From contig OY969934.1 in the NCBI GenBank assembly GCA_963704725.1, forward strand, positions 2,816,001 through 2,880,000: a stretch of DNA of 64,000 nucleotides. Reading direction: 5' to 3'. This DNA is from an uncultured Actinomycetes bacterium (lineage in GTDB: Bacteria > Actinomycetota > UBA4738 > HRBIN12). A program made the translations under genes and the position numbers. Below are positions 1 to 64,000 of this stretch, piece after piece (position 1 is the stretch's first letter; every line of letters begins with the position of its first letter). The notes under the pieces are model-generated. The model was not told the DNA's origin, did no database searches, and saw only the letters and a list, made by a program, of their open reading frames with translations.

Positions 1-195
1 CCGCCCTCACTCACCCCGACGGGACCTTCCGCGTACATCTGCACCACCGTTCGGGTGCCTACCGCGTTCGGCTCGGCCGCGAGACGCTCGCGTCCGGCGA
101 CATCTGCGGCCGGTCGAAGTCCCGCATCCGGCACCTCTGACGCGCCCGGACGGAACGCCCCTGCAGACGGGTCCCATCCGGTCTCGCAGCGCTGC

Positions 196-2697
196 TCAGC
201 CGGCTGTCTGATCGATCTGGACGTCGTCGAAGCTGGCGGTCCAGGTCTCCCCCGCCGGGCTCCCGATCTCGACACGCCCGATCGGGATCGTGCCGGTGTT
301 CGCGACCTGCCCGGTCACGATCTGCACGCCGTCCCGGTACAGATCCCACGGGCCGGCGGTACCGACGATTCCGCACAACTCCAGCTCGTGCCATCCGGAA
401 CCGAGCGCCACGCCGGAGCTGAACGTCGTGCTCGAGACGTCGGACTTGAGCTGGAGGATGCCGGAGGCGTTCACGAGCAGCCGGGCGATCGGGCCACTCC
501 CCGACGTGCGCCACCTGGTCAGGACCATCGAGCCGCTTCGAGCGGTCACGTTCACCCGGAAGCCGACGCAGAGACTCCCGTACGTCGCTCCGAGGTCCTT
601 CGTCGCGAACGCGCTCTGCGACGTCGGGTTGCCGACCGCGCTGGGCGGCGCGGGATCGCCCGCGCCGGCGTCGATCGTGAGCCGGGTGACGCTCGTCCAG
701 GCCGAGAAGCCGCCCGATGAGAAGTCGTCGGAGAAGATCGCCGACTGGACCACGATCGGATCGGAGGCGGGGCTCTGGGAGCTCGCGTTGTCCGCGGCGT
801 CGACGGCGTCGACCGTGTAGGTGTGGCTGGATCCGGGGACGAGCCCCGAGTCGGTGAACGATGCGAGCGTGGACTGCCCGATCGGCCTCCCATCGCCGTC
901 GCGGTAGATCCGATAGGTGACCGGCGGCGAGTCGTCGGTCGACTCGGCCCAGGCGATGAGGACGGTCCCGAGCGACGGGCTCGAGCCCACGGGCCGGCCG
1001 GGAACGCTCGGGGCGGTCACGTCGGGCCCGGAGCTGTCGCCGACCGCCTGGTCGACTCGCACGTCGTCGAAGTTGGCCGTCCACGTTCCCGCCACCGGGC
1101 TCCCGATCTCGACGCGACCGATCGGGGTCACGCCAGTGTTGGCGATCCAGTTCGCGACGACCGGCGCGCCGTCCCGGTACAGGCTCCACGCCCCGGACGT
1201 TCCGACCGTTCCGCAGAGCTCGAGCTTGTGCCACCCACTGCCGAGCGCGACACCCGAGGTGGATGTCACACCGGAGACGTCCGACTTCACCTGGAGGATC
1301 CCCGCGCTGTTCACGAGCATCCTGGCGACGGGGCCGCTCCCCGGGGTCCGCCACCGCGTGAGGACCATCGAGCCGGACCGGGCCGTGACGTTCACGCGGA
1401 AGCTCACGCACAGGCTGCCGTACGAGGCGCCGAGATCCTTCAGGAGGGTCGCGCTCTGAGCGGCTGCGTTTCCGAGTGCGCTCGGCGGAGAGGGATTCCC
1501 AACACCGCCGTCGATCGTGAACCGCGTCGACGACGTCCACGAGGAGAGGTTGCCCGAAGAGAACCCGTCGACGAAGATGGCGGACTCGACCGTGACGGGG
1601 CTCGAGGGCGCGCTCTGGGCGCTTGCATTGCCGACGGCGTCGACGGCGTCCACCGTGTAGGTGTGGCTCGAGCCCGGGTCGAGACCCGGGTCCGTGAACG
1701 AAGCCGTGGTCGACTGCCCGATGGGCGTCCCTCCGCCGTCCCGATAGATCCGGTACGTGATGGGCGGCGAGTCGTCGGTCGACGCGGCCCAGCTCAGCGA
1801 CACCGTGCCGAGCGCAGAGCTCGCGCCCACGGGCTGGCCGGGAACGCTCGGCGGCAGGACGTCGGGCGTCGCGTGCTCGCCGACGGCCTGATCCACACGA
1901 ACGTCGTCGAGGTTCGCCGTCCACGTACCGGCCACCGCACTGCCGATCTCCACCCGCCCGATCGGGATCGTGCCGGTGTTCGCCGTCCAGCCGGTCACGA
2001 TCTGCACCCCGTCCCGGTACAGGTCCCACGTGCCGCCGACGGTGCCGCAGAGCTCCAGCTTGTGCCAGCCGGTGCCCAGCGCGACGCCCGAGGAGAACGT
2101 GGTGGCGGCGAAGTCCGAGCGGATCTGCAGGATGCCGGAGCTCGAGAGCAGGAGCCGGACGATCGGTGCGCTCCCTGCCGTCTGCAACCTGCTCAGCACC
2201 ATGGACCCGGTACGCGCCGCCACGTTCACGCGGAAGCTGACGCACGCGTCCAGGTAGCTCGAGCCGAGCTCCTTCACCGCGAAGGCGCTCGTTCCGGCGG
2301 GGTTCCCGGCGGCGCTCGGCGCGGACGGATCGCCCACGACGTTGTCCACCGTGAGCGCGGTCACCCCGCTCCACAGCGAGAAGTCGCCGTTGGAGAAGTC
2401 ATCCGCGAAGATCGCGGAGTCGACCTCGATGGGATCGGAGCTCGTGCCGATCTCGCTCGCGTTGCCGAGGCCGTCCAGCGCCTGGACGGCGTACGTGTGC
2501 ACATCGCCCGGGTTCAGTCCCTGGTCGAGGTAGAACGTGCCCGTCACCTGGGCGACCGGCACCGGCTGCCCGTCGCGGTAGATCCGATAGAAGATCGGAG
2601 GGTTGTCGTCGGTGGAGCCGGGCCAGCTCAGCGCGATCGTCCCGGCCTCGGTGCTCAGGCCGGTCGGCTTTCCGGGAACCGTCGGTGGCGCCGTGTC
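196..2697 (-). repeat. Three ~835-bp intragenic repeats (FN3 + beta-sandwich)
   Basis: Units start at DTAPPTVPG (~2697), DVLPPSVPG (~1863) and DVTAPSVPG (~1023) with near-identical translations. Confidence 0.85.
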
Positions 2698-5600
2698 CAG
2701 CGGGACCGATGTGAACGCGAAGATGCCTCTGGACGTCCAGTTGAAGCCATCGGACGCGGGGCTCGCGAGCGTCTCCGTGCCCGGCACGGGCGCAGAACCG
2801 CCCATCACGGCGCCGTTGGCTCCGAAGTCCATGGCGTACAGGTTGCCGTCGATCCTGGCGAAGTAGAGCTTGCCGTCGACCATGGTGACGCCTCGCACCG
2901 AGCTCCAGTTGAGCCCGTCGCCGGATCCGCTCACGGTCCATACCTCGGCGCCGACGATCCGCGACTCCTGCGTGAAGTAGCGGTAGTACATCCGTGCATC
3001 GCCCTCGACCGTGTAGTAGATGCCGTGATTAGCGTAGAACATGCCCGTCAGCGTCGCGACGGGGAAGTTCGTCAGTCCGAACAGGTTCACGTCGAGCTGG
3101 GGTCCGAACAGGTTGCCGCTGAACCCGCGGGCGGTGAACCGTCCGTCGCTCCACCCCGTGTAGACGACGCTGTTGAGGGCGAAGGCGCCCCGGACGTTCG
3201 TCCAGTCGATCCCCGCGGTGGTCAGGGACTCGTGCGGCGAGAAGGCGGTCCCGTCGAACTGCCGCCGCTCGATGTGGTCGGTCGGCGTGGGCGTCACGGG
3301 CGCCACGTCCGTCCGGACGATCTCGATGGCGTTGAGCAGCGGATTCTCGGAGAAGTGGGCGAAGTCGACGTCCACGTTGCCGTCGCTCGTGACGTCGAAG
3401 GTCTTGACGGTGCCGGTCCTGTCTCCCACGTCGTCGACGATGTTGTAGTCGTCCAGGACGAGCGAGCCGTCGACCCGAACGTCGAACGCCCGCGGCGTGG
3501 CCGACCCGGGACCGGTGCAGGAGCACTGGTTGGCGAAGTACAGCCGAACCTGGGTCGGCACGCCCGACGGGACCGTGAAGTTCCACTCCATCTCGTTCCC
3601 GCCGCTCGGGTCCCACCGCTCGCTGAGGTACACCGAGGAAGGCGTGGAGGTCGGCACCGGCCCGGCGGGCTGGTACTGGACGGCGAAGGGCTGGTTGTAG
3701 GTGGCGGAGTTGCTCCCGGTCGAGTGGAAGACCGCCCCCGGCGACGAGGAGCCGCTGTCCGCGAGCCACCCCGGACCGCAGTCAGTCGCCGCGATGGCCG
3801 GACCGCCGGCGTTCACGCGCTGCAGGATCGACGGATCCGTTCCGGGGCAGGCCGGGAACGGCCCCGGCTCGACGTCGGTCCGCACAATCTCGATCGCGTT
3901 GACGATCGGATTGTTCGCCACGTGGGCGAAGTCGATGTCGACGTTCCCGTCCGCCGTGAGGTCGAACGACTTCATCGTGCCGGCGCGATGGCCCGCGTCC
4001 GGGATGATGTTGTAGTCGTCCAGCACGAGCGCGTCGTCGATCCGCACGTCGAACGCCCGCGTCGAGCCGCCCGGCCCGGTCGTACTGCTGTTGTTCGCGA
4101 AGAACAGGCGAACCTCGATTGGCGTGCCGGCGCCGACCGGAACGTTCCATTGCATCTCGTTTCCGCCGATCGAATCGGACCGATCCGTCGCGAAGACCTC
4201 GCGCGGCGTGGTGACCGGCACCGTCCCGATCGGCTGGTACCGGACGGTGTAGTCCGCGTTGAACGACTCCGCGTTAGAGCCGCTCAGGTGGAACGCAGCG
4301 CCCGGGGAGCTGTTGGTGCTGTCGCTGATCCAGTTCGGGCCGCAGTCGATCGACGGAATCTCCGGCCCGCCCGCGTTGGCCCGGAACAGTACCGACGCGT
4401 CGGGAGCGTCACAGCGCACGCCGTTGAAGTTGTACAGGTCGGCGGGGAGGTGGTACGAGGCGTCCGAGGGGACGGTCGTCCCGCCCTCCACGGGGAAGAA
4501 CGCGATCTTGCGGTGGGTCTCACCGCCGATGTGGTCCGTGTCGCTGCCCACCCACAGCCCCGCGGGCGTGGACACGAGCGCGAAGACACCCTTGCCGCGG
4601 TCGCGGCCGGGGTTCCAGGACAGCGGGACCCCGTTGGCGGGATCGAGCGCGGCGATCCCCTCGCGCACGACCGCCCCCGGGCCGACGCGGTCGCCGGCGA
4701 AGGGGTTGTTGAACCAGCGGTTGTGTCCCGCGGCGTAGATCGCGATTCCGGTGATGGCGACGGTGTGGATCGAGTCGCCGCCCGTGTAGTCGACCCAGGT
4801 CGGCTGGAGGGCGGAGCCCGAGGCGTCCGAGGGCCACCGCGAGACCGTGTCACACAGCGTGGCGGCCGAGTACGCCCCGGTCGTCCCGATGACGAAGTAC
4901 GAGCCGTCGGCGGAAAACTCGACGTCGCGCATGTACGTGTCGAAGGTCGACGAGCACATCGGCGTGAACCGATCGGTGGACCAGTCGGCGACGCTTGCGG
5001 GGGTCGTCGTCAGGTCGATGACGCCGGCCTGCCACCGGGTGAGCCCGGCGATCTTCGTGAAGTTGCCCAGCACGACGAGCCTCGTCCCGTCCGGGCTCAC
5101 CGCGATGTCGGTGATCCACGGGGGGTCGGTGGGCCGCCGCGGGTCCGTCACCGGGAGGTCGAAGTTGGGATCCGGGTCGCCGTTCGTGGCGTTGACGGCG
5201 GCCAGGAGCGAGCGCGGCGTCTGCTTGATCTGGAGGAACCGGCCCGCCACGTACAGCGTGTTGCCGAACACCTCGAGGTCGGTCACGGGATCGTCGGGCG
5301 AGGATCGGAATTGGTTGATCCTGGTCCCGGTGTTCGCGTCGAGCTTGACCAGCCGCCGGACGTTCTCACCGTTCACGGTGCTGAACGCGCCCCCGACGAA
5401 GACGTTGCCGTCCGGCGCCAGCTCGAGCGCGTTGACGGTCCCGATGATCGAAGCGTTGAAGGCGGGGTCGATGGCCCCCGTGGTGGCGTCGAACGCGAAG
5501 ATGTTGTCCTTGGCGATGGCGGGGCCGCCGCTCGCGGCCTGGACCTGGGTGAACTCGCCGGCGGCCACGATGCGCCCCCCAACCGGCAGGATGGCGTTGA

Positions 5601-5766
5601 TGACCCCGTCCAGCACGTGGGGTGTCCAGTCGACCGGGTTCGACGAGACGACGACCGCGTGCGGCGTGTTCTGGACGGCTCCCGCCGGGACGGGCACGCC
5701 GAATGTCGCGAGCACGATCACGATCAGGGACGCCGAGAGCCCGGCGCGGCGAGGGCGAGACGACAT
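196..5766 (-). CDS. Large secreted multidomain surface protein: beta-propeller-like N-terminus, two malectin-like domains, three FN3 + beta-sandwich repeats
   Basis: ATG 5766 after GAGGAG; signal peptide MSSRPRR...VPAGA; two NAGG...VRL(F/Y)FAN...FDVR.D..LVLDDYNI units; three PP(T/S)VPG.P...W..STDD...Y.IYRD units. Confidence 0.8.
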   Translation of the reverse strand: MSSRPRRAGLSASLIVIVLATFGVPVPAGAVQNTPHAVVVSSNPVDWTPHVLDGVINAILPVGGRIVAAGEFTQVQAASGGPAIAKDNIFAFDATTGAIDPAFNASIIGTVNALELAPDGNVFVGGAFSTVNGENVRRLVKLDANTGTRINQFRSSPDDPVTDLEVFGNTLYVAGRFLQIKQTPRSLLAAVNATNGDPDPNFDLPVTDPRRPTDPPWITDIAVSPDGTRLVVLGNFTKIAGLTRWQAGVIDLTTTPASVADWSTDRFTPMCSSTFDTYMRDVEFSADGSYFVIGTTGAYSAATLCDTVSRWPSDASGSALQPTWVDYTGGDSIHTVAITGIAIYAAGHNRWFNNPFAGDRVGPGAVVREGIAALDPANGVPLSWNPGRDRGKGVFALVSTPAGLWVGSDTDHIGGETHRKIAFFPVEGGTTVPSDASYHLPADLYNFNGVRCDAPDASVLFRANAGGPEIPSIDCGPNWISDSTNSSPGAAFHLSGSNAESFNADYTVRYQPIGTVPVTTPREVFATDRSDSIGGNEMQWNVPVGAGTPIEVRLFFANNSSTTGPGGSTRAFDVRIDDALVLDDYNIIPDAGHRAGTMKSFDLTADGNVDIDFAHVANNPIVNAIEIVRTDVEPGPFPACPGTDPSILQRVNAGGPAIAATDCGPGWLADSGSSSPGAVFHSTGSNSATYNQPFAVQYQPAGPVPTSTPSSVYLSERWDPSGGNEMEWNFTVPSGVPTQVRLYFANQCSCTGPGSATPRAFDVRVDGSLVLDDYNIVDDVGDRTGTVKTFDVTSDGNVDVDFAHFSENPLLNAIEIVRTDVAPVTPTPTDHIERRQFDGTAFSPHESLTTAGIDWTNVRGAFALNSVVYTGWSDGRFTARGFSGNLFGPQLDVNLFGLTNFPVATLTGMFYANHGIYYTVEGDARMYYRYFTQESRIVGAEVWTVSGSGDGLNWSSVRGVTMVDGKLYFARIDGNLYAMDFGANGAVMGGSAPVPGTETLASPASDGFNWTSRGIFAFTSVPLDTAPPTVPGKPTGLSTEAGTIALSWPGSTDDNPPIFYRIYRDGQPVPVAQVTGTFYLDQGLNPGDVHTYAVQALDGLGNASEIGTSSDPIEVDSAIFADDFSNGDFSLWSGVTALTVDNVVGDPSAPSAAGNPAGTSAFAVKELGSSYLDACVSFRVNVAARTGSMVLSRLQTAGSAPIVRLLLSSSGILQIRSDFAATTFSSGVALGTGWHKLELCGTVGGTWDLYRDGVQIVTGWTANTGTIPIGRVEIGSAVAGTWTANLDDVRVDQAVGEHATPDVLPPSVPGQPVGASSALGTVSLSWAASTDDSPPITYRIYRDGGGTPIGQSTTASFTDPGLDPGSSHTYTVDAVDAVGNASAQSAPSSPVTVESAIFVDGFSSGNLSSWTSSTRFTIDGGVGNPSPPSALGNAAAQSATLLKDLGASYGSLCVSFRVNVTARSGSMVLTRWRTPGSGPVARMLVNSAGILQVKSDVSGVTSTSGVALGSGWHKLELCGTVGTSGAWSLYRDGAPVVANWIANTGVTPIGRVEIGSPVAGTWTANFDDVRVDQAVGDSSGPDVTAPSVPGRPVGSSPSLGTVLIAWAESTDDSPPVTYRIYRDGDGRPIGQSTLASFTDSGLVPGSSHTYTVDAVDAADNASSQSPASDPIVVQSAIFSDDFSSGGFSAWTSVTRLTIDAGAGDPAPPSAVGNPTSQSAFATKDLGATYGSLCVGFRVNVTARSGSMVLTRWRTSGSGPIARLLVNASGILQLKSDVSSTTFSSGVALGSGWHELELCGIVGTAGPWDLYRDGVQIVTGQVANTGTIPIGRVEIGSPAGETWTASFDDVQIDQTAG
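3310..4395 (-). repeat. Tandem duplicated malectin-like domains
   Basis: Two copies of RxNAGGP.I...DCGP.W..DS...SPGA.FH..GSN...ITVRT-like block ending NAIEIVRTDV; boundaries approximate. Confidence 0.75.
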
Positions 5767-6222
5767 CGGTTCCTCCTCGATCAGTGAGACGCGGGCGGGG
5801 CGATCGGCTGCAATCCGGACCCGGCGACGGGCAGCACGAAGCAGGCGCGTCGATCGGTCGATGGCGAAAACGACTCCCCTGCACTGCCCGTCGTAGGTCA
5901 CCCACCCTACCGGGGGCAGGTGGGCCCGGCTACGGCAGATGGTCCATACCTCGGCTCCACCGGTGGACCGGAACGTGAGCGGACGGCCTACGCCCTTCGC
6001 GGATCGGCGGGCGGGAGCGTTCGGGGCCGTGTTGCGGAGACGTGGAGTTTCGACGCACCCAACCCGCTCCCCACCGCCTCCCGCGAACCGCGCCGGGCAC
6101 GCAACCCGGCCCTTCTGCGCCGTCCTAGGCCGTTCGGAGTCGCACCTGCTCCCGACGGGTCATTGGGTGAGCAGCGGAGGCGGCGTATCATCGGCCGCAG
6201 CGAGCCAGCCTCTGGAGAGTCG

Positions 6223-7923
6223 ATGCCACCCCGAGATCCCTTCCTTCCCGTCCGCGACGACGGCATTGAGATCCAGGACTACCTGGAGGTCCTGCGGCGC
6301 CAAGCCCTCACGATCTCCCTGATCGCGATCATCGGCCTCGGCCTCGCGCTCGCGTACTCCGTTTCCCAGACCCCGACCTACACGGCGCGGACCGCGGTCT
6401 TGGTCCAGCCGCCGATGTCGAGCCAGGGCGTTCGCCTGGACCAGGCGATCAGCCTGGACACCGAGGCCCGCATCGTGACGTCGGCCCCCATCGCCCAGCT
6501 GGCCAAGGAGTCCCTGGGCACGACGATGACCATCACCCAACTCCTCAAGCACGTGAGCGTGGAAACGGCGCCCGACACCTTCATCCTGGACGTCCTGTAC
6601 TCCGACACCAAGCCGGTGGTCGCCGCGCAGGGAGCCAACGCCTTCGCCAACGGTTACCTCGAGTACAAGCGGAAGCAGGCGCTCGACAACATCGCCCAGC
6701 AGCGAGCCGTGATCGAGGACCAGATCTCCGAGCTCCGCTCGGTCGAGCGCGAGCAGAACGCGATCATCGAGCAGAGCACGCCGGGATCGCCCGAGTACGT
6801 CGCCGCCCAGGACCAGCTGAGCCGGATCGACGTCCAGATGGCCCTGTTCACGTCGCAGCTCGTGACGGTCGGCGGGGTCGTGGACCCGGGGAGCGTGATC
6901 CTGCCCGCGATGCCCCCCGCCTCTCCCTCGAGCCCCAAGCACGCGATGAACGGGGCCGTCGGCCTGTTCCTCGGCCTGTTCCTGGGGATCGTCGTGGCGT
7001 TCCTGCGGGACCGGGCGGACGATCGCATCCACGATCGGCGGGACCTGGCCCTGTACCTGCCGCTGCCGGTCCTCGCCTACGTCCCCCGGGTGCGGCCGCA
7101 GCAGGTGGGGGCCCGCCTGGTCGTCGAGAGCGACCCGAGGAGCCCCGCGGCGGAGTCCTACCGGACCGCCCGGACCGCGGTGCTCGCCATGGCGGCGCGC
7201 CGCAACATCAACGTGCTCGCGATCGTCAGCCCGATGCAGGGCGAGGGCAAGTCCACGACCGCCGCCAACCTGGCGACGGCCCTGTCCCACGCCGACAAGA
7301 ACGTACTGGTCGTGTCGGTCGACCTCAGGAAGCCTCACGTCCACGAGTTCTTCGGCGTGACCAACGACATCGGCCTGAGCGAGGTGCTGCGCGGCGACCT
7401 GGAAATCACGGACGCCATCGCCAAGAGCCGGCTTCCGAACGTCTGGGTCCTGCCCGGAGGTCACGCGCCGACCCATCCGGCGGAGCTGCTCCAGTCGCCC
7501 GCGCTGGCCGCCGGCTTCGCCCAGCTCCGCGACGCGTTCGACTTCGTCGTCCTGGACTGCCCCCCGGTCCTGGGGCTGTCCGACTGCCTGGCCGTGGTCC
7601 CGCTCGCCGACGCCGTCTTCGTCGTGGTGCGGGCCGAACAGTCCCGCGGCGGCGCGATCGTCGAGGCCTGCGATCAGCTGGCGCGGGTGGGGGCGCGGTT
7701 CGAGGGCGCGTTCGTCAACGGCATCCGCCTCCCCCGAGGGTGGAGGCAGCACTACGGGTACTACTCGGCGCCGCCCCAGCACCTCGAATTCGAACAGGGC
7801 CCTACCAGCCCACGCCACCTCGGCCCCCGCCCCGCTCCCGAGATCCAGGGGCGGAGCCTCAAGCGGCCGACCCGGCTGGGCGACGACAAATCGGGACGCC
7901 GCGCCGCGAGCGACGAAGGCTGA
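6223..7923 (+). CDS. Wzz/Wzc-like polysaccharide copolymerase-tyrosine autokinase
   Basis: Wzz-like N-terminus with two TM helices, Walker A GEGKST, DLRKP, VVLDCPP, C-terminal HYGYY cluster; ATG 6223 after GGAGAG. Confidence 0.85.
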   Translation: MPPRDPFLPVRDDGIEIQDYLEVLRRQALTISLIAIIGLGLALAYSVSQTPTYTARTAVLVQPPMSSQGVRLDQAISLDTEARIVTSAPIAQLAKESLGTTMTITQLLKHVSVETAPDTFILDVLYSDTKPVVAAQGANAFANGYLEYKRKQALDNIAQQRAVIEDQISELRSVEREQNAIIEQSTPGSPEYVAAQDQLSRIDVQMALFTSQLVTVGGVVDPGSVILPAMPPASPSSPKHAMNGAVGLFLGLFLGIVVAFLRDRADDRIHDRRDLALYLPLPVLAYVPRVRPQQVGARLVVESDPRSPAAESYRTARTAVLAMAARRNINVLAIVSPMQGEGKSTTAANLATALSHADKNVLVVSVDLRKPHVHEFFGVTNDIGLSEVLRGDLEITDAIAKSRLPNVWVLPGGHAPTHPAELLQSPALAAGFAQLRDAFDFVVLDCPPVLGLSDCLAVVPLADAVFVVVRAEQSRGGAIVEACDQLARVGARFEGAFVNGIRLPRGWRQHYGYYSAPPQHLEFEQGPTSPRHLGPRPAPEIQGRSLKRPTRLGDDKSGRRAASDEG

Positions 7924-7951
7924 GAGCGGAGCGGGCTGGGGCGGGCGGGGC

Positions 7952-8794
7952 CTAGTAGGCGCCGCGTCCGGAAACGACCGCGGGAATGGTCTGCAGCAGG
8001 ATCCTGAGATCCTCGCGAACCGTCCAGGACTGGATGTACGCCAGGTCCATCTCGACCCAGGTCTCGAAGTCGAGGTCCGACCGCCCGCTCACCTGCCACA
8101 CGCAGGTGATCCCCGGGGTCACCGCAAGGCGCTGACGCTCCCGAGCACCGTAGGTCGCGTACTCGTCCGGAAGCGGTGGGCGCGGACCGACCAGGCTCAT
8201 GTCCCCCTTCAGCACGTTGATGAGCTGAGGCAGCTCGTCCACCGAGAGCTTGCGGATGAGGTGTCCCACGCTCGTGATCCGCGGGTCGTTCGGGATCTTG
8301 AAGATCGGTCCGGTGGCCTGGTTCAGGTGAACGATGTCCCCGCGATCCTCGTGGGCGTCCACGCGCATGGACCGGAACTTGAGCATCCGGAACGGCTCTC
8401 CGTCCCGCCCGATCCGCTTCTGCATGTACAGAACCGGTCCCCGAGAGGAGACGGCGACGGCACATGCCGTGACCAACAGGAGGGGCAGCAGGAGGACGAT
8501 CAGGAGCGCGCTGCCGACGATATCGATGCCGCGCTTCACGAAGAGCTGCCAGGATGCCGCCCCGAGCAACCCCCGGCGCTCGCGATGCCGCGCCGGGGCC
8601 TCGAGGACGACCAGATCGGTGGTCAGGTCCAGGACCGTCTCACCGCCGCCGCCCGACAGGGCGAGCCCGCCGATCGTGGGGGATGTCTCAACTGCCGAAA
8701 CCGAAAGCGAATCTGGAAACTGGGTGCCTTCGAGCCCCAGTGGACCGTTGCTCAAGTGCCTGCCCCTTCCGTGCCTGATTGCCCCCGAAAACAT
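7952..8794 (-). CDS. Priming sugar transferase (polyprenyl glycosylphosphotransferase, Bac_transf)
   Basis: KRGIDIVGS, KFRSM, DPRIT.VG..IRKLSVDELPQLINVLKGDMSLVGPRP; start uncertain. Confidence 0.9.
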   Translation of the reverse strand: MFSGAIRHGRGRHLSNGPLGLEGTQFPDSLSVSAVETSPTIGGLALSGGGGETVLDLTTDLVVLEAPARHRERRGLLGAASWQLFVKRGIDIVGSALLIVLLLPLLLVTACAVAVSSRGPVLYMQKRIGRDGEPFRMLKFRSMRVDAHEDRGDIVHLNQATGPIFKIPNDPRITSVGHLIRKLSVDELPQLINVLKGDMSLVGPRPPLPDEYATYGARERQRLAVTPGITCVWQVSGRSDLDFETWVEMDLAYIQSWTVREDLRILLQTIPAVVSGRGAY

Positions 8795-9080
8795 GAGGGT
8801 CGCTACCCCGAAGGTCCATCACCCCCCCGTTGGCGAAGGACCCGGCCGGTGACCCCCCGACCTCCGAGTATTGTGGGTCACCGGGGTTACAGCATCCTCG
8901 TGCAAATGAGTGATTCCTGGGCCATCCCTTAGTCCTAAGCCGCGTGCCGATTCCGAGCTATCCGGAGGCGCCGCGGGCTCGACTCGGGCCGGGCCCGAGA
9001 GGCCCAGGGTCCCGAGGACCAGCCAACCGTTGCGCTGAGGCGGTCCCCGCCCGGCCAAGAGAGGGGCCGGACCGCTCGGC

Positions 9081-10241
9081 TCAGTGCCCCATCCCGACCC
9101 GCTGCGCGGTCTGGTAGGTCTTGCCCTCGGTCTTGATGGAAGGGGCCACGACCAGCTCCGCCTTCTGGAACTCGCGGATCGTCGCGTAGCCCGTGGTGGC
9201 CATCGACGTGGCGAGCGCGCCGAACAGGTTGAACGTGCCGTCGTTCTCGTGGGCGGGCCCGACGAGGATCTCCTCGAGCGAGGCCGTCTGCTGCATCTTC
9301 ACCCGTGCTCCTCTCGGCAGGCTCGGATGGAACGTCGCCATGCCCCAGTGGTAGCCGCGGCCGGGGGCCTCGTAGGCCCGCGTGAGGGGGGACCCGATCA
9401 TGACGGCGTCCGCCCCGCAGGCGACCGCCTTGGCGAGGTCGCCGCCCGTGCGCATCCCGCCGTCCGCGATGACGTGGCAGTAGCGCCCGGTCTCGCGCAG
9501 GTGCTCCATCCTGGCCGCCGCGGCGTCGGCGATCGCCGTGGCCTGGGGCACGCCCACGCCCAGGACGCCGCGGGTGGTGCACGCGTTCCCCGGTCCCACG
9601 CCGACCAGGACCCCCACCGCACCGGTCCTCATGAGGTGCAGGGCCGTCGTGTACGAGGCACAGCCGCCGACGATCACCGGCAGGTCGAACGTCCGGATGA
9701 ACTCCTTGAGGTTCAGCGGCTCCGTCTGGCTGGAGACGTGCTCGGCGGAGACCACCGTTCCCTGGATCACCAGGATGTCGAGACCGGCCTCGAGCACGAG
9801 CTTCGCGTAGCGCTCGACCCGCTGGGGGGTGAGCGAGGCGCAGCTCGTGACCCCGGCCTCCTTGATCTCGCGGATCCGGTCGCCGACGAGCTCCTCCTTC
9901 ACCGGCTCCCGGTAGAGCTCCTGCATGCGGCGGGTGGCCTTCTCGTCCGGCAGCGAGGCGATCTCCTCGTAGACGGGCTCCGGGTCCTCGTACCGGGTCC
10001 ACAGCCCCTCGAGGTTCAGGCACGCGCTCCCGCCGAGGCGGGCGATCCGGGTGGCGGTCGCGGGCGACACCGCCGCGTCCATCGCGCTGGCCATCATCGG
10101 GAGGCGGAAGGTGTAGGCGTCGATCTCCCACGAGATGTCGACGTCGTCGGGATCCCGAGTTCGGCGGGACGGCACGATCGCCACCTCGTCGAACCCGTAG
10201 GCCCGCCGCGCGACCTTCGCCTTGCCGATCTCGATCTCCAT
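9081..10241 (-). CDS. guaB3: GuaB3-family IMP dehydrogenase-related protein
   Basis: MEIEIGKAK.ARRAYGFDEVAIVPSRRTRDP, GVGPGNACTTRGVLGVG, VIADGG. Confidence 0.9.
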   Translation of the reverse strand: MEIEIGKAKVARRAYGFDEVAIVPSRRTRDPDDVDISWEIDAYTFRLPMMASAMDAAVSPATATRIARLGGSACLNLEGLWTRYEDPEPVYEEIASLPDEKATRRMQELYREPVKEELVGDRIREIKEAGVTSCASLTPQRVERYAKLVLEAGLDILVIQGTVVSAEHVSSQTEPLNLKEFIRTFDLPVIVGGCASYTTALHLMRTGAVGVLVGVGPGNACTTRGVLGVGVPQATAIADAAAARMEHLRETGRYCHVIADGGMRTGGDLAKAVACGADAVMIGSPLTRAYEAPGRGYHWGMATFHPSLPRGARVKMQQTASLEEILVGPAHENDGTFNLFGALATSMATTGYATIREFQKAELVVAPSIKTEGKTYQTAQRVGMGH

Positions 10242-10402
10242 GCCGCTTCCCCCGTTCCGAACCCGGCCCCAACAGCCCCGGATATGCAGCGGCGCCCACC
10301 CGCTCGCCGGATGGGCGCCGTCTCACTCCATCAACGGAAGGTACCACGGCCCACCGGCGGCTCTGGGGCTTCCGGAGACGCGGATCGGAGTCTGCCCGCC
10401 GC

Positions 10403-11728
10403 TCAGCGGGGGCTGGTCTCGCCTCGGCGCTCGGGCCGCCCGACCGACAGGTAGGTGAGCCCCGCCGCCTCCGCCCGAGCGGGGTCCAGGACGTTGCGGC
10501 CGTCGACGACGATCGGATAGGCCAAGAGCGACCGGAGGTGGTCCAGGTCCAGGTCGCGGTACTCGGGCCACTCCGCGCAGATGACGACGCAGTGGGCGCC
10601 GGCCAGCGCCTCGTCCACCTCGTCCGCGATCTCGAGCTCCGGAACGGCGGCTCGCGCCTCCGCGGACGCCACCGGGTCGTGTCCGACCACGACGGCGCCC
10701 TCGTCGACGAACCGACGCGCCAGCGCGAGCGCCGGAGCGCCGCGCACGTCGTCCGTCCCCGCCTTGAACGCCAGGCCGAGCAGCGCGATGCGCTTGCCCT
10801 CGAGGTTCCACACGGCCTCCTCGACCTTCGCCGCCACGGCGGTCACCGCGTGCTCGTTCACGAGCATGACCTCTCGCAGGAGCGCGAAGTCGTAGCCGGC
10901 GCGTTCGGCGATCCGATGCAGCGTGTGGGTGTCCTTGGGGAGGCAGTAGCCGCCGAACCCCAGCCCCGCCCTCAGGAAGTCCGGCCCGATCCGGGGGTCG
11001 GCCCCCATGACCTCGGTGATCCGGACCACGTCCGCGTCGGTGAGCTCGGCCACCCGGGCCAGCGCGTTGGCGAAGGAGATCTTCGTGGCAAGGAACGCGT
11101 TGGAGGCCAGCTTGGACAGCTCGGCGGTGCGCACGTCGGTCTCGATGAGCGGGATGCCGCGCTCGATCTGCGGACCGTAGAGCTTGCGCATCGCCTCGAA
11201 CCCCGGCTCGTCGTCCGAGCCGACCACGATGCGATCGGGCTCGAGGGTGTCGCGGACGGCGTGCCCCTCACGCAGGAACTCGGGGTTGGCGACCACGCTG
11301 AACCGCAGGCCGGGCCGCTCCCTGGCGATCGTGAGCCGGAGCCGGTCCGCCGTGCCGGGCGGGACCGTCGACTTCTCCGCGATCACCACGCCGGGAGACG
11401 CGTGTTGGGCGAGGTCGCGGCCCACCGCCTCGACGGCCGTGAGGCTGGCGTCGCCGGAGGCGGTCGTCGGCCGCCCGACGCAGATGAACAGAACCTCCGC
11501 GTCCCGCACGGCCTCGGCCGGGTCGGAGAGGAAGCGGAGGCGGCCTGTCGTGGCCTGCCGCCCGATCAGGTCGTCCAGGTCCGGCTCGTGGAACGGCGGC
11601 TTGCCCGCCCGCAGCAGCTCGATCTTGGACCGGTCCAGGTCCATGGCGACGACGTCGTGACCGATCTCGGCGAGCGCGGCCGACGTCACCAGGCCCACAT
11701 GCCCGACGCCGATCACCCCAACCTTCAT
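10403..11728 (-). CDS. ugd: UDP-glucose/GDP-mannose dehydrogenase family (UDP-glucose 6-dehydrogenase)
   Basis: MKVGVIGVGHVG, KSTVPPGT, NPEFLREG, GFGGYCLPKD, GLAFKAGTDDVR. Confidence 0.88.
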   Translation of the reverse strand: MKVGVIGVGHVGLVTSAALAEIGHDVVAMDLDRSKIELLRAGKPPFHEPDLDDLIGRQATTGRLRFLSDPAEAVRDAEVLFICVGRPTTASGDASLTAVEAVGRDLAQHASPGVVIAEKSTVPPGTADRLRLTIARERPGLRFSVVANPEFLREGHAVRDTLEPDRIVVGSDDEPGFEAMRKLYGPQIERGIPLIETDVRTAELSKLASNAFLATKISFANALARVAELTDADVVRITEVMGADPRIGPDFLRAGLGFGGYCLPKDTHTLHRIAERAGYDFALLREVMLVNEHAVTAVAAKVEEAVWNLEGKRIALLGLAFKAGTDDVRGAPALALARRFVDEGAVVVGHDPVASAEARAAVPELEIADEVDEALAGAHCVVICAEWPEYRDLDLDHLRSLLAYPIVVDGRNVLDPARAEAAGLTYLSVGRPERRGETSPR

Positions 11729-11851
11729 GGCGCGAAGCATAGGACGGCCGACTCCGCCCCACCTCGGGAAGGAAGCGTGAACCCTCTGCCCCGTGCGGCG
11801 TGGGGGAGAACCCGTCTTTGTCCGCGGGCCTCGTGAGCGGACCATCTGCCC

Positions 11852-12169
11852 GTGGCCGCGATCGAGCAGCTCGGGCCGGCGGACGCCACGACCTGGCTGG
11901 TCCTGCACGGCCGGGTCTGGGAGGGTGACGAGCAGCGGCTCCTGGAGCGAGCGATCGCCGAGGACGGCGACGTCACCGTGGACCTGACCGAGGTCGACGA
12001 GCTCACGATCGGTGGGTGCTGGGCGCTGCGCAGCTTGGCGGATCGCATGTGGGAGCGCGGCCGCCGTCTCTCCGTCCTCATCCGGCCCGAGCACCCCTCG
12101 CGCGAGCTCTTGGTGCGAACCGGCACGCTGGGGCATCCCCGGATCCGGATCGAGGAGGCCTCGGGCTAG
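11852..12169 (+). CDS. STAS-domain protein (anti-sigma antagonist-like)
   Basis: 105 aa; LVLHG, VTVDLTEVDELT, RGRRLSV pattern typical of STAS. Confidence 0.6.
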   Translation: MAAIEQLGPADATTWLVLHGRVWEGDEQRLLERAIAEDGDVTVDLTEVDELTIGGCWALRSLADRMWERGRRLSVLIRPEHPSRELLVRTGTLGHPRIRIEEASG

Positions 12170-12233
12170 CCCTCGTCCGATGCGGGGCCTGTGCTAGGCT
12201 CGCCCGTCCCCGATGAGCCAAGAAGGTTCCCGC

Positions 12234-13880
12234 GTGAGCGACCGCGACACGCCGAACCCCGCGCCCGACCCCCTCACCCGCCGAGAGCTGCTCCGGGGCG
12301 CAGCTGCCGGTGCCGGGTTGCTGGCCCTCGGCGCGTGCCGGATGGCCGATGGCTCCGCGGCGCTGGCCGGGGAGCGTCCCTCGGTCAGCCGGCTCGGCGA
12401 GACCATCCGCGGCACCCATCGCGTCGGGGCGATGGAGATCGCGGCCGGCCGGACGCTGACCTTCGACCCGGCGGCCGACACCACGCTCGAGCTGACCGGC
12501 AACCTGGTGGTCCTCGGCCGCCTCCGGATGCGGCCGAACCCGGGCGTCGAGCACGTCCTGCGGTTCGTGGACGTCGACGAGGGCGCGTTCGTTGGCGGCG
12601 GCATGGACCCGCTGGACAGCGACGTCGGCCTGTGGGTCGTCGGCGACGGCGTGCTCGACATCCAGGGAACGGAGAAGGCCGCCTGGAACCGGGCCGGGAC
12701 GTCCGGCACGTGGGATCGGAGCGACGAGCTCGTCGTCGCGCCGGTGGATCCGGGTGACTTCACGCCGCGGCCGTTCACCCTCGGTGACCCCGTGCCCTCC
12801 TCCGGCCGTCGCCGGGCCGAGGTGCTGAACCTGACGCGCAACGTCCGCATCGAGGGCACGCCGGGCGGCCGCGCGCACGTCTTCATCCGGTCGACGCAGC
12901 CGCAGTCGATCCGCCACGCGGCCCTGCGGTATCTCGGCCCCCGGCAACCGGAGGGCGACGCCACCGTGGGCGTGCTCGGCCGGTACGGCCTGCACTTCCA
13001 CCACGCACACGGGGGCTCGCGGGGCAGCCTCCTCGAGGGCGTGGTCGTTCGGGACTGTGGCAACCACGCGTTCGTGCCGCACATGTCGTACGGGATCACC
13101 ATCCGCGGCTGCATCTCGTACGAGACGTTCGACGAGGCCTACTGGTGGGATCCGCACGACCCCACGGACGACCTCGTGATCGAACGATGCGTCGCCGCCT
13201 CGGTGCACTTCGACCCGGATCAGCACGGATACCGCCTCGCCGGCTTCCTGCTCGGGCTGGGGCGCCGGATGCAGATGCGGCGGTGTGTCGCGTTCGCGGT
13301 GCACGGCAACCGGGACGCGGCGGGCTATGTCTGGCCGGAAGCGCCGTCCGGCCTATGGAAGTTCGAGGACAACCTCGCCCACAACAACGAGTTCGCCGGC
13401 ATCTTCGTGTGGCAGAACGTCACCGAGCCGCACCGCATCGCCCGGTTCACCGCCTACCACAACGGGGCGGCCGGGATCATCCACGGCGCCTACGTGAACG
13501 CGTACCACTACCGGGACCTCGACCTGCGCGACCAGCCCATCGGCATCCAGCTCGTCGCCGCCGGCCGCCCCGACGTGGACGGGCGCTCACAGTCGTGGAC
13601 GAACGTCAACGGCGGGACCCTGGTGGTGGAGTCGCACAACCTGCCGGGCACCGCGCCCGTGTTGTTCCGCACATGCTCGTTCCCGACCGTCACGCTCGAC
13701 GATGGACAGGGGGACCCGGGCGCGATCGACTTCGTCGAGTGCGGGCTCGAGCCGGCGAGCTTCACGGTGACCTCCCTGAACCCCAACACCGTCGTGCGCG
13801 TCCAGCGCCCGGACCGCAGCGCGTTCGAGCTCACGGCGTCCGGCGTCCGCGACATCCGGGCCTTCTACCCGTACGTCTAG
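12234..13880 (+). CDS. Tat-exported lipoprotein with G8-like/right-handed beta-helix domain
   Basis: TRRELLRG twin-Arg plus LALGAC lipobox; AEVLNLTRNVRIEG, GRYGLHFH, HAFVPH.S.G; GTG 12234 after AGAAGG. Confidence 0.7.
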   Translation: MSDRDTPNPAPDPLTRRELLRGAAAGAGLLALGACRMADGSAALAGERPSVSRLGETIRGTHRVGAMEIAAGRTLTFDPAADTTLELTGNLVVLGRLRMRPNPGVEHVLRFVDVDEGAFVGGGMDPLDSDVGLWVVGDGVLDIQGTEKAAWNRAGTSGTWDRSDELVVAPVDPGDFTPRPFTLGDPVPSSGRRRAEVLNLTRNVRIEGTPGGRAHVFIRSTQPQSIRHAALRYLGPRQPEGDATVGVLGRYGLHFHHAHGGSRGSLLEGVVVRDCGNHAFVPHMSYGITIRGCISYETFDEAYWWDPHDPTDDLVIERCVAASVHFDPDQHGYRLAGFLLGLGRRMQMRRCVAFAVHGNRDAAGYVWPEAPSGLWKFEDNLAHNNEFAGIFVWQNVTEPHRIARFTAYHNGAAGIIHGAYVNAYHYRDLDLRDQPIGIQLVAAGRPDVDGRSQSWTNVNGGTLVVESHNLPGTAPVLFRTCSFPTVTLDDGQGDPGAIDFVECGLEPASFTVTSLNPNTVVRVQRPDRSAFELTASGVRDIRAFYPYV

Positions 13881-14827
13881 GTTCGCCGCCGGCCTCGATC
13901 GCGGAGGGGTCGGACGATCCTGCGGTAGAGGGCGAGCGACGCCGGACCCCCGAGGACGACGAGCCAGGAACCCGCCACCTTCCCGTTCCACGGGTCCGTC
14001 GCGAGCGCCCGCGTCGCCGGGCGGACCGCCGGCCCCCACCGACCGGCCCGCAGGTACCAGATCCCGATCGCCGCGAGGTACTCGGCATGGCGTCGCGGGT
14101 GGCGGACGAAGGCGAGGCGGTGCTTCCGCTCGGTCCGGTCCATCGCGCGTGCCCGGGCCAGGGGGTCGCCGTGGATGTGCCCCAGGTGATGTCGGTTGAT
14201 CCGATAGGTGACGACGGGCAGTCCCTCGATGGAGCACGTCGCGTTCAGACGCAGCAGCAGCTCGCTGTGCTCGGCGCTCCGAAGCTCGTCGTCGAAGCCG
14301 CCGAGACGGACGAGCACGTCGCGCGGCACGACCAGGCTGTTGCCGACCCGAACGGGCGCGCCGTCGAGGAAGTAGTCCATCCCCCTGGGCATGGACCTGG
14401 GGAAGCGCGTGGCCTCGGTGGAGCCGTCCGCTCGCACCGTCTCGACCCCGCCCAGGACGGCGACGGGGGGCGGCAGCGTGGAGCGGGCGGCGGCCCGGAG
14501 CGACCGCTCCAACATGTCGGGCAGGAGCTCGTCGTCGTCGTCGAGGAACGCGACCCACTCACCCGTGGCCCGCGCCAACCCCGCGTTGCGGGCCGCCGAC
14601 ACGCCTCGGGAGCTCGACAAGCGCACCACCGACACGCGGGCGTCGGCGTCTTGCAGCTCGAACGGTGGATCGGATGCGTCGTCGACGATGACGACCTGCG
14701 ACGGCGGGACGGATTGCGCGAGGGCGCTGCGGAGGGCTCGGCGAGCCATCCCGGGACGATCGCGCGTCGTGATCACGATCGTCGCCAGGTTCGACGACGG
14801 GGTCTCGGAGACGGCGGGGTCGATCAT
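13877..14827 (-). CDS. Glycosyltransferase family 2
   Basis: IVITTRDR, IVDDAS, GVSAARNAG, AFLDDDD, GGFDDEL. Confidence 0.9.
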   Translation of the reverse strand: MIDPAVSETPSSNLATIVITTRDRPGMARRALRSALAQSVPPSQVVIVDDASDPPFELQDADARVSVVRLSSSRGVSAARNAGLARATGEWVAFLDDDDELLPDMLERSLRAAARSTLPPPVAVLGGVETVRADGSTEATRFPRSMPRGMDYFLDGAPVRVGNSLVVPRDVLVRLGGFDDELRSAEHSELLLRLNATCSIEGLPVVTYRINRHHLGHIHGDPLARARAMDRTERKHRLAFVRHPRRHAEYLAAIGIWYLRAGRWGPAVRPATRALATDPWNGKVAGSWLVVLGGPASLALYRRIVRPLRDRGRRRT

Positions 14828-15041
14828 CCCGCCGCCGTGTCGATCCGGCACAACGCCCGACGGCGGTACGAAGTCTCACCCATCGATCCGATGCTCCGAT
14901 GCGACCGTCTCGGTACCGTCCGCGCAGCGACCGGGGCGCCCGCGCAGGTGGGGGAACCTGGTTCGGCCGAGGCAGGGTGCGAGCCCCGGAAGGCCGGATG
15001 ACCGCGCGGGCGCCCCGGGTCGTGACCCCGCGGGCTCCCGG

Positions 15042-16601
15042 TCATGTTCGGACGGAGTGCGACCCCGCTCCCCGACGAAGGACGAAGCGGCGGAGCTTGC
15101 CGGACGGCGTCCTGGGGAGCTCGTCGACGACCTCGAACGCCTGCGGCACCTTGAAGCTCGCCAGCCGAGTGCGGCACAGACGCAGCAGCTCGCGCGAGAG
15201 CTCGCGAGGGTCGCGGTCGGACACGACGAACGCCTTGAGGACGGGGACCCCCGACCCGTCGTCCGTGGCGATCACCGCGGCGTCGACGACGCCGTCGTGG
15301 CCACGCAGCACGTCCTCGATCTCCGTCGGCGCCACCCAGATGCCGCCGAGCTTCACGAGGTCGTCGAGTCGTCCCGCGTGGTACACCCGGCCCTCGACGA
15401 TGCGGACGCGATCCCCCGTCCTCATCCACGAGCCCTGGTAGGCGCGCTCGGTGAGCTCGGGGCGCCGCCAGTAGCCCGCGAACGTCGTCGGTCCCCGGAC
15501 CCACAGCTCGCCGTGGTCCCCCTCGGGGATCGGCTGCCCGTCCCGGTCGAGCGCCGCGACCTCGTAGCCGTCCAGGGCCCGCCCCGCGCTTCCCGGGACG
15601 ATGTCGTCCGGCCGGTTCGACGTGACGTGGTGCAGGGCCTCCGTCGAGCCGAGCCCGTCGAGGAGCGACCGGCCGAAGGCGCTCCGGAAGCGTTCGTACA
15701 GATCGGTGTCCAGCGCCTCGCCGGCGCTCACGACCGCCCGGACCGAGGAGGGGAGATCGGCCCCGGACAGGCCGGCGAAGCCGCGGAAGAACGCCGGCAC
15801 GCCGAACAGCAGCGTCGGGTGGCTCCGGCCGAGGAGGTCGTTGACCATGGCGGGGATCGCCGGCGTCTCGGCCACGACCACGGAGGCGCCCACCGAGGCC
15901 GGCAGGTACACGGAGTTGCCGAGCCCGTAGGCGAAGAACATCCTCGACACCGAGAACGCGACGTCGTCCGCCTCCATCGCCAGCACCTGCGCGGCCAGCC
16001 CGTTGGGCGCGAACCGCAGGTGGCGATGTCGGTGCATCGCGGCTTTGGGCAGGCCGGTCGTCCCCGACGTGTAGAGCCACAGGGCGATGTCGTCCTCCCG
16101 TGTGGGCGCCGGCTCGAGCGTCGCGGGCCTGCCGCAAGCCTCCGACCACGAGATGGTCTCGTCCATGGGCTCGGGCTCGGCCAGCAGGCACGCCACGGAC
16201 GTGCCCTCGACCGCGCGGCGCGCGGCCGAGACCGACGTGGCGTCGCACACCAGCGCGCGAGCCTCGCTGTCGGTCAGGATGAAGTGGAGGTCGGAGGCCG
16301 AGAACATGGGCGCCACGGGGACGGGGACGAGCCCGGCCTTGACGGCCCCCCAGAACGTGGCGACGAACTCGAGGCGGTCGCGGGTGGCGATGACGACCCG
16401 GTCGCCGCGCTCCAGCCCCAGACCCACCAGCCCGGCTCCGGCCGCATCGGCCGCGGCCGCGACCTCCGCGTAGGACCACGCCCGCGCCGACGTCCGAAGG
16501 TAGGGCCGGTCGGACCGGCCCGGAGCGAGGTTGCGCTCGAGGAGGTCGACGGCGGCGTTGTAGGACGACGCACCGTTCTCGGTCGCGGCGCGCTCGCTCA
16601 T
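15042..16601 (-). CDS. Benzoate/4-hydroxybenzoate-CoA ligase family AMP-binding enzyme
   Basis: YNAAVDLL, WLYTSGTTGLPK, FFAYGLGNS, LDGLGSTE, TPSGKLRR; ATGA overlap with upstream gene. Confidence 0.85.
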   Translation of the reverse strand: MSERAATENGASSYNAAVDLLERNLAPGRSDRPYLRTSARAWSYAEVAAAADAAGAGLVGLGLERGDRVVIATRDRLEFVATFWGAVKAGLVPVPVAPMFSASDLHFILTDSEARALVCDATSVSAARRAVEGTSVACLLAEPEPMDETISWSEACGRPATLEPAPTREDDIALWLYTSGTTGLPKAAMHRHRHLRFAPNGLAAQVLAMEADDVAFSVSRMFFAYGLGNSVYLPASVGASVVVAETPAIPAMVNDLLGRSHPTLLFGVPAFFRGFAGLSGADLPSSVRAVVSAGEALDTDLYERFRSAFGRSLLDGLGSTEALHHVTSNRPDDIVPGSAGRALDGYEVAALDRDGQPIPEGDHGELWVRGPTTFAGYWRRPELTERAYQGSWMRTGDRVRIVEGRVYHAGRLDDLVKLGGIWVAPTEIEDVLRGHDGVVDAAVIATDDGSGVPVLKAFVVSDRDPRELSRELLRLCRTRLASFKVPQAFEVVDELPRTPSGKLRRFVLRRGAGSHSVRT

Positions 16602-18235
16602 GCCTGAGCTTCCCTGCCCCGGGTGAGATCGGTCTCCCGATCGAGGATCCGCTCCCACACGGGGGTGGGGAGCGCCTCGATCACGACGAACATGACGACC
16701 CCGCCGATGGCCGCCCGGTAGCGCCGCCACACGTAGGGGTGGAGGGTGTCCACCTCCTGCGGGAAGCAGCGCCGGAACACCTCGTCGATCTCCCCCGCGG
16801 TCTCGTGCGTTCCGAACTCGAACTCGAGCTTCTCGATCCTGGGGTCGACGAACAGCTGCCCGAGGTTCAGGTGTGTCGCCTCGAGCAGCGCCGCGAGCGT
16901 GGGGTCGATCTGCCCCAGGTCCACGTACGAGAGGTTCCGTGACAGCCACACCGATCCCATGCGATACCCCGTGCAACGGGCCAAGACCTCACCGTCCTCC
17001 GACAACGGCGGGCTCAGCCACCGGACGGGCGGCTGGAGCTTCCACTGGGACACCACCTCGAGGTGCGGCGGGGCGCCGGTGATGGACTCGATCGTCTGCG
17101 CCAGGGTTCGGTCGGTCATCCGGAGCACGGCGGCGGGATCCAGGGGGAGCCCGGCGTCTCCCGCCTCGAACGTCCCCACGGTCCGGCCGACGGCGCGCGC
17201 GATCGGGCGGAGCTCGGACATGAGCTCGCGCATGGCCTCGATGTCGATCGCCACGCCGTCGGGGTCGTGGACGGCCTCGGTCCCCACCTCCAGGACGAGG
17301 CCGTCGGCTCCCGCGGCGACCGCGGCCTTGGCCATCGCCGGCACGGTGCCGACGTGAGGCGCCGTCTGCGACGGATCCGCGACGAGCGGGAGGTGGCTCA
17401 GCTGCTTGATGAGCGGGACGGCGTTGATCTCGAACCGCGGCTTGCGCAGCGCGTCGAACGTGCGGATCCCCGACTCGCACAGGATGACCTTCCCGTTCCC
17501 GTGCAGGAGCACGTACTCGGCGGCGAGAAGGAACTCCTCCACCGTCGCTCCCGGCCCGCGCCGCAGCATCACCGGATGCTGCGTCCGGCCCATGTCCCGC
17601 AGGAGGCTGAAGTCCTGCATGTTCCGGCTCCCCACCTGCAGCAGATCGGCGACCAGGACGGCCGCCGGGAGGTGGCTCGCGTCGGCGACCTCCACGCACA
17701 GCGCCAGCCCGTGCTCGTGCGCGATGTCTCGGAGCCGGGCCAGCGCGTCGGGGGTGAGCCCGGAGGCCGCGTCGCGAGGGGGGGTCAGGGCGATCTGCCC
17801 GGCGTGGAAGACGCGGCATCCCGCCTCGCGGAGCAGCGGCGCCAACAACCGGAACCTCGCGTCGCTCGCGGCGGCCCACCTCGAGCTCACGATGACGCCG
17901 AGCGGGGCCCGGCCCCCCAACCGGACGATCTCGGGCGGCGCGAGCCCGTCCCGTTGGAGCGCGATCTCGATGGCGACGTCCTCGTCGAAGAGCTCCCGGC
18001 TCGCCAGTCGGTAGGGAACGGAGACCTGCACGAGGCGGCGGACCGAGGGAAGGCGTTCGAACGGCTCGCTCTCCACGGGCCGCACGCCGTCGCCGAGCGG
18101 CACGGCGGCCCACCCGTCGCCCCGGGTCACCCGTGCGCCCGGGAGCAGGCCCCCAGCGACCGCGAGCACGTCGGCGAGGTCGGATTCCGCCGCCGAGGGG
18201 TCGAGCACGATGACGCAGGGGGCCGTGACCTGCAC
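16598..18235 (-). CDS. Fusion: regulatory ferredoxin/ACT-like domain + degenerate type I-beta DAHP synthase + chorismate pyruvate-lyase-like domain
   Basis: LQVGSRNMQDFSLL, LAAEYVLLHGN.KVILCE retained but GPCSVE and KPRTS lost; C-terminal TDRTLAQTIESITG...LEVVSQ...RRYRAAIGG.VMFVVIEALP resembles UbiC/Rv2949c-type lyases. Confidence 0.7.
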   Translation of the reverse strand: MQVTAPCVIVLDPSAAESDLADVLAVAGGLLPGARVTRGDGWAAVPLGDGVRPVESEPFERLPSVRRLVQVSVPYRLASRELFDEDVAIEIALQRDGLAPPEIVRLGGRAPLGVIVSSRWAAASDARFRLLAPLLREAGCRVFHAGQIALTPPRDAASGLTPDALARLRDIAHEHGLALCVEVADASHLPAAVLVADLLQVGSRNMQDFSLLRDMGRTQHPVMLRRGPGATVEEFLLAAEYVLLHGNGKVILCESGIRTFDALRKPRFEINAVPLIKQLSHLPLVADPSQTAPHVGTVPAMAKAAVAAGADGLVLEVGTEAVHDPDGVAIDIEAMRELMSELRPIARAVGRTVGTFEAGDAGLPLDPAAVLRMTDRTLAQTIESITGAPPHLEVVSQWKLQPPVRWLSPPLSEDGEVLARCTGYRMGSVWLSRNLSYVDLGQIDPTLAALLEATHLNLGQLFVDPRIEKLEFEFGTHETAGEIDEVFRRCFPQEVDTLHPYVWRRYRAAIGGVVMFVVIEALPTPVWERILDRETDLTRGREAQA

Positions 18236-19047
18236 TAGACCGACCTGCCCACCGCAAGCGCCATGCTGCGGACCCGTCCCATGAACCCGCCGAACGTCGA
18301 GGACTCGAGCGACTGGTCGCCGTCGGACAGCGCCGCCGCGGGGTCGGGATGGACCTCGACGAGGACGCCGTCCGCGCCGGCCGCGATCCCCGCCAGCGCC
18401 ACGGGGGTGACGAGGTCCCGCCGCCCCGTGCCGTGCGACGGATCGACCACCACGGGCAGATCGCTGCGGAGCTTGATCTCGGGGATCGCCGCGATGTCCA
18501 GGCTGTTGCGGGTGGCCGGTTCGAAGGTTCGGCTCCCTCGCTCGCAGATCACGACCTGGTCGTTGCCCCGGACCACGATGAACTCGGCGGCCGCCAGGAC
18601 CTCGTCGATCGTCGCGGTGACTCCCCGCTTCAGCAGCACGGGTCGCCCCGACGCCGCCGCGGCTTCCAGGAGCGCCCGGTTGTCCATGTTCCGCGCGCCG
18701 ATCTGCACCATGTCCGCGTACCGGGCCACGGCGGCGACCTCGTCCGCGGACATGGCCTCGGTGACGACCCCCATCTCGAGCTCGTCGGCCACCTCTCGCA
18801 TGATGGCCAAGCCGCGCTCACCAAGACCCTGGAAGCTGTAGGGAGAGGTCCGCGGCTTGAACGCCCCGCCCCGCAGGAGCACGGCCCCCGCTGCGGCTAC
18901 CGCGAGCGCGGCCTCCCGGAACTGCTCGGGGCCCTCCACCGAGCAGGGGCCGGCGACCACGCGGACCGGATGACCGGCTCCGAAGGTGATGCCCGCGACG
19001 GAAACGCCGACCCTCGACACGGGCGCGTCCATGAGATCCGCACTCAT
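18235..19047 (-). CDS. aroF: 3-deoxy-7-phosphoheptulonate (DAHP) synthase, type I-beta, catalytic barrel only
   Basis: [60 protein letters not shown]. Confidence 0.92.
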
Positions 19048-19098
19048 CGAATCGTTCGATCCCCTGGGAAGGTGTCCGCCCAGTGTGAGGCACCGCGC

Positions 19099-19136
19099 CG
19101 TAGCTCACATACGACGACGGTCGTAAACCTCCTACC
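19099..19136 (-). promoter_or_regulatory. Two GTA-N7-TAC operator-like sites upstream of aroF
   Basis: CGTAGCTCACATACG (19099-19113) and CGTAAACCTCCTACC (19122-19136). Confidence 0.5.
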
Positions 19137-19367
19137 GCCGCCGCAGGAGCAGCCTCGGCCGGACTACCCGAATCCGGGGAGACCGTTCGACCCGGTCGGA
19201 CCCGGGCCCCCGCCGCCCGCCGAGAGGGCCTGTGAAGGGTCCCCCATCCGGCGTAACCGAACCGACGAATTCACCCGCACAGCCGAGCAAGACCTCGGGG
19301 TCGGCGGCCGATACCTAAGGGACCCATGCGGGCCATGCCCACATGGTCATCTCGAGGGAGGAGCAGC

Positions 19368-21023
19368 ATGTCGATCACCGGTCCACTTCACCGACGGGCC
19401 CGAGCGCTCACCGTCATCGCGCTCGTGGTGGCCATGGCAACCACGTACACGGTGGCTCGCGCATCGAGGCGACCCGCCGTCCCCTACAGCGATCGCTGCA
19501 CCGCCGGCGCCCCCGACGCCGACCGGGATCGGCTCCCCGACTGCTGGGAGCGCAAGAACGGGCTCGACCCGAGCCGGGCGGACGCCGGGACCGATCTGGA
19601 CCGCGACGGCCTCCGGGCGATCGAGGAGTTCGTCCTCGACATGCGCGGGGACGGCCGGCCCCTGTTCCCCTACCGGGCATCCGTCCGCGACAGCAACGGC
19701 AATGGGACGGCGGACGGCGATGAGGACCTCGACGGGGACGGGCTCTCCAACAGGTCGGAGCTCGAGAACGGAACCGACCCGTTCGATCCGGCCGATCCGC
19801 CGACGGCGGGCTCCAGGCCGAAGCCGAGCCCGAGCCCCTCGCCGACGAAGCCGCCCCACGGCCCACCTCCGTCGCCGACCACTCCACCGACCCCGAGCCC
19901 AACACCTTCGGTGCCGCCATCGCCGTCGCCGTCTCTGCCTCCGAGCCCCGGCCCCACGCCGGGCCCGTCGTCGTGCGCCACCCCGCCGAGCTCGATCGCC
20001 TCCGACGGGTCGCACGACGTGCGCGCCGAGCTGCAGGCCTTCATCGACGGGGTCCCGGACGGATCGTGCATCACGCTTCCCTCCGGGGCCAGGTACCGCG
20101 TGGACGACACCCTGTACCTCCGGGAGCGCCACGACCTGACGATCAACGCCGCCGGCGCCACGATCTTCACGGACACGCTCGACCCGATCAACCCGGACGG
20201 GAAGGGCGGGGGGAGCTCGGACCGACGCCAGCTCCAGATCCAGGGTGGGTCGAACATCACCCTGGACGGCCTGACGATCGACGGCCCCAACCCGACGGGC
20301 GCCTACCTCCAGGAGCGTGAGCCCGAGGCGGGCCTGGCCGTGCAGGGAACCCAGGTCGCCCTGCTGGCGAACCTCACGATCCGAGAGGTCTACGGCGACT
20401 TCGCGGTCATCACCGACTACAACCCTTCCCCGGGGAACCCCGCGACGACGATCCCCGCCCGGGGCGTCGTGCTCACCGGAGGCCATTTCGAGGTGGCCGG
20501 GCGTCAGGGCGTGGCGATGACCGGCAACTCGGAGAACACCACGATCGACGGCAACAGCTTCCGCGACATGTCCCGGTCGGGGATCGACATCGAGTTGCTG
20601 CCCGGCCGGACGGTCTCCGACGCCAGGATCACGAACAACGTGTTCCAGGAGTTCGGCCTGAACTGGATCGCGATGGGCGGCCGCTCATCGGTCAACGGCG
20701 CGTACTTCGGACACAACCGGATCGTCGGAGACACGATGCGCCTCAAGATCGGGCCTCCCGCCGGCGTGTACGGCGTCGTGCACCAGCACCTGACGTTCGA
20801 CGGCAACACCTCGGACGTGCTCGCTCAAGGCGACACCGCCCTGTTCAGCTTCCGGTACGTCAACCACGTGCTGATCGTGGGCAACGTGCAGCACTTCGCC
20901 CCGAACACCGCCGGCGTGATCGTCTCGGCGGACGGCGGGTGCGACTACACGGTGGAGAACAACGACTTCGCCGGCATGACGACGATGTTCGCGACGCCGC
21001 GCCCGCCCGCCTGCTCGGCCTGA
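19368..21023 (+). CDS. Secreted protein: Ca-binding DxDxDG repeats, Pro/Ser/Thr linker, right-handed beta-helix
   Basis: ATG after GGAGGAG; signal peptide; DADRDRLPD, DLDRDG, DSNGNG, DLDGDG; PSPSP linker; NITLDG/TIDGNSF/ITNNVF strands. Confidence 0.72.
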   Translation: MSITGPLHRRARALTVIALVVAMATTYTVARASRRPAVPYSDRCTAGAPDADRDRLPDCWERKNGLDPSRADAGTDLDRDGLRAIEEFVLDMRGDGRPLFPYRASVRDSNGNGTADGDEDLDGDGLSNRSELENGTDPFDPADPPTAGSRPKPSPSPSPTKPPHGPPPSPTTPPTPSPTPSVPPSPSPSLPPSPGPTPGPSSCATPPSSIASDGSHDVRAELQAFIDGVPDGSCITLPSGARYRVDDTLYLRERHDLTINAAGATIFTDTLDPINPDGKGGGSSDRRQLQIQGGSNITLDGLTIDGPNPTGAYLQEREPEAGLAVQGTQVALLANLTIREVYGDFAVITDYNPSPGNPATTIPARGVVLTGGHFEVAGRQGVAMTGNSENTTIDGNSFRDMSRSGIDIELLPGRTVSDARITNNVFQEFGLNWIAMGGRSSVNGAYFGHNRIVGDTMRLKIGPPAGVYGVVHQHLTFDGNTSDVLAQGDTALFSFRYVNHVLIVGNVQHFAPNTAGVIVSADGGCDYTVENNDFAGMTTMFATPRPPACSA

Positions 21024-21039
21024 AGAGCGCGATCGGTCG

Positions 21040-21068
21040 ACCCCGCCCTCGGCGCTCGGGGGCGGGGT
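21040..21068 (+). terminator. GC-rich stem-loop downstream of the secreted beta-helix gene
   Basis: ACCCCGCCCTCG-gcgct-CGGGGGCGGGGT, 12-bp stem with one G-U pair, no long U tail. Confidence 0.45.
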
Positions 21069-21146
21069 TCCACCGGCGAGCATCCCCGGAGAAGGCGCCG
21101 GTCGCGAGGGCACGTCCCCGCGGACCCCGGCGCTCCCGTCACGTCC

Positions 21147-21161
21147 CGTAGGAAAAACACG
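21147..21161 (+). promoter_or_regulatory. Operator-like site upstream of the collagen-tailed Tat protein
   Basis: CGTAGGAAAAACACG, one mismatch to GTA-N7-TAC. Confidence 0.4.
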
Positions 21162-21251
21162 TAGTCCAACGCATCCTTGGAGCGGTGCCCGCTCGATACG
21201 GTAGGTTGCTCAAGGCAGCGGCGAGGTAACCCCCCGACAAGGAGCCGGCTC

Positions 21252-21914
21252 GTGACCGATCGAGACACCCAGCCCCATCCCATCAGCCGCAGGCAGGTCC
21301 TGCGTGGCGCCGCGGTCGCTGGGGCCGTGGCGTGGGCGACGCCGGTGATCCAGTCGATCAATCCGACGCGTGCGTACGCGGGGACCCCGTCGCAGCAGTG
21401 CTACTCGGTGATCATCGACGCGAACGGGCAGTGCGTCCCCGTCCAGAACGCCGCGGCGTACAACTGCGTCACTCCGGAGCTCGGCGAGACGGACGGATGC
21501 GGCTTCGTGAGCGCGAGATCCGGCCCGGGTGGCGTCACGGTCGCCGTGGCCGAAGGGGTCCAGGTCGTCGACACGGGAACGAGCTCGGACGGGAACTGTC
21601 AGCCGGCGCTGTCGTCGGCGGACGCCCGGACGTGGGCGTTCTCCGGAGCGAGGGCCGACACCACGTCGCAGGTCGAGATGGTGGTCTGCGTCCCGATCGG
21701 CGGGGTGACCGGCCCCACGGGCGCGAGCGGTGCCACGGGAACCACGGGTGCCCCCGGCGCCCCGGGAGCGGACGGGGCCGGACCCACGGGCGCGAGCGGC
21801 GCGACGGGCTCCAGCGGCGCGACGGGCTCCAGCGGCGCGACGGGAGCCAGCGGCGCGACGGGCCCGAGCGGCGCGACGGGAGCCAGCGGCGCCAGCGGAA
21901 CGACCGGGAACTGA
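21252..21914 (+). CDS. Tat-signal protein with 6-Cys domain and C-terminal collagen-like G-X-T/S tail
   Basis: GTG after AAGGAG; SRRQVLRG...WATPVIQSI...AYA leader; [10 protein letters not shown]... triplets. Confidence 0.75.
21795..21893 (+). repeat. 18-bp tandem repeat (AGCGGCGCGACGGGnnnn, five copies plus a partial) encoding SGATGx
   Basis: Units start at 21795, 21813, 21831, 21849, 21867. Confidence 0.9.
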
Positions 21915-21951
21915 CGGGACCGACGCGGCCGGCGGCGCGCGCGTGCCGCCC

Positions 21952-22878
21952 TCACCTGCGGGATCGCGCCACCTCGCGTTCGGGCGAGTCCCGCGAGGCG
22001 CCTCGGACGACCTCCAAGACGGATCGAACGGCCTCGTCCAGGTCGTCGATCCGGATCCGGTAGCATCGTGCGCCGCCGATCACGCGGCCGAGCAACTCGA
22101 TCCCCGCGGCGCCGAACCGGTCCAGATAGAAGGCGTTGCGGGCCATCACCATGAGCGCCTCGGCGCGGGCGATCGGCTCGAGCTCACCACCCGCGCCGGC
22201 CTCGTACCTCGGCGCGATGACGAACCGCACCGGACAGGGCCGTCCGAGAGCCCTGGCCCGCAGGTCGCTGGGCCGCACGTGGAACTGACGGCCCGTGGTC
22301 CATCGCATCCGGCTCGACTTCTCTTTGAACACGGCCTCGACGGAGGGCTTCGCCAGCCACAGGGACCGGGGGAAGGGCTGGAGCAGGCCGGTCCTCGGGT
22401 CGATCAAGGCCGCCTCGTCCGTGAGGTAGGCGCATCCGGCGCGCGTGAGCCCGGCGACGAGCGTGCTCTTGCCCGAATCGGGCGGCGCGGGAAGGACGAT
22501 GCCCGAGCCGCGCCACGACGCCGCGGCCGCGTGCACGGCGAAGAAGCCGTGATCCGAGCCGATCGCCTTCGTGCTGATGTCCCACAGCGTGAACTCGAGG
22601 ATCCGCGAGGGCGTTCGGCCGCGGTGCAGCGACGAGCCGTTCAGGTACACGGCCCACGGCTTCTCCTGCCCCGGCTCCCGGCGAAGCTCGTAGACGGGGA
22701 CCTCGGGGCCCACGTCCACCTCGAAGGGCGCGAGGAAGCGCCGGAGGAAGGCACCGAGCCGGGGGGACGCCACGATTCGGAGCGGATAGGCGAGGACCCG
22801 GTAGCGACGTTCGATCGACATGGGTGGGGTGGCTGGTAGCGCGACGATACGCGAACCGCGCCCGGGGGCGCCGATCAT
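21952..22878 (-). CDS. HPr kinase-related P-loop kinase
   Basis: AVHAAAA, LPAPPDSGKSTL, GCAYLTDEAALID, PFPRSL; alternative start at 22821. Confidence 0.82.
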   Translation of the reverse strand: MIGAPGRGSRIVALPATPPMSIERRYRVLAYPLRIVASPRLGAFLRRFLAPFEVDVGPEVPVYELRREPGQEKPWAVYLNGSSLHRGRTPSRILEFTLWDISTKAIGSDHGFFAVHAAAASWRGSGIVLPAPPDSGKSTLVAGLTRAGCAYLTDEAALIDPRTGLLQPFPRSLWLAKPSVEAVFKEKSSRMRWTTGRQFHVRPSDLRARALGRPCPVRFVIAPRYEAGAGGELEPIARAEALMVMARNAFYLDRFGAAGIELLGRVIGGARCYRIRIDDLDEAVRSVLEVVRGASRDSPEREVARSRR

Positions 22879-22896
22879 CGGCGCGGCTTGGCAGTG

Positions 22897-23277
22897 TCAG
22901 GTGCAGTTGCAGGGCGTGCAGGGGCTCGCGCTGCACGAGCACGAGTTCAGGCCGGAGTCGAAGTCGTGATTCGCGTACCCCTGGCTGCGGCACAGGGCCT
23001 GGCAATCCGCGTCGTTGTTCGGGACGAGCGGAGGCGCCCCATTCGCTGCGCAGCTGCAGGCGAGGACGCCGGCCTTCGTGGGGCGCCAGCAGTAGCAGCA
23101 GTAGAACCTGGCCGAGCCCTGGACCGTGTGGGCGTAGGCCGGCTTCGCGATGCTCTGAACGGCGGGAGCCGCCCACAGGAGCGTGCCGCCCACGATCGCA
23201 CCGCGCCGAAGCAGGTCCCGGCGCGAGAGGCCGGGCTCCTTCCCCGGGTCGATCTTCTTCGGGGCGCGGTCCGTCAT
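22897..23277 (-). CDS. Small Tat-signal Cys-rich protein (12 Cys in a ~77-aa mature part); candidate modified precursor
   Basis: ATG after AAGGGGAG; SRRDLLRRG...WAAPAVQSI...AYA leader; CCxC, CxC, CxxxC, CxC, CxxCxC. Confidence 0.75.
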   Translation of the reverse strand: MTDRAPKKIDPGKEPGLSRRDLLRRGAIVGGTLLWAAPAVQSIAKPAYAHTVQGSARFYCCYCWRPTKAGVLACSCAANGAPPLVPNNDADCQALCRSQGYANHDFDSGLNSCSCSASPCTPCNCT

Positions 23278-23310
23278 CGGGGACTCCCCTTCGCCGCTCG
23301 TTCCTGGACC

Positions 23311-24549
23311 CTACGGTGCGTCCTCGCCGAGCCGGATGGGCTGTCCGTCGTATCTTTCCTGCGACGGCCCGTGTGACTTCTCCTGCCCCAGGTGGGCGCG
23401 GATCCGGGCGACCGCCTCACCGAGCCGCTCGACGTGAACCGCCGTCATGTCCGAGGTCAGGGGGAGCGCCAGCGCGGCCCGTGCTGCGGCCTCCGTCACC
23501 GGGAGGTCGACCCCGGCCGCGAGGGCTCGGTACGCGCGCATCTGGTGAACGGGCGGAGAGTAGTAGCGCCGGGTCTCGACCCCCTCCGCGGACAGGGCCT
23601 CCGCGAGCTCGTCGGCGGACAGGCCGAACGCCGCCTCGTCCACGAGGATCGTCAGGTCCTTGTACGTCGAGCGGTCCTCGCCTCGCACGTGCGGGAACCC
23701 GATGCCGGGGATCGCTCCCATCACGTCCCGGTACCGCGCCGCCATCTCGCCCCGCTCGGCGATCCGCTCCTCGAGGTCGTCGAAGGACGCCAGTGCCAGC
23801 GCGGCGTGCAGCTCGGACATCCGCGCGTTGAGCCCGACGAATCGGCAGTCGTAGTCGCCGGGGTTCCCGTAGTTGCGCCCGATCCGGCAGCGTTCGGCGA
23901 GGAGATCGTCGTTGGTGGCGATGATCCCCCCCTCGCCGGCGATGAGCGTCTTGGTGGGGGTCATGCTGAAGACCTCTGCGACGCCGAACCCCCCGACCTG
24001 CTGACCCGCTCGCCGCGCGCCGAACGCGTGTGCCGCGTCGAAGAAGAGCCCGATGCCGTTTCGGCTCGCCACCTCGGCCAGCCCCTGCACGTCGCAGGGA
24101 GCCCCGTACAGGTGCGTGGCGAGGATGGCCGAGACCCGCACGCCGATGGCGCGCTCGGCTGCGGTCGGGGAGAGCGTCAGGGTCCGGGGATCCACGTCCG
24201 CGAAGACCGGCCGCAGCCCGTTCCAGGCGACCGCGTGGGCCGTGGCCGCGAACGTGAACGACGGCACGATCACGTCACCGGAGACCTCCGCAGCGCGGAG
24301 CGTGAGCATCAGCCCGGTGGTGCAGGACGCCACGGCCAGGCAGTGACGGACGCCGAGGTACTCGGCGGCCCGCTCCTCGAGCCGGCGGACGGTCGGACCG
24401 TCGGTGAGCACGCCGCTGGACACGATGCGCTCGAGCTCGCGGGCCAGCGCGGCGGGGTCGGCGAACCGGGGACGCGCGAGGGGCAGGCCCCCGGGGAACG
24501 CCGGGCTCCCCCCTCGGGCGGCGGGCAGGTCCACGGCTTCAACGCGCAT
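23311..24549 (-). CDS. DegT/DnrJ/EryC1/StrS sugar aminotransferase
   Basis: SCTTGL, VPSFTFAAT, THLYG, DAAHAFG, SMTPTK..IAGEGG, NARMSE; ATG 24549 after GGAGGT. Confidence 0.9.
   Translation of the reverse strand: MRVEAVDLPAARGGSPAFPGGLPLARPRFADPAALARELERIVSSGVLTDGPTVRRLEERAAEYLGVRHCLAVASCTTGLMLTLRAAEVSGDVIVPSFTFAATAHAVAWNGLRPVFADVDPRTLTLSPTAAERAIGVRVSAILATHLYGAPCDVQGLAEVASRNGIGLFFDAAHAFGARRAGQQVGGFGVAEVFSMTPTKTLIAGEGGIIATNDDLLAERCRIGRNYGNPGDYDCRFVGLNARMSELHAALALASFDDLEERIAERGEMAARYRDVMGAIPGIGFPHVRGEDRSTYKDLTILVDEAAFGLSADELAEALSAEGVETRRYYSPPVHQMRAYRALAAGVDLPVTEAAARAALALPLTSDMTAVHVERLGEAVARIRAHLGQEKSHGPSQERYDGQPIRLGEDAP
23349..23363 (-). promoter_or_regulatory. Operator-like site upstream of the Cys-rich Tat protein
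   Basis: Minus strand CGCAGGAAAGATACG; lies within the aminotransferase 3' tail. Confidence 0.4.
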
Positions 24550-24643
24550 CCATACCTCCATTCAGGTCGAACGTCGGCATGGCCCCCCACCGTGCCCCAG
24601 GGCACCGTAGTGAGCCCGCCCGCGCCGACCAAGGCTTCGGCAA

Positions 24644-24658
24644 CGTATCTCCCCTACC
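24644..24658 (-). promoter_or_regulatory. Operator-like site upstream of the aminotransferase
   Basis: Minus strand GGTAGGGGAGATACG. Confidence 0.5.
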
Positions 24659-25622
24659 GCGAACGCAGTGGTCCGGCCCGGTTGGCACGCCACAGAAGGA
24701 GAACCCCGGCCGACGCCGCGATCGCCGCCGCGGCCGCGATCGCGGCGGCGGCCGGCGTCGGGACCCTCGTCGCCGCCCACCCCAGCGCGGCCAGCAGGGC
24801 TCCGCCGGCGACCATGACCGCCGTGGACCGCGTCCGGCTCGAGAGCTGCAAGGTAAGGAGGTCGTACACGTGCGCGCGATCGCCCCCCGTCAGGGACTCG
24901 CGCCGGATCGCCCGCCGGATCACCGTCGAGCCGATCTCGAGCCAGAACACACCGAGACAGACCACGACGCCGAGCAGCGCGGGCCACGAGGGTGTGGCCG
25001 ACGCCGCGAGCAGCACGAGGGCTCCGGCGACGGCATACGCCCCGCCGTCGCCGAGGAAGACCCTCGCCGGCGGACGGTTCCACAGCAGGAAGGCCAGCAG
25101 GGCCGCCACGAGCGCGGGGCCCAGCGCCCCGGGATCCCCTTGCGCCGCAAGGATCAGCGCGATGCCGCCCGCCGCGACCATGGCGAGTCCGCCGGCGAGC
25201 CCGTCCTGCCCGTCCACGATGTTCACGGCGTTGGCCAGCGCGGGCACGGCGAGCACGACCGCCGCCTTGCCCACTCCGCCCAGCGGCGAGAACGTCACGC
25301 CCCCCACCGCCATCATGCCGCCGGCGACGAGCTCCACGGCCAGCCGGGCCAGGGCCGGCAGGCCCGCGAGGTCGTCGGCCGCGCCGACGGCGAGCAACGC
25401 AAGGATCGCCGCCACCGACCACAGCGCGGGGCGTTCGCCCACGATGGCGATCGCGGCGAGCGTCGCCGTCGCCACCGCCAGTCCTCCCGTGAGGGGCTTG
25501 GGCTCGGCGTGGATCTTGAGGCCGTCGCCCGACGGTCGATCCACGAGGCCCACCGCCGGCCCCACGCGGGCCAGCAGCGGCGTCAGGACGAGGCCGATGG
25601 CGAGGGCGAGGATGAACGGCAT
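24654..25622 (-). CDS. MraY/WecA/TagO-family undecaprenyl-phosphate HexNAc-1-P transferase
   Basis: VDRP...KIH..P.P.TGG, GAADD, NAVNIVDGQDGLAGG, WN.PPARVFLGDGG, GDRAH. Confidence 0.88.
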   Translation of the reverse strand: MPFILALAIGLVLTPLLARVGPAVGLVDRPSGDGLKIHAEPKPLTGGLAVATATLAAIAIVGERPALWSVAAILALLAVGAADDLAGLPALARLAVELVAGGMMAVGGVTFSPLGGVGKAAVVLAVPALANAVNIVDGQDGLAGGLAMVAAGGIALILAAQGDPGALGPALVAALLAFLLWNRPPARVFLGDGGAYAVAGALVLLAASATPSWPALLGVVVCLGVFWLEIGSTVIRRAIRRESLTGGDRAHVYDLLTLQLSSRTRSTAVMVAGGALLAALGWAATRVPTPAAAAIAAAAAIAASAGVLLLWRANRAGPLRSR

Positions 25623-27431
25623 CGGTAGACGCAGACGTAGCTCGGCACGCCGTCGTGCAGCGCGATCTCTCCTCGCGGCTCGAACCCGACCCGTTTCACG
25701 ACCCGCCGCATGGTCAGGTTGTCCGCCGCCACGTAGCACTTGATCTCGTCCACCCCCAGCTCCTCGAGGGCGAGGAGGGCCTCGAGCGTCAGCTCGGTCC
25801 CCAGGCCCGGGGCGGTCTTCGGCCGGATGCCGATCAGCGTGTGCTCGGCGTCGGGCAGGCCCTCGGTCTGCTCCGGATACCGGAACAGCTCATACGCGCG
25901 GCGGAGGACGCCCGGGCGCAGAAGCCTGGGCGCGGCGCTGATCGCCGCGGGGACGCCGTACCGGAGCACGAACCGCCGCCGGAAGGCGCGCATCGAGACG
26001 GCACCCGACGTGTAGCCGATGACGTCCCCGCCGCGATCGGCCACGAACGTGGGGGTCGTGGGATCGTCGACCAGCGCTCGGAACAGGTGCCGCAGGAAAG
26101 GCTCCCCGAGCATGGGCAGGAACGCCTTCGTCATGACGCCGGCGTGAAGCGTTGCCATGGCCCGGACGTCCGCGCGCGTCGCCGGCCGGATGACCACATC
26201 GCGCAGCCCCTCCAACTCCACCGGCCGCACCCGCCGGCGCCGCTCGGGCAGGAGGGGGCGGTAGACGCCGACCACCCGCGACGCCACGGCGCGCTCGTCG
26301 AAGCGCTCCAGCGCGCGCTCCCGGGCGGCGCGCGAGAGACGGTCGCGCAGGCCGGCGTCACCCAGGAGACGATCGATCGCCTCCGTGAGCCCAGGCGCGT
26401 CGCGGGGCGGCACCAGCAGAGCCTCCACGCCGTCCCGCGCCACCTCGCGGCAGCCCCGGATGTCGGTCAGGACCATGGCCCGGCCCATGGCCGCCGCCTC
26501 GATGGCCGAGCGCGGCATCCCTTCCCGCCACGAGGGGAGCACGAACACGTCCATCAGCGCGAGCAGGTCACGGACATCGCTGCGGTAGCCGGCGAACACC
26601 ACGTCGGAAGCGACGGTCTCGCGCTCCGCGGCGGAGATCGCATCGTCCTTGTCGGGGTCGGACGGCCCGATGGCCAGGAACACCACGCCGGGGCGCCGGG
26701 CCCGGATGGCCCGAGCGGCGTGGAAGAACTCCCGATAGCCCTTCTCCTGCACCAGTCGCCCCACCATGCCCACCACGAGGGCATCGGGGTCGATGCCCGA
26801 GCTCGGCTCGAGCGGCGGCGAGCCGATCGGGATCGACGGCCGCGGCGTCGAACGTGGACAGGTCGGTGCCGTTGCCGAGGTGGTGGGACCTCCCCCGGCG
26901 GCCGATGCGCAGGCGCCGCGCCCACCGCAGATCCTCCTCGCTCTGGTAGAGCTCCGCGTGGCTGAGGCGCGACGCGAGCCACTCAAGGGTCATGACGGGC
27001 ACGCGCTTGCGCGCGGGGTCCTCGGGCGTCGCCCAGAACCCATGGACCGTGTTGACGACGACCGGCACGCCGGCCACCCGCCCCGCCACCCGCCCCATCA
27101 GCCCCGGCTTGGGGTTGTGGGTGTGGACCACGTCGAACCGCCCTCGTCGGAGGATGCCGACCAGTTCGACGAACGCCCGGGCATCGGCGGCGGGGCTCCA
27201 CGCCCTCGTGGCGTTGCGCCACGCGACGTGCTCGATGCCCTCGTGTCGCAGATCGTCGACCCACTCCCCCGGCGCGCTGATCGCCGTGACCTCGAACCCC
27301 TCGTCCCGAAGGCGGCGAAGCTGCTCGAGCAGCAGGAACCGCAGCGTGAGATCCACGGTCGTCACGTGCGCCACGCGGTAGGGCCGCCGCGCGACCTCGG
27401 AGGTGGCCGGTGAACGACCCGTCCGCGTCAC
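25583..27431 (-). pseudogene. GT4 glycosyltransferase-GNAT fusion split by a +1 frameshift near 26797
   Basis: N-half (RVAHVTT, HTHNPKPG, GNGTD) and C-half (VGRLVQEKG, PSWREGMPRSAIEA, then GNAT IRPAT...GDVIGY) lie in different frames, joined at CTC GGG CAT GAC-like GGG run. Confidence 0.75.
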
Positions 27432-28222
27432 GCCGGCGCCCATGGACCCCTGCGGAGCGCCCGATACGCCAGCCGTTCCCCGTCCAGCCGTCCGCGCGCC
27501 TTCGCCCGGAAGAAGAACCCACCGTCGCTGCGCATGATCGGGGTCCGCCCCAGACGGTGGGGGTCGATGCGCCCCGCCCGGTTGGTCTTCCACGCTTCCA
27601 CGGCGGCGGTGGCGAACCGCCGGCGCGCCGTGCGCTCGGCGGCGGGGGACGCTTTGCCCCACGGGAAGGCGAAGTGTGAGCAGCGGGTGCCCAGACGGTC
27701 CTCCACGAGCTCGGCGGACCGGCGCATCTCCTCCTCGCTCTGTTGCTCGCCGGCGCGGGACAGGTCGACGTGTCCATGGGTGTGCGAGCCGACGGTCACG
27801 AGCCCCGTCGAGATGGCCTCCTCGAGCATGGGCCACGTCAGCGCGCCGCCGGGCCCCACCCCCGTGCGAGGGTCACCGGCCTCGACGAACGCCGTCGCCA
27901 GGTACAGGAGCGCCGGCAGGCGGTGCCGGACCAAGCTGGGCAGCACCGCATCGTGGAAGTCGCGGAACCCGTCGTCGATCGTGATCACGACGCCCCCCCG
28001 CGGATCCGACAGGGCGTCCTCCAGCGTCCGCACGCTGCCCTCGGCGGCGAGTGACGCCAGATGCTCGTCGAACAGAGCGCCGGGCACGTCGATCTCCCGA
28101 TCCCCCGCACCCACGCGGTGGTAGCACAGGATCGTGACGTCGCCGGGACGTCGCCGCGTGGCCACGCCGAGCGGCAACGCCGCGACCTTCACCCCCGTTC
28201 GGACCAGGCCCTCGACCGTCAT
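27428..28222 (-). CDS. Polysaccharide deacetylase family protein
   Basis: ILCYHRV, ITIDDGF.D, GSHTHGH, FAFPWG. Confidence 0.88.
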   Translation of the reverse strand: MTVEGLVRTGVKVAALPLGVATRRRPGDVTILCYHRVGAGDREIDVPGALFDEHLASLAAEGSVRTLEDALSDPRGGVVITIDDGFRDFHDAVLPSLVRHRLPALLYLATAFVEAGDPRTGVGPGGALTWPMLEEAISTGLVTVGSHTHGHVDLSRAGEQQSEEEMRRSAELVEDRLGTRCSHFAFPWGKASPAAERTARRRFATAAVEAWKTNRAGRIDPHRLGRTPIMRSDGGFFFRAKARGRLDGERLAYRALRRGPWAPA

Positions 28223-29151
28223 GCCGTCTCGCTCGACGCCGGAGCGGGTGCCGGATCCCCTGCACCGCGTTCGGCGGCCCAGGCCACCACGGCCTCGACC
28301 ACCGCATCCTGGATCGGCGGGCTGAGGAACCCGTGGATCCTGCCGGGGATGGTCCGCACCTCCACACCATCCGGGGCCGCTCGCAGCGCATCCGCCAGCG
28401 GGCCGGCGGTCGCCTCGCGGTACTCCTGGAGGGAGGAGTCGTCGGTCCCGAAGATCTGGACGATCGGGACGCCGCGCTCGAGCAGCGCGCGCATCGGCCG
28501 CTCGTAGCTGGGACCCACCAGCGCCGACCCCGAGGATCGATCCTCGCTCCTGCGGAGCTTCGCGCGCGCGTACCTCGCGTAGCGCTCTCGGGATCGCCGG
28601 TCGAGCAGGCCCTTGAGCCGCCGCAGTCGGAGCGCCTCGACCGCGTACCTGCCGAGGTTCCACGTCGCCGCGGCGTTCGCGGCCTTGCGCCCGCCACGCT
28701 CGTGATCGCGCAGCGACGTCGCGAGCAGCACCACGGCGTCCACGTCCGAGATCTCGGCCGCCGCCGCCAGCGCGCTCCGGCCTCCGAAGCAGGACCCCAC
28801 GAGGATCACGCGCTCCACACCGAGCTCGTGGAACCTGGCCACGGCGGCGCGGACGTCGGCGTCGAACGGCCGGTCCAGCCGGAACCCTTCGACGAAGCCG
28901 GTGCTGTCGCCCGTGCCGTGGTAGTCGCACCGCAGCACCGCGTACCCCAGCCGAACCAGCTGGCGCGCCATGCGGACCGAGAGGCGATTGCGGTTGACCG
29001 TGAACGGCGTGCCCGCTCCGGGAAGGATGACGATGCCGGTCCGCACCGACCCGCTCTGCGGCAGCGTCACGACCCCGAAGAGCCTCGCGTCGGTCGTCTC
29101 GAAGAAGACCGGCAGCTCCGTGTATCCGGTCGTCACCATCGTGTCGCTCAC
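28219..29151 (-). CDS. Alpha/beta hydrolase-fold protein, Cys-elbow type (B2)
   Basis: NRNRLSV, DYHGTGDS, GSCFGG, GRIHGF; GTG after GGAGG. Confidence 0.8.
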   Translation of the reverse strand: MSDTMVTTGYTELPVFFETTDARLFGVVTLPQSGSVRTGIVILPGAGTPFTVNRNRLSVRMARQLVRLGYAVLRCDYHGTGDSTGFVEGFRLDRPFDADVRAAVARFHELGVERVILVGSCFGGRSALAAAAEISDVDAVVLLATSLRDHERGGRKAANAAATWNLGRYAVEALRLRRLKGLLDRRSRERYARYARAKLRRSEDRSSGSALVGPSYERPMRALLERGVPIVQIFGTDDSSLQEYREATAGPLADALRAAPDGVEVRTIPGRIHGFLSPPIQDAVVEAVVAWAAERGAGDPAPAPASSETA

Positions 29152-30059
29152 ATCGTTCCTCCGCCGGCGCCCGCACCGATCCACGCCACCGTTCGGCCGA
29201 TCAGGGCGCCCGTCAGCGACCGCGTGGTCTCATCGACGTATCGCTCCTCGATGAGCCACCACGTCTCCTCCCCCCGGACACCCTCGGCGTCGACCCGGAT
29301 CCCGGCGGCGCGCCATCGCTCCACGAGCCGGTCCATGTCGGGACGCACCGAGCCGGTTGGACCCACCTGGACCACGAGCACGCGCCGAGGCGCGGACCCG
29401 AGCTCGGACTCGAGCGAGCGGCCGGCCGAGGAACGGTACAGGGGCGCGTCCAGCCGGTGCGCGACGACGTCCACGGACTCCCCCCTGCGGAGCTGCTCCT
29501 CGAGCTCCCTCCCCGACGCCGGACCTTCGACGCCCCGACGGATCTCCCGAACGAGCCGGCTCCGGAACGCGTCCTTGAAGAAGCCCGCCGAGTCGAGCAG
29601 GGGCTCCCACAGCGCGACCCCGGCCCCTGGAACCGCGTTCGCCGCCGATGCCGCGATCAGTGCGCCCCAACGGCATCCGACGATCGTGAGCGGCCCAGTG
29701 GGGGCCACGGCTCGGAGGTGCTCGATGCTCACGAGCGCGTCTTCCCGCATCGAGTCGAAGGTGAGATCGGCCGCGTCCCCGTCGCTGTTGCCCGAACCTC
29801 GATAGTGGAACCGCAGGGCGGCGAACCCCTGCCTCGCGAGGGCACGGGCGAGCAGGACCTCGCGCCGGTAGTTCTTCGCGAACTCTCCGAGCAGCGGTGA
29901 GCAGATCGCCACCGCGGCCCTGGGAGCCGATGCCGGCAGGTGGAGGTACGTGAAGATGCGGGCACCGATGTCGCCCCGGAACTCGGCGCGCTCGGTCGTG
30001 CCATCAGCGGCCACGGCGGTCGCCACCGCCGGTCCCGCCCGATCCACCTCGATCGCCAT
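29148..30059 (-). CDS. Alpha/beta hydrolase-fold protein, Arg-elbow (non-catalytic) type (A2)
   Basis: CSPLLGE..NYRREVL, FHYRGSGNSDGD, GCRWGA. Confidence 0.8.
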   Translation of the reverse strand: MAIEVDRAGPAVATAVAADGTTERAEFRGDIGARIFTYLHLPASAPRAAVAICSPLLGEFAKNYRREVLLARALARQGFAALRFHYRGSGNSDGDAADLTFDSMREDALVSIEHLRAVAPTGPLTIVGCRWGALIAASAANAVPGAGVALWEPLLDSAGFFKDAFRSRLVREIRRGVEGPASGRELEEQLRRGESVDVVAHRLDAPLYRSSAGRSLESELGSAPRRVLVVQVGPTGSVRPDMDRLVERWRAAGIRVDAEGVRGEETWWLIEERYVDETTRSLTGALIGRTVAWIGAGAGGGTM

Positions 30060-30088
30060 CGTCGCTCCTCGTCCGGTCGTGCCGTCCG

Positions 30089-31024
30089 TCACCCGGCCGT
30101 GCGCCGCTCGGCCGCCCAGCCGACGATCTCCTCGGCGACCGAGTCCTGGGCCGCCACCGTCGTGAACCCGTGGAGCTTGCCCGGCAGGACCGAGACCCGG
30201 ACGATCCCCCGCCCCTCGTCCAGGACGTCGGCGAGCCGGCCCCGCGCCGCCGGGAGGTACTCGTCCGTGTAGAAGCCGTCCTCGGCCCCGTAGATGAACC
30301 AGACGGGCACGCCGCGCTCGACGAGCGCTCGCAGCGGGCGTTCGAAGCTCGGCGCTACCTCCTCCGTGGAGGTGGGGCGGTCCCGCACCAGCCGGCGAAG
30401 GAGCGGCAGCTTGGCGGCCGTCACGCGCAGCTTGCCCCGCAGGTACTTCGCGTACGTGTGGCGCACACGCCCGTGTCGCAGCCCGCGCAGGGTGCTCGGA
30501 CGCAGCGCCACCCGCACGTACCGGGCGAAGCTCTTCTTGCGCGCGTAGTTCAGGCTCTTGTTCTCGCCGAGCGCGTAATCGCGAAGGGCCATGGCCACCG
30601 GGATCACGGCGTCGACGCCGTCGAGCTCGGCGGCGGCGGCGACCGCGGTCCGGGCGCCGAAGCACGATCCGGCAAGGATCACGCGCTCCACGCCGGCCCG
30701 CCGCAGGCACTCCACGGCACCCCGAACGTCGTCGATGAACGGGCGGTCGAGGCGGAACTCGTCGACCGAGCCCGTGCTGTCCCCGACCCCGTGGTAGTCG
30801 AGCCGGAACCCGGCGTAGCCGAGCGCCGCGAGCTCGCGGCAGATCCGGACCGACAGCCGGTTGCGGTTGATCGTGAGTGGCGTCCCGACGCCCGTGAGGA
30901 TGATGAGGCCCGTGCGCGCGACGCCCTCGGCGGGCAGGGTGAGGATCCCGAACAGGGTCTCGCCGCCGGCGTCGAAGTAGACGGGCGTCTCCACGTACGT
31001 GGTCGTCACGGCGAGCTCGCTCAT
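30089..31024 (-). CDS. Alpha/beta hydrolase-fold protein, Cys-elbow type (B1)
   Basis: NRNRLSV, DYHGVGDS, GSCFGA, GKLHGF. Confidence 0.8.
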   Translation of the reverse strand: MSELAVTTTYVETPVYFDAGGETLFGILTLPAEGVARTGLIILTGVGTPLTINRNRLSVRICRELAALGYAGFRLDYHGVGDSTGSVDEFRLDRPFIDDVRGAVECLRRAGVERVILAGSCFGARTAVAAAAELDGVDAVIPVAMALRDYALGENKSLNYARKKSFARYVRVALRPSTLRGLRHGRVRHTYAKYLRGKLRVTAAKLPLLRRLVRDRPTSTEEVAPSFERPLRALVERGVPVWFIYGAEDGFYTDEYLPAARGRLADVLDEGRGIVRVSVLPGKLHGFTTVAAQDSVAEEIVGWAAERRTAG

Positions 31025-31929
31025 GCGACCTCCATCGGCGAGCGCTGCTCGACCCAGCGCGTGGTGAGCGAGATCAGCTCCTTCGTCAGCGGCCGCTGGG
31101 CCTCGTCCCTCCAGCGCTCGTCGACGAGCCACCAGCTCTCCTCGCCTCGCACCGCCGGCGTCTCCACGTCGAAGCCGTCCGCCCGCCATCGCTCGGCCTG
31201 GCGGGCGAGGTCGTGGCGCACGGAACCGGTCGGCCCGATCTGCACGGCCAGGATCGGCCGTGGCGCCGGGCCGAGCTCTCCCGCGATCGACCGCCCCACC
31301 GAGGAGCCATACAGCTGCGGCATCAGCCGGTGCCCGGGCACCTCCACGGGCGTTCCGTCGCGCAGCCGCTGCTCGAGCTCCTGGCTCGTCGGCGGATGCT
31401 CGACGCCGTCACGCATCGCCTTCACCAGGAGGTTCCGGAAGGCCGCCTTGAAGAACGCCGAGGCTTCCAGGAGCGGCTCGAGGAGCACCACCCCGGCGCC
31501 CGGATGCGCCGCAGCCGCCGAGGCGGCGATGAGCGCCCCCCACCGGGTTCCGAGGAAGAACCGCGGCCCCGGCGGGACCTCCTCGTCGATGCGCTCGGCG
31601 GCGGCCAGGGCGTCCTCGCGCATCGACGCGAACGTCAGGTCCTCGTCGTCTCCGTCGCTGTTTCCGGTGAATCGGTAGTGGAAGCGCAGGGCGGCGTACC
31701 CGCGATGCGCGAGCCGCCGCGCGATGAGCACCTCACGCCGGTAGTTGTGCATGAACTCGCCGAGCAGCGGCGAGCAGACGACCACGGCGCCGCGCGGCCG
31801 GGACGCCGGAAGGTGCACGAACGTGAGCACCCGGCCCCCCGCCGGGCCACGCAGCTCCGCGCGCTCCACGGAACCGTCTGCCGCGACCCGTGTCGCCTCT
31901 GCGGCGACGACGGGATCGGACTGGACCAT
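31021..31929 (-). CDS. Alpha/beta hydrolase-fold protein, Arg-elbow (non-catalytic) type (A1)
   Basis: CSPLLGE..NYRREVL, FHYRFTGNSDGD, GTRWGA; ATG after AAGGAG. Confidence 0.8.
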   Translation of the reverse strand: MVQSDPVVAAEATRVAADGSVERAELRGPAGGRVLTFVHLPASRPRGAVVVCSPLLGEFMHNYRREVLIARRLAHRGYAALRFHYRFTGNSDGDDEDLTFASMREDALAAAERIDEEVPPGPRFFLGTRWGALIAASAAAAHPGAGVVLLEPLLEASAFFKAAFRNLLVKAMRDGVEHPPTSQELEQRLRDGTPVEVPGHRLMPQLYGSSVGRSIAGELGPAPRPILAVQIGPTGSVRHDLARQAERWRADGFDVETPAVRGEESWWLVDERWRDEAQRPLTKELISLTTRWVEQRSPMEVA

Positions 31930-31957
31930 CGGTGCTCCTTTCACGGGCTGGGTTCGG

Positions 31958-32923
31958 CTAGCTCACCGGGGCCGCGCCGGCCTTGCGGGCGTGCCGGGCA
32001 TCGGCGTCGGGTTCGACGCGGCGGCCCATGCGCCCGGCCCAGCCGTCCCGGCAGGCTCGGAGGTTCATGACCAGGTGATCCATCGCGAGCTTCGGCTCCA
32101 GCGGCAGGTTCACGATCGGCTTGCCGATGTTGACCGTCGCGACGCGGGCGGCCGTCCAGGGATGGCCGAACCGCCGGAGCATGTAGATCGAGTTCCGCAG
32201 GACGTAGTAGCGACGCCAGTTCATCGGCGCGAGGCGCTTGCCCGGGACCAGGTCCAGCCCCATCCGTCCGGCGGCCTCGCGGCGGAGCTTCCACAGGTCG
32301 CCGTGCGCGTAGAAGTGGTAGCCGGCCCGCGTCACCCGGAGGCCGAACTCGATCTCGGACAGGCCGAAGAAGAGCGGGGCGTGGAACGTGCCGGCGTCGC
32401 GCACCGCCGAAACGAGATAGAACGGGACCTGGTTGCCGGCGACGTGGTCCACCGCCACGGGACCGTGGAGCTCGCGGTCGGGGACGCGGCGGATCCGGCC
32501 CCGCCGCCAGTCGTATCGGCCACCGCTGATGCCGACCCCCGCGGTCCTCGGATCGTCCTGGAGCATCCGCTCGGCGAACCGCTCGAGCTCGGAGAAGACC
32601 GTGGAGTACGGCACCGGATCGTCGTCGTCGAGGACGACGATCCAATCGCGATCGTCGGCCAGCTCGAGGACGTGCCGCATCCCCGCCGCCACCCCTCCGG
32701 TGAATCCGAGATTGTCGTCCTGCTCCAGGTGGTCGACCTCCTCCGCGACCGCGCGGGCACCCGAGACCGCGTCACGCGACTCGGAGGTCGGCGCGTTGTC
32801 GACGACCACGAGACGGTCGAGGCGGCGGTCCTGGTCGGCCAGGCGCTGCAGCGTGATGGCCAGCGCCGCGGGACGCCGATACGTGACGAGGACGCCGAAG
32901 AGACGGTGCCGCGGCTCGCTCAC
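31958..32923 (-). CDS. Glycosyltransferase family 2
   Basis: VLVTYRR, VVVDN, NLGFTGG, VLDDDD, YY.LRN. Confidence 0.88.
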   Translation of the reverse strand: MSEPRHRLFGVLVTYRRPAALAITLQRLADQDRRLDRLVVVDNAPTSESRDAVSGARAVAEEVDHLEQDDNLGFTGGVAAGMRHVLELADDRDWIVVLDDDDPVPYSTVFSELERFAERMLQDDPRTAGVGISGGRYDWRRGRIRRVPDRELHGPVAVDHVAGNQVPFYLVSAVRDAGTFHAPLFFGLSEIEFGLRVTRAGYHFYAHGDLWKLRREAAGRMGLDLVPGKRLAPMNWRRYYVLRNSIYMLRRFGHPWTAARVATVNIGKPIVNLPLEPKLAMDHLVMNLRACRDGWAGRMGRRVEPDADARHARKAGAAPVS

Positions 32924-33978
32924 GCCGGCCCTCGCACCGGCTCGCCCGGAACGAACGACGGGATCCTCCCGGGGAGGCCGCGGGTGATCCCCAGGCCGGC
33001 CCCGAGCACCGCCGCGCCGGCCAGGACCACGAAGGGGAAGTGCAGGACGTAGTCGACGGTGGCCTGGACGGCCAGGACCGACACCCCGGCCGCCGACAGG
33101 ACCGCCACGCGGCCGGGCGCCCCTTCGGCCAGGGCGGCGAACCCCCACACGAAGACGCCGACCAGGAGGGCGTACCCGACGAGCCCCGTCTCGGCCCCCG
33201 CCTGCAGGAACTCGTTGTGCGCCCAGCGCAGGTCCGGATCCGACAGCGCGATCGGGCTCGTCCGAGCGAATCGGCCGGGTCCCACGCCGAACATGGGACG
33301 TCGCGCCGTGATCGACAGGGCGTCGTTCCACAGCGCCACCCGCTCCTGCGAGAGCGTCGCATCGACGAGCCGGTCGAGGGGGCCGGCGCCCGACCGGACC
33401 CCGATCGCGCCGAGCACGATCGTGGCCACGAGGGCCACGAGGAACACGCCTGCGCAGGCCGCAACGGCGGCGCGAGCGCCGCGAAGGCGCTCCACGCCGA
33501 GCGCGACGGCAACGAGGAGGGGCAGGCCGATCCCCGCCGTCCAGGACGCCGAGACGAGCACGAGCGGTGTGAAGGCGATCGCCGCCGCCGCGCCGACGAC
33601 CCGGAGTGGGCCGCGACCGACGACGGTCAGGAGGAGGGCGGCCACGAACGCCTGCGCGAAGAACGCGGCCGAGGCGTTCGCATAGCCGAACGGCCCCTCG
33701 AGCGGTCCGGCGCGCAGCGTCGCACCGGCGTCCGACCCGAAGACCGCGATCGCGGCCCCGACCAGGCCGAGCAGGACGAGCGTGGGCCGGCGAGCGGCGG
33801 CCACCCACGCCACGACGAGCGTCGTCGCGGCTCCACCGATGAGCGCCACGGCAGGTGCGGGGGAACCGCCCGCGCTCGTGCCCGAGACCAGCCACCATGC
33901 GCCGGCCGCGCCGAGCAGGGCCACGCCGCCCACCGCCGAGCCGGCCGACCACTCCGATCCGCGCTGGAGGGCGCTCAT
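32920..33978 (-). CDS. O-antigen ligase/oligosaccharyltransferase-like membrane protein (Wzy_C)
   Basis: Multiple TM helices; GPFGYANA, ERVALW, FGVGPG.F, AHNEFLQ..AETGLVG. Confidence 0.82.
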   Translation of the reverse strand: MSALQRGSEWSAGSAVGGVALLGAAGAWWLVSGTSAGGSPAPAVALIGGAATTLVVAWVAAARRPTLVLLGLVGAAIAVFGSDAGATLRAGPLEGPFGYANASAAFFAQAFVAALLLTVVGRGPLRVVGAAAAIAFTPLVLVSASWTAGIGLPLLVAVALGVERLRGARAAVAACAGVFLVALVATIVLGAIGVRSGAGPLDRLVDATLSQERVALWNDALSITARRPMFGVGPGRFARTSPIALSDPDLRWAHNEFLQAGAETGLVGYALLVGVFVWGFAALAEGAPGRVAVLSAAGVSVLAVQATVDYVLHFPFVVLAGAAVLGAGLGITRGLPGRIPSFVPGEPVRGPA

Positions 33979-35348
33979 GTGCGAGCCCCCGCCAACACCG
34001 ACGGCTCGGGGACGGCTCCCACGGCGGATGGCTCGTCGACGCGCCGCCGGGCCGTGACGCACAGCAGGACGAAGAACATCGGATAGAGCAGCGTCCGCTG
34101 GCGGGCGATGATCCCGAAGTTCGCCACGGCCGACAGCGCGACGATGGATCCGGCGACGTAGACGACGGCCACCGCGACGTACGGGGTCCTGCGGACCGAG
34201 CGCAGCGCCGCCAGGATCGACCTGAAGCGCACGACGACGACGAGGAGCAGGAGCGACCCCTCGATCGAGGTGACCGCCGCCTCGACCGTGTTCGCTTCGA
34301 ACAGGAAGGGCCGGAAGAGCACCGTGACGACCGAGAGCGCGAGGCCCGACGGCGAGGTGATCGATGGCGCGTTGAACTGTGAACCGCCCGCGCTCGTCAC
34401 CCGCTGCTGCTCGGCGACGACCGTGTCGAAGCTCGAGCCGAGGCCGGAGCGCGCCAGGTAGCCGCGCATCGTGACGCCGAGCACGACGAGGACGCCGGCG
34501 AACAGGACGACGGTGGCCAGCTTGGCGATCGGGCCGAGCTGTCGCAAGCTGTGGCTCGGCTTGCGCAGGAGACCCCCGACGACGAACCCGACCCCCATGA
34601 GCGCGGCGATGGGCGCCCGAACGAGCGCGGCCAATCCGATCCCGATCGCCGCGATCAGGAGCCCCGGCACGATCTTGCGCGCCAGCATCGTCGCCGCGCC
34701 GAACGCCGCGATCCCCAGCCCGAACATCATCCACGACTCCTTGCCGATGCTCGAGGGCCAGAACAGGATCGAGGGCATGAAGAACAACCAGCGGGCGTAG
34801 CTGCGCCGGTTCCCCTCGGGCAGCGCCAGCACGAACGCCCGGTAGAAGTAGAAGGTCCCCCAGAACGCCAGCCACGCGTAGATCAGGAACCCCGCGATCA
34901 CGCTGGGCCGGATGATCGTGTAGACGATCCCGGTGAACAGCCGGATGAAGTTCGTGTCGTACAGGTTCCCGAGCTGCGGATCGAAGTTCCCGTGCAGGAA
35001 CCGCTCGGCGATGTCCGTTCCGAAGTTGTCGAACGAACGGGCGTCTGCCTTCTCGACGACGTGGAACGCGTGGAACCAGCGGAAGAGCGAGAACGCCATC
35101 TTCACGGACAGCGCGGCGACCAGGAACCAGAAGACCCGTCGGTCGCCCTCCCGCCGGGCCTGACGGGCGAGCGCCGGAAGCGTGGCCACGAACAGCACGG
35201 GGCCGACGAGCATCGCCCCCCACGAGTCCCAGGACGTCCGGTCCATGAGATAGAAGAGCAGCGTCAGGTAGCCCGCCACGAACGCGAGCCCCACCACGAC
35301 GATCGTCCGGTTGGGCGAACCCTCGCGGATGCGCTCGGCGCCGACCAT
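33975..35348 (-). CDS. Polytopic membrane protein, putative glycan polymerase (GT-C-like)
   Basis: About 10 hydrophobic segments; PSILFWPSSIGKE, LFRPFLFEA, ANFGIIARQR. Confidence 0.6.
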   Translation of the reverse strand: MVGAERIREGSPNRTIVVVGLAFVAGYLTLLFYLMDRTSWDSWGAMLVGPVLFVATLPALARQARREGDRRVFWFLVAALSVKMAFSLFRWFHAFHVVEKADARSFDNFGTDIAERFLHGNFDPQLGNLYDTNFIRLFTGIVYTIIRPSVIAGFLIYAWLAFWGTFYFYRAFVLALPEGNRRSYARWLFFMPSILFWPSSIGKESWMMFGLGIAAFGAATMLARKIVPGLLIAAIGIGLAALVRAPIAALMGVGFVVGGLLRKPSHSLRQLGPIAKLATVVLFAGVLVVLGVTMRGYLARSGLGSSFDTVVAEQQRVTSAGGSQFNAPSITSPSGLALSVVTVLFRPFLFEANTVEAAVTSIEGSLLLLVVVVRFRSILAALRSVRRTPYVAVAVVYVAGSIVALSAVANFGIIARQRTLLYPMFFVLLCVTARRRVDEPSAVGAVPEPSVLAGART

Positions 35349-36380
35349 TCAGAACACCTCCACGTCGCCGGTGGCGAGCGACCACGACGACAGGAGCCGG
35401 GGATCGGGGGCGAGGCCCTCGCGCAGAGGGTTCACCACGAAGGTCATGCCCTTCGGGGCGCGGATCGTGGTCGGTCCTCGGTGGGCCCGTCCGGCCGAGG
35501 ACCCCGGCGGGAACGCGGCCGCCACGTACGCGACGTCCGCGGACCGGCGGACGGCGGCGAGCAGCCGCCGTGCGCCCTGCACGTCGCCGGGACGGACGAT
35601 GACGTCCCCCACCGAGATCCCCCACAGTGAGCCCTCGGCACGGAGCCGGAACAGCGCCAGCCCGGTGACCTCGCCGCCTCGTTCCTCGAGCACGGCGTGA
35701 TAGTCGAGGAGCGGCGCCCGGCCGTAGCGCCACCGCAGGTACTCGACCGACCTCGGCGTGGCGTAGCCCGGGCCCGGCGGCTGGGCGCGATCGAGCAGCG
35801 CCGAGATCCGCATCTCGTCGCCCAGGACCTCGTCGGCGCGGGGGGCGGACACGAGGGGACGCTCGGAGGCGTTCGACCGGCCGCGGCGGAGCTTGCCGAG
35901 CGCGAACGCCATCGGGCGACGGACGCGGACCGACACGGGGATCCGGCCGGTGATCTGCCAGCCCATCTTGAGATAGCCGGGCAGGCTGTTCTCGTTCGGC
36001 GTGTTGAAGATCAGGTCGACCTCGCCCTTCAGGGAGTCCAGCGCGGCCCGTGTGAGCGTGGAGAAGACCCCCCGGCCTCGCTCCTGCGGGTGGGTCACGG
36101 TGTCGACGGGACGCGCCGCCTCGATCGTCCGGTCCCCTATCCGGAACCGCCACCGCATGAGAGCCCGGAAGCCGATGATCCGCCCGCCGGTCTCGGCCAC
36201 GATCATGAACGAGCGCCCGAAGGGGTTCTCGAGATGCTTCCACCGGAAGTACTCGGGCGTGCGCTGGCCTCCCGGGCCGCCGCCGAGCGAGCCGCGGAGG
36301 AGGTCGAGGACCTCGGGCTCCTCGGCGTCCCGGTACGGCCGGACCAGCAGGTCGGTGCGCATCGACGTGTCCCCGCTCAC
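35349..36380 (-). CDS. GNAT-family N-acyltransferase
   Basis: VRPY, YFRWKH.ENPFG, DTVTHP..RGRGVFS, FNTPN.NS..GY.KMGW. Confidence 0.85.
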   Translation of the reverse strand: MSGDTSMRTDLLVRPYRDAEEPEVLDLLRGSLGGGPGGQRTPEYFRWKHLENPFGRSFMIVAETGGRIIGFRALMRWRFRIGDRTIEAARPVDTVTHPQERGRGVFSTLTRAALDSLKGEVDLIFNTPNENSLPGYLKMGWQITGRIPVSVRVRRPMAFALGKLRRGRSNASERPLVSAPRADEVLGDEMRISALLDRAQPPGPGYATPRSVEYLRWRYGRAPLLDYHAVLEERGGEVTGLALFRLRAEGSLWGISVGDVIVRPGDVQGARRLLAAVRRSADVAYVAAAFPPGSSAGRAHRGPTTIRAPKGMTFVVNPLREGLAPDPRLLSSWSLATGDVEVF

Positions 36381-37540
36381 GCCAGGAGCTCCCCGTACAC
36401 CTGCTCGATCCGTCGCACCGCCTGCCGCACGTCGAACGCCCGGGCCCGCTCGCGCGCGCCCGCGGCGAGCCTTCGCCGGAGACCGTCGTCCTCGAGCAGG
36501 CCCAGGACCGCCCTCGCCTGCTGCTCCGGCCGGCGGGCCTCGACCGTGACGCCGTTCACGCCGTCCTCGATGACCGCCCGGACGCCGCCGACGCGGGTGG
36601 CCACCGGGGGACAGCCCAGGGCCATGGACTCCAACAGCGCGAGGGGGAGCCCCTCGTGGATCGACGACATGGCGAAGACGTCGAAGGATCGGACGAGCCG
36701 GAGCGCGTCCTCCCGGAAGCCGGCGAACACGATCGTGTCGGCGACCCCCAGCCGGCGGGCCTCGGCCAGCATCTCCTGCTCCATCGGTCCCTGCCCCACG
36801 AAGACGAACCGGACGTCCGGCCGCTCCCGGGCCACGTGCGCCGCGATCTGCAGCATGTACTCGTAGCCCTTGTGAGGCTTGAAGTTCGCCACGGTCCCGA
36901 CCACGGGCGCTCCGGGAGCGATACCCAGCTCGTCCCGGACGCCGTTCGGACCGGGAGTGGCGACCACGCGGTCGACGTCGATCCCGTGATGCAGCGTCTC
37001 CAGCCGCGGCGTCGGGAGGAATCTGAGGGCTCGCGGGTAGCGGATCGACTGCCGCACCTCCTCCGAGACCGCGAAGACGTGATCGTTGCGGGGGAACGTG
37101 ATCGCGTTGGCCCAATAGGTCGAGCGGTGGTACCGCTCCCACACGTTGTGCTCGGTGGTCACCAGCACGGGGCGCGCTCGACCGAGGGACGCGCGGACCA
37201 TCGCCGCGACGTACGGCGAGTGCACGTGGAGCACCTCGATGCCGCGACCGCGGATCAGGGAGCGGAGACGACCGATCCATCCCATGCCCCGCGCCCCCTG
37301 CAGGCAGGTCACCTGGACGCCGAGGGCCTCGAGCTCGGGGACGAACGCGTCCTTCCACGGGAGCAGGTACGCGACCTCGTAGTCGAACCGCGTCCGGTCG
37401 CCGTGCTCGACCGCGTTCACGAGGAGCTGCTCGGCCCCTCCGCGACCGAGGCCCTTGATGAGCAGCAGGACGCGAGCCCGGGATGCGCCCGCCGGCGCAG
37501 CGGCGTCGCCCACGGCCTCGAGGGCTTCTCGGGTCCTCAC
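36377..37540 (-). CDS. Glycosyltransferase family 4
   Basis: GLGRGGAE, TTEHN, VANFKPHKG, SIHEGLPLALLESMA. Confidence 0.9.
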   Translation of the reverse strand: MRTREALEAVGDAAAPAGASRARVLLLIKGLGRGGAEQLLVNAVEHGDRTRFDYEVAYLLPWKDAFVPELEALGVQVTCLQGARGMGWIGRLRSLIRGRGIEVLHVHSPYVAAMVRASLGRARPVLVTTEHNVWERYHRSTYWANAITFPRNDHVFAVSEEVRQSIRYPRALRFLPTPRLETLHHGIDVDRVVATPGPNGVRDELGIAPGAPVVGTVANFKPHKGYEYMLQIAAHVARERPDVRFVFVGQGPMEQEMLAEARRLGVADTIVFAGFREDALRLVRSFDVFAMSSIHEGLPLALLESMALGCPPVATRVGGVRAVIEDGVNGVTVEARRPEQQARAVLGLLEDDGLRRRLAAGARERARAFDVRQAVRRIEQVYGELLA

Positions 37541-38652
37541 GCCGCCACCGTCTCGTACAGGTCCGCGACCCGCCGGGCCACGCTCGCGATGTCGAAACGA
37601 GGCAGGCATCGCGCCGCCGCCGCAGCGCCCATCGCCTCGCGGAGCGCGCGGTCCTCGAGCAGCTGCAACGTCCGCTCTGCCAGGGCCGCGTGGTCGCCCG
37701 GGGGGACGACGAAGCCGGTGACGCCGTCGGCCACGACCTCCGGCACGCCCGCCAGGCCGAACGAGACGACGGGGACGCCGGCCATGCCGGCCTCGATCAC
37801 GCACCCGGGCATCCCCTCGGTCCGGCTGGCCAGCACGAGCAGGTCGCTGGCGCCGAGCAGGTCGCCCACGTCCGACCGGGTGCCCAGCAGCCGGACGTGG
37901 TCCCCGAGGCCCCGCGCCCGGACCTCGTCGCGGACCTCGTCGCGCATCGGCCCGTCGCCGGCCATCATGTAGGCGATGTCGGGCAGGGACCCCGCGATCT
38001 TCGCGCACAGGTCGAGGTGGGCGAGCGGGTCCTTCTCGGGGCTGAGGGCGCCGACCGAGATCGCCACGGGCGCCGCGCCGTCGATGCCGAGCTCTCGGCG
38101 GACCTCGTCGCGTCCGCGAACGGGGCGGATGCGGTCGGGGTCGATGCCCCTGGGGATGGTCACGACCCGTTCCGGCGGGATCCCGAAGACCTCGAGGGTC
38201 TCCCGGCGCACCGACTCGGCCACCGCGACGATCCCGCCCGCCCGGCGCAGGAGCGCGGCGTGCATCGCCCGTCTCGGCCCGCGCGTGATGCTCGCCGGCG
38301 CCGTCCCGATCCGGCGGTAGACGGTCCCGGTCCCGGTCCCGGCCGCTCCGATCGCCGCGTACTTGAAGGCCTCGCCCCCATGCGCGTGCACGATGTCGGG
38401 CCGGAACCCGGTGATCGAGCGGCGGAGGTCCGCCAGGGTGGCGGCATCCATCCGAAGACCGGGGACCCGACGGCCGTCCGAGCGCAGGGGCCGCACGGGC
38501 GCGTCGTACGCCACGGCCGTCGGCCACGGCCCGTGCAGGAACACCACCCGCTGGTCGTAGCCGCCCATCCCGTCGAGGGCTCGCACGAGGTCCGAGGCGA
38601 ACATCTCGGCCCCCCGGCGCTGACCCGTGGCGACGACGTGCAGCAGCCGCAT
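37537..38652 (-). CDS. Glycosyltransferase family 4
   Basis: RRGAE, GALSPEK, SRTEGMPGCVIEA. Confidence 0.9.
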   Translation of the reverse strand: MRLLHVVATGQRRGAEMFASDLVRALDGMGGYDQRVVFLHGPWPTAVAYDAPVRPLRSDGRRVPGLRMDAATLADLRRSITGFRPDIVHAHGGEAFKYAAIGAAGTGTGTVYRRIGTAPASITRGPRRAMHAALLRRAGGIVAVAESVRRETLEVFGIPPERVVTIPRGIDPDRIRPVRGRDEVRRELGIDGAAPVAISVGALSPEKDPLAHLDLCAKIAGSLPDIAYMMAGDGPMRDEVRDEVRARGLGDHVRLLGTRSDVGDLLGASDLLVLASRTEGMPGCVIEAGMAGVPVVSFGLAGVPEVVADGVTGFVVPPGDHAALAERTLQLLEDRALREAMGAAAAARCLPRFDIASVARRVADLYETVAA

Positions 38653-38653
38653 G

Positions 38654-39832
38654 TCAGGCCACCTCGACACCGTCGTCGACGGCGAGCACGCGCGACTCGG
38701 AGCGGGCGACCCGGCGGCACAGGTCCACCATCCGTTCCGTGCTCCGCTCCAGCGTGAAGCGGCGGGTGAAGATCTCCCTGCCCCGCGCGCCGAGCCCGGC
38801 GGCCCGGGCCGGATCCGCCAGGAGCGAGGAGATCGCCGAGCCGAGCGACGGCGGATCGCGCGGCGGGACGAGCACCGCGCAGCGACCGTCCTCGACCACC
38901 TCGCGGACCGGATCGAGCCGGCTGGCCACGATGGGCACGCCGAGCGCCATGGCCTCGAGCACCGCCCCGCCCAGTCCCTCCCACAGCGAGGGGAACGCGA
39001 ACAGGTCGGACGCCGCGAGGACGTCCGGCAGGTCGTCCCGGTGGCCGAGGAAGCGCACGGCGCCGTCGAAGGGTGCGGCCAGCGAGCGCAGGTGCGCCGT
39101 CTCCTCACCCTCCCGGCCGGCGAGCAGCAGGACGGCGGCGGGGTGCGCGGCGAGGACGGCCGGCATGGCCTCGAGCAGGAAGCGGTGGCCCTTCTGGAAC
39201 TCCTGCCGACCCACGGCGACCAGGACCGGTGCGTCCGGCTCCAGGCCGAGCCGCTCGCGAGCGCGGGCCCGCCGCTCCGGTCCCGGCTCCCCGAGCCGTC
39301 GCGGGTCGCGGCCGCGCTCCACGACCGTGATGCGGGACGGCGGCACGCGGAGCGTGGCGGCGGCCCACGTCTTCACCGCGCCCGTGATCGCGTGGAAGTG
39401 CGAGGTGAGATGTCGCGAGGTCCACCCGTCGACCGCCCGGATCCCCCGCAGGGCGACCGGACGGACGTGCGGATCCGCCATCCGCTCGGGCGTGTACGAC
39501 TGGTTCACGAGGCTCGTGAGCACGGGGATCCCCGAGCCCGCCGCGGCGAACCGTCCGGTGAGGGTGGCGGCCGCGAGGGTGGTGTGCACGAGGGACGGCG
39601 ACGTTTCGCGGATCAGCCGGCGCAGGGCTCGAACCCGGGCCGCGGGCGGACCGGGCAGGAACCGGACGTCGAAGCCCGCGGCGAGGACGTCGTCCTCGAC
39701 GCCGCCGGGGCGGCGCCGCAGGCAGGCCACGACGGGCTCGATGCCGGCCTCGGCCAGACCGGGCAGGAGCTCGGCTAGCGAGCGCTCCGCGCCGCCGAAC
39801 CCCAGCCCGTCGATGACGCTGAGCATCCGCAC
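38654..39832 (-). CDS. Glycosyltransferase family 4
   Basis: GFGGAE, VGRQEFQKG, PSLWEGLGGAVLEAMA. Confidence 0.9.
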   Translation of the reverse strand: MRMLSVIDGLGFGGAERSLAELLPGLAEAGIEPVVACLRRRPGGVEDDVLAAGFDVRFLPGPPAARVRALRRLIRETSPSLVHTTLAAATLTGRFAAAGSGIPVLTSLVNQSYTPERMADPHVRPVALRGIRAVDGWTSRHLTSHFHAITGAVKTWAAATLRVPPSRITVVERGRDPRRLGEPGPERRARARERLGLEPDAPVLVAVGRQEFQKGHRFLLEAMPAVLAAHPAAVLLLAGREGEETAHLRSLAAPFDGAVRFLGHRDDLPDVLAASDLFAFPSLWEGLGGAVLEAMALGVPIVASRLDPVREVVEDGRCAVLVPPRDPPSLGSAISSLLADPARAAGLGARGREIFTRRFTLERSTERMVDLCRRVARSESRVLAVDDGVEVA

Positions 39833-39833
39833 C

Positions 39834-40754
39834 TCAGACCCCTCCTCGGACCCGGTGCACGGTGGGATGGAGTCCGCTGGTGATCGTGCGGAACCGGTCG
39901 AGCGTCGTGGTCGAGTTCACCCGGAGTCGGGAGATCGCGAACGGGTCGCTCGGGTGGAGGGAGCTGAGCCGGTGGTCGAACAGGAACGCGGCCTCGTAGC
40001 CGAGCTCGCCCAGGATCGTCGCCGCCCGAACGTCGCGGTCTCCGTCCGGGTAGGCGAACGCCCGGGGTTCGTGACCCAGCGCCTCGGTGAGCATCCGATG
40101 CGACGTCTCGAGCTCGCTCCGGCAGACCCGGTCCGAGCAACGGCCGAGGCACGGGTGCGACCACGTGTGGTTGCCGACGGCGATCCCGGACGACTCGAGC
40201 GCCAGGAGCTCCGCGCTCGTGAGCTGGCGCATCGGCGGCGCGGCCGTCACGGCGGTCCGGCGGAGCTCCTCGACGGCGGCGAGGCGGCGCTCGTCGGGCA
40301 TCCGCTTGAGCGCCCGGACGACGTCGGGCGGCGCCACCGGGGGCAGCCCGGTCACGGTGCCCCCGTGGCTCGCCAGCTCGACCACCTCGCTCCACCAGAA
40401 CGGGCGGTCCGATCCGACGAGGCCGGCGACGACGAACACGACGGCCGGAAGCCCGCGCTCCACGAGCATCGGCATCGCGACGTCCACGACGCTTCGGTGG
40501 CCGTCGTCGAACGTGATGAGGACGGCCCGCCGAGGCAGCGCCGGCCCCGAGCGCATCGAGTCGAGCACCTGCTCGAGCGAGACCGGGTAGGACGTCCTGC
40601 GCAGGTGGTCGAGGTGGCGGCCGAAGCGCTCGGCGTCGTCGATCCCGTGGTAGGCGAGAACGGCCAGCCGCCGCGCCGCCCGCCAGTCGAAGACCGGCTG
40701 CGCCGGGCTCCGCGAGAGCACGGCGTCCAGCCACACCTCGGCGCGAGGGTTCAC
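39834..40754 (-). CDS. Polysaccharide deacetylase family protein
   Basis: LAYHG, ITFDDG, GNHTWSHP, FAYPDG. Confidence 0.88.
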   Translation of the reverse strand: MNPRAEVWLDAVLSRSPAQPVFDWRAARRLAVLAYHGIDDAERFGRHLDHLRRTSYPVSLEQVLDSMRSGPALPRRAVLITFDDGHRSVVDVAMPMLVERGLPAVVFVVAGLVGSDRPFWWSEVVELASHGGTVTGLPPVAPPDVVRALKRMPDERRLAAVEELRRTAVTAAPPMRQLTSAELLALESSGIAVGNHTWSHPCLGRCSDRVCRSELETSHRMLTEALGHEPRAFAYPDGDRDVRAATILGELGYEAAFLFDHRLSSLHPSDPFAISRLRVNSTTTLDRFRTITSGLHPTVHRVRGGV

Positions 40755-41623
40755 CCGACCGCCCTCAGACCCGCCGGCGTGTCGCCCGGCCGCCACAGCG
40801 GTTGGCCGAGCCAGGCCTCCAGGCGCGCCACGTCGGCCCACATCGGGGTCAGCACGTCGTCGGGGATGGGGGCTCGCGAGGCCTCGAGCCGGCGGGCGTA
40901 GGTGTCGCCCTCCCGCGCGAACACCCGCTTGGCCACGCGCCGGAGCGGCTTCGGCACCCGGGCGATGCGGCGGGAGTTCACCAGACCCCGGCTCTTGGCC
41001 CAGGCCATGGCGCGCGTCCACTGGGCCTTCTCGGCGTTCACGTTGTGCGACCCTTCGGGCAGCGGGCGATCGGACAGCGACAGGAAGCGCAGGACCTCCG
41101 ACCACGCCGGCGCCGGCTGCCTCACGAGGTCCTCGAACCGGACGACGAGGATCCGCTCCCGGGGGAACCGGTCGACGTAGGGCTGCAGGCAGGCGGCGTA
41201 GCTGCTGTGGCCGAGGTACGGGTTGCCCGGCTCGCGCAGCGCCTCGACGAGCGACCGGGACTCGCGCCGGCGCTGGACCTCGTGGCGGTAGTGGGATCGG
41301 ATCCGCTCGACGGGGTGCCGGATGATGTAGATGAGGCGCGCGGACGGGATGAGCTCCGCCATCCGCTCGGCGGCGTCCGGCGCGTATACGGGGCTCGTGT
41401 AGTTCTGGGAGGCCTCGCCGAGGATCTGCTCGGGCGTCGCCTCCGCGAACTTGCTCTCGTACCACGCCCGGCCGTTCGGCCACAGATCGCTGAAGAAGCG
41501 CGTCTCCTTGGGGTGGGCCATGCACGTCTCCGGCTGCTCGTCGAGCCACCGGAACAGGGACGTGGTGGCGGACTTCATCGCCCCGATGATCACGAAGTCC
41601 GGCATGCGGGCCGGCTCAGCCAT
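40751..41623 (-). CDS. Sulfotransferase
   Basis: PDFVIIGAMKSATTSL PAPS loop, KETRFF, GEAS..Y, IRHPVERIRSHY. Confidence 0.88.
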   Translation of the reverse strand: MAEPARMPDFVIIGAMKSATTSLFRWLDEQPETCMAHPKETRFFSDLWPNGRAWYESKFAEATPEQILGEASQNYTSPVYAPDAAERMAELIPSARLIYIIRHPVERIRSHYRHEVQRRRESRSLVEALREPGNPYLGHSSYAACLQPYVDRFPRERILVVRFEDLVRQPAPAWSEVLRFLSLSDRPLPEGSHNVNAEKAQWTRAMAWAKSRGLVNSRRIARVPKPLRRVAKRVFAREGDTYARRLEASRAPIPDDVLTPMWADVARLEAWLGQPLWRPGDTPAGLRAVG

Positions 41624-42860
41624 GCTCCGCCGCCTCCATGCCTCCGCCGGACCAGCCCGCGGCGAGGTTGACCGGACCGAACCCCTCGGGGAGGGATCCG
41701 CTCCCGTTTCGGTCGACGACGACCGAGCGGTCGAGCTGCCACCGGTCGCGAACCGTGCCGTCCTCCGACAGGATCGCGACCACCGGGAAGTAGATGCCCG
41801 ACCGCAGCGGGATCGGCCGGATCGTGCACGTGATCTCGCCCGACGGCTTGTGGAGCGCGAGCGACGGAGACGCGGCGGCCCCGATCTCGTGGCCGCCCTC
41901 GTCGATGAAGCCGACGCAGAAGATCGCGCGGTCCAATTCCGAGTCCTCGTAGGCGATCCGGAAGTCGATCTCGGTCCCGCCCTGCGCGACCTCTCCGACG
42001 TGCACCTGCTCCACGCGCACGCCGCCCATCCCCCACCGGTTCATGCCGCGCTGCATCATCAGCTTCTTGACCTGCCCCTTCGCCCGGACCTCCTCCGGCG
42101 CCTCGCGACGCTCCATGGCGCGGCCGTACTCGAGCAGGATCGAAGGCGTGTCGCCGTCGCTCACGACCTTCCCGTGGTCGAGCCACACGGCGCGATCCGT
42201 CATGCTCCGGACGAGCCCGAGGTTGTGGGAGACGAACAGGAGCGTGCCGCCGGAGGCCCGGTACCCCTCGAGCCACGTCGCGCACTTCTTCTGGAAGTTG
42301 GCGTCACCCACCGCCAGCACCTCGTCGATGAGGAGCACCTCGGCGTCGAGCGTGGTGATGGCCGCGAACCCGATCCGCGTGATCATCCCGGCCGAGAAGC
42401 GCTTCAGCGGCGTATCGAGCTGCTCCGTGATCTCCGCGAACTCGATCACGCGGTCGATACGGCTGCGCATGGCTCGGCGGCCGAGGCCGTGCATCGCGCC
42501 CAGGAGGAAGATGTTCTCCCGGCCCGTGAGGTCGGGGTGCAGGCCGACGACGACGTCGATGAGCGCGGCCACCCGGCCTCTCGTGGCGACGTGGCCGGTC
42601 GTCGGTGCCGTCACACCGGCGATGACCTTCAGCATCGTCGTCTTCCCGGCCCCGTTGTGACCGACGATCCCCACGGAGGATCCGGCGGGGAAGGTCAGCG
42701 AGACGTCGTGGAGCGCGTCGAACGTGTCGCGCGCCCACCAGTTCGGGAACGTCCGGCGGACGAGCGAGTCGATCGGGAACGGCAGCATCTCGCGGACGCG
42801 GGCTCGGCCCACCCCGACCCGGTAGGTCTTGGTCACGGATTCCAGCGTGAGGAGATCCAT
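41616..42860 (-). CDS. wzt: Polysaccharide ABC exporter ATPase with C-terminal Wzt-like domain
   Basis: GHNGAGKTT, LTGRENI, FSAGM, LLIDEVLAVGD..FQKKC, VSH. Confidence 0.88.
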   Translation of the reverse strand: MDLLTLESVTKTYRVGVGRARVREMLPFPIDSLVRRTFPNWWARDTFDALHDVSLTFPAGSSVGIVGHNGAGKTTMLKVIAGVTAPTTGHVATRGRVAALIDVVVGLHPDLTGRENIFLLGAMHGLGRRAMRSRIDRVIEFAEITEQLDTPLKRFSAGMITRIGFAAITTLDAEVLLIDEVLAVGDANFQKKCATWLEGYRASGGTLLFVSHNLGLVRSMTDRAVWLDHGKVVSDGDTPSILLEYGRAMERREAPEEVRAKGQVKKLMMQRGMNRWGMGGVRVEQVHVGEVAQGGTEIDFRIAYEDSELDRAIFCVGFIDEGGHEIGAAASPSLALHKPSGEITCTIRPIPLRSGIYFPVVAILSEDGTVRDRWQLDRSVVVDRNGSGSLPEGFGPVNLAAGWSGGGMEAAEHG

Positions 42861-43633
42861 CAGATCACGTCCGCGAACCGCGACTTGGTTGCGCCGAAGT
42901 ACCACACGCCGATCACGAGCGCCACGACCGCGCCGACGATCGAGGGCCACAGGTCGCCGAGGTCGGGCGCGTGGCCGCCGATCAGCACCCGGCGGAAGGA
43001 CATGATGAGCCCGGTCATCGGGTTGGCCCTGTAGAACGGCAGGAGGCTGTGCGGGACCTTGCTCAACGGGTACATCACCGGGGTCAGGTAGAGCCACATC
43101 TGCGTGATCAGCGGCACCGCGAGGCGGATGTCGCGGGCGAACACGTTCAGCGCGCTCCCGAACAGGATCAGCCCCGTGGCGAGCACGATCTCGATCAGGA
43201 GCAGGGGGAAGGCCCACAGCGACGTGAGTGGGAGACCGATGCCGCTCGCGATCACGACGATGATGAAGAGGACCACCGTGATGGCGAGGTCGATGAGCCC
43301 CGTGCCGATCATCGACAGCGGGATCGACGCCCGTGGGAAGGCCAGGCGCGTCACCATCGTCTGCTGCATCGCCACGCTCGGCACACCGGCCGTGAGCACG
43401 CTCGAGAAGAACGACCAGGGGGCGAGGCCGGAGAGCGCGAACAGGTAGTACGGCGTATCGCCCGACTCGACCCCGAGCGCCTTGTGGAACACCACCGTCG
43501 CCACCAACAGGCTGATGAGCGGTGGGATCACCGCCCATCCGAGACCGGCCAGCGACTGCCGGTACCTGAGCTGGTACTGCCGTCGGACGAAGGACAGCAC
43601 CAGGGTGCGTCCCCTCCACGTCTCAGCGATCAT
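42860..43633 (-). CDS. wzm: Polysaccharide ABC exporter permease
   Basis: RYRQSLAG.GWAVI.P, FARDI, YLTPVMYP, NPMT. Confidence 0.88.
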   Translation of the reverse strand: MIAETWRGRTLVLSFVRRQYQLRYRQSLAGLGWAVIPPLISLLVATVVFHKALGVESGDTPYYLFALSGLAPWSFFSSVLTAGVPSVAMQQTMVTRLAFPRASIPLSMIGTGLIDLAITVVLFIIVVIASGIGLPLTSLWAFPLLLIEIVLATGLILFGSALNVFARDIRLAVPLITQMWLYLTPVMYPLSKVPHSLLPFYRANPMTGLIMSFRRVLIGGHAPDLGDLWPSIVGAVVALVIGVWYFGATKSRFADVI

Positions 43634-43666
43634 CCATCGACCTCGTCTCTCGTGTCGTGCGAACGT

Positions 43667-44773
43667 TCATCGGTGTCGCCCGATCAGGTGGATCCAGTGC
43701 AGCGGGACGCTCCACCTCGCCAGGTAGGACCCGCGAGCGCGGGCCCGGAGGAACTCGCGGCTGGGCAGCAGCAGCTCGGCAAGGTACACGGTCTTGGCCC
43801 GCACGCCGGGGATCGCCCTCGTCGCGGCCAGCGCCATCCCTCCGGCGCGGCGGCGCTCCGTGTAGGCACGCATCGCCCGGCGCTCGGCGCGGCGAGGGGC
43901 CCGCGCCGCGATGCGCCGGGCCGGGGCGGGCAGGTCGGCCTCCAGCTCCCGCCCCGCCACGGCGAAGGCGTGGGAGAAGGCGGCGCCGAGGTGCCACCGC
44001 TCCGCCCAGGACCCGACCCGGTCCCAGTCCACGCCGGGGTGCGCCGCCGTCTGGACCACGTCGCACAGGGGCAGCAGCAGGGGCGGCGACGCTCCGAGCC
44101 CCGCGTGCAGCGCGGCGTTGACGAGCATCCCGGTGCGGTCGAGCCGCTCCAGACGCCGCCCGGCGAGGTCGAAGGTCTCCGTGTGCCGGCACAGCTCGGC
44201 CGGGTCGAGCCACAGGCCGAACGGGCCGAGGACGAGCGTCCGGTGCAGGTCCACCTGCATCCCGGACGCGTCCGAGTGCGTGGCCGCCTTCCCGAACCGC
44301 TCATCGAAGCCGTGCCGAGGTTCGGGAAGGTCGCGGTGGTATCCGTTCGCCTCGAGCACGTCGCACGCGCGGTGCCAGTCCGCGGTCGAGACGAGCAGGT
44401 CCAGGTCGCCGAACGGGCGCATGGACGGGTCGGGGTAGACCGCGTGCGCCACCGCCGGTCCCTTCAGCACGACGACCCGGATCCCGGCGGTCTCGAAGGC
44501 GGCCGCGAGACGCAGGAGGCGCTGCTCGATCGTGAGCGCCTGCACCATCGCCGCCTGGTGGTGCGTAAGCAGACCGTCGACCTGCTCGTCGGAGAGCTCC
44601 ACCGAGCCCGATTCACAGGCGACCATGGCCACCCCCGTGAGCCGATGCAGGTCGAGCCCGGACAGCACGAGCGGCCAGCGGTCGGCCGTGACGCGGACGG
44701 GCTCGGCCGAGCCTCGAAGGCCCGCCGCGGCGATGCGACGGACCTCGGGCGCCGCGACCGGCGCGTCGCTCAC
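43667..44773 (-). CDS. Uncharacterised nucleotidyltransferase (NTP_transf_5-like)
   Basis: VVLKGPAVAH.VYP....RPFGDLDLLV, VDLH. Confidence 0.85.
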   Translation of the reverse strand: MSDAPVAAPEVRRIAAAGLRGSAEPVRVTADRWPLVLSGLDLHRLTGVAMVACESGSVELSDEQVDGLLTHHQAAMVQALTIEQRLLRLAAAFETAGIRVVVLKGPAVAHAVYPDPSMRPFGDLDLLVSTADWHRACDVLEANGYHRDLPEPRHGFDERFGKAATHSDASGMQVDLHRTLVLGPFGLWLDPAELCRHTETFDLAGRRLERLDRTGMLVNAALHAGLGASPPLLLPLCDVVQTAAHPGVDWDRVGSWAERWHLGAAFSHAFAVAGRELEADLPAPARRIAARAPRRAERRAMRAYTERRRAGGMALAATRAIPGVRAKTVYLAELLLPSREFLRARARGSYLARWSVPLHWIHLIGRHR

Positions 44774-45048
44774 GATCCACCCCCCCGAACCAGCCACCCC
44801 GCCGACTCGAGCTCGGCCACGAGACCCGCGACGCGCTCGTCGATCTCGGGCCGTCCGACCTCGAACTCGTCCGCGAGCGCGTCGGCGATCTCCGAGAGCG
44901 TCCGCGGCCGGTCCAGGAGCAGCCAGGCCGCCGACGCCGGCAAGGACAGGGCGTGGACGTCGGATCGCTCCGCGGTGGTCAGCACCACCTCGGCGCCGGA
45001 CCGCCTCCACAGCGCGGTCGCCGATCGACCGTAGAAGGGTCCCGTCAA
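44770..45048 (-). CDS. PqqD-family/RiPP recognition element protein
   Basis: WRRSGAEVVL...HALS..A.AAW.LLD.PRTLSEIA..LA.EF...L...GWL; TTG start overlapping upstream stop. Confidence 0.75.
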   Translation of the reverse strand: MTGPFYGRSATALWRRSGAEVVLTTAERSDVHALSLPASAAWLLLDRPRTLSEIADALADEFEVGRPEIDERVAGLVAELESAGWLVRGGGS

Positions 45049-46352
45049 AGCCGCACCACGTTCGAGCGGCGATCTGAGCCGAACGCGTTCCGTGCGTCGA
45101 AGAGCAGCGCGGCGTGATCCGCGATCCAGTCGAGGTCGTAGGCGCGGTGCGGCGTGAGCAGCGCCACGCAGTCGGCGGCGGCGATCTCGCGCTGGGTGAG
45201 CTCGACGCTGGACATGACCGTCCCGTTCGCCTGCACCCGGGGGGCGTGCGGGTCGTGGTACACCACGTCCGCGCCGCGACGCCGCAGCAGCGCGATCACC
45301 TTCAGCGATGGGGACTCCCGCACATCGCCCACGTCGGGCTTGTACGCCACGCCCAGCACCAGGACGCGCGCACCCTTCACGGCCTTCCCCGCCTCGTTCA
45401 GCGCGTCGCCGATCCGAGTCGCGACGTGCCGCGGCATGTGCGCGTTGACATCCTGCGCCTGCTCGAGGATCCGGAACTGGTGGCCGACGTCGCGGCGGAC
45501 CTGCCAGGCCAGGTACGCGGGATCCAGGGGGATGCAGTGCCCGCCCACGCCGGGGCCCGGGCTGAAGGGCATGAACCCGAAGGGCTTCGTCGCGGCCGCC
45601 TCCAGGACCTCCCAGACGTCGATGCCCATCTCGTGGCACAGGGTCGCCATCTCGTTCACGAGCGCGATGTTCACCTGCCGGAAGGTGTTCTCCAGCAGCT
45701 TGGACAGCTCGGCGGCCCGGGACGAGGAGACGACGACGACCTTCTCCACGAGCTGCTCGTAGAACAGCGCCGCCAGACCCGTGGACTCCGGTGAGATGCC
45801 GCCCACGACCTTCGGGGTGTTCCGCAGCCCGAACACCTCGTTGCCCGGGTCGATCCGCTCGGGCGAGTAGGCCAGCGCGAAGTCACGGCCGGCGGCCAGG
45901 CCCGTGCTCTCCAGGATGGGCCGGACGAGCTCCTCGGTCGTGCCCGGATAGGTGGTGGACTCGAGGACGATCAGGGACCCGGGCGTGAGCCGCTCGGCGA
46001 CGTCGCGCGTGGCCCGTTCCACGAACGAGAGGTCCGGGGTGTGGTCGCGGACCGGCGTCGGCACGCAGATCAGGACCACGTCGGCCCCCTCGATGGCGGC
46101 GGCGTCGACGGAGAACGTCGCGTTCCCGGCCTCGATCCCGGCCTGGAAGAGCTTCGGGTCCACGCCGGGGACCGAGAGCACGCCCGCGGCGAGGTCGGCG
46201 GTTCGACCCGCATCCGTGTCGACGCCCACCACCCGGAACCCCGCCTCCGATGCCGCGGACGCGAGGGAGAGGCCGACGTAGCCCTGACCGATGACGGCGA
46301 CGCTCGCACGCCGGGAGACGATCCGGCGCCGAAGGGATGCTGTTGCTCTCAT
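45045..46352 (-). CDS. Nucleotide-sugar (UDP-HexNAc) 6-dehydrogenase
   Basis: GQGYVG, CVPTP, ESTTYPGTT, SPERIDPGN, KLLENTFR.VNIA, GVGGHCIPLDP. Confidence 0.9.
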   Translation of the reverse strand: MRATASLRRRIVSRRASVAVIGQGYVGLSLASAASEAGFRVVGVDTDAGRTADLAAGVLSVPGVDPKLFQAGIEAGNATFSVDAAAIEGADVVLICVPTPVRDHTPDLSFVERATRDVAERLTPGSLIVLESTTYPGTTEELVRPILESTGLAAGRDFALAYSPERIDPGNEVFGLRNTPKVVGGISPESTGLAALFYEQLVEKVVVVSSSRAAELSKLLENTFRQVNIALVNEMATLCHEMGIDVWEVLEAAATKPFGFMPFSPGPGVGGHCIPLDPAYLAWQVRRDVGHQFRILEQAQDVNAHMPRHVATRIGDALNEAGKAVKGARVLVLGVAYKPDVGDVRESPSLKVIALLRRRGADVVYHDPHAPRVQANGTVMSSVELTQREIAAADCVALLTPHRAYDLDWIADHAALLFDARNAFGSDRRSNVVRL

Positions 46353-47407
46353 CGAACGACCTCCGAGCCGATGTCCGTTGCAGAGATGTCGGCCGGACCC
46401 TCGTCGAGGGCCGGCGGTCGGTGCGGCAGGGCCCTCGCGACCCGCCGGCGAAGCTTGCGGCCGCGGACACGCGCGCCGTGTGCCGCCCGTCGGAGCTGGG
46501 TGGCAAGGCGGTACCGGCCGGCCGCGAGCCGGGCGGCCACGCCCGGTCGCGGCGCGGCGCGCTCGTACCCGAGCTCGTCCAGCAGGTCCCCCGCGAGCGC
46601 CTCGAAGACGGCGACGTCCCTGGGCGCGAGATCCCGCCGCCAGTCGCGCAGCCCCGCCGTCGGCGGCTTGTACAGGTTCCCGTGGTGCTCGTGGTGCGAC
46701 AGGCTCGGGACGAGCCGGTCGGCGCGCTCGTGGTAGCGGAGCATGCGCTCGTCGAAGTCCAGGCCGACGAACGCGCACACGTCTTGCAGGACGCGCTCCG
46801 GCGCCGCGACGAGCTCCTCGTACCGGACCTCCAGGTACCGCTCCGGCCCGAGGCGCGCCCCCACCGCGCGCCCGACCCGGACGAACCGATCCCAGTACAC
46901 GGCCGCCTGCCCCAACGTCCTCGATCCGAAGTCCGCGGCGAGGTACGACAGGGCGACGTCGCGGCCGTCCCGGATGAGGTGGACGAACCTGGCCTCGGGG
47001 AACGTCGACGCGAGGAGGTCGATGTTGAGCACGTAGCTGGGCGTCTTGTCGCCGTAGCGGGTCTTGCCGTGATGCCGGGCGTAGGTCGCGAAGACGGTTC
47101 GGATCGCCGACGGGACGTCGGGCGGCGCCTCGGCGACGAAGGCGGCCCGCACCTCGTCGCCGGGGAGCCCCCACCGGCGGAAGGCCCAATGATCGAGCAG
47201 GTCCCGGCCGAAGGCGGCGAGGTCGAACCCCGCCTCCGTCTCGTACCGGCGCCTCCGCTGGGCGAGCTGCACGACGAAGTGCGACTCGTTGGGGATGGCC
47301 ATGTCCGGGTGCGCGTCGAGCATGGCCCGCAGGAGCGTGGTGCCGGAGCGGCCGCGCGCGACGACGAACGGGAAAGACCGCTCGGGGGCCAGGGCGTCCG
47401 GGGTCAC
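46349..47407 (-). CDS. Sulfotransferase (Sulfotransfer_3-like)
   Basis: FVVARGRSGTTLL...LDAHP, GDKTP, HLIRDGRDVALS, RYEELV. Confidence 0.88.
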   Translation of the reverse strand: MTPDALAPERSFPFVVARGRSGTTLLRAMLDAHPDMAIPNESHFVVQLAQRRRRYETEAGFDLAAFGRDLLDHWAFRRWGLPGDEVRAAFVAEAPPDVPSAIRTVFATYARHHGKTRYGDKTPSYVLNIDLLASTFPEARFVHLIRDGRDVALSYLAADFGSRTLGQAAVYWDRFVRVGRAVGARLGPERYLEVRYEELVAAPERVLQDVCAFVGLDFDERMLRYHERADRLVPSLSHHEHHGNLYKPPTAGLRDWRRDLAPRDVAVFEALAGDLLDELGYERAAPRPGVAARLAAGRYRLATQLRRAAHGARVRGRKLRRRVARALPHRPPALDEGPADISATDIGSEVVR

Positions 47408-48624
47408 GCACCCTCCACGCTCGCCGGGGGCGGGATGCCGTCCTCCCGAAGTCCGGTTCCGAGCGCCGCCATGCGCCGGCGGAGCCCGGCGATCACGAAG
47501 AGCTGCCCGATCACGACCAACAACGTGACCATCGCCACCGCAACGACGATCACGCCCACCGAGGACCCGCCCTCTGAGGCCCGGGTCGACCGCGGAGCGG
47601 ACCCCACCTCGGACGCGTGGTCCTTCCCCTGTGGGGCCGAGCCGCCGGACGGCGCCACCGGCGAGCCCGTGGGCGCAGGTGCCTGGCCCCCCTTGCCGTC
47701 GCTCCCCTGCGATCCCGACCCCCCCTGCGGCGCGGTCGAAGGCGCAGGCCGGCCGGTGATCCACGCCTGGACGTAGGGGATCACCTGGTCGAGGATCTTG
47801 TTGCCGCCGCCGTAGCCGGCCCCGTGGCCCCCCTGCGCGATCAGCACGTGGTTCTCGACCCCGGCCGCGGCGAGGGCATCGCCCATCGACTGCGCCTGAT
47901 CGATCGGGACGATCTCGTCGGAGCCGTTCACGAGGACCATCGGCGGATCGGAGGGGTCGACGTGGACGATGGGCGAAGCCGCCCGCGCCGTGTCGGCGCA
48001 TGACGGGCCACCCGAGCACCCGAGGAACGTCCGTACGGCCGACCGCATGACCTCGTCGGACGAGTCCACCAGAGGACGCAGGTCCATCATCCCGGACCAG
48101 GACGCCACGACGGACACCCGGGCCCCCTGGTCGAGCGGCCCGGCTCCCATCGCGGCCACGAGCGCCGCCAGATGTCCGCCGGACGAGACGCCGATCGCCC
48201 CGAGCTCGCTCGGATCCACCTGGTACTGCGCGGCGTGTGAGCGGACCCATCGGACCGCGGACCGGACGTCCCGCACGGCGGCGGGGTACGGGAACTCGAG
48301 CGCGGACCGGTACTCGATCGAGAAGGCCGCGATGCCGTGCTGGGCGAAGTACGCCGGCACGTCCGCGTGCTTGGTCTTGTCGATCTCCACCCACTTGCCG
48401 CCCGGGATCACGATCACCGCGGGGAACGGTCCATCGCCGGGCGGCAGGTAGACGTCGAGCGCCAGCGGGATACCGCCGTGCGTCGCGAAGTGGATGTCGG
48501 ACTCGACCTGGACCTCGGTCTGGGCCGCGCTCCGTCCCGGGATCGCGAGGAGCGCGACGAGCACCGTCGCCGCCGCGACCCTCGACGCCGTCCGGCTCAC
48601 CGCCGCGACCCTCCTCACTCCCAT
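47404..48624 (-). CDS. Secreted, C-terminally membrane-anchored esterase (HSL/BD-FAE-like alpha/beta hydrolase)
   Basis: Signal peptide; LDVYLP, PGGKW, GVSSGGHL, DEIVP, GGHG; C-terminal TM followed by RRR. Confidence 0.82.
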   Translation of the reverse strand: MGVRRVAAVSRTASRVAAATVLVALLAIPGRSAAQTEVQVESDIHFATHGGIPLALDVYLPPGDGPFPAVIVIPGGKWVEIDKTKHADVPAYFAQHGIAAFSIEYRSALEFPYPAAVRDVRSAVRWVRSHAAQYQVDPSELGAIGVSSGGHLAALVAAMGAGPLDQGARVSVVASWSGMMDLRPLVDSSDEVMRSAVRTFLGCSGGPSCADTARAASPIVHVDPSDPPMVLVNGSDEIVPIDQAQSMGDALAAAGVENHVLIAQGGHGAGYGGGNKILDQVIPYVQAWITGRPAPSTAPQGGSGSQGSDGKGGQAPAPTGSPVAPSGGSAPQGKDHASEVGSAPRSTRASEGGSSVGVIVVAVAMVTLLVVIGQLFVIAGLRRRMAALGTGLREDGIPPPASVEGA

Positions 48625-50219
48625 GACCACGCCTTCGACATCGCCTCGTCCTCCACCGCGCGGCGATCGACCTTCCCGGTGGACGTGGTGGGGAGCCCGG
48701 CCCGCACCTCGACACCCACCGGGATCATGTGGCGGGGCAGCCGGCGCGCCGCCCCCCGCTTGAGATCGAGCGCGGTCACCTCCGCCCCGTCCCTCGGAAC
48801 GACGTACGCGACGATCGCCTTCCCCCAATCCTCATGAGGAACCGCCACCGCGACCGCGATCTCGACGGCGGGATCGGCGTTCAGCGCCGCCTCGATCTCG
48901 CCGAGCTCGATGCGGTAGCCGCGGCTCTTGACCTGGTGGTCACGGCGACCGAGGAAGTCGTAGTCGCCGTCCGGTCGGAGCCGGACGAGATCTCCCGTCC
49001 GGTAGACCGGCTGGGGAAGCTCGGGCCGGAGCGGATCGCGGACGAGGACCTCCGCCGAGCGCTCGGGCCGGCCCCAGTACCCCTGCATGACCGCCGATCC
49101 CCGAACGTAGAGCTCGCCCTCCTCGCCCACGGCGGCGAGCGTCCCATCCTCCCGGAGCGCGAACACGTCCGTGTTCTCGCACGCGCGTCCGATCGGGATC
49201 GTGGCGTCGTCCTCCGGAAGATCGCGCACCGGGTAGTAGGTGCAGACGTTCGTCTCGGTGGGTCCGTAGAGGTTCCACAGGTCGGCGTTCGGAACGAGGG
49301 TGCGGAGCGCTCGCAGGTGTTTCGTGGGGTAGACCTCGCCGGCGAACACCACGGCCCGCAGGTCGGGGATCGTGTCCCCCTCACGCGACGCGCGCGTCAG
49401 CACCATGAGGGCGGACGGGACCGAGTACCACACGGTGATCCGCTCCCGGCGCACGAACTCGGCCAGGTCGCGGCCGAAGTACGCCCACTCCTCAGGGACG
49501 ACCGTCACGGTGGCGCCGCCGAACGCGGCCACGTAGAAGTCGAAGACCGACAGGTCGAAGTGGAGCGGCGCGTGGTTCGAGAAACGGTCCTCGGGGCCGG
49601 TCCCGATCGCCGACGCGCACCACTCGACGAACGTGAGGGCGTGCCGGTGCGTGAGCATGACGCCCTTCGGCACGCCCGTCGACCCGGACGTGTAGAGGAT
49701 GTAGGCGAGGTCGGTGTCGATGACGGGGATCCGCACCTCGGTCGGGCCGGAGCGCACGACGTCGTCGAACCGCACGGTCGCCAGGCCGGGGAGGGAGGCG
49801 TCACCGTCGCCGACGAGGATCGCGAGGCGCGGCCGGTGGCCCTCGAGCGCGTCGAGCAGCCCGGGTGCCCGGTCCGCGGTGGACACGATCGCGCTCACCG
49901 TGCAGTCCCTGGCGATGGCCCCGGCGCGCAGGACGGGCGATTTCGGATCGATCGGCACGTACGCCGCCCCCGCCCGCAGCACGCCGTACATCGCCGTCAC
50001 CGTCTCGACGCCCTTCGGTGCGTAGAGCGCGACGCGGTCGCCCCGGCCGACGCCCGCGTCCAGGAGCGCTGCAGCGACGGCCGCGGAGCCGCGCGCCAGC
50101 TCCCCGTACGTGAGCGATCGCCCGTGGCTGCGGATCGCCTCGTGGTCGGGCGACGAACCCGCGACCCGGTCCACCAGTTGATGCAGCGCGAAGACCGACA
50201 CCCCGTTGCTCCTCGTCAT
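48615..50219 (-). CDS. Standalone amino-acid adenylation enzyme (PltF/RedM-like prolyl-carrier ligase)
   Basis: YILYTSGSTG.PKG, NHAPLHFDLS, WYSVPS, FAGEV, NLYGPTETNVC, YRTGD, GYRIELGEIE, TGKVDR. Confidence 0.82.
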   Translation of the reverse strand: MTRSNGVSVFALHQLVDRVAGSSPDHEAIRSHGRSLTYGELARGSAAVAAALLDAGVGRGDRVALYAPKGVETVTAMYGVLRAGAAYVPIDPKSPVLRAGAIARDCTVSAIVSTADRAPGLLDALEGHRPRLAILVGDGDASLPGLATVRFDDVVRSGPTEVRIPVIDTDLAYILYTSGSTGVPKGVMLTHRHALTFVEWCASAIGTGPEDRFSNHAPLHFDLSVFDFYVAAFGGATVTVVPEEWAYFGRDLAEFVRRERITVWYSVPSALMVLTRASREGDTIPDLRAVVFAGEVYPTKHLRALRTLVPNADLWNLYGPTETNVCTYYPVRDLPEDDATIPIGRACENTDVFALREDGTLAAVGEEGELYVRGSAVMQGYWGRPERSAEVLVRDPLRPELPQPVYRTGDLVRLRPDGDYDFLGRRDHQVKSRGYRIELGEIEAALNADPAVEIAVAVAVPHEDWGKAIVAYVVPRDGAEVTALDLKRGAARRLPRHMIPVGVEVRAGLPTTSTGKVDRRAVEDEAMSKAWSWE

Positions 50220-50232
50220 GCGAACGCCCGCC

Positions 50233-51399
50233 TCACAGCCCGAGACGCTTGGCGATGATCCGGCGCTGGATCTCCGACGTCCCCGAGTAGATCCGCCCCC
50301 CGACCGCGTCGCGGAGCGCGCGCTCGATCTCGAACTCCGTCGTGTAGCCGTACCCGCCGTGGATCTGCACCGCGTCGAGGTGGGTCCGGACGTTCGCCTC
50401 GCTGATGAAGAGCTTGGCGATCGCGGATTCGAGCGTCGTCTCGCGGCCTTGGTCCATGAGCCATCCGACGCGGAGGGCCAGCGCGCGACCGGCGTCCACC
50501 GCGACGCGCATGTCGGCGATCTTGTCCGAGACGGACTCGAACCGCCCGATCGGCTGTCCGAACTGCCGGCGATCCTTCGCGTACCGGATGCAGGTCTCCA
50601 TCGTGCGACGCATGAGGCCGACCTGGCTCGCCATGATGCACGCGCGCTCCCACTGCATCGAGCGCATGAAGACCTCGGCCCCCCGGCCGACGCGGCCGAG
50701 GACCGCGTCGTCGGGAACGAAGCACTCGTCGAACGCGACCTCCGCCATCGGTGAGGTCCGCAGGCCCATCTTGTCGATCTCGCCGGTGGCGTCCATCCCG
50801 GGAGTGCCGCCCGGGACGATGAACGCGGTGATCCCGTAGGGTCCGATCCCCTCGCTCGTCCTGGCGAACGCGATGAGCAGGTCCGCGACCGGCGCGTTGG
50901 AGATGAACGTCTTCCGGCCCTTCAGGACCCAGCCACCCGGAGCCCGCATGGCGGAGGTCGTGATCGAGAACGGATCGGAGCCCGCGTCGGGCTCCGTCAT
51001 GGCATGGCAGCCCACGAGGGCGCCCGAGCAGAGCCCGGGGAGCCAGGTCCGCCGCTGGTCCTCGGTCCCGAAGTGCCACAGCGGAACGACGCTCGTCCAC
51101 ATGTGTGCGTTGATGGCGAAGACGAGCCCGTTGTCGACGCATCCGTAGCCGAGGGCCTCGAGCGCGAGGATGGTCGTCACGACGTCGGCACCGCCGCCGC
51201 CGTACTCCTCCGGAGCCGGCAGCCCGTGGATCCCGAACTCCCCGCACCGATCCCACACCTCGCGCGGGAAGATGGCGTCGCGATCGTGGGCGCGGACGTC
51301 GTCTCGGGGCAGGGTGCGGGCGAAGCCGACGACGGCGTCGTAGAACGCCGCCTGCTCGGGCGTCACCCACTCGAGGAGGGGCGGCGCCGTGACCGTCAC
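50233..51399 (-). CDS. Acyl-CoA dehydrogenase family (PltE/RedW-like prolyl-PCP dehydrogenase)
   Basis: LEALGYGC.DNGL.F.INAH, AMTEP.AGSD, KMGLRTSP, RQFGQPI, QIHGGYGY, IYSGTSEIQR. Confidence 0.82.
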   Translation of the reverse strand: MTVTAPPLLEWVTPEQAAFYDAVVGFARTLPRDDVRAHDRDAIFPREVWDRCGEFGIHGLPAPEEYGGGGADVVTTILALEALGYGCVDNGLVFAINAHMWTSVVPLWHFGTEDQRRTWLPGLCSGALVGCHAMTEPDAGSDPFSITTSAMRAPGGWVLKGRKTFISNAPVADLLIAFARTSEGIGPYGITAFIVPGGTPGMDATGEIDKMGLRTSPMAEVAFDECFVPDDAVLGRVGRGAEVFMRSMQWERACIMASQVGLMRRTMETCIRYAKDRRQFGQPIGRFESVSDKIADMRVAVDAGRALALRVGWLMDQGRETTLESAIAKLFISEANVRTHLDAVQIHGGYGYTTEFEIERALRDAVGGRIYSGTSEIQRRIIAKRLGL

Positions 51400-51641
51400 G
51401 CGGCGGCGACCTTCCGTTCCACCAGGGCGGCGATGTCCTGGACCGTGCCGAAGTGCGCCGACGTGAGCTCCTGGTCGTCGACCTCGATCTCGAACCGCTC
51501 CTCGATGAACGTGATCAGCTGCATGAGCCCGACGGAGTCGAGCACACCCCCCCACAGCGGGGTGTCGTCGCTCAGCTGTGTGTCGTCGTCCAGGAGCAGC
51601 TCGGTCTTGATGTAGTCCCGGATGCTTGCGGCACGGTCCAT
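51396..51641 (-). CDS. Acyl/peptidyl carrier protein
   Basis: 81 aa, acidic; GVLDSVG phosphopantetheine site; ATG after GGAGG. Confidence 0.9.
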   Translation of the reverse strand: MDRAASIRDYIKTELLLDDDTQLSDDTPLWGGVLDSVGLMQLITFIEERFEIEVDDQELTSAHFGTVQDIAALVERKVAAA

Positions 51642-51681
51642 GGTTCCTCCCCGGCGTCCTTGGCTCGATCGTGGAACGGCG

Positions 51682-52038
51682 TCAGGCGGCCGAGCCGCTC
51701 TTGAGCTCGACGATGCGCTTGATCGCCGAGGCCCGACGCCGGAAGCACTGTCGGCGCGAGATCCCCAGCGTCCTCGCGATGCTCGTGGCCGGCTCCTGCA
51801 CGACGTACCACAGATACAGGAGCCGGCGATCCGGCTCGCTCAGGTGCTGCATCCGTCGGCGCAGCTCCGACCGCTCGTCCAGCCGGTCCAGGAGCCCGGT
51901 TCCGATGCCGTCGGCCATCTCGCTGGAGCGCCTCGCGGCCCCCACCAGCAGCACCGAAGACGAGGTCGGCTGCCACCAGTCCGTGTACGTGATGAGCCCG
52001 CGGACCACGTCGGATGCGGAGTCGAGAATCGCCGACAT
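51682..52038 (-). CDS. Small sigma-70 region-4-like HTH protein
   Basis: LSEPDRRLLYLWY......SIARTLGISRRQCFRRR..AI; no region 2 visible. Confidence 0.65.
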   Translation of the reverse strand: MSAILDSASDVVRGLITYTDWWQPTSSSVLLVGAARRSSEMADGIGTGLLDRLDERSELRRRMQHLSEPDRRLLYLWYVVQEPATSIARTLGISRRQCFRRRASAIKRIVELKSGSAA

Positions 52039-52046
52039 CTTGCAGG

Positions 52047-53831
52047 CTACTCCTTCGTGGCGGGACGCGACAGGTGGGGGATACCCTCATCCGATCTCGT
52101 CGCCTCGCCGTTCCCGTGCGCGGCGGCCTCGCCGTTCCCGTGCGCGGCGCCGCCGTTCGTCTCGTGAACCAGCACGACGGGCGGAGCCGGCGGTTTCGAG
52201 GACGCCGACCGATCTCGTGCCGGAGCCTGGTAGCGGTACCGCGAGCGATCGGTGGCCTGCCGGATGAGACCCCGGGCCACCCCGTTCAGGATGACGCCGG
52301 TGACGGGCGCCTTGAGGAGCCCGAGGACCTCGGCGGTCCGCCGAGCCGATCCCGCATCGGTCGCCCCCGCGCGCGCTACCACGATGACCGCGTCGACCGA
52401 CGGGATCAGCTGGGTCCAGTCGCTCGCCGTGAGCACAGGCGACGTGTCGACGACGATGACGTCGGCCGACGAGCGCAGGGCGGCGAGCAGCTCCTGGACG
52501 CGATCGGACCCGAAGAGGCCGGCCGTCCTGTTGGGCACCCGCCCGGTGGAGATCACGCGTAGGCCCTCGAGCGCCGTGTCCTGCAGCACCGACTCGAGCC
52601 GAACGGCCCCGCCCTCGAGGAACTCGGTCAGGCCGGGCTCCAGCGCGACGCCGAGCGCGGCGTGCAACGTCGGGTGACGATAGTCGGCGCCCACGACCAC
52701 GACGCGCTTGCCGTTCTCCGCGAACGTGGCGGCGAGGTTGGCCGCCACGGTCGACCGTCCCTCGCGCGGTTCACCGCTCGTCACGAGCACCGTGTGCGCG
52801 AAGCCGGCGTCGCCCTGGCCCTCACCCGGCGAGCCCTGCTGCCAGCCCAGCTGCAGGGACGCGGCGAGGAGCCGGAACGCGTTCGCGGCGGGACCCCGCG
52901 GTGCGGTCTCCATGAGGAGGGCGGCGCGGCGCCGCCTCCCCGTCGACGGGATCACCGCGAGCACGGGGAGCCCGTAGGCGTCCTCCGCGGCGGGCTTCCT
53001 CCGGATCCTGGTGTCGAACCGCTCCAGCAGGAGCGCCAGCGCGATCCCGAGCAGCAGTCCGATCCCGCCGGCGATCGCCAGGCGGATCGTCCGCGAGCGC
53101 GGCGCCTGGATGCCGGGGTCGGTGGCGACCCGCGTCGCGGTCGCGGGCTCCACGACCTCGTACCCGGCGAGGTTGCCGCCGGAGTCCGTGGACAGGTTGG
53201 TGAGCTGCTGCTGGAGGATCTGGCGTTGTCCGTCGAGCGAGTCGATCTGCGCCTGGATCTGAGAACCCTCCCCGCCTCCGGTGGACGGAACGGTCGAGTG
53301 GATCCCGCTGTCCCCGGCCGCCGGCGGCGGCAACTGGTCGGTGAGTCGCGCGATCCGCCGGTCGAGGCGGTCGATCTGACGCCGCAGCGACTCCACCTGG
53401 ACCGTGGTTCGGTCGGAGAGGAACCCGATGAGCTCGTTGGCGAACGTGTCCGCCACGAGCTTGGCGCGCGCGGCCGTCGGAGCCCTCGCCGTGATGTTCA
53501 GCAGCTGCGTCGTGTCGTCGGGCACGGCCGAGACGGTGGCGGCGAGCGCCGCAGGATCCCCGTCGAAGCTGATCGTGTCCGCGACCCGTCGCGGGACCTC
53601 GCCCAGGGTGGCCAGGGCGGCCACGGTGTCGAGGCTCCCGCCCCCCCGCACGCCGAAGCTCGTGGAGGTGCTGAGGAGGTAGGTCGTGGCCGTGAACCCG
53701 GTGCTCGGCGCCTCGACGTGCGAGGGCTCGTTCGGCGACAGCAGCCAGCCGACGGCGAGCGCGACGATGAGGCAGGCCAGGACGACCTTCCATCGCCGCG
53801 CGATGCCGCCGAGGTATTCGGTCAGACCCAT
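52047..53831 (-). CDS. Second Wzz/Wzc-like copolymerase with degenerate kinase domain
   Basis: EYL..IARRWK, coiled coil, TM, Walker A GEPREGRST (K to R), VVDTSP, weak Tyr tail. Confidence 0.8.
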   Translation of the reverse strand: MGLTEYLGGIARRWKVVLACLIVALAVGWLLSPNEPSHVEAPSTGFTATTYLLSTSTSFGVRGGGSLDTVAALATLGEVPRRVADTISFDGDPAALAATVSAVPDDTTQLLNITARAPTAARAKLVADTFANELIGFLSDRTTVQVESLRRQIDRLDRRIARLTDQLPPPAAGDSGIHSTVPSTGGGEGSQIQAQIDSLDGQRQILQQQLTNLSTDSGGNLAGYEVVEPATATRVATDPGIQAPRSRTIRLAIAGGIGLLLGIALALLLERFDTRIRRKPAAEDAYGLPVLAVIPSTGRRRRAALLMETAPRGPAANAFRLLAASLQLGWQQGSPGEGQGDAGFAHTVLVTSGEPREGRSTVAANLAATFAENGKRVVVVGADYRHPTLHAALGVALEPGLTEFLEGGAVRLESVLQDTALEGLRVISTGRVPNRTAGLFGSDRVQELLAALRSSADVIVVDTSPVLTASDWTQLIPSVDAVIVVARAGATDAGSARRTAEVLGLLKAPVTGVILNGVARGLIRQATDRSRYRYQAPARDRSASSKPPAPPVVLVHETNGGAAHGNGEAAAHGNGEATRSDEGIPHLSRPATKE

Positions 53832-54370
53832 GCGCGGTCACCTCCACCGCTCCTCGAGAGGAAGAGTCCGACTGCGGCCGCAGCGTTCGGCACCCCCAGC
53901 TTCGAGAAGATCTTCGTCTTGTGACGCTCCACGGTCTTCGGACTGATGCCGAGCTGGCGTGCGACCTGCTTGCCGGCGAGGCCCCGCGCCACCAGCGTGA
54001 GCACCTCGCTCTCGCGGCTCGTCAGGTGGTGCGGTCTGGCGTGCGGCGATCCACCGTTGGGGTTGAGCGCGGCGGCGAGCGAGGCGACGCGCGCCTCGGG
54101 CGAGACGCGGACGGATTCGCCGTCCGGGTCGTCGCCGCCGATGAACACGACGCGGATGCCGAGGCTCCGCAGCCGGCGGGCGGCGCTCTCCGCCTCGGGC
54201 ATCTCGGTGTCGATGGCCACGGCGTCCACCCGGTGGCCGAGCCGGACGACCTCGGTCTCGGTGGTGGCGGTCCCTACGGCGGCGATGCCCGGATACCGGC
54301 CCAGCGCCGTCGCCAGGCCCTCGGCGAACATGGCCTGCCGGTGGGCCACCACGACCGTGCAGACGGTCAT
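53822..54370 (-). CDS. LuxR/NarL-family regulator with atypical receiver
   Basis: LTSRESEVL.LVARG...KQVA..LGISPKTVERH; receiver has VAHRQ instead of an acidic pair. Confidence 0.82.
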   Translation of the reverse strand: MTVCTVVVAHRQAMFAEGLATALGRYPGIAAVGTATTETEVVRLGHRVDAVAIDTEMPEAESAARRLRSLGIRVVFIGGDDPDGESVRVSPEARVASLAAALNPNGGSPHARPHHLTSRESEVLTLVARGLAGKQVARQLGISPKTVERHKTKIFSKLGVPNAAAAVGLFLSRSGGGDRAWV

Positions 54371-56226
54371 ACGCGTACCACGTCCGGCACGAATCCGGTC
54401 TGCGCGAGGTCCTTCATCCGTCCGGCGAGGATCTCGTGGTCGTCCTGGAGGAGCTCGAGCTCGCGGAGCGCCCGCTTCAGGGCGGCCCGGTCGGGCGCCT
54501 CGGGGCGGGAGACCATGATGCCCTCGTGGCCGCTTGCCTCGGGGTGCTCCCGCGGGTCGAGCAGGTCCTCGATGAGCTTCTCCCCGGGGCGCCGCCCGAC
54601 CACGTCGATGCGGACGTCCTTGCCGGGGACCCGCCCGGAGAGATGGATCAGGCGCCGCGCCAGATCCAGGATGTTCACCGGCTCACCCATCTCGAGCGTG
54701 AACACCTCGCCCCCCTCCGACATCGCCGCGGCCTGCAGGACGAGACACACGGCCTCCTGGATGCTCATGAAGAACCGGGCCATCGAGGGATCGGTGACGG
54801 TGAGGGGGCCGCCGGCCGCGATCTGCCGGAGGAACGTCGGGACGACGCTGCCCCGGCTCCCGAGCACGTTGCCGAATCGAACCGCGCACATGACGGATCC
54901 GGTGGCCTGCAGGCTCCGGACGATCTGCTCCGCGAACCACTTCGAGGAGCCCATCACGCTCTCCGGGCGGACCGCCTTGTCGGTGGAGACCAGGACGAAC
55001 CGGCCCACGCCGACCGCAGAGGCGGCCTCCGCCACGTTGGCGGTGCCGAGCACGTTCGTGCGGAAGGCCTCGGCGGGGTGGGTCTCCAGCAGCGGGACGT
55101 GCTTGTGGGCGGCGGCGTGGAAGACCACGTCGGGCCGCTCGGAGAAGAAGACCTCGAGCACCCGGTCCCGGTCGCGGACGTCGGCCAGCGCGCAGCTCAC
55201 CGGCAGCGCCGGGTCGAGGTCCGACATCACGTCGTGCAGATGGGTCTCGTCGTGGTCGAGGAGCGTCACGTGCTCGGGCTCGAACGTGAGGACCTGGCGG
55301 ACGATCTCCGATCCGATCGAGCCCCCGGCGCCCGTGATCAGCACCCGCTGCCCGGCGAGCATGGTGCGGACCGCCTCGTCGTCCATCGCCACCTGCTGCC
55401 GCCCCAGGAGGTCCTCGATGCTCAGGTCGCGGATGTCGCGGGCGGTGACCCGCCCGCGAACGGTCTCTCGGACCGTGGGGAGCACGCGCAGGGTCAGCCC
55501 CACCTCCTCGCACCGCGACGCGACGTCGCGGACGAGGTCGCTCGTCGCCGACGGGATCGCCAGGAGCACCTGGTCGGCCTGCGTCCGCCTGGCGATCGCG
55601 TCCAGCGCCGCGCGCGAACCCTGCACCCGGATGCCGTGCAGCGACAGTCCGACCTTCCGCGGGTCGTCGTCGACGTATCCGACCGGCACCAGGCCGAGCT
55701 CGTGGCTGCGCAGGATGTCGCGGACCACCATGGACCCGGCCTCGCCGGCTCCCACCACGAGGACCCGGGTCGGCTCGTCATGGGCGACGCGCCGCCGGAA
55801 GGCGAACAGGCGACTCTGGAAACGGACCGCACCGAACGCGATGAACGCGAGCGTGGGACCGAACACGGCCACCGACAGCGGGATCACGTGGACCTCCACC
55901 GCGGTCACCTCAACCAGAGCCACCACGGCCCCCAGGGCCGTCACCCCGGCCAGCACGACCCGGCGCGCTTCCTGGACGCTCGCGTATCGCCACATCTGCC
56001 CGTACAGGCCGAACAGGAAGTTGCAGGCAACGTGGATCAGGACGATCGCCGGAAGGAACCGCCAGAACGAGTGCCACCAGCTGGGCTCCACCGTTCCCTC
56101 GAGGCGGACAACCAGGCTTCCCAGGTAGGAGCCGATGACCAGCAGGATGTCCAACAGCACCAGTGGCGCATCGCTCCGGACCCTGGCGACGATTCGCGAG
56201 GCGGCGTTGACCGGCTCCTCGGTCAT
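54367..56226 (-). CDS. Membrane-anchored UDP-HexNAc 4,6-dehydratase (CapD/PglF/WbpM-like)
   Basis: GAGEAG, IEDLLGR, TGAGGSIGSE, HAAAHKHVP, STDKAV.P..VMG..K, RFGNVLGSRGSV; alternative start at 56304. Confidence 0.9.
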   Translation of the reverse strand: MTEEPVNAASRIVARVRSDAPLVLLDILLVIGSYLGSLVVRLEGTVEPSWWHSFWRFLPAIVLIHVACNFLFGLYGQMWRYASVQEARRVVLAGVTALGAVVALVEVTAVEVHVIPLSVAVFGPTLAFIAFGAVRFQSRLFAFRRRVAHDEPTRVLVVGAGEAGSMVVRDILRSHELGLVPVGYVDDDPRKVGLSLHGIRVQGSRAALDAIARRTQADQVLLAIPSATSDLVRDVASRCEEVGLTLRVLPTVRETVRGRVTARDIRDLSIEDLLGRQQVAMDDEAVRTMLAGQRVLITGAGGSIGSEIVRQVLTFEPEHVTLLDHDETHLHDVMSDLDPALPVSCALADVRDRDRVLEVFFSERPDVVFHAAAHKHVPLLETHPAEAFRTNVLGTANVAEAASAVGVGRFVLVSTDKAVRPESVMGSSKWFAEQIVRSLQATGSVMCAVRFGNVLGSRGSVVPTFLRQIAAGGPLTVTDPSMARFFMSIQEAVCLVLQAAAMSEGGEVFTLEMGEPVNILDLARRLIHLSGRVPGKDVRIDVVGRRPGEKLIEDLLDPREHPEASGHEGIMVSRPEAPDRAALKRALRELELLQDDHEILAGRMKDLAQTGFVPDVVRV

Positions 56227-56311
56227 GACATCCTGCACGGGCCCTCCTGCCGAAGGAAAACGAAGTCCCGAGTCTAGGTAAGGCGGATCTGCGCTCTCAT
56301 CCATCGCCGCG

Positions 56312-56326
56312 CGTATCTTGCCTACG
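56312..56326 (-). promoter_or_regulatory. Operator-like site upstream of the 4,6-dehydratase
   Basis: Minus strand CGTAGGCAAGATACG. Confidence 0.5.
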
Positions 56327-57164
56327 TCAGGGCGCGTACCCCGCCGACCGGCCCGGTGAGCTCGGCCAGCGTCTCGAGCACCTGGCTCGCGCTCATCGGG
56401 GCGATCCCGTAGCAGACCGCGGTCGACACGAGCCGCCCGAGGCCCTCCAGGGTTCGGCGCCCTCCCACCGCGGGGAGGTTCTGGCTCATCGCCGCGAACC
56501 GGTACAGGACGGACGAGCGAGAGACCGGCTCGAAGGGACCTGCCGGCCGGTCGCTGACCAGGCAGACGGCGTCGACCGAGGTCGGTCGGTCGAGGAAGAA
56601 CCGGTCGATGCGACCCTCCCACCCCGGCCCGACCAGGCGCTGCACCGCGTCCGGGGGGATCCGCAGCATCCTCGCCGCCGGGACGGCGCGGCCGGTGGCC
56701 GGATCGATCGCCACCCAGGTGGTCGCCGGCAGCCGCAGCCCGAGCCGCTCCGCCCGGCGGCTCTGGGGGGCCAGGGCGGGCGTGAACGAGGACGGGATCA
56801 GCGCGATCCCGCCGTCCCCGGCGAGCAGCGAGGCGTCGAGGTAGACGGCGTCTCGTCGAGCGCGGAACGTGTGCGATTCGATCTCGTCCAGGAACGCGCG
56901 GGCCAGGGTCCCGAGGTCGGCCGTCCGGCACACCGGCACGGTGCCCTTGTACAGGACGTGGAGGTTCCGCCGTCCCGCCCGCTCGTCGCCCTCGGCGACG
57001 ACCAGCGAGTAGAACGCGTCCGTCCACCGGGTCATCCGATGCTCGGCCAGGACCTCGTCGATCCAGGCGCCGACCCGCTCCGACGTCGTCCGCACGCCGA
57101 CGCGCGCGCCGCCGAGCTTGAACGTGCCTTCCACCACCCACCCGAGGTGGTCCAGCTTGACCAT
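56322..57164 (-). CDS. HPr kinase-like protein lacking the P-loop (putative pseudo-kinase)
   Basis: Colinear with the 21952-22878 kinase (AIDPATG vs LIDPRTG; EPVSRS vs EPIARA; GLGRLV...CY) but HAAA and GKS replaced. Confidence 0.6.
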   Translation of the reverse strand: MVKLDHLGWVVEGTFKLGGARVGVRTTSERVGAWIDEVLAEHRMTRWTDAFYSLVVAEGDERAGRRNLHVLYKGTVPVCRTADLGTLARAFLDEIESHTFRARRDAVYLDASLLAGDGGIALIPSSFTPALAPQSRRAERLGLRLPATTWVAIDPATGRAVPAARMLRIPPDAVQRLVGPGWEGRIDRFFLDRPTSVDAVCLVSDRPAGPFEPVSRSSVLYRFAAMSQNLPAVGGRRTLEGLGRLVSTAVCYGIAPMSASQVLETLAELTGPVGGVRALT

Positions 57165-57232
57165 TCAGGTGCTGCGCGGCTTGCCGATCCGAGCCCGTCT
57201 GCGGGCGTCGTACGGCCGCATCCCCGGCTCGG

Positions 57233-57517
57233 TCATCTGGCGGGCTCGGCGCGGCCGTTCATCAGGCCCAGCGATCGGAGCCTCCGGATCAGGGCCCGGA
57301 TCTCCGATTCGACCTGGTCGGCCGGTACGCCGAACGCGTCGGCCACCTCCGCCGCGAGCTCGCGGACCGTGGCGGTCCCGTCCAGGAGCCCGAAGACCAA
57401 CGTGGCCGAGGGGTTGAGGTGGTGGAGCTCACCCGAGCGCTCGTCGTAGATCACCGCCTCCCCGTCGAGCTCGACGACCGTGAGGTCCTCGCGGACGCGG
57501 GGGCGCGAGGCGGCCAC
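57233..57517 (-). CDS. PqqD-family/RRE protein
   Basis: ELDGEAVIYD..SGELHHLNPSA..VF.LLDG..TV.EL...L..LGL. Confidence 0.88.
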   Translation of the reverse strand: MAASRPRVREDLTVVELDGEAVIYDERSGELHHLNPSATLVFGLLDGTATVRELAAEVADAFGVPADQVESEIRALIRRLRSLGLMNGRAEPAR

Positions 57518-57518
57518 G

Positions 57519-57803
57519 TCACCCCTCCCAGCGAAGGATGCCCAGGCGCTCGAACTCGACCAGGGTCCGCCGGACGTCCTCGGTCACCACGTCGGCGTGC
57601 AGCCCGGACACCTCGCAGATCGCCTCCACCATCTCCTCGAGGGTGGTCTGTCCGTCGCAGAGCTCCCAGATCGCTCGCGCGGTCTCGTTCAGCAGGTGGA
57701 GCCCGCCGGTCGCCGGGTCGAAGACGGCGTTCTCGTTGCCGCTGGCCCGGAGCCAGACGCCCTCGCGACGCGCCGGACGTCCCTGCCGAACCTCGTTGGT
57801 CAT
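57519..57803 (-). CDS. PqqD-family/RRE protein
   Basis: ENAVFDP..GGLHLLNETARAIWELCDG..TLEEM...F..LGIL; ATGA overlap with upstream regulator. Confidence 0.88.
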   Translation of the reverse strand: MTNEVRQGRPARREGVWLRASGNENAVFDPATGGLHLLNETARAIWELCDGQTTLEEMVEAICEVSGLHADVVTEDVRRTLVEFERLGILRWEG

Positions 57804-58480
57804 CGACCTGCCGCGGCCAGCTCGCGGAGCATCCCGCTCTGCAGCACGAAGGCCGCGGCCTCCAGCCGAGAGTGCACCCCGAGCTTGTGGAGCACGTTCT
57901 GGACGTGCGTCCGGGCGGTCTCGGGGCTGATCACCAGGCGCTGCGCGATGGAGTCGTTGTCGGCGCCGTCGGCGAGCAGGGCCAGGACCTCGCGTTCGCG
58001 GCGGGTCAGCTGCGACACCCGCTTGCGGGCCTCCTCCTCCTCCCGGTGCCGGTGGATGAGATGGGCCAGGAGGGAGCCCAGCATCCCGGGGGGGATGAGC
58101 GTCTCGCCGGCGGCGAGCCGCCGGGTGGCGTCCATCAGCTCCGCGAGCGGGATCTCCTTCGTCAGGTATCCGCGGGCGCCCGCCTCGAGCGCCTCCACCA
58201 CCTGCCCGAGCTCCGAGCCCACCCCGAGGATGAGCACCCGGCACGTCTCCAGGCTCTCGGAGATCAGCCTCGTCGCGCGGATCCCGTCGCAGTTGGGCAG
58301 GCCGGCGTCCAGGATCGCCACGTCCGGGCGGACCCGCTCCGCCTCCGCCACCGCCTGGAGCCCGTCTCGCGCCTCGGCGACGACGTCGAAGTCCTCCTCG
58401 CTCTGCAGCACCGCGCGAACCGCCTCGCGGAACAGCGACTGCTCGTCCGCCAGCAGCACCCGAATCCGCTCCGAGCTCAC
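57800..58480 (-). CDS. NarL/LuxR-family response regulator
   Basis: VLLADEQ, ILDAGLP, GYLTK, LTRREREVL, ISPETARTH. Confidence 0.92.
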   Translation of the reverse strand: MSSERIRVLLADEQSLFREAVRAVLQSEEDFDVVAEARDGLQAVAEAERVRPDVAILDAGLPNCDGIRATRLISESLETCRVLILGVGSELGQVVEALEAGARGYLTKEIPLAELMDATRRLAAGETLIPPGMLGSLLAHLIHRHREEEEARKRVSQLTRREREVLALLADGADNDSIAQRLVISPETARTHVQNVLHKLGVHSRLEAAAFVLQSGMLRELAAAGR

Positions 58481-58517
58481 TCGCCCTCCCCTCCAGCCCC
58501 CCGCTGGTGACGCTAGC

Positions 58518-58564
58518 GGTAGCGGACCTACGGTGCACGCGGCGAGGAGCGTAGACAGCCTACG
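58518..58564 (-). promoter_or_regulatory. Two GTAG-N5-CTAC palindromes upstream of the regulator-PqqD-PqqD unit
   Basis: GGTAGCGGACCTACG (58518-58532) and CGTAGACAGCCTACG (58550-58564), 32 bp apart. Confidence 0.55.
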
Positions 58565-58636
58565 TCCTTCGCCGCAGATCCGCGAGGGACCGTGCTCGGG
58601 CCCTCCCCGGGTTCGGTGCGCATCTACGCGGCGACC

Positions 58637-59335
58637 TCAGGATCGGGACGTGGGCCGTACGAGGCCGTGCCTGACCGCGAACGCGGCCGCCTCCAGACGC
58701 GAGTGCACCTGCAGCTTGGACAGGATGCTCTGGACGTGCGTGCGGACCGTGTTGGGCGCGACCCCCAGGGCCTTGGCGATCTCGCGGCCCCCCGCCCCCT
58801 GGGCCAGCATCTGGAGGACCTCGACCTCGCGCGGCGTGAGCTGCTGGCCGAGCAGTCGTGCCTGCGACCGACGGCTGTCCCGGGAGGAGGAGCGGGCGAG
58901 CCGGGGCGGGAACACCACCTCGCCGCTCAGCACGACCTGGATGGCGCTGAGGAGCTGCGAGACCTTCGCGTCCTTGAGCAGGTAGCCCCGGAAGCCGGCG
59001 CGAACGATGTCCTCGGCCAGGCGCTGGTCGTCCATGGCGGTCACGGCGACCACGCGCGTGGCGGGACTGACCTCCATGATCTTGCGACCCACCTGCAGCC
59101 CGGTCTCGTCGGGCAGGCCGATGTCGACGAGCGCCACGTCGGGCTGCTGCTTCTGGGCTGCCGGGATCGCCTCGCTGGCGCTCCCCACGGGCTCGCTCAC
59201 CTCGTAGTGATGGCGAACGAGCGCCGCTCGGATCGCGTCGGCGAAGAGCTTGTGGTCGTCGACGATCAGGATGCCGCCGATGGCGGATTCCCCCCGTCTC
59301 CGGCGGCGGGACCGCGGAGCTCTTGTCTCGAGCAT
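58637..59335 (-). CDS. NarL/LuxR-family response regulator
   Basis: ILIVDDH, LVDIGLP, GYLLKD, LTPREVEVL, NTVRTH. Confidence 0.92.
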   Translation of the reverse strand: MLETRAPRSRRRRRGESAIGGILIVDDHKLFADAIRAALVRHHYEVSEPVGSASEAIPAAQKQQPDVALVDIGLPDETGLQVGRKIMEVSPATRVVAVTAMDDQRLAEDIVRAGFRGYLLKDAKVSQLLSAIQVVLSGEVVFPPRLARSSSRDSRRSQARLLGQQLTPREVEVLQMLAQGAGGREIAKALGVAPNTVRTHVQSILSKLQVHSRLEAAAFAVRHGLVRPTSRS

Positions 59336-59348
59336 GACCGGATCGGGC

Positions 59349-60947
59349 TCACCTGGCGAACCCCCTCCTGGCCGCCAGCCGGATGAAGAACGTGGTGCCG
59401 TCGGAGTCCGACTCGAACCAGATCCTTCCGCCGTGAGCCTCCACGACGCGCCGCGCGATGAACAGACCGAGACCCCGCCCCGCCGGATGCCGGTCGCCGC
59501 TGTCGGTGCGGACGAACGGGTCGAACAGCGACGGGCCGCCCGCCGGGATGGGCGCTCCCTCGTTGTGGATCCCGACCAGGACCATGCCGTCCCCGACCTC
59601 GACGGACACCTCGACCTTCGTCCCCTGGCGCGAGTACGTCAGCGCGTTCCGGACGATGTTGAGCACCGCGGTGCGCAAGTGCACGGCGTCCACCCGGGCC
59701 ATGGCCGCTCCCGGCGCGTGGACGACGACGCGGTCCTGCCCGAACTCGCTGGCACAGCTGCGGGCGACGTCATCCAGCAGGGCCACGAGGTCGACGGGTC
59801 GGCGCTGGAGGGGCTGCGCCCCGGCGCCCCACGCCAGGAGCCCTTCGACCAGGCCGGCGAGCTGCTCCAGCTCCTCGAGAGATCGGGACAGCCGCTCGCG
59901 ATCCGTCTCGTCGACGGTGCCCCCTTCCAGGAGCGTCAGCTCGAGCGCCGCCTTCACGCCGAGGAGCGGCCCTCGCAGCTCGTGAGCCGTCCAGGCAATC
60001 CCGAGCGACCCGCGGCCGGCGCCGGTGAGGTGCGGCGACGCCGAGCGCCGACGCAGGGCCTCCTCGAGCATGCCGGCGACGATGCCCATCGGGGCCGACG
60101 GCGCGGACGGCGAGATCCCGACGAGCATGACGGCGTCGCCGGCGTCGACGACCTCGGCGCGCTCGATGCCGAGCAGCAGGCGCGAGAACTCCTTGGCCAC
60201 CGCCTCGTGCGGCGCCCGCGACGCACGTGGGCCGCGCGGCAGCGTCGGAAGGGCCGCGCGCAGCTCGCGGCGCTTGCGGTTCCCCACGCCGCGGACGTCG
60301 ATCAACCGAAGGTCCGGCGAGTCGTCGGAGGCGCACCACACGGCGACCGGGGCGCGGAACCGGTCGGACACGAACCTGGCCGCCGCCCGCAGCGCCGTCT
60401 CCGTCGTGCCGGCCGAGGACATGGTCTTGCCCACCGAGACGGCCCGGCGAACCGCACCGAGCTCGCTGCGGACCTGCTCGTGCCGGCGCACGTGGTGCAG
60501 CGCGATCGCGAGCTGACTCGCCACGGCGGTGAGGGGCTCCCATCGCCACGTGATGGCGTCGATGGGGGCGACGACCTCGAGCACCCCCAGGCCCTCCCCG
60601 CGGGAGACGAGCGGCAGCATCGCGAGCATGGCCCCGGACGGGGCCTGGAGCTCGAACCGCATCGCCCGCCGCGAGACGAAGACGGCCCGGCGGCGAGCCG
60701 ACCGCTTGCGGCCGCCCTGCTGGAGACCGGGGTCGGCCCACGCGGGGCGGAGCCGGCCTCCGGCATCCGGGAGCGAGATCCTGACGTGCGCCTCGGATAC
60801 CCCGAGGGCGGCACGGACCCAGCCGGGGGTGGAGGAGACGGCTTCGTCCTCCGTATCGGCCGAGGCGAAGGCGTGGCACAGCGCCCGGAGCACGGCCCGC
60901 TCGTCCTGCCAGGGCGTGGGGCGGGGGGCGCTCTCGATACTCCGCAT
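59349..60947 (-). CDS. Cytoplasmic sensor histidine kinase with GAF-like N-terminal domains
   Basis: AHELRGPL, NIVRNA, LFDPF, GRGLGL, HGGRI; no obvious TM; start approximate. Confidence 0.85.
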   Translation of the reverse strand: MRSIESAPRPTPWQDERAVLRALCHAFASADTEDEAVSSTPGWVRAALGVSEAHVRISLPDAGGRLRPAWADPGLQQGGRKRSARRRAVFVSRRAMRFELQAPSGAMLAMLPLVSRGEGLGVLEVVAPIDAITWRWEPLTAVASQLAIALHHVRRHEQVRSELGAVRRAVSVGKTMSSAGTTETALRAAARFVSDRFRAPVAVWCASDDSPDLRLIDVRGVGNRKRRELRAALPTLPRGPRASRAPHEAVAKEFSRLLLGIERAEVVDAGDAVMLVGISPSAPSAPMGIVAGMLEEALRRRSASPHLTGAGRGSLGIAWTAHELRGPLLGVKAALELTLLEGGTVDETDRERLSRSLEELEQLAGLVEGLLAWGAGAQPLQRRPVDLVALLDDVARSCASEFGQDRVVVHAPGAAMARVDAVHLRTAVLNIVRNALTYSRQGTKVEVSVEVGDGMVLVGIHNEGAPIPAGGPSLFDPFVRTDSGDRHPAGRGLGLFIARRVVEAHGGRIWFESDSDGTTFFIRLAARRGFAR

Positions 60948-61370
60948 CCGGGGGGCAGCTCCAATCAGTCGGGGCGAGAAGAGTAGGACGCGGAGCGCGT
61001 TCCTGTAAACCCTTCGGAAGGACCGAATCTCATCCGTTCGACGGACCTGGTCCCACCGATACGACGTATCCCGCCCGCCCCGGCCGGGGGGACGACGCTC
61101 GGGCTCGCCCCGGGGCCCTTCGAGACCGTCCGGGGGGCTCGCTGCCCGGCCGTCGGCGCGCCGGAGAAGGTCACGACCGGCGTTCGCCGCTCCGGGCCCC
61201 GCGGATCGCAGGCCACCCTCGAGCCCGACCCTGGTGGTCTGGGGGGAACACCACAACCAGTGAACGTGCTGTGGACTGGGAAGGTTACGGAGAATGGATG
61301 CTGGTATCCGGAATGCATCGTCACTAGGATTCGATGGCCCCTGCCGCGGGACCGAGATACGACGTCGTGG

Positions 61371-61835
61371 GTGATCGTCAAGGTGGATCTGTCGCACGAG
61401 ATCGGTCGGGTGCTCCGGCACGTCCGGATGGCCCGGAAGATGACGCTCCGAGGCGCGGCGCGCGCTTCGCAGGGGCGCTTCAAGCCCTCGTCGATCGCCG
61501 GGTACGAGCGCGGTGAGCGCGCCATCACCGTTCAGCGCTTCTGCGACCTGGCGGCCGTGTACGAGGTCGACCCGGCCCGGCTGATGGACGGCATCCTCTC
61601 CGATGCGCACGGCGAGCCCCGGATCGAGCTCGACCTGACCGCCCTCGACCGGCTCGACCTGCCGGAGGCGGCCACGGTGCTGAGCTTCGCCGACCGCGTG
61701 CGCGACCTCCGCGGATCCCCCAACAGCGAGATGGTGACCCTCCGCCACGCGGACCTCGAGGTGATCGCGCGGGTCGCCGGCCGCGACCGCGGCGAGCTGC
61801 TCGAGCTTCTGTCGCCCGCCCGGCGCCCCTCCTGA
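61371..61835 (+). CDS. BldD-like XRE regulator (HTH + C-terminal domain)
   Basis: SQGRFK....GYERGERAITVQR resembles the BldD DBD; CTD IELDL...RGSPN....LRHADL; start uncertain. Confidence 0.75.
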   Translation: MIVKVDLSHEIGRVLRHVRMARKMTLRGAARASQGRFKPSSIAGYERGERAITVQRFCDLAAVYEVDPARLMDGILSDAHGEPRIELDLTALDRLDLPEAATVLSFADRVRDLRGSPNSEMVTLRHADLEVIARVAGRDRGELLELLSPARRPS

Positions 61836-61906
61836 CCGGCCGGGACGACCTCGCCCCCCGACCGCCCGGAGGTGTCCGCGAGCGCGATCGGGGGAAGGAC
61901 TCCCCC

Positions 61907-62230
61907 ATCGACGCCTCGACGACCGCAACGTTCGCGGCGGCGGCGGGCGAGGTCCTGCGCCAGGTCCGGGTGGGGCGATCCCTGTCGCTGCGGCAGGTCA
62001 CCGTCCGCTCCGGCGGCCGCTTCAAGCCGTCCTCGATCGCCTCGTACGAGCGCGGGGAGCGGCAGATCTCGCTGGAGCGCCTGTTCGCGCTGGCCGAGGT
62101 GTACGAGGTCGCGCCCGAGCGGATCGTCGCGGCGATCGCCCACCGCCTGGAGCGGGACGAGGAGGGGTCCGGGTCCGAGCCCGTCCTGGTGGTGGATCCG
62201 CTCGGACTGGGGCGCGCCGGTCTCCGCTGA
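61907..62230 (+). CDS. Second BldD-like HTH protein (DNA-binding domain only)
   Basis: GEVLRQVR...LSL...SGGRFKPSSIASYERGERQISLERL; no canonical start ahead of helix 1. Confidence 0.6.
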   Translation: MDASTTATFAAAAGEVLRQVRVGRSLSLRQVTVRSGGRFKPSSIASYERGERQISLERLFALAEVYEVAPERIVAAIAHRLERDEEGSGSEPVLVVDPLGLGRAGLR

Positions 62231-62236
62231 CCGGCC

Positions 62237-63181
62237 TCAGACGCCCCGGATGAACGCGACCGTCTCGCCGAGTCCGTCCTCGAGGTGCGTCCAGGGCCGC
62301 CACCCGAGAACCTCGGCCGCCGCCGCGATGTCCAGAACGCTCCGGCGGAGGTCTCCGGCGCGCGGGGGACCGTGTGCCGGCTCCCCGGTGAAGCCGGTCA
62401 GCTCCGCGAGCATCCGGTAGAGGCCGTTCACGGAGGTCTCGACGGCGGTCCCCACGTTCACGACCCGGCCGCTCCCCCGGTCGGCGGCCAGGGCGAAGGC
62501 GTGGACGACGTCGTCGACGAACACGTAGTCGCGCGTCTGGTTGCCGTCGCCGAAGATCGCCGGGGCGCGGCCGGAGAGCATCATCGCCGAGAAGATGGCG
62601 ATGACCCCGGCCTCCCCATGCGGGTCCTGCCGTGGCCCGTACACGTTGGCCAAGGCCAGCGCCGTCCACTCGATCCCGTGGTAGCGCTCGTAGAACGCGA
62701 GGTAGTCGATGACGACCTTCTTGCTGATCCCGTAGGGCGACACCGGCCGCGCGCCGCCCTGTGCCGTCTCCTTCACCGGGAGGCGACGGGGGTCGCCGTA
62801 CAGCGTGCCGCCCGACGCCGCGAACACCACCTTGCGCACGCCGGCACGCCGGGCGCACTCCAGCACGTTCAGCGAGCCCATCGCGTTCACGGACCCGTCG
62901 AGCGCCGGGTTCTCCATCGACACCGCGACGGAGGACTGCGCCCCGAGGTGCATCACGACCTCGGGACGGTGGCGCTCGAACAGCGACAGGAGGCCGTCGC
63001 CGCGCAGGTCCATGTTGAAGAACGTGAAGTCCTTGCCGTACCCACGGGCCTCCGAGAGGTTGGCGATCCTGCCCGTGGACAGGTCGTCGACGGCGATCAC
63101 GCGGTGACCCTCGGCGAGGAGCCGGTCGCACAGGTGGGAGCCGATGAACCCCGCTCCGCCCGTCACCAGGTAGGTCGTCAT
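62237..63181 (-). CDS. NAD-dependent epimerase/dehydratase (UDP-glucose 4-epimerase-like)
   Basis: VTGGAGFIGSH, SPYGISK, NVYGPRQDP.GEAGV, GDG.QTRDYV. Confidence 0.9.
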   Translation of the reverse strand: MTTYLVTGGAGFIGSHLCDRLLAEGHRVIAVDDLSTGRIANLSEARGYGKDFTFFNMDLRGDGLLSLFERHRPEVVMHLGAQSSVAVSMENPALDGSVNAMGSLNVLECARRAGVRKVVFAASGGTLYGDPRRLPVKETAQGGARPVSPYGISKKVVIDYLAFYERYHGIEWTALALANVYGPRQDPHGEAGVIAIFSAMMLSGRAPAIFGDGNQTRDYVFVDDVVHAFALAADRGSGRVVNVGTAVETSVNGLYRMLAELTGFTGEPAHGPPRAGDLRRSVLDIAAAAEVLGWRPWTHLEDGLGETVAFIRGV

Positions 63182-64000
63182 CCCGCCAGCACCATCGAGG
63201 GGTCGACCGAGACGTCCAGCGGCGTGCGCTCCCCGAGCGCCAGGCGCGACGCCCCGGCGCGGGCGATCATCGCGCCGTTGTCGGTGCACAGGGCGGGCGA
63301 CGGGAACACCACTCGGACGCCGCGCTCCTGCCCGGCGGCCGCCATGCGTTCGCGGAGGCGGGAGTTGGCCACGACGCCGCCCCCCAGGAGCACCGTCGTG
63401 ACGCCGAGCTCCGACGCCGCGCGCATCGTCTTGGACACCTGGACGTCGACGATGGCCTCCTGGAACGAGGCGGCCAGGTCGGCGGCGTCGACCTCGCGAC
63501 CGGCGGCGCGCTCCCGCTTGACGTGGCGAAGGACCGACGTCTTCAGTCCCGAGAGGGAGAAGTCGTAGTCGTCGGTCGTCGCCATCGCGCGGGGGAAGGA
63601 GATCGCGGCCGGGTCGCCGGCCCGGGCCAGCCGGTCGAGGGCCGGTCCCCCCGGGAACCCGAGCCCGAGGAAGCGGGCGATCTTGTCGAAGGCCTCGCCC
63701 GCGGCGTCGTCGACGGTCTGCCCGAGCACGCGATATCGATGCTCCTCGGGCATGTGGACGAGCATCGTATGCCCTCCCGAGACCACGAGGCACACGGCGG
63801 GCACGAGCGGCCCCGGGTGCTCGAGGAAGTTGGCGTAGATGTGGCCCTCGAGGTGGTTGACGCCGACGAGCGGCGTTCCCGTGGCGAACGCCACCGCCTT
63901 GGCCGCGGCGATCCCGACGAGCAGGGCGCCGACGAGCCCGGGTCCCACCGTCACGGCCACCCCGTCGAGGTCGGCGAAGCGGCACCCCGCCCGGTCCAGC
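63178..64000 (-). CDS. tsaD: tRNA N6-threonylcarbamoyltransferase TsaD (5' end outside the window)
   Basis: GPGLVGAL, NHLEGH, VSGGHT, DDAAGEAFDK, FSLSGLKT, CTDNGAMIA. Confidence 0.95.
   Translation of the reverse strand, partial: LDRAGCRFADLDGVAVTVGPGLVGALLVGIAAAKAVAFATGTPLVGVNHLEGHIYANFLEHPGPLVPAVCLVVSGGHTMLVHMPEEHRYRVLGQTVDDAAGEAFDKIARFLGLGFPGGPALDRLARAGDPAAISFPRAMATTDDYDFSLSGLKTSVLRHVKRERAAGREVDAADLAASFQEAIVDVQVSKTMRAASELGVTTVLLGGGVVANSRLRERMAAAGQERGVRVVFPSPALCTDNGAMIARAGASRLALGERTPLDVSVDPSMVLAG

Follow-up and report, generated by a model that had tools for sequence, protein, structure and literature searches.

The window analysed here, a stretch of DNA of 64 kb in all, raises the question of what two pairs of alpha/beta-hydrolases, set back-to-back in a surface-polysaccharide gene cluster, are doing there when one member of each pair carries Arg at the place of the nucleophile and the other carries Cys. 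The four genes occupy 28219-31929 on the minus strand (Table 1) in the order A1-B1-A2-B2, as the initial annotation had read them, and the 4-bp overlap that it described inside each pair is indeed present: stop and start share ATGA at the A1/B1 junction (31024-31021) and GTGA at the A2/B2 junction (29151-29148), provided that the GTG start of B2 is used. This start is backed by the alignment with B1; use of the ATG at 29139 instead would leave an 8-nt spacer. A 29-nt spacer containing GAGGAG leads from B1 to A2, and the start of the next gene, a polysaccharide deacetylase, overlaps the stop of B2 (ATGA), an arrangement after B that recurs in three other loci (L001, L002 and L099). Third-position GC is 0.86-0.91 across all four frames and there are hundreds of homologues, and on these grounds we treat A1, B1, A2 and B2 as real genes rather than chance ORFs. 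The AF2 models have a pLDDT of 89.9 for A1 and 82.7 for B1.

Table 1. Features of the 64-kb window discussed in the text.
Feature	Position	Strand	Details
Benzoate-CoA ligase family protein, second candidate donor route	15042..16658	-	TIGR02262 408.5 bits, cut-off 375.25
Two DAHP-synthase-like genes	16598..19101	-	561 aa and 288 aa; conserved trio with the ligase
Polysaccharide deacetylase (PF01522)	27428..28222	-	start overlaps B2 stop
B2, paralogue of B1	28219..29151	-	310 aa from GTG start; elbow GSCFG; IHGF; 50% identity to B1
A2, paralogue of A1	29148..30059	-	303 aa; elbow GCRWG; 60% identity to A1
B1, alpha/beta-hydrolase-fold protein	30089..31024	-	311 aa; Cys121 in elbow GSCFG, Asp249, His285 (LHGF); TIGR03100-like, below cut-off
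A1, alpha/beta-hydrolase-fold protein	31021..31929	-	302 aa; Arg129 in elbow GTRWG; no triad His; TIGR03101-like, below cut-off
BD-FAE family alpha/beta hydrolase	47764..48600	-	adjoins adenylase
Stand-alone amino-acid adenylation enzyme	48615..50270	-	TIGR01733 393.8 bits
Prolyl-carrier-protein dehydrogenase-like acyl-CoA dehydrogenase	50233..51555	-	PigA 412.9 and RedW 409.8 bits, below cut-offs
Carrier protein (PP-binding)	51396..51641	-	81 aa; sole carrier detected in the window

The unusual active sites recur across the family. Across 77 genome loci and the window, the elbow residue of A is R in 76 rows and K in 5, the column being absent from 9 fragment rows, and Arg is likewise found in 146 of the 150 best library representatives of A (the A-family profile gathers 604 clusters at 50% identity, E<=1e-30). 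At the column of the triad His, A has W266/W267; the nearly invariant His84 of A belongs to another motif, RFHYR, which is homologous to DYHG in B. In the same set of loci, Cys fills the B elbow in 88 of 90 rows having that column, the other two being A-like halves of fused ORFs, and 59 of the 60 B rows in which both columns are aligned have the His. The reading of A as an Arg-elbow protein devoid of the triad His, and of B as a Cys-elbow protein with a His, extends from the window to the family, with the Cys of B invariant and its His nearly so. A divergent subtype, which includes a fused copy in the source genome, has no His, and a single fixed mechanism for all members would be hard to square with its sequences. 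Conservation is stronger in A than in B (60% identity between A1 and A2 as against 50% between B1 and B2; A and B share 21-24%), and A keeps a strongly conserved pocket of its own. Searches for solved relatives of A and B, by sequence profile and by fold (Foldseek with both models, TM about 0.5-0.65), returned generic esterases and lipases only.

Several lines of evidence support the view that A and B act as an obligate unit, in keeping with the heterodimers proposed in the initial annotation. A lies directly upstream of B on the same strand for 111 of 124 B genes; of the remaining 13, 11 are found no more than 600 nt from the end of a contig, and the other two are the extra B genes of a single locus (L106). 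Natural single-chain fusions of A and B occur in 8 loci and in 6 of the 150 library representatives of A (5 as A-B, 1 as B-A), and the source genome itself has one A-B fusion, with an AMP-ligase and a carrier coming after it. The tree of A matches that of B, and both show the same starred groups (careful trees of 14 rows each). Modelling of the A/B complex, suggested at the outset as a check, scored 0.92 in three runs, with at least 80% of contacts in agreement and a partner pLDDT of at least 79, and so passed a mark that 116 of 157 solved complexes attain, as against 2 of 215 mismatched pairs. The best control scored 0.62 with B kept and A swapped for an unrelated protein, and B must for this reason be regarded as "sticky" in the model. 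The predicted interface (A 56-67 and 88-95; B 46-59, 79-90 and 286-293, beside His285) draws on the invariant motifs of the two chains.

The neighbourhood of the pairs points to carrier-bound substrates. Of the 49 B genes that have 5 kb or more of flank on each side, 40 lie no further than 5 kb from a carrier, adenylase, prolyl-carrier dehydrogenase or benzoate-CoA-ligase homologue, and 36 have a carrier protein within that distance; the commonest module runs A-B-ACAD-Adom-PCP (dehydrogenase, adenylase, PCP). A tight linkage of the Arg/Cys pair to carrier-loading genes is therefore supported. In the window the pairs are 17-20 kb from the sole carrier and its adenylase, within the same locus, and the equivalent genes are adjacent in relatives. 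The adenylase, the carrier and the FAD dehydrogenase are each nearest to proline-pathway enzymes (PltF/PltL/PltE, PigI/G/A type): the nearest stand-alone solved relative of the adenylase is the L-proline carrier ligase 6o6e (365 bits), the carrier is closest to those of pyrrole pathways, and the dehydrogenase, which falls short of the PigA and RedW equivalog cut-offs (500 and 650 bits) with the next family at 288 bits, has the prolyl-ACP dehydrogenase 4irn as its best solved relative (374 bits). The dehydrogenase ORF as listed overlaps the carrier gene, and its true start is probably near 51390. By homology, then, the window holds a predicted cassette leading from a prolyl-carrier to a pyrrolyl-type acyl group. 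With the benzoate-CoA-ligase-family gene also present, the window has genes for both candidate donor routes named in the initial annotation. No second carrier for the aryl route was found in the window with a profile of 59 carrier sequences. As to the aryl acid itself, 4-hydroxybenzoate stays a guess, since the C-terminal part of the 561-aa DAHP-synthase-like protein (190-193 aa) has no Pfam match even at E 0.5.

It had been proposed that the two pairs match these two donors, one serving pyrrolyl-S-PCP and the other aryl-CoA, so that pair number would track route number. The window itself, with two pairs and two candidate routes, fits this proposal, as do about 30 loci in which a single pair adjoins a single proline cassette, a genome with two pairs and two routes (G004) and another with three pairs and three possible donors (G003). 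In addition, the pairs directly beside the trio of two DAHP-synthase-like genes and a benzoate-CoA ligase form one clade (L009, L020 and L051; support 100). However, in G002, the nearest syntenic relative to have the two routes on a single contig, the main, window-syntenic locus combines a proline cassette and an aryl route with only one pair; the second pair of G002 lies 38 kb off with a ligase and a carrier of its own. Conversely, one locus has two pairs with one cassette (L167, A-B-A-B-PCP-ACAD-Adom), another has A-B-B-B (L106) and a third has three pairs (L002). The window has just one carrier protein. Compared across loci and genomes, a rule tying pair number to donor routes is not supported, and we consider this explanation unlikely. 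In the B trees (a quick tree of 62 rows and the careful tree), the window pairs share a starred clade with those of L001 and L002, apart from the proline-adjacent and the aryl-adjacent clades, and they stem from a lineage-specific duplication and not from donor-specific clades. Assigning donors to the window pairs from donor-labelled B trees failed, as the members of their clade adjoin no donor. A metagenome scan with B1 as a single protein gave no matches, and a scan with an alignment gave 79 loci, without the closest relatives (contigs of 38 and 72 kb).

On the acceptor side, the pairs are surrounded by glycosyltransferases, a Wzy-like protein, a Wzm/Wzt exporter, sulfotransferases and deacetylases, and the synteny of this glycan locus is shared by L002 and L003. 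No acceptor-specific gene was found to be conserved alongside the pair, and two loci with the five-gene module (L005 and L037) are not polysaccharide loci, so the acceptor need not be a glycan. The deacetylase was considered as an acceptor marker (N-deacetylation followed by re-acylation) and set aside, because it directly follows B in only 5 of 124 B genes besides the window, which is too few.

Our preferred reading, to which we would give an even chance, is that B is a Cys acyltransferase working on a carrier-bound acyl group, pyrrolyl or aroyl, with A as its obligate non-catalytic partner and a glycan as acceptor. Each A-B pair would be a single enzyme, an obligate heterodimer of paralogous alpha/beta-hydrolase folds. 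In B, the Cys would, together with His and Asp, attack the acyl thioester on a phosphopantetheine carrier, or perhaps on CoA; the acyl group here would be the pyrrolyl or dehydroprolyl group made by the adenylase-PCP-dehydrogenase cassette. From the acyl-S-Cys intermediate, it would pass inside the cell to a nucleophilic group on the surface polysaccharide or on a precursor of it. A is expected to have no catalytic activity: Arg takes the place of the nucleophile, and Trp-Trp that of the His loop. As A is more conserved than B and has its own pocket, it probably binds a constant, negatively charged part of the reaction, either the phosphopantetheine-bearing carrier or an anionic acceptor. The pairs appear to have been duplicated as units and would differ most likely in what B accepts or where B delivers, though not strictly by one donor for each pair.

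A different use of the same fold, typical of thioesterases, would make the pair a release or editing enzyme in which B frees the acid or clears misloaded carriers and A is a scaffold. The constant proximity of carriers would suit such a role, and a weak profile match to the myristoyl-ACP thioesterase 1tht (E 9e-4) points the same way. Yet free pyrrole-2-carboxylate would be without obvious use in a glycan locus, editing does not call for two or three paralogous pairs per locus, and the Cys nucleophile, taken together with the strongly conserved additional pocket of A, hints at a further substrate; we hold this reading to be rather improbable. Moreover, the conserved BD-FAE Ser hydrolase by the adenylase, which recurs beside A-B modules in other loci, already suits editing. 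That hydrolase is a possible editing esterase or a possible rival transferase, and it is conceivable that it performs the final transfer itself. We regard it as very improbable that the pair moves acyl groups from carrier to carrier in the style of CmaE/SyrC, although stand-alone acyltransferase-like enzymes of this kind are described in passages of PMC8748450 and two carriers are near the pairs in a few loci (L120/L122, L123, L131 and L107): the minimal conserved module has a single carrier, as does the window, and PF00550 at E<=0.001 finds three in the whole source genome.

Our findings on the Arg/Cys pair can be set beside known families. The best family matches of A and B, TIGR03101 and TIGR03100 (exosortase A-associated hydrolases 2 and 1), are distant, at 78.8 bits for A1 and 93.3 for A2 (cut-off 202.75) and 65.9 for B1 and 70.6 for B2 (cut-off 168.45). 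The likeness lies in the order, hydrolase 2 then 1, and in the Arg and Cys elbows; a carrier and an AMP-ligase adjoin the pair in relatives, and in the window the carrier and its adenylase are those 17-20 kb away. Inspection of canonical TIGR03100 loci agreed with the statement in the initial annotation that similar pairs accompany an ACP in exosortase-A loci: hydrolase 1 has G-L-C-D-[AG] in 7/7, the neighbouring hydrolase 2 has G-L-R-x-G in 6/7, and the order ACP-hydrolase2-hydrolase1, with the carrier ORF upstream, holds in 7/7. In a sample of 300 genomes from one class, 21 carried canonical hydrolase 1 (2 of the 21 flagged unpublished). In contrast to those loci, the window pairs are tandem-duplicated and do not adjoin their own carrier, and the donor genes are a prolyl-carrier-dehydrogenase cassette instead of an exosortase-type ligase; PF09721 found no exosortase (EpsH/XrtA) in the 95%-complete source genome. 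B1 and B2 also exceed the Pfam cut-off (21 bits) of the dienelactone hydrolases (PF01738), which are Cys-His-Asp alpha/beta hydrolases, with 27.7 and 37.0 bits around the Cys elbow, in partial matches to profile positions 79-126 and 32-125 of 217. The pairs show no link to lactone metabolism, and that family has no obligate partner.

Further points of comparison are CouN7/CloN7 and the aminoacyl shuttles CmaE and SyrC. CouN7 works as a single protein with a Ser nucleophile, its target being a small-molecule deoxysugar, and CmaE and SyrC use an active-site Cys. From CouN7 the present pairs are set apart, by description, through their Cys nucleophile, the presumed obligatory dead partner and the polysaccharide context. 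In outline the logic is alike, at least as passages of PMC8748450 describe it: CouN7/CloN7 of aminocoumarin biosynthesis move the carrier-bound pyrrole acid unit, a pyrrole-2-carboxyl group made by adenylase/PCP/dehydrogenase logic, to a free substrate. In the same passages CmaE and SyrC are stand-alone transferases that accept an aminoacyl group from the thioester of one carrier; by that description theirs is delivery to a second carrier, whereas the window has one carrier, and an Arg-elbow partner is not described for them. No obvious solved structure of the CmaE/SyrC/CouN7 type was seen among the PDB sequence matches. A literature search, limited to sources outside subscription journals, found no functional study or biochemistry on the Arg/Cys family; PMC3584217 does no more than name a TIGR03100 gene as part of a polysaccharide cluster of Burkholderia and guess at a quality-control role.

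As a tentative extension, which we put forward as possible though doubtful, the Arg/Cys pair could be a new two-subunit transacylase whose tandem paralogues, in an uncultured actinobacterial lineage, put pyrrole-2-carboxyl and aroyl groups on a sulfated surface polysaccharide, the Cys subunit carrying the acyl group, the Arg subunit holding the carrier or the anionic acceptor, and B setting donor or site specificity, this last idea being prompted by loci that have several B for a single A. To our knowledge, no pyrrole-2-carboxyl or aroyl modification of a glycan of this type has been described. The pair is widespread and is found wherever free-standing carriers are loaded with small acyl or aminoacyl groups next to surface-polymer genes. 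The present window is an unusually readable case, in which the donor chemistry can be named and the acceptor pathway surrounds the pairs, and its tandem paralogues represent a natural experiment in specificity. Solving the function of the pair would give a role to TIGR03101 and TIGR03100, two families that have long carried the label "hypothetical equivalog", and could bring to light a new type of acylated polysaccharide.

The window has a G+C content of 70-75% and carries nearly all of its genes on the minus strand, among them four that code for two Arg-elbow alpha/beta-hydrolase-fold proteins (A1 and A2) and their Cys-elbow partners (B1 and B2). The A1/B1 junction is an ATGA overlap and the A2/B2 junction a GTGA overlap, the latter depending on a GTG start of B2 that the B1 alignment supports; a 29-nt spacer separates B1 from A2, and the next gene, coding for a polysaccharide deacetylase, begins in an overlap with the B2 stop. 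Identity reaches 60% between A1 and A2 and 50% between B1 and B2, and lies at 21-24% between A and B. Both pairs are translationally coupled. These junctions, motifs and identities were read from the window, and the description in the initial annotation (coordinates, gene order A1-B1-A2-B2, coupling overlaps, Arg/Cys elbows) is therefore correct in all details.

Coordinates of the hydrolase-fold pairs and of other features of the window
Feature	Position	Strand	Length	Description
1901-aa protein	196-5901	-	1901 aa	malectin, rhamnogalacturonan-lyase beta-sheet and fibronectin-III domains; locus edge
Candidate aryl-route trio	15042-19101	-		two DAHP-synthase-like genes and a benzoate-CoA-ligase-family gene
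HprK-related kinase A gene	21599-23310	-		small ORFs on its flanks
B2	28219-29151	-	310 aa	elbow GSCFG, IHGF
A2	29148-30059	-	303 aa	elbow GCRWG
B1	30089-31024	-	311 aa	elbow GSCFG, LHGF
A1	31021-31929	-	302 aa	elbow GTRWG
457-aa protein	33975-35348	-	457 aa	no family match
GNAT protein	35349-36380	-	343 aa	Acetyltransf_9
Sulfotransferase	40751-41671	-
ABC exporter	41616-43633	-		Wzm/Wzt-type
Sulfotransferase	46349-47764	-
BD-FAE family Ser hydrolase	47764-48600	-		directly after the adenylase
PqqD-like gene	57233-57577	-

Pfam assigns A and B to generic alpha/beta-hydrolase families only. The nearest NCBIfam models are TIGR03101 for A (hydrolase 2, exosortase A system-associated; 78.8 and 93.3 bits for A1 and A2, cut-off 202.75) and TIGR03100 for B (hydrolase 1 of the same system; 65.9 and 70.6 bits for B1 and B2, cut-off 168.45), and with scores below the cut-offs the window proteins are thus distant relatives of these families, not members. 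Of 300 genomes sampled from one class, 21 contain a TIGR03100 match above the cut-off (two of the 21 flagged as unpublished), and seven of these loci were read in detail, one unpublished locus being left out. All seven have the order carrier protein, hydrolase 2, hydrolase 1, with a G-L-C-D-[AG] elbow in every hydrolase 1 and G-L-R-x-G in six of the seven hydrolase 2 proteins, which agrees with what the initial annotation had stated of Arg/Cys-elbow pairs beside a carrier in exosortase-A loci. The exosortase model PF09721 found no match in the window's own genome, which is 95% complete. Sequence profiles retrieved no close relative among solved structures, and our search of the published literature found no functional study of an Arg/Cys pair; the available portion of a report on a Burkholderia polysaccharide cluster lists a TIGR03100 gene and holds no data on it (PMC3584217).

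Five independent lines (adjacency, fusions, trees, coupling and a complex model) point the same way, namely that A and B form one enzyme, and they support the heterodimer proposed initially. Across 156 loci, A lies directly upstream of B on the same strand for 111 of the 124 B genes; among the other 13, 11 have a contig end no more than 600 nt away, and two are the second and third B of a single locus, L106. Fused open reading frames with an A-like N-terminal half and a B-like C-terminal half were found in eight loci, and fusions also account for 6 of 150 A-family representatives (five A-B, one B-A), both halves scoring strongly. The window's own genome carries, outside the window, a third module (contig C1, ~666.4-671.8 kb; L089:8397-13769) with a 699-codon fusion of an Arg-elbow half (GVRWG) and a Cys-elbow half (GTCYG), the latter devoid of the triad His (PGEIDSF); an AMP-binding enzyme and then a small carrier protein follow downstream. 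The starred groups are identical in careful A and B trees drawn from the same loci, so pairs duplicate as units. The A1-B1 complex model scored 0.92 in three runs, which share at least 80% of contacts and have a partner pLDDT of at least 79. Of 157 solved complexes 116 reached this mark, as did 2 of 215 mismatched pairs; the benchmark applies only roughly here, as the alignments were made for this analysis. The predicted interface is pseudo-symmetric, both chains contributing their N-terminal strands and invariant loops (A 56-67 and 88-95; B 46-59, 79-90 and 286-293, the last just past His285). The best control, at 0.62, kept B and swapped A out, so B tends to score with anything and the complex-model line is weakened. 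The monomer models of A1 and B1 are confident (pLDDT 89.9 and 82.7) and resemble generic esterases and lipases only.

The unusual active sites are conserved. Cys121 does not vary among 49 aligned B homologues, and His285 hardly does; Arg129 is the same in all of 36 A homologues, in which Trp266/Trp267 sit where the His loop would be. A wider survey covered the window and 77 genome loci (Actinomycetota, Eisenbacteria, Armatimonadota, Verrucomicrobia, Luteibacter and a Polyangiaceae MAG). Its A-type elbows carry R in 76 rows and K in five, nine fragment rows missing the column; its B-type elbows carry Cys in 88 of the 90 rows having the column, the remaining two being A-like halves of fused reading frames, and 59 of the 60 B rows in which both columns are aligned carry the His. 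A search of a 1.84-billion-protein library with the A family gave 604 clusters at E<=1e-30, and the elbow is Arg in 146 of the 150 best representatives. There is also a divergent pair subtype with the B elbow TCFG (L031, L032, L034, L036, L040, L045, L054, L055 and L009:4282-6329), often near sulfotransferase homologues, several members of which have L or N in the triad-His column and T or S in the acid column.

The pairs keep company with genes for carrier-borne acyl donors. For 49 B genes with at least 5 kb on either side, homologues of a carrier protein, adenylase, prolyl-carrier-type dehydrogenase or benzoate-CoA ligase were sought within 5 kb, and 40 have at least one (carrier 36, adenylase 25, dehydrogenase 20, ligase 4). 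The commonest order is A-B-dehydrogenase-adenylase-carrier, in Eisenbacteria, Armatimonadota and many Actinomycetota; the order carrier-A-B-adenylase, devoid of the dehydrogenase, occurs in L005, L008, L011, L015 and L157, and a pair adjoins two DAHP-synthase-like genes and a benzoate-CoA-ligase homologue in L003, L009, L020, L051 and L103. A, B, an adenylating enzyme and a carrier thus make up the conserved core, around which the arrangements vary. This module is also present outside polysaccharide loci (L005, L037).

Within the window, the 440-codon dehydrogenase scores 412.9 bits with PigA and 409.8 bits with RedW, both prolyl-carrier dehydrogenase models and both scores under the equivalog cut-offs; the next family scores 288 bits, and the solved protein most similar to the window's enzyme is a prolyl-ACP dehydrogenase. 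The best stand-alone solved relative of the adenylase is an L-proline carrier ligase, and the 81-aa carrier is nearest to pyrrole-pathway carriers. This cassette would yield a pyrrolyl or only a dehydroprolyl group. The benzoate-CoA-ligase-family gene (408.5 bits, above the cut-off of 375.25) and the two DAHP-synthase-like genes beside it form a candidate second donor route. The trio is conserved in L003, L009, L020, L051, L090 and L103, and in L009 a tryptophan-halogenase-like FAD enzyme precedes it; the C-terminal 193 aa of the longer (561-aa) DAHP-synthase-like protein have no family match. Searching the 64-kb window with a profile built on 59 carrier sequences gave a single carrier.

The initial annotation had matched the two pairs to the two donor routes, and the comparative evidence does not support this. 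Pair number does follow the routes in genome G004 (two pairs, two routes) and in G003 (three pairs, three possible donors), and the B genes adjoining the aryl route form one clade; however, the G002 locus, syntenic with the window, combines a single pair with both the proline cassette and the aryl route inside 30 kb of one contig, and the only additional pair of G002 is found 38 kb beyond, beside a ligase and a carrier of its own. Likewise, L167 reads A-B-A-B-carrier-dehydrogenase-adenylase, with two pairs for a single cassette, and L106 reads A-B-B-B, with elbows as expected in all. L002, also syntenic, has three pairs, and its incomplete genome holds a carrier-adenylase-BD-FAE set and a separate dehydrogenase, with no ligase homologue found. 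That each pair serves one acyl donor is unlikely as a general rule. Window B1 and B2 fall in a starred clade with the L001 and L002 pairs, sister to L003 and the middle L002 pair, and the duplication is a local expansion, not a recruitment of donor-specific lineages. Acceptor site may just as well be what distinguishes the paralogues. In L106 (7328-11021) one A (GTRWG) precedes three B genes (GGCFG, GGCFG and GTCFG), which suggests that one A is able to serve several B subunits. Together with the lower identity of B1/B2 than of A1/A2, this arrangement suggests a constant A and a variable B that carries the specificity.

The pairs sit inside a glycan locus, between a GT2/Wzy-like block and the deacetylase, amid at least six glycosyltransferases, two deacetylases, two sulfotransferases, an aminotransferase, UDP-sugar dehydrogenases, a Wzm/Wzt-type ABC exporter and chain-length/kinase proteins. 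Inspection of the N-termini of A and B revealed no evident signal peptide, and acyl transfer would therefore be cytoplasmic, which would be compatible with an ABC-exporter pathway. In the window, L001, L002 and L099 the last B is coupled to a deacetylase; the window apart, only 5 of 124 B genes show this. Deacetylation followed by acylation exists in other systems, and by analogy this coupling suggests that a freed amino sugar may be N-acylated. The two sulfotransferases and the exporter in the locus make a sulfated polymer probable, and the larger sulfotransferase has homologues in 29 of 156 related loci. The GNAT protein and the 457-aa protein travel with pairs in several phyla (homologues in 12 and 8 related loci, respectively).

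A heterodimeric Cys transacylase that moves carrier-bound acyl groups onto a glycan is the best-supported reading, at about an even chance. Its main rival, plain hydrolytic release by the pair, is considerably less probable. Homologues of the BD-FAE hydrolase recur beside such modules (L082, L086 between two pairs, L013, L141/L142 and L166), and this protein could act in editing, as an esterase, or could itself carry out the final transfer. For the transacylase reading, the nearest mechanisms described are those of CouN7, CmaE and SyrC (PMC8748450), likened to the Arg/Cys pair by their mode of action. The pair is a real, uncharacterised and widespread two-part enzyme, and its arrangement is new.
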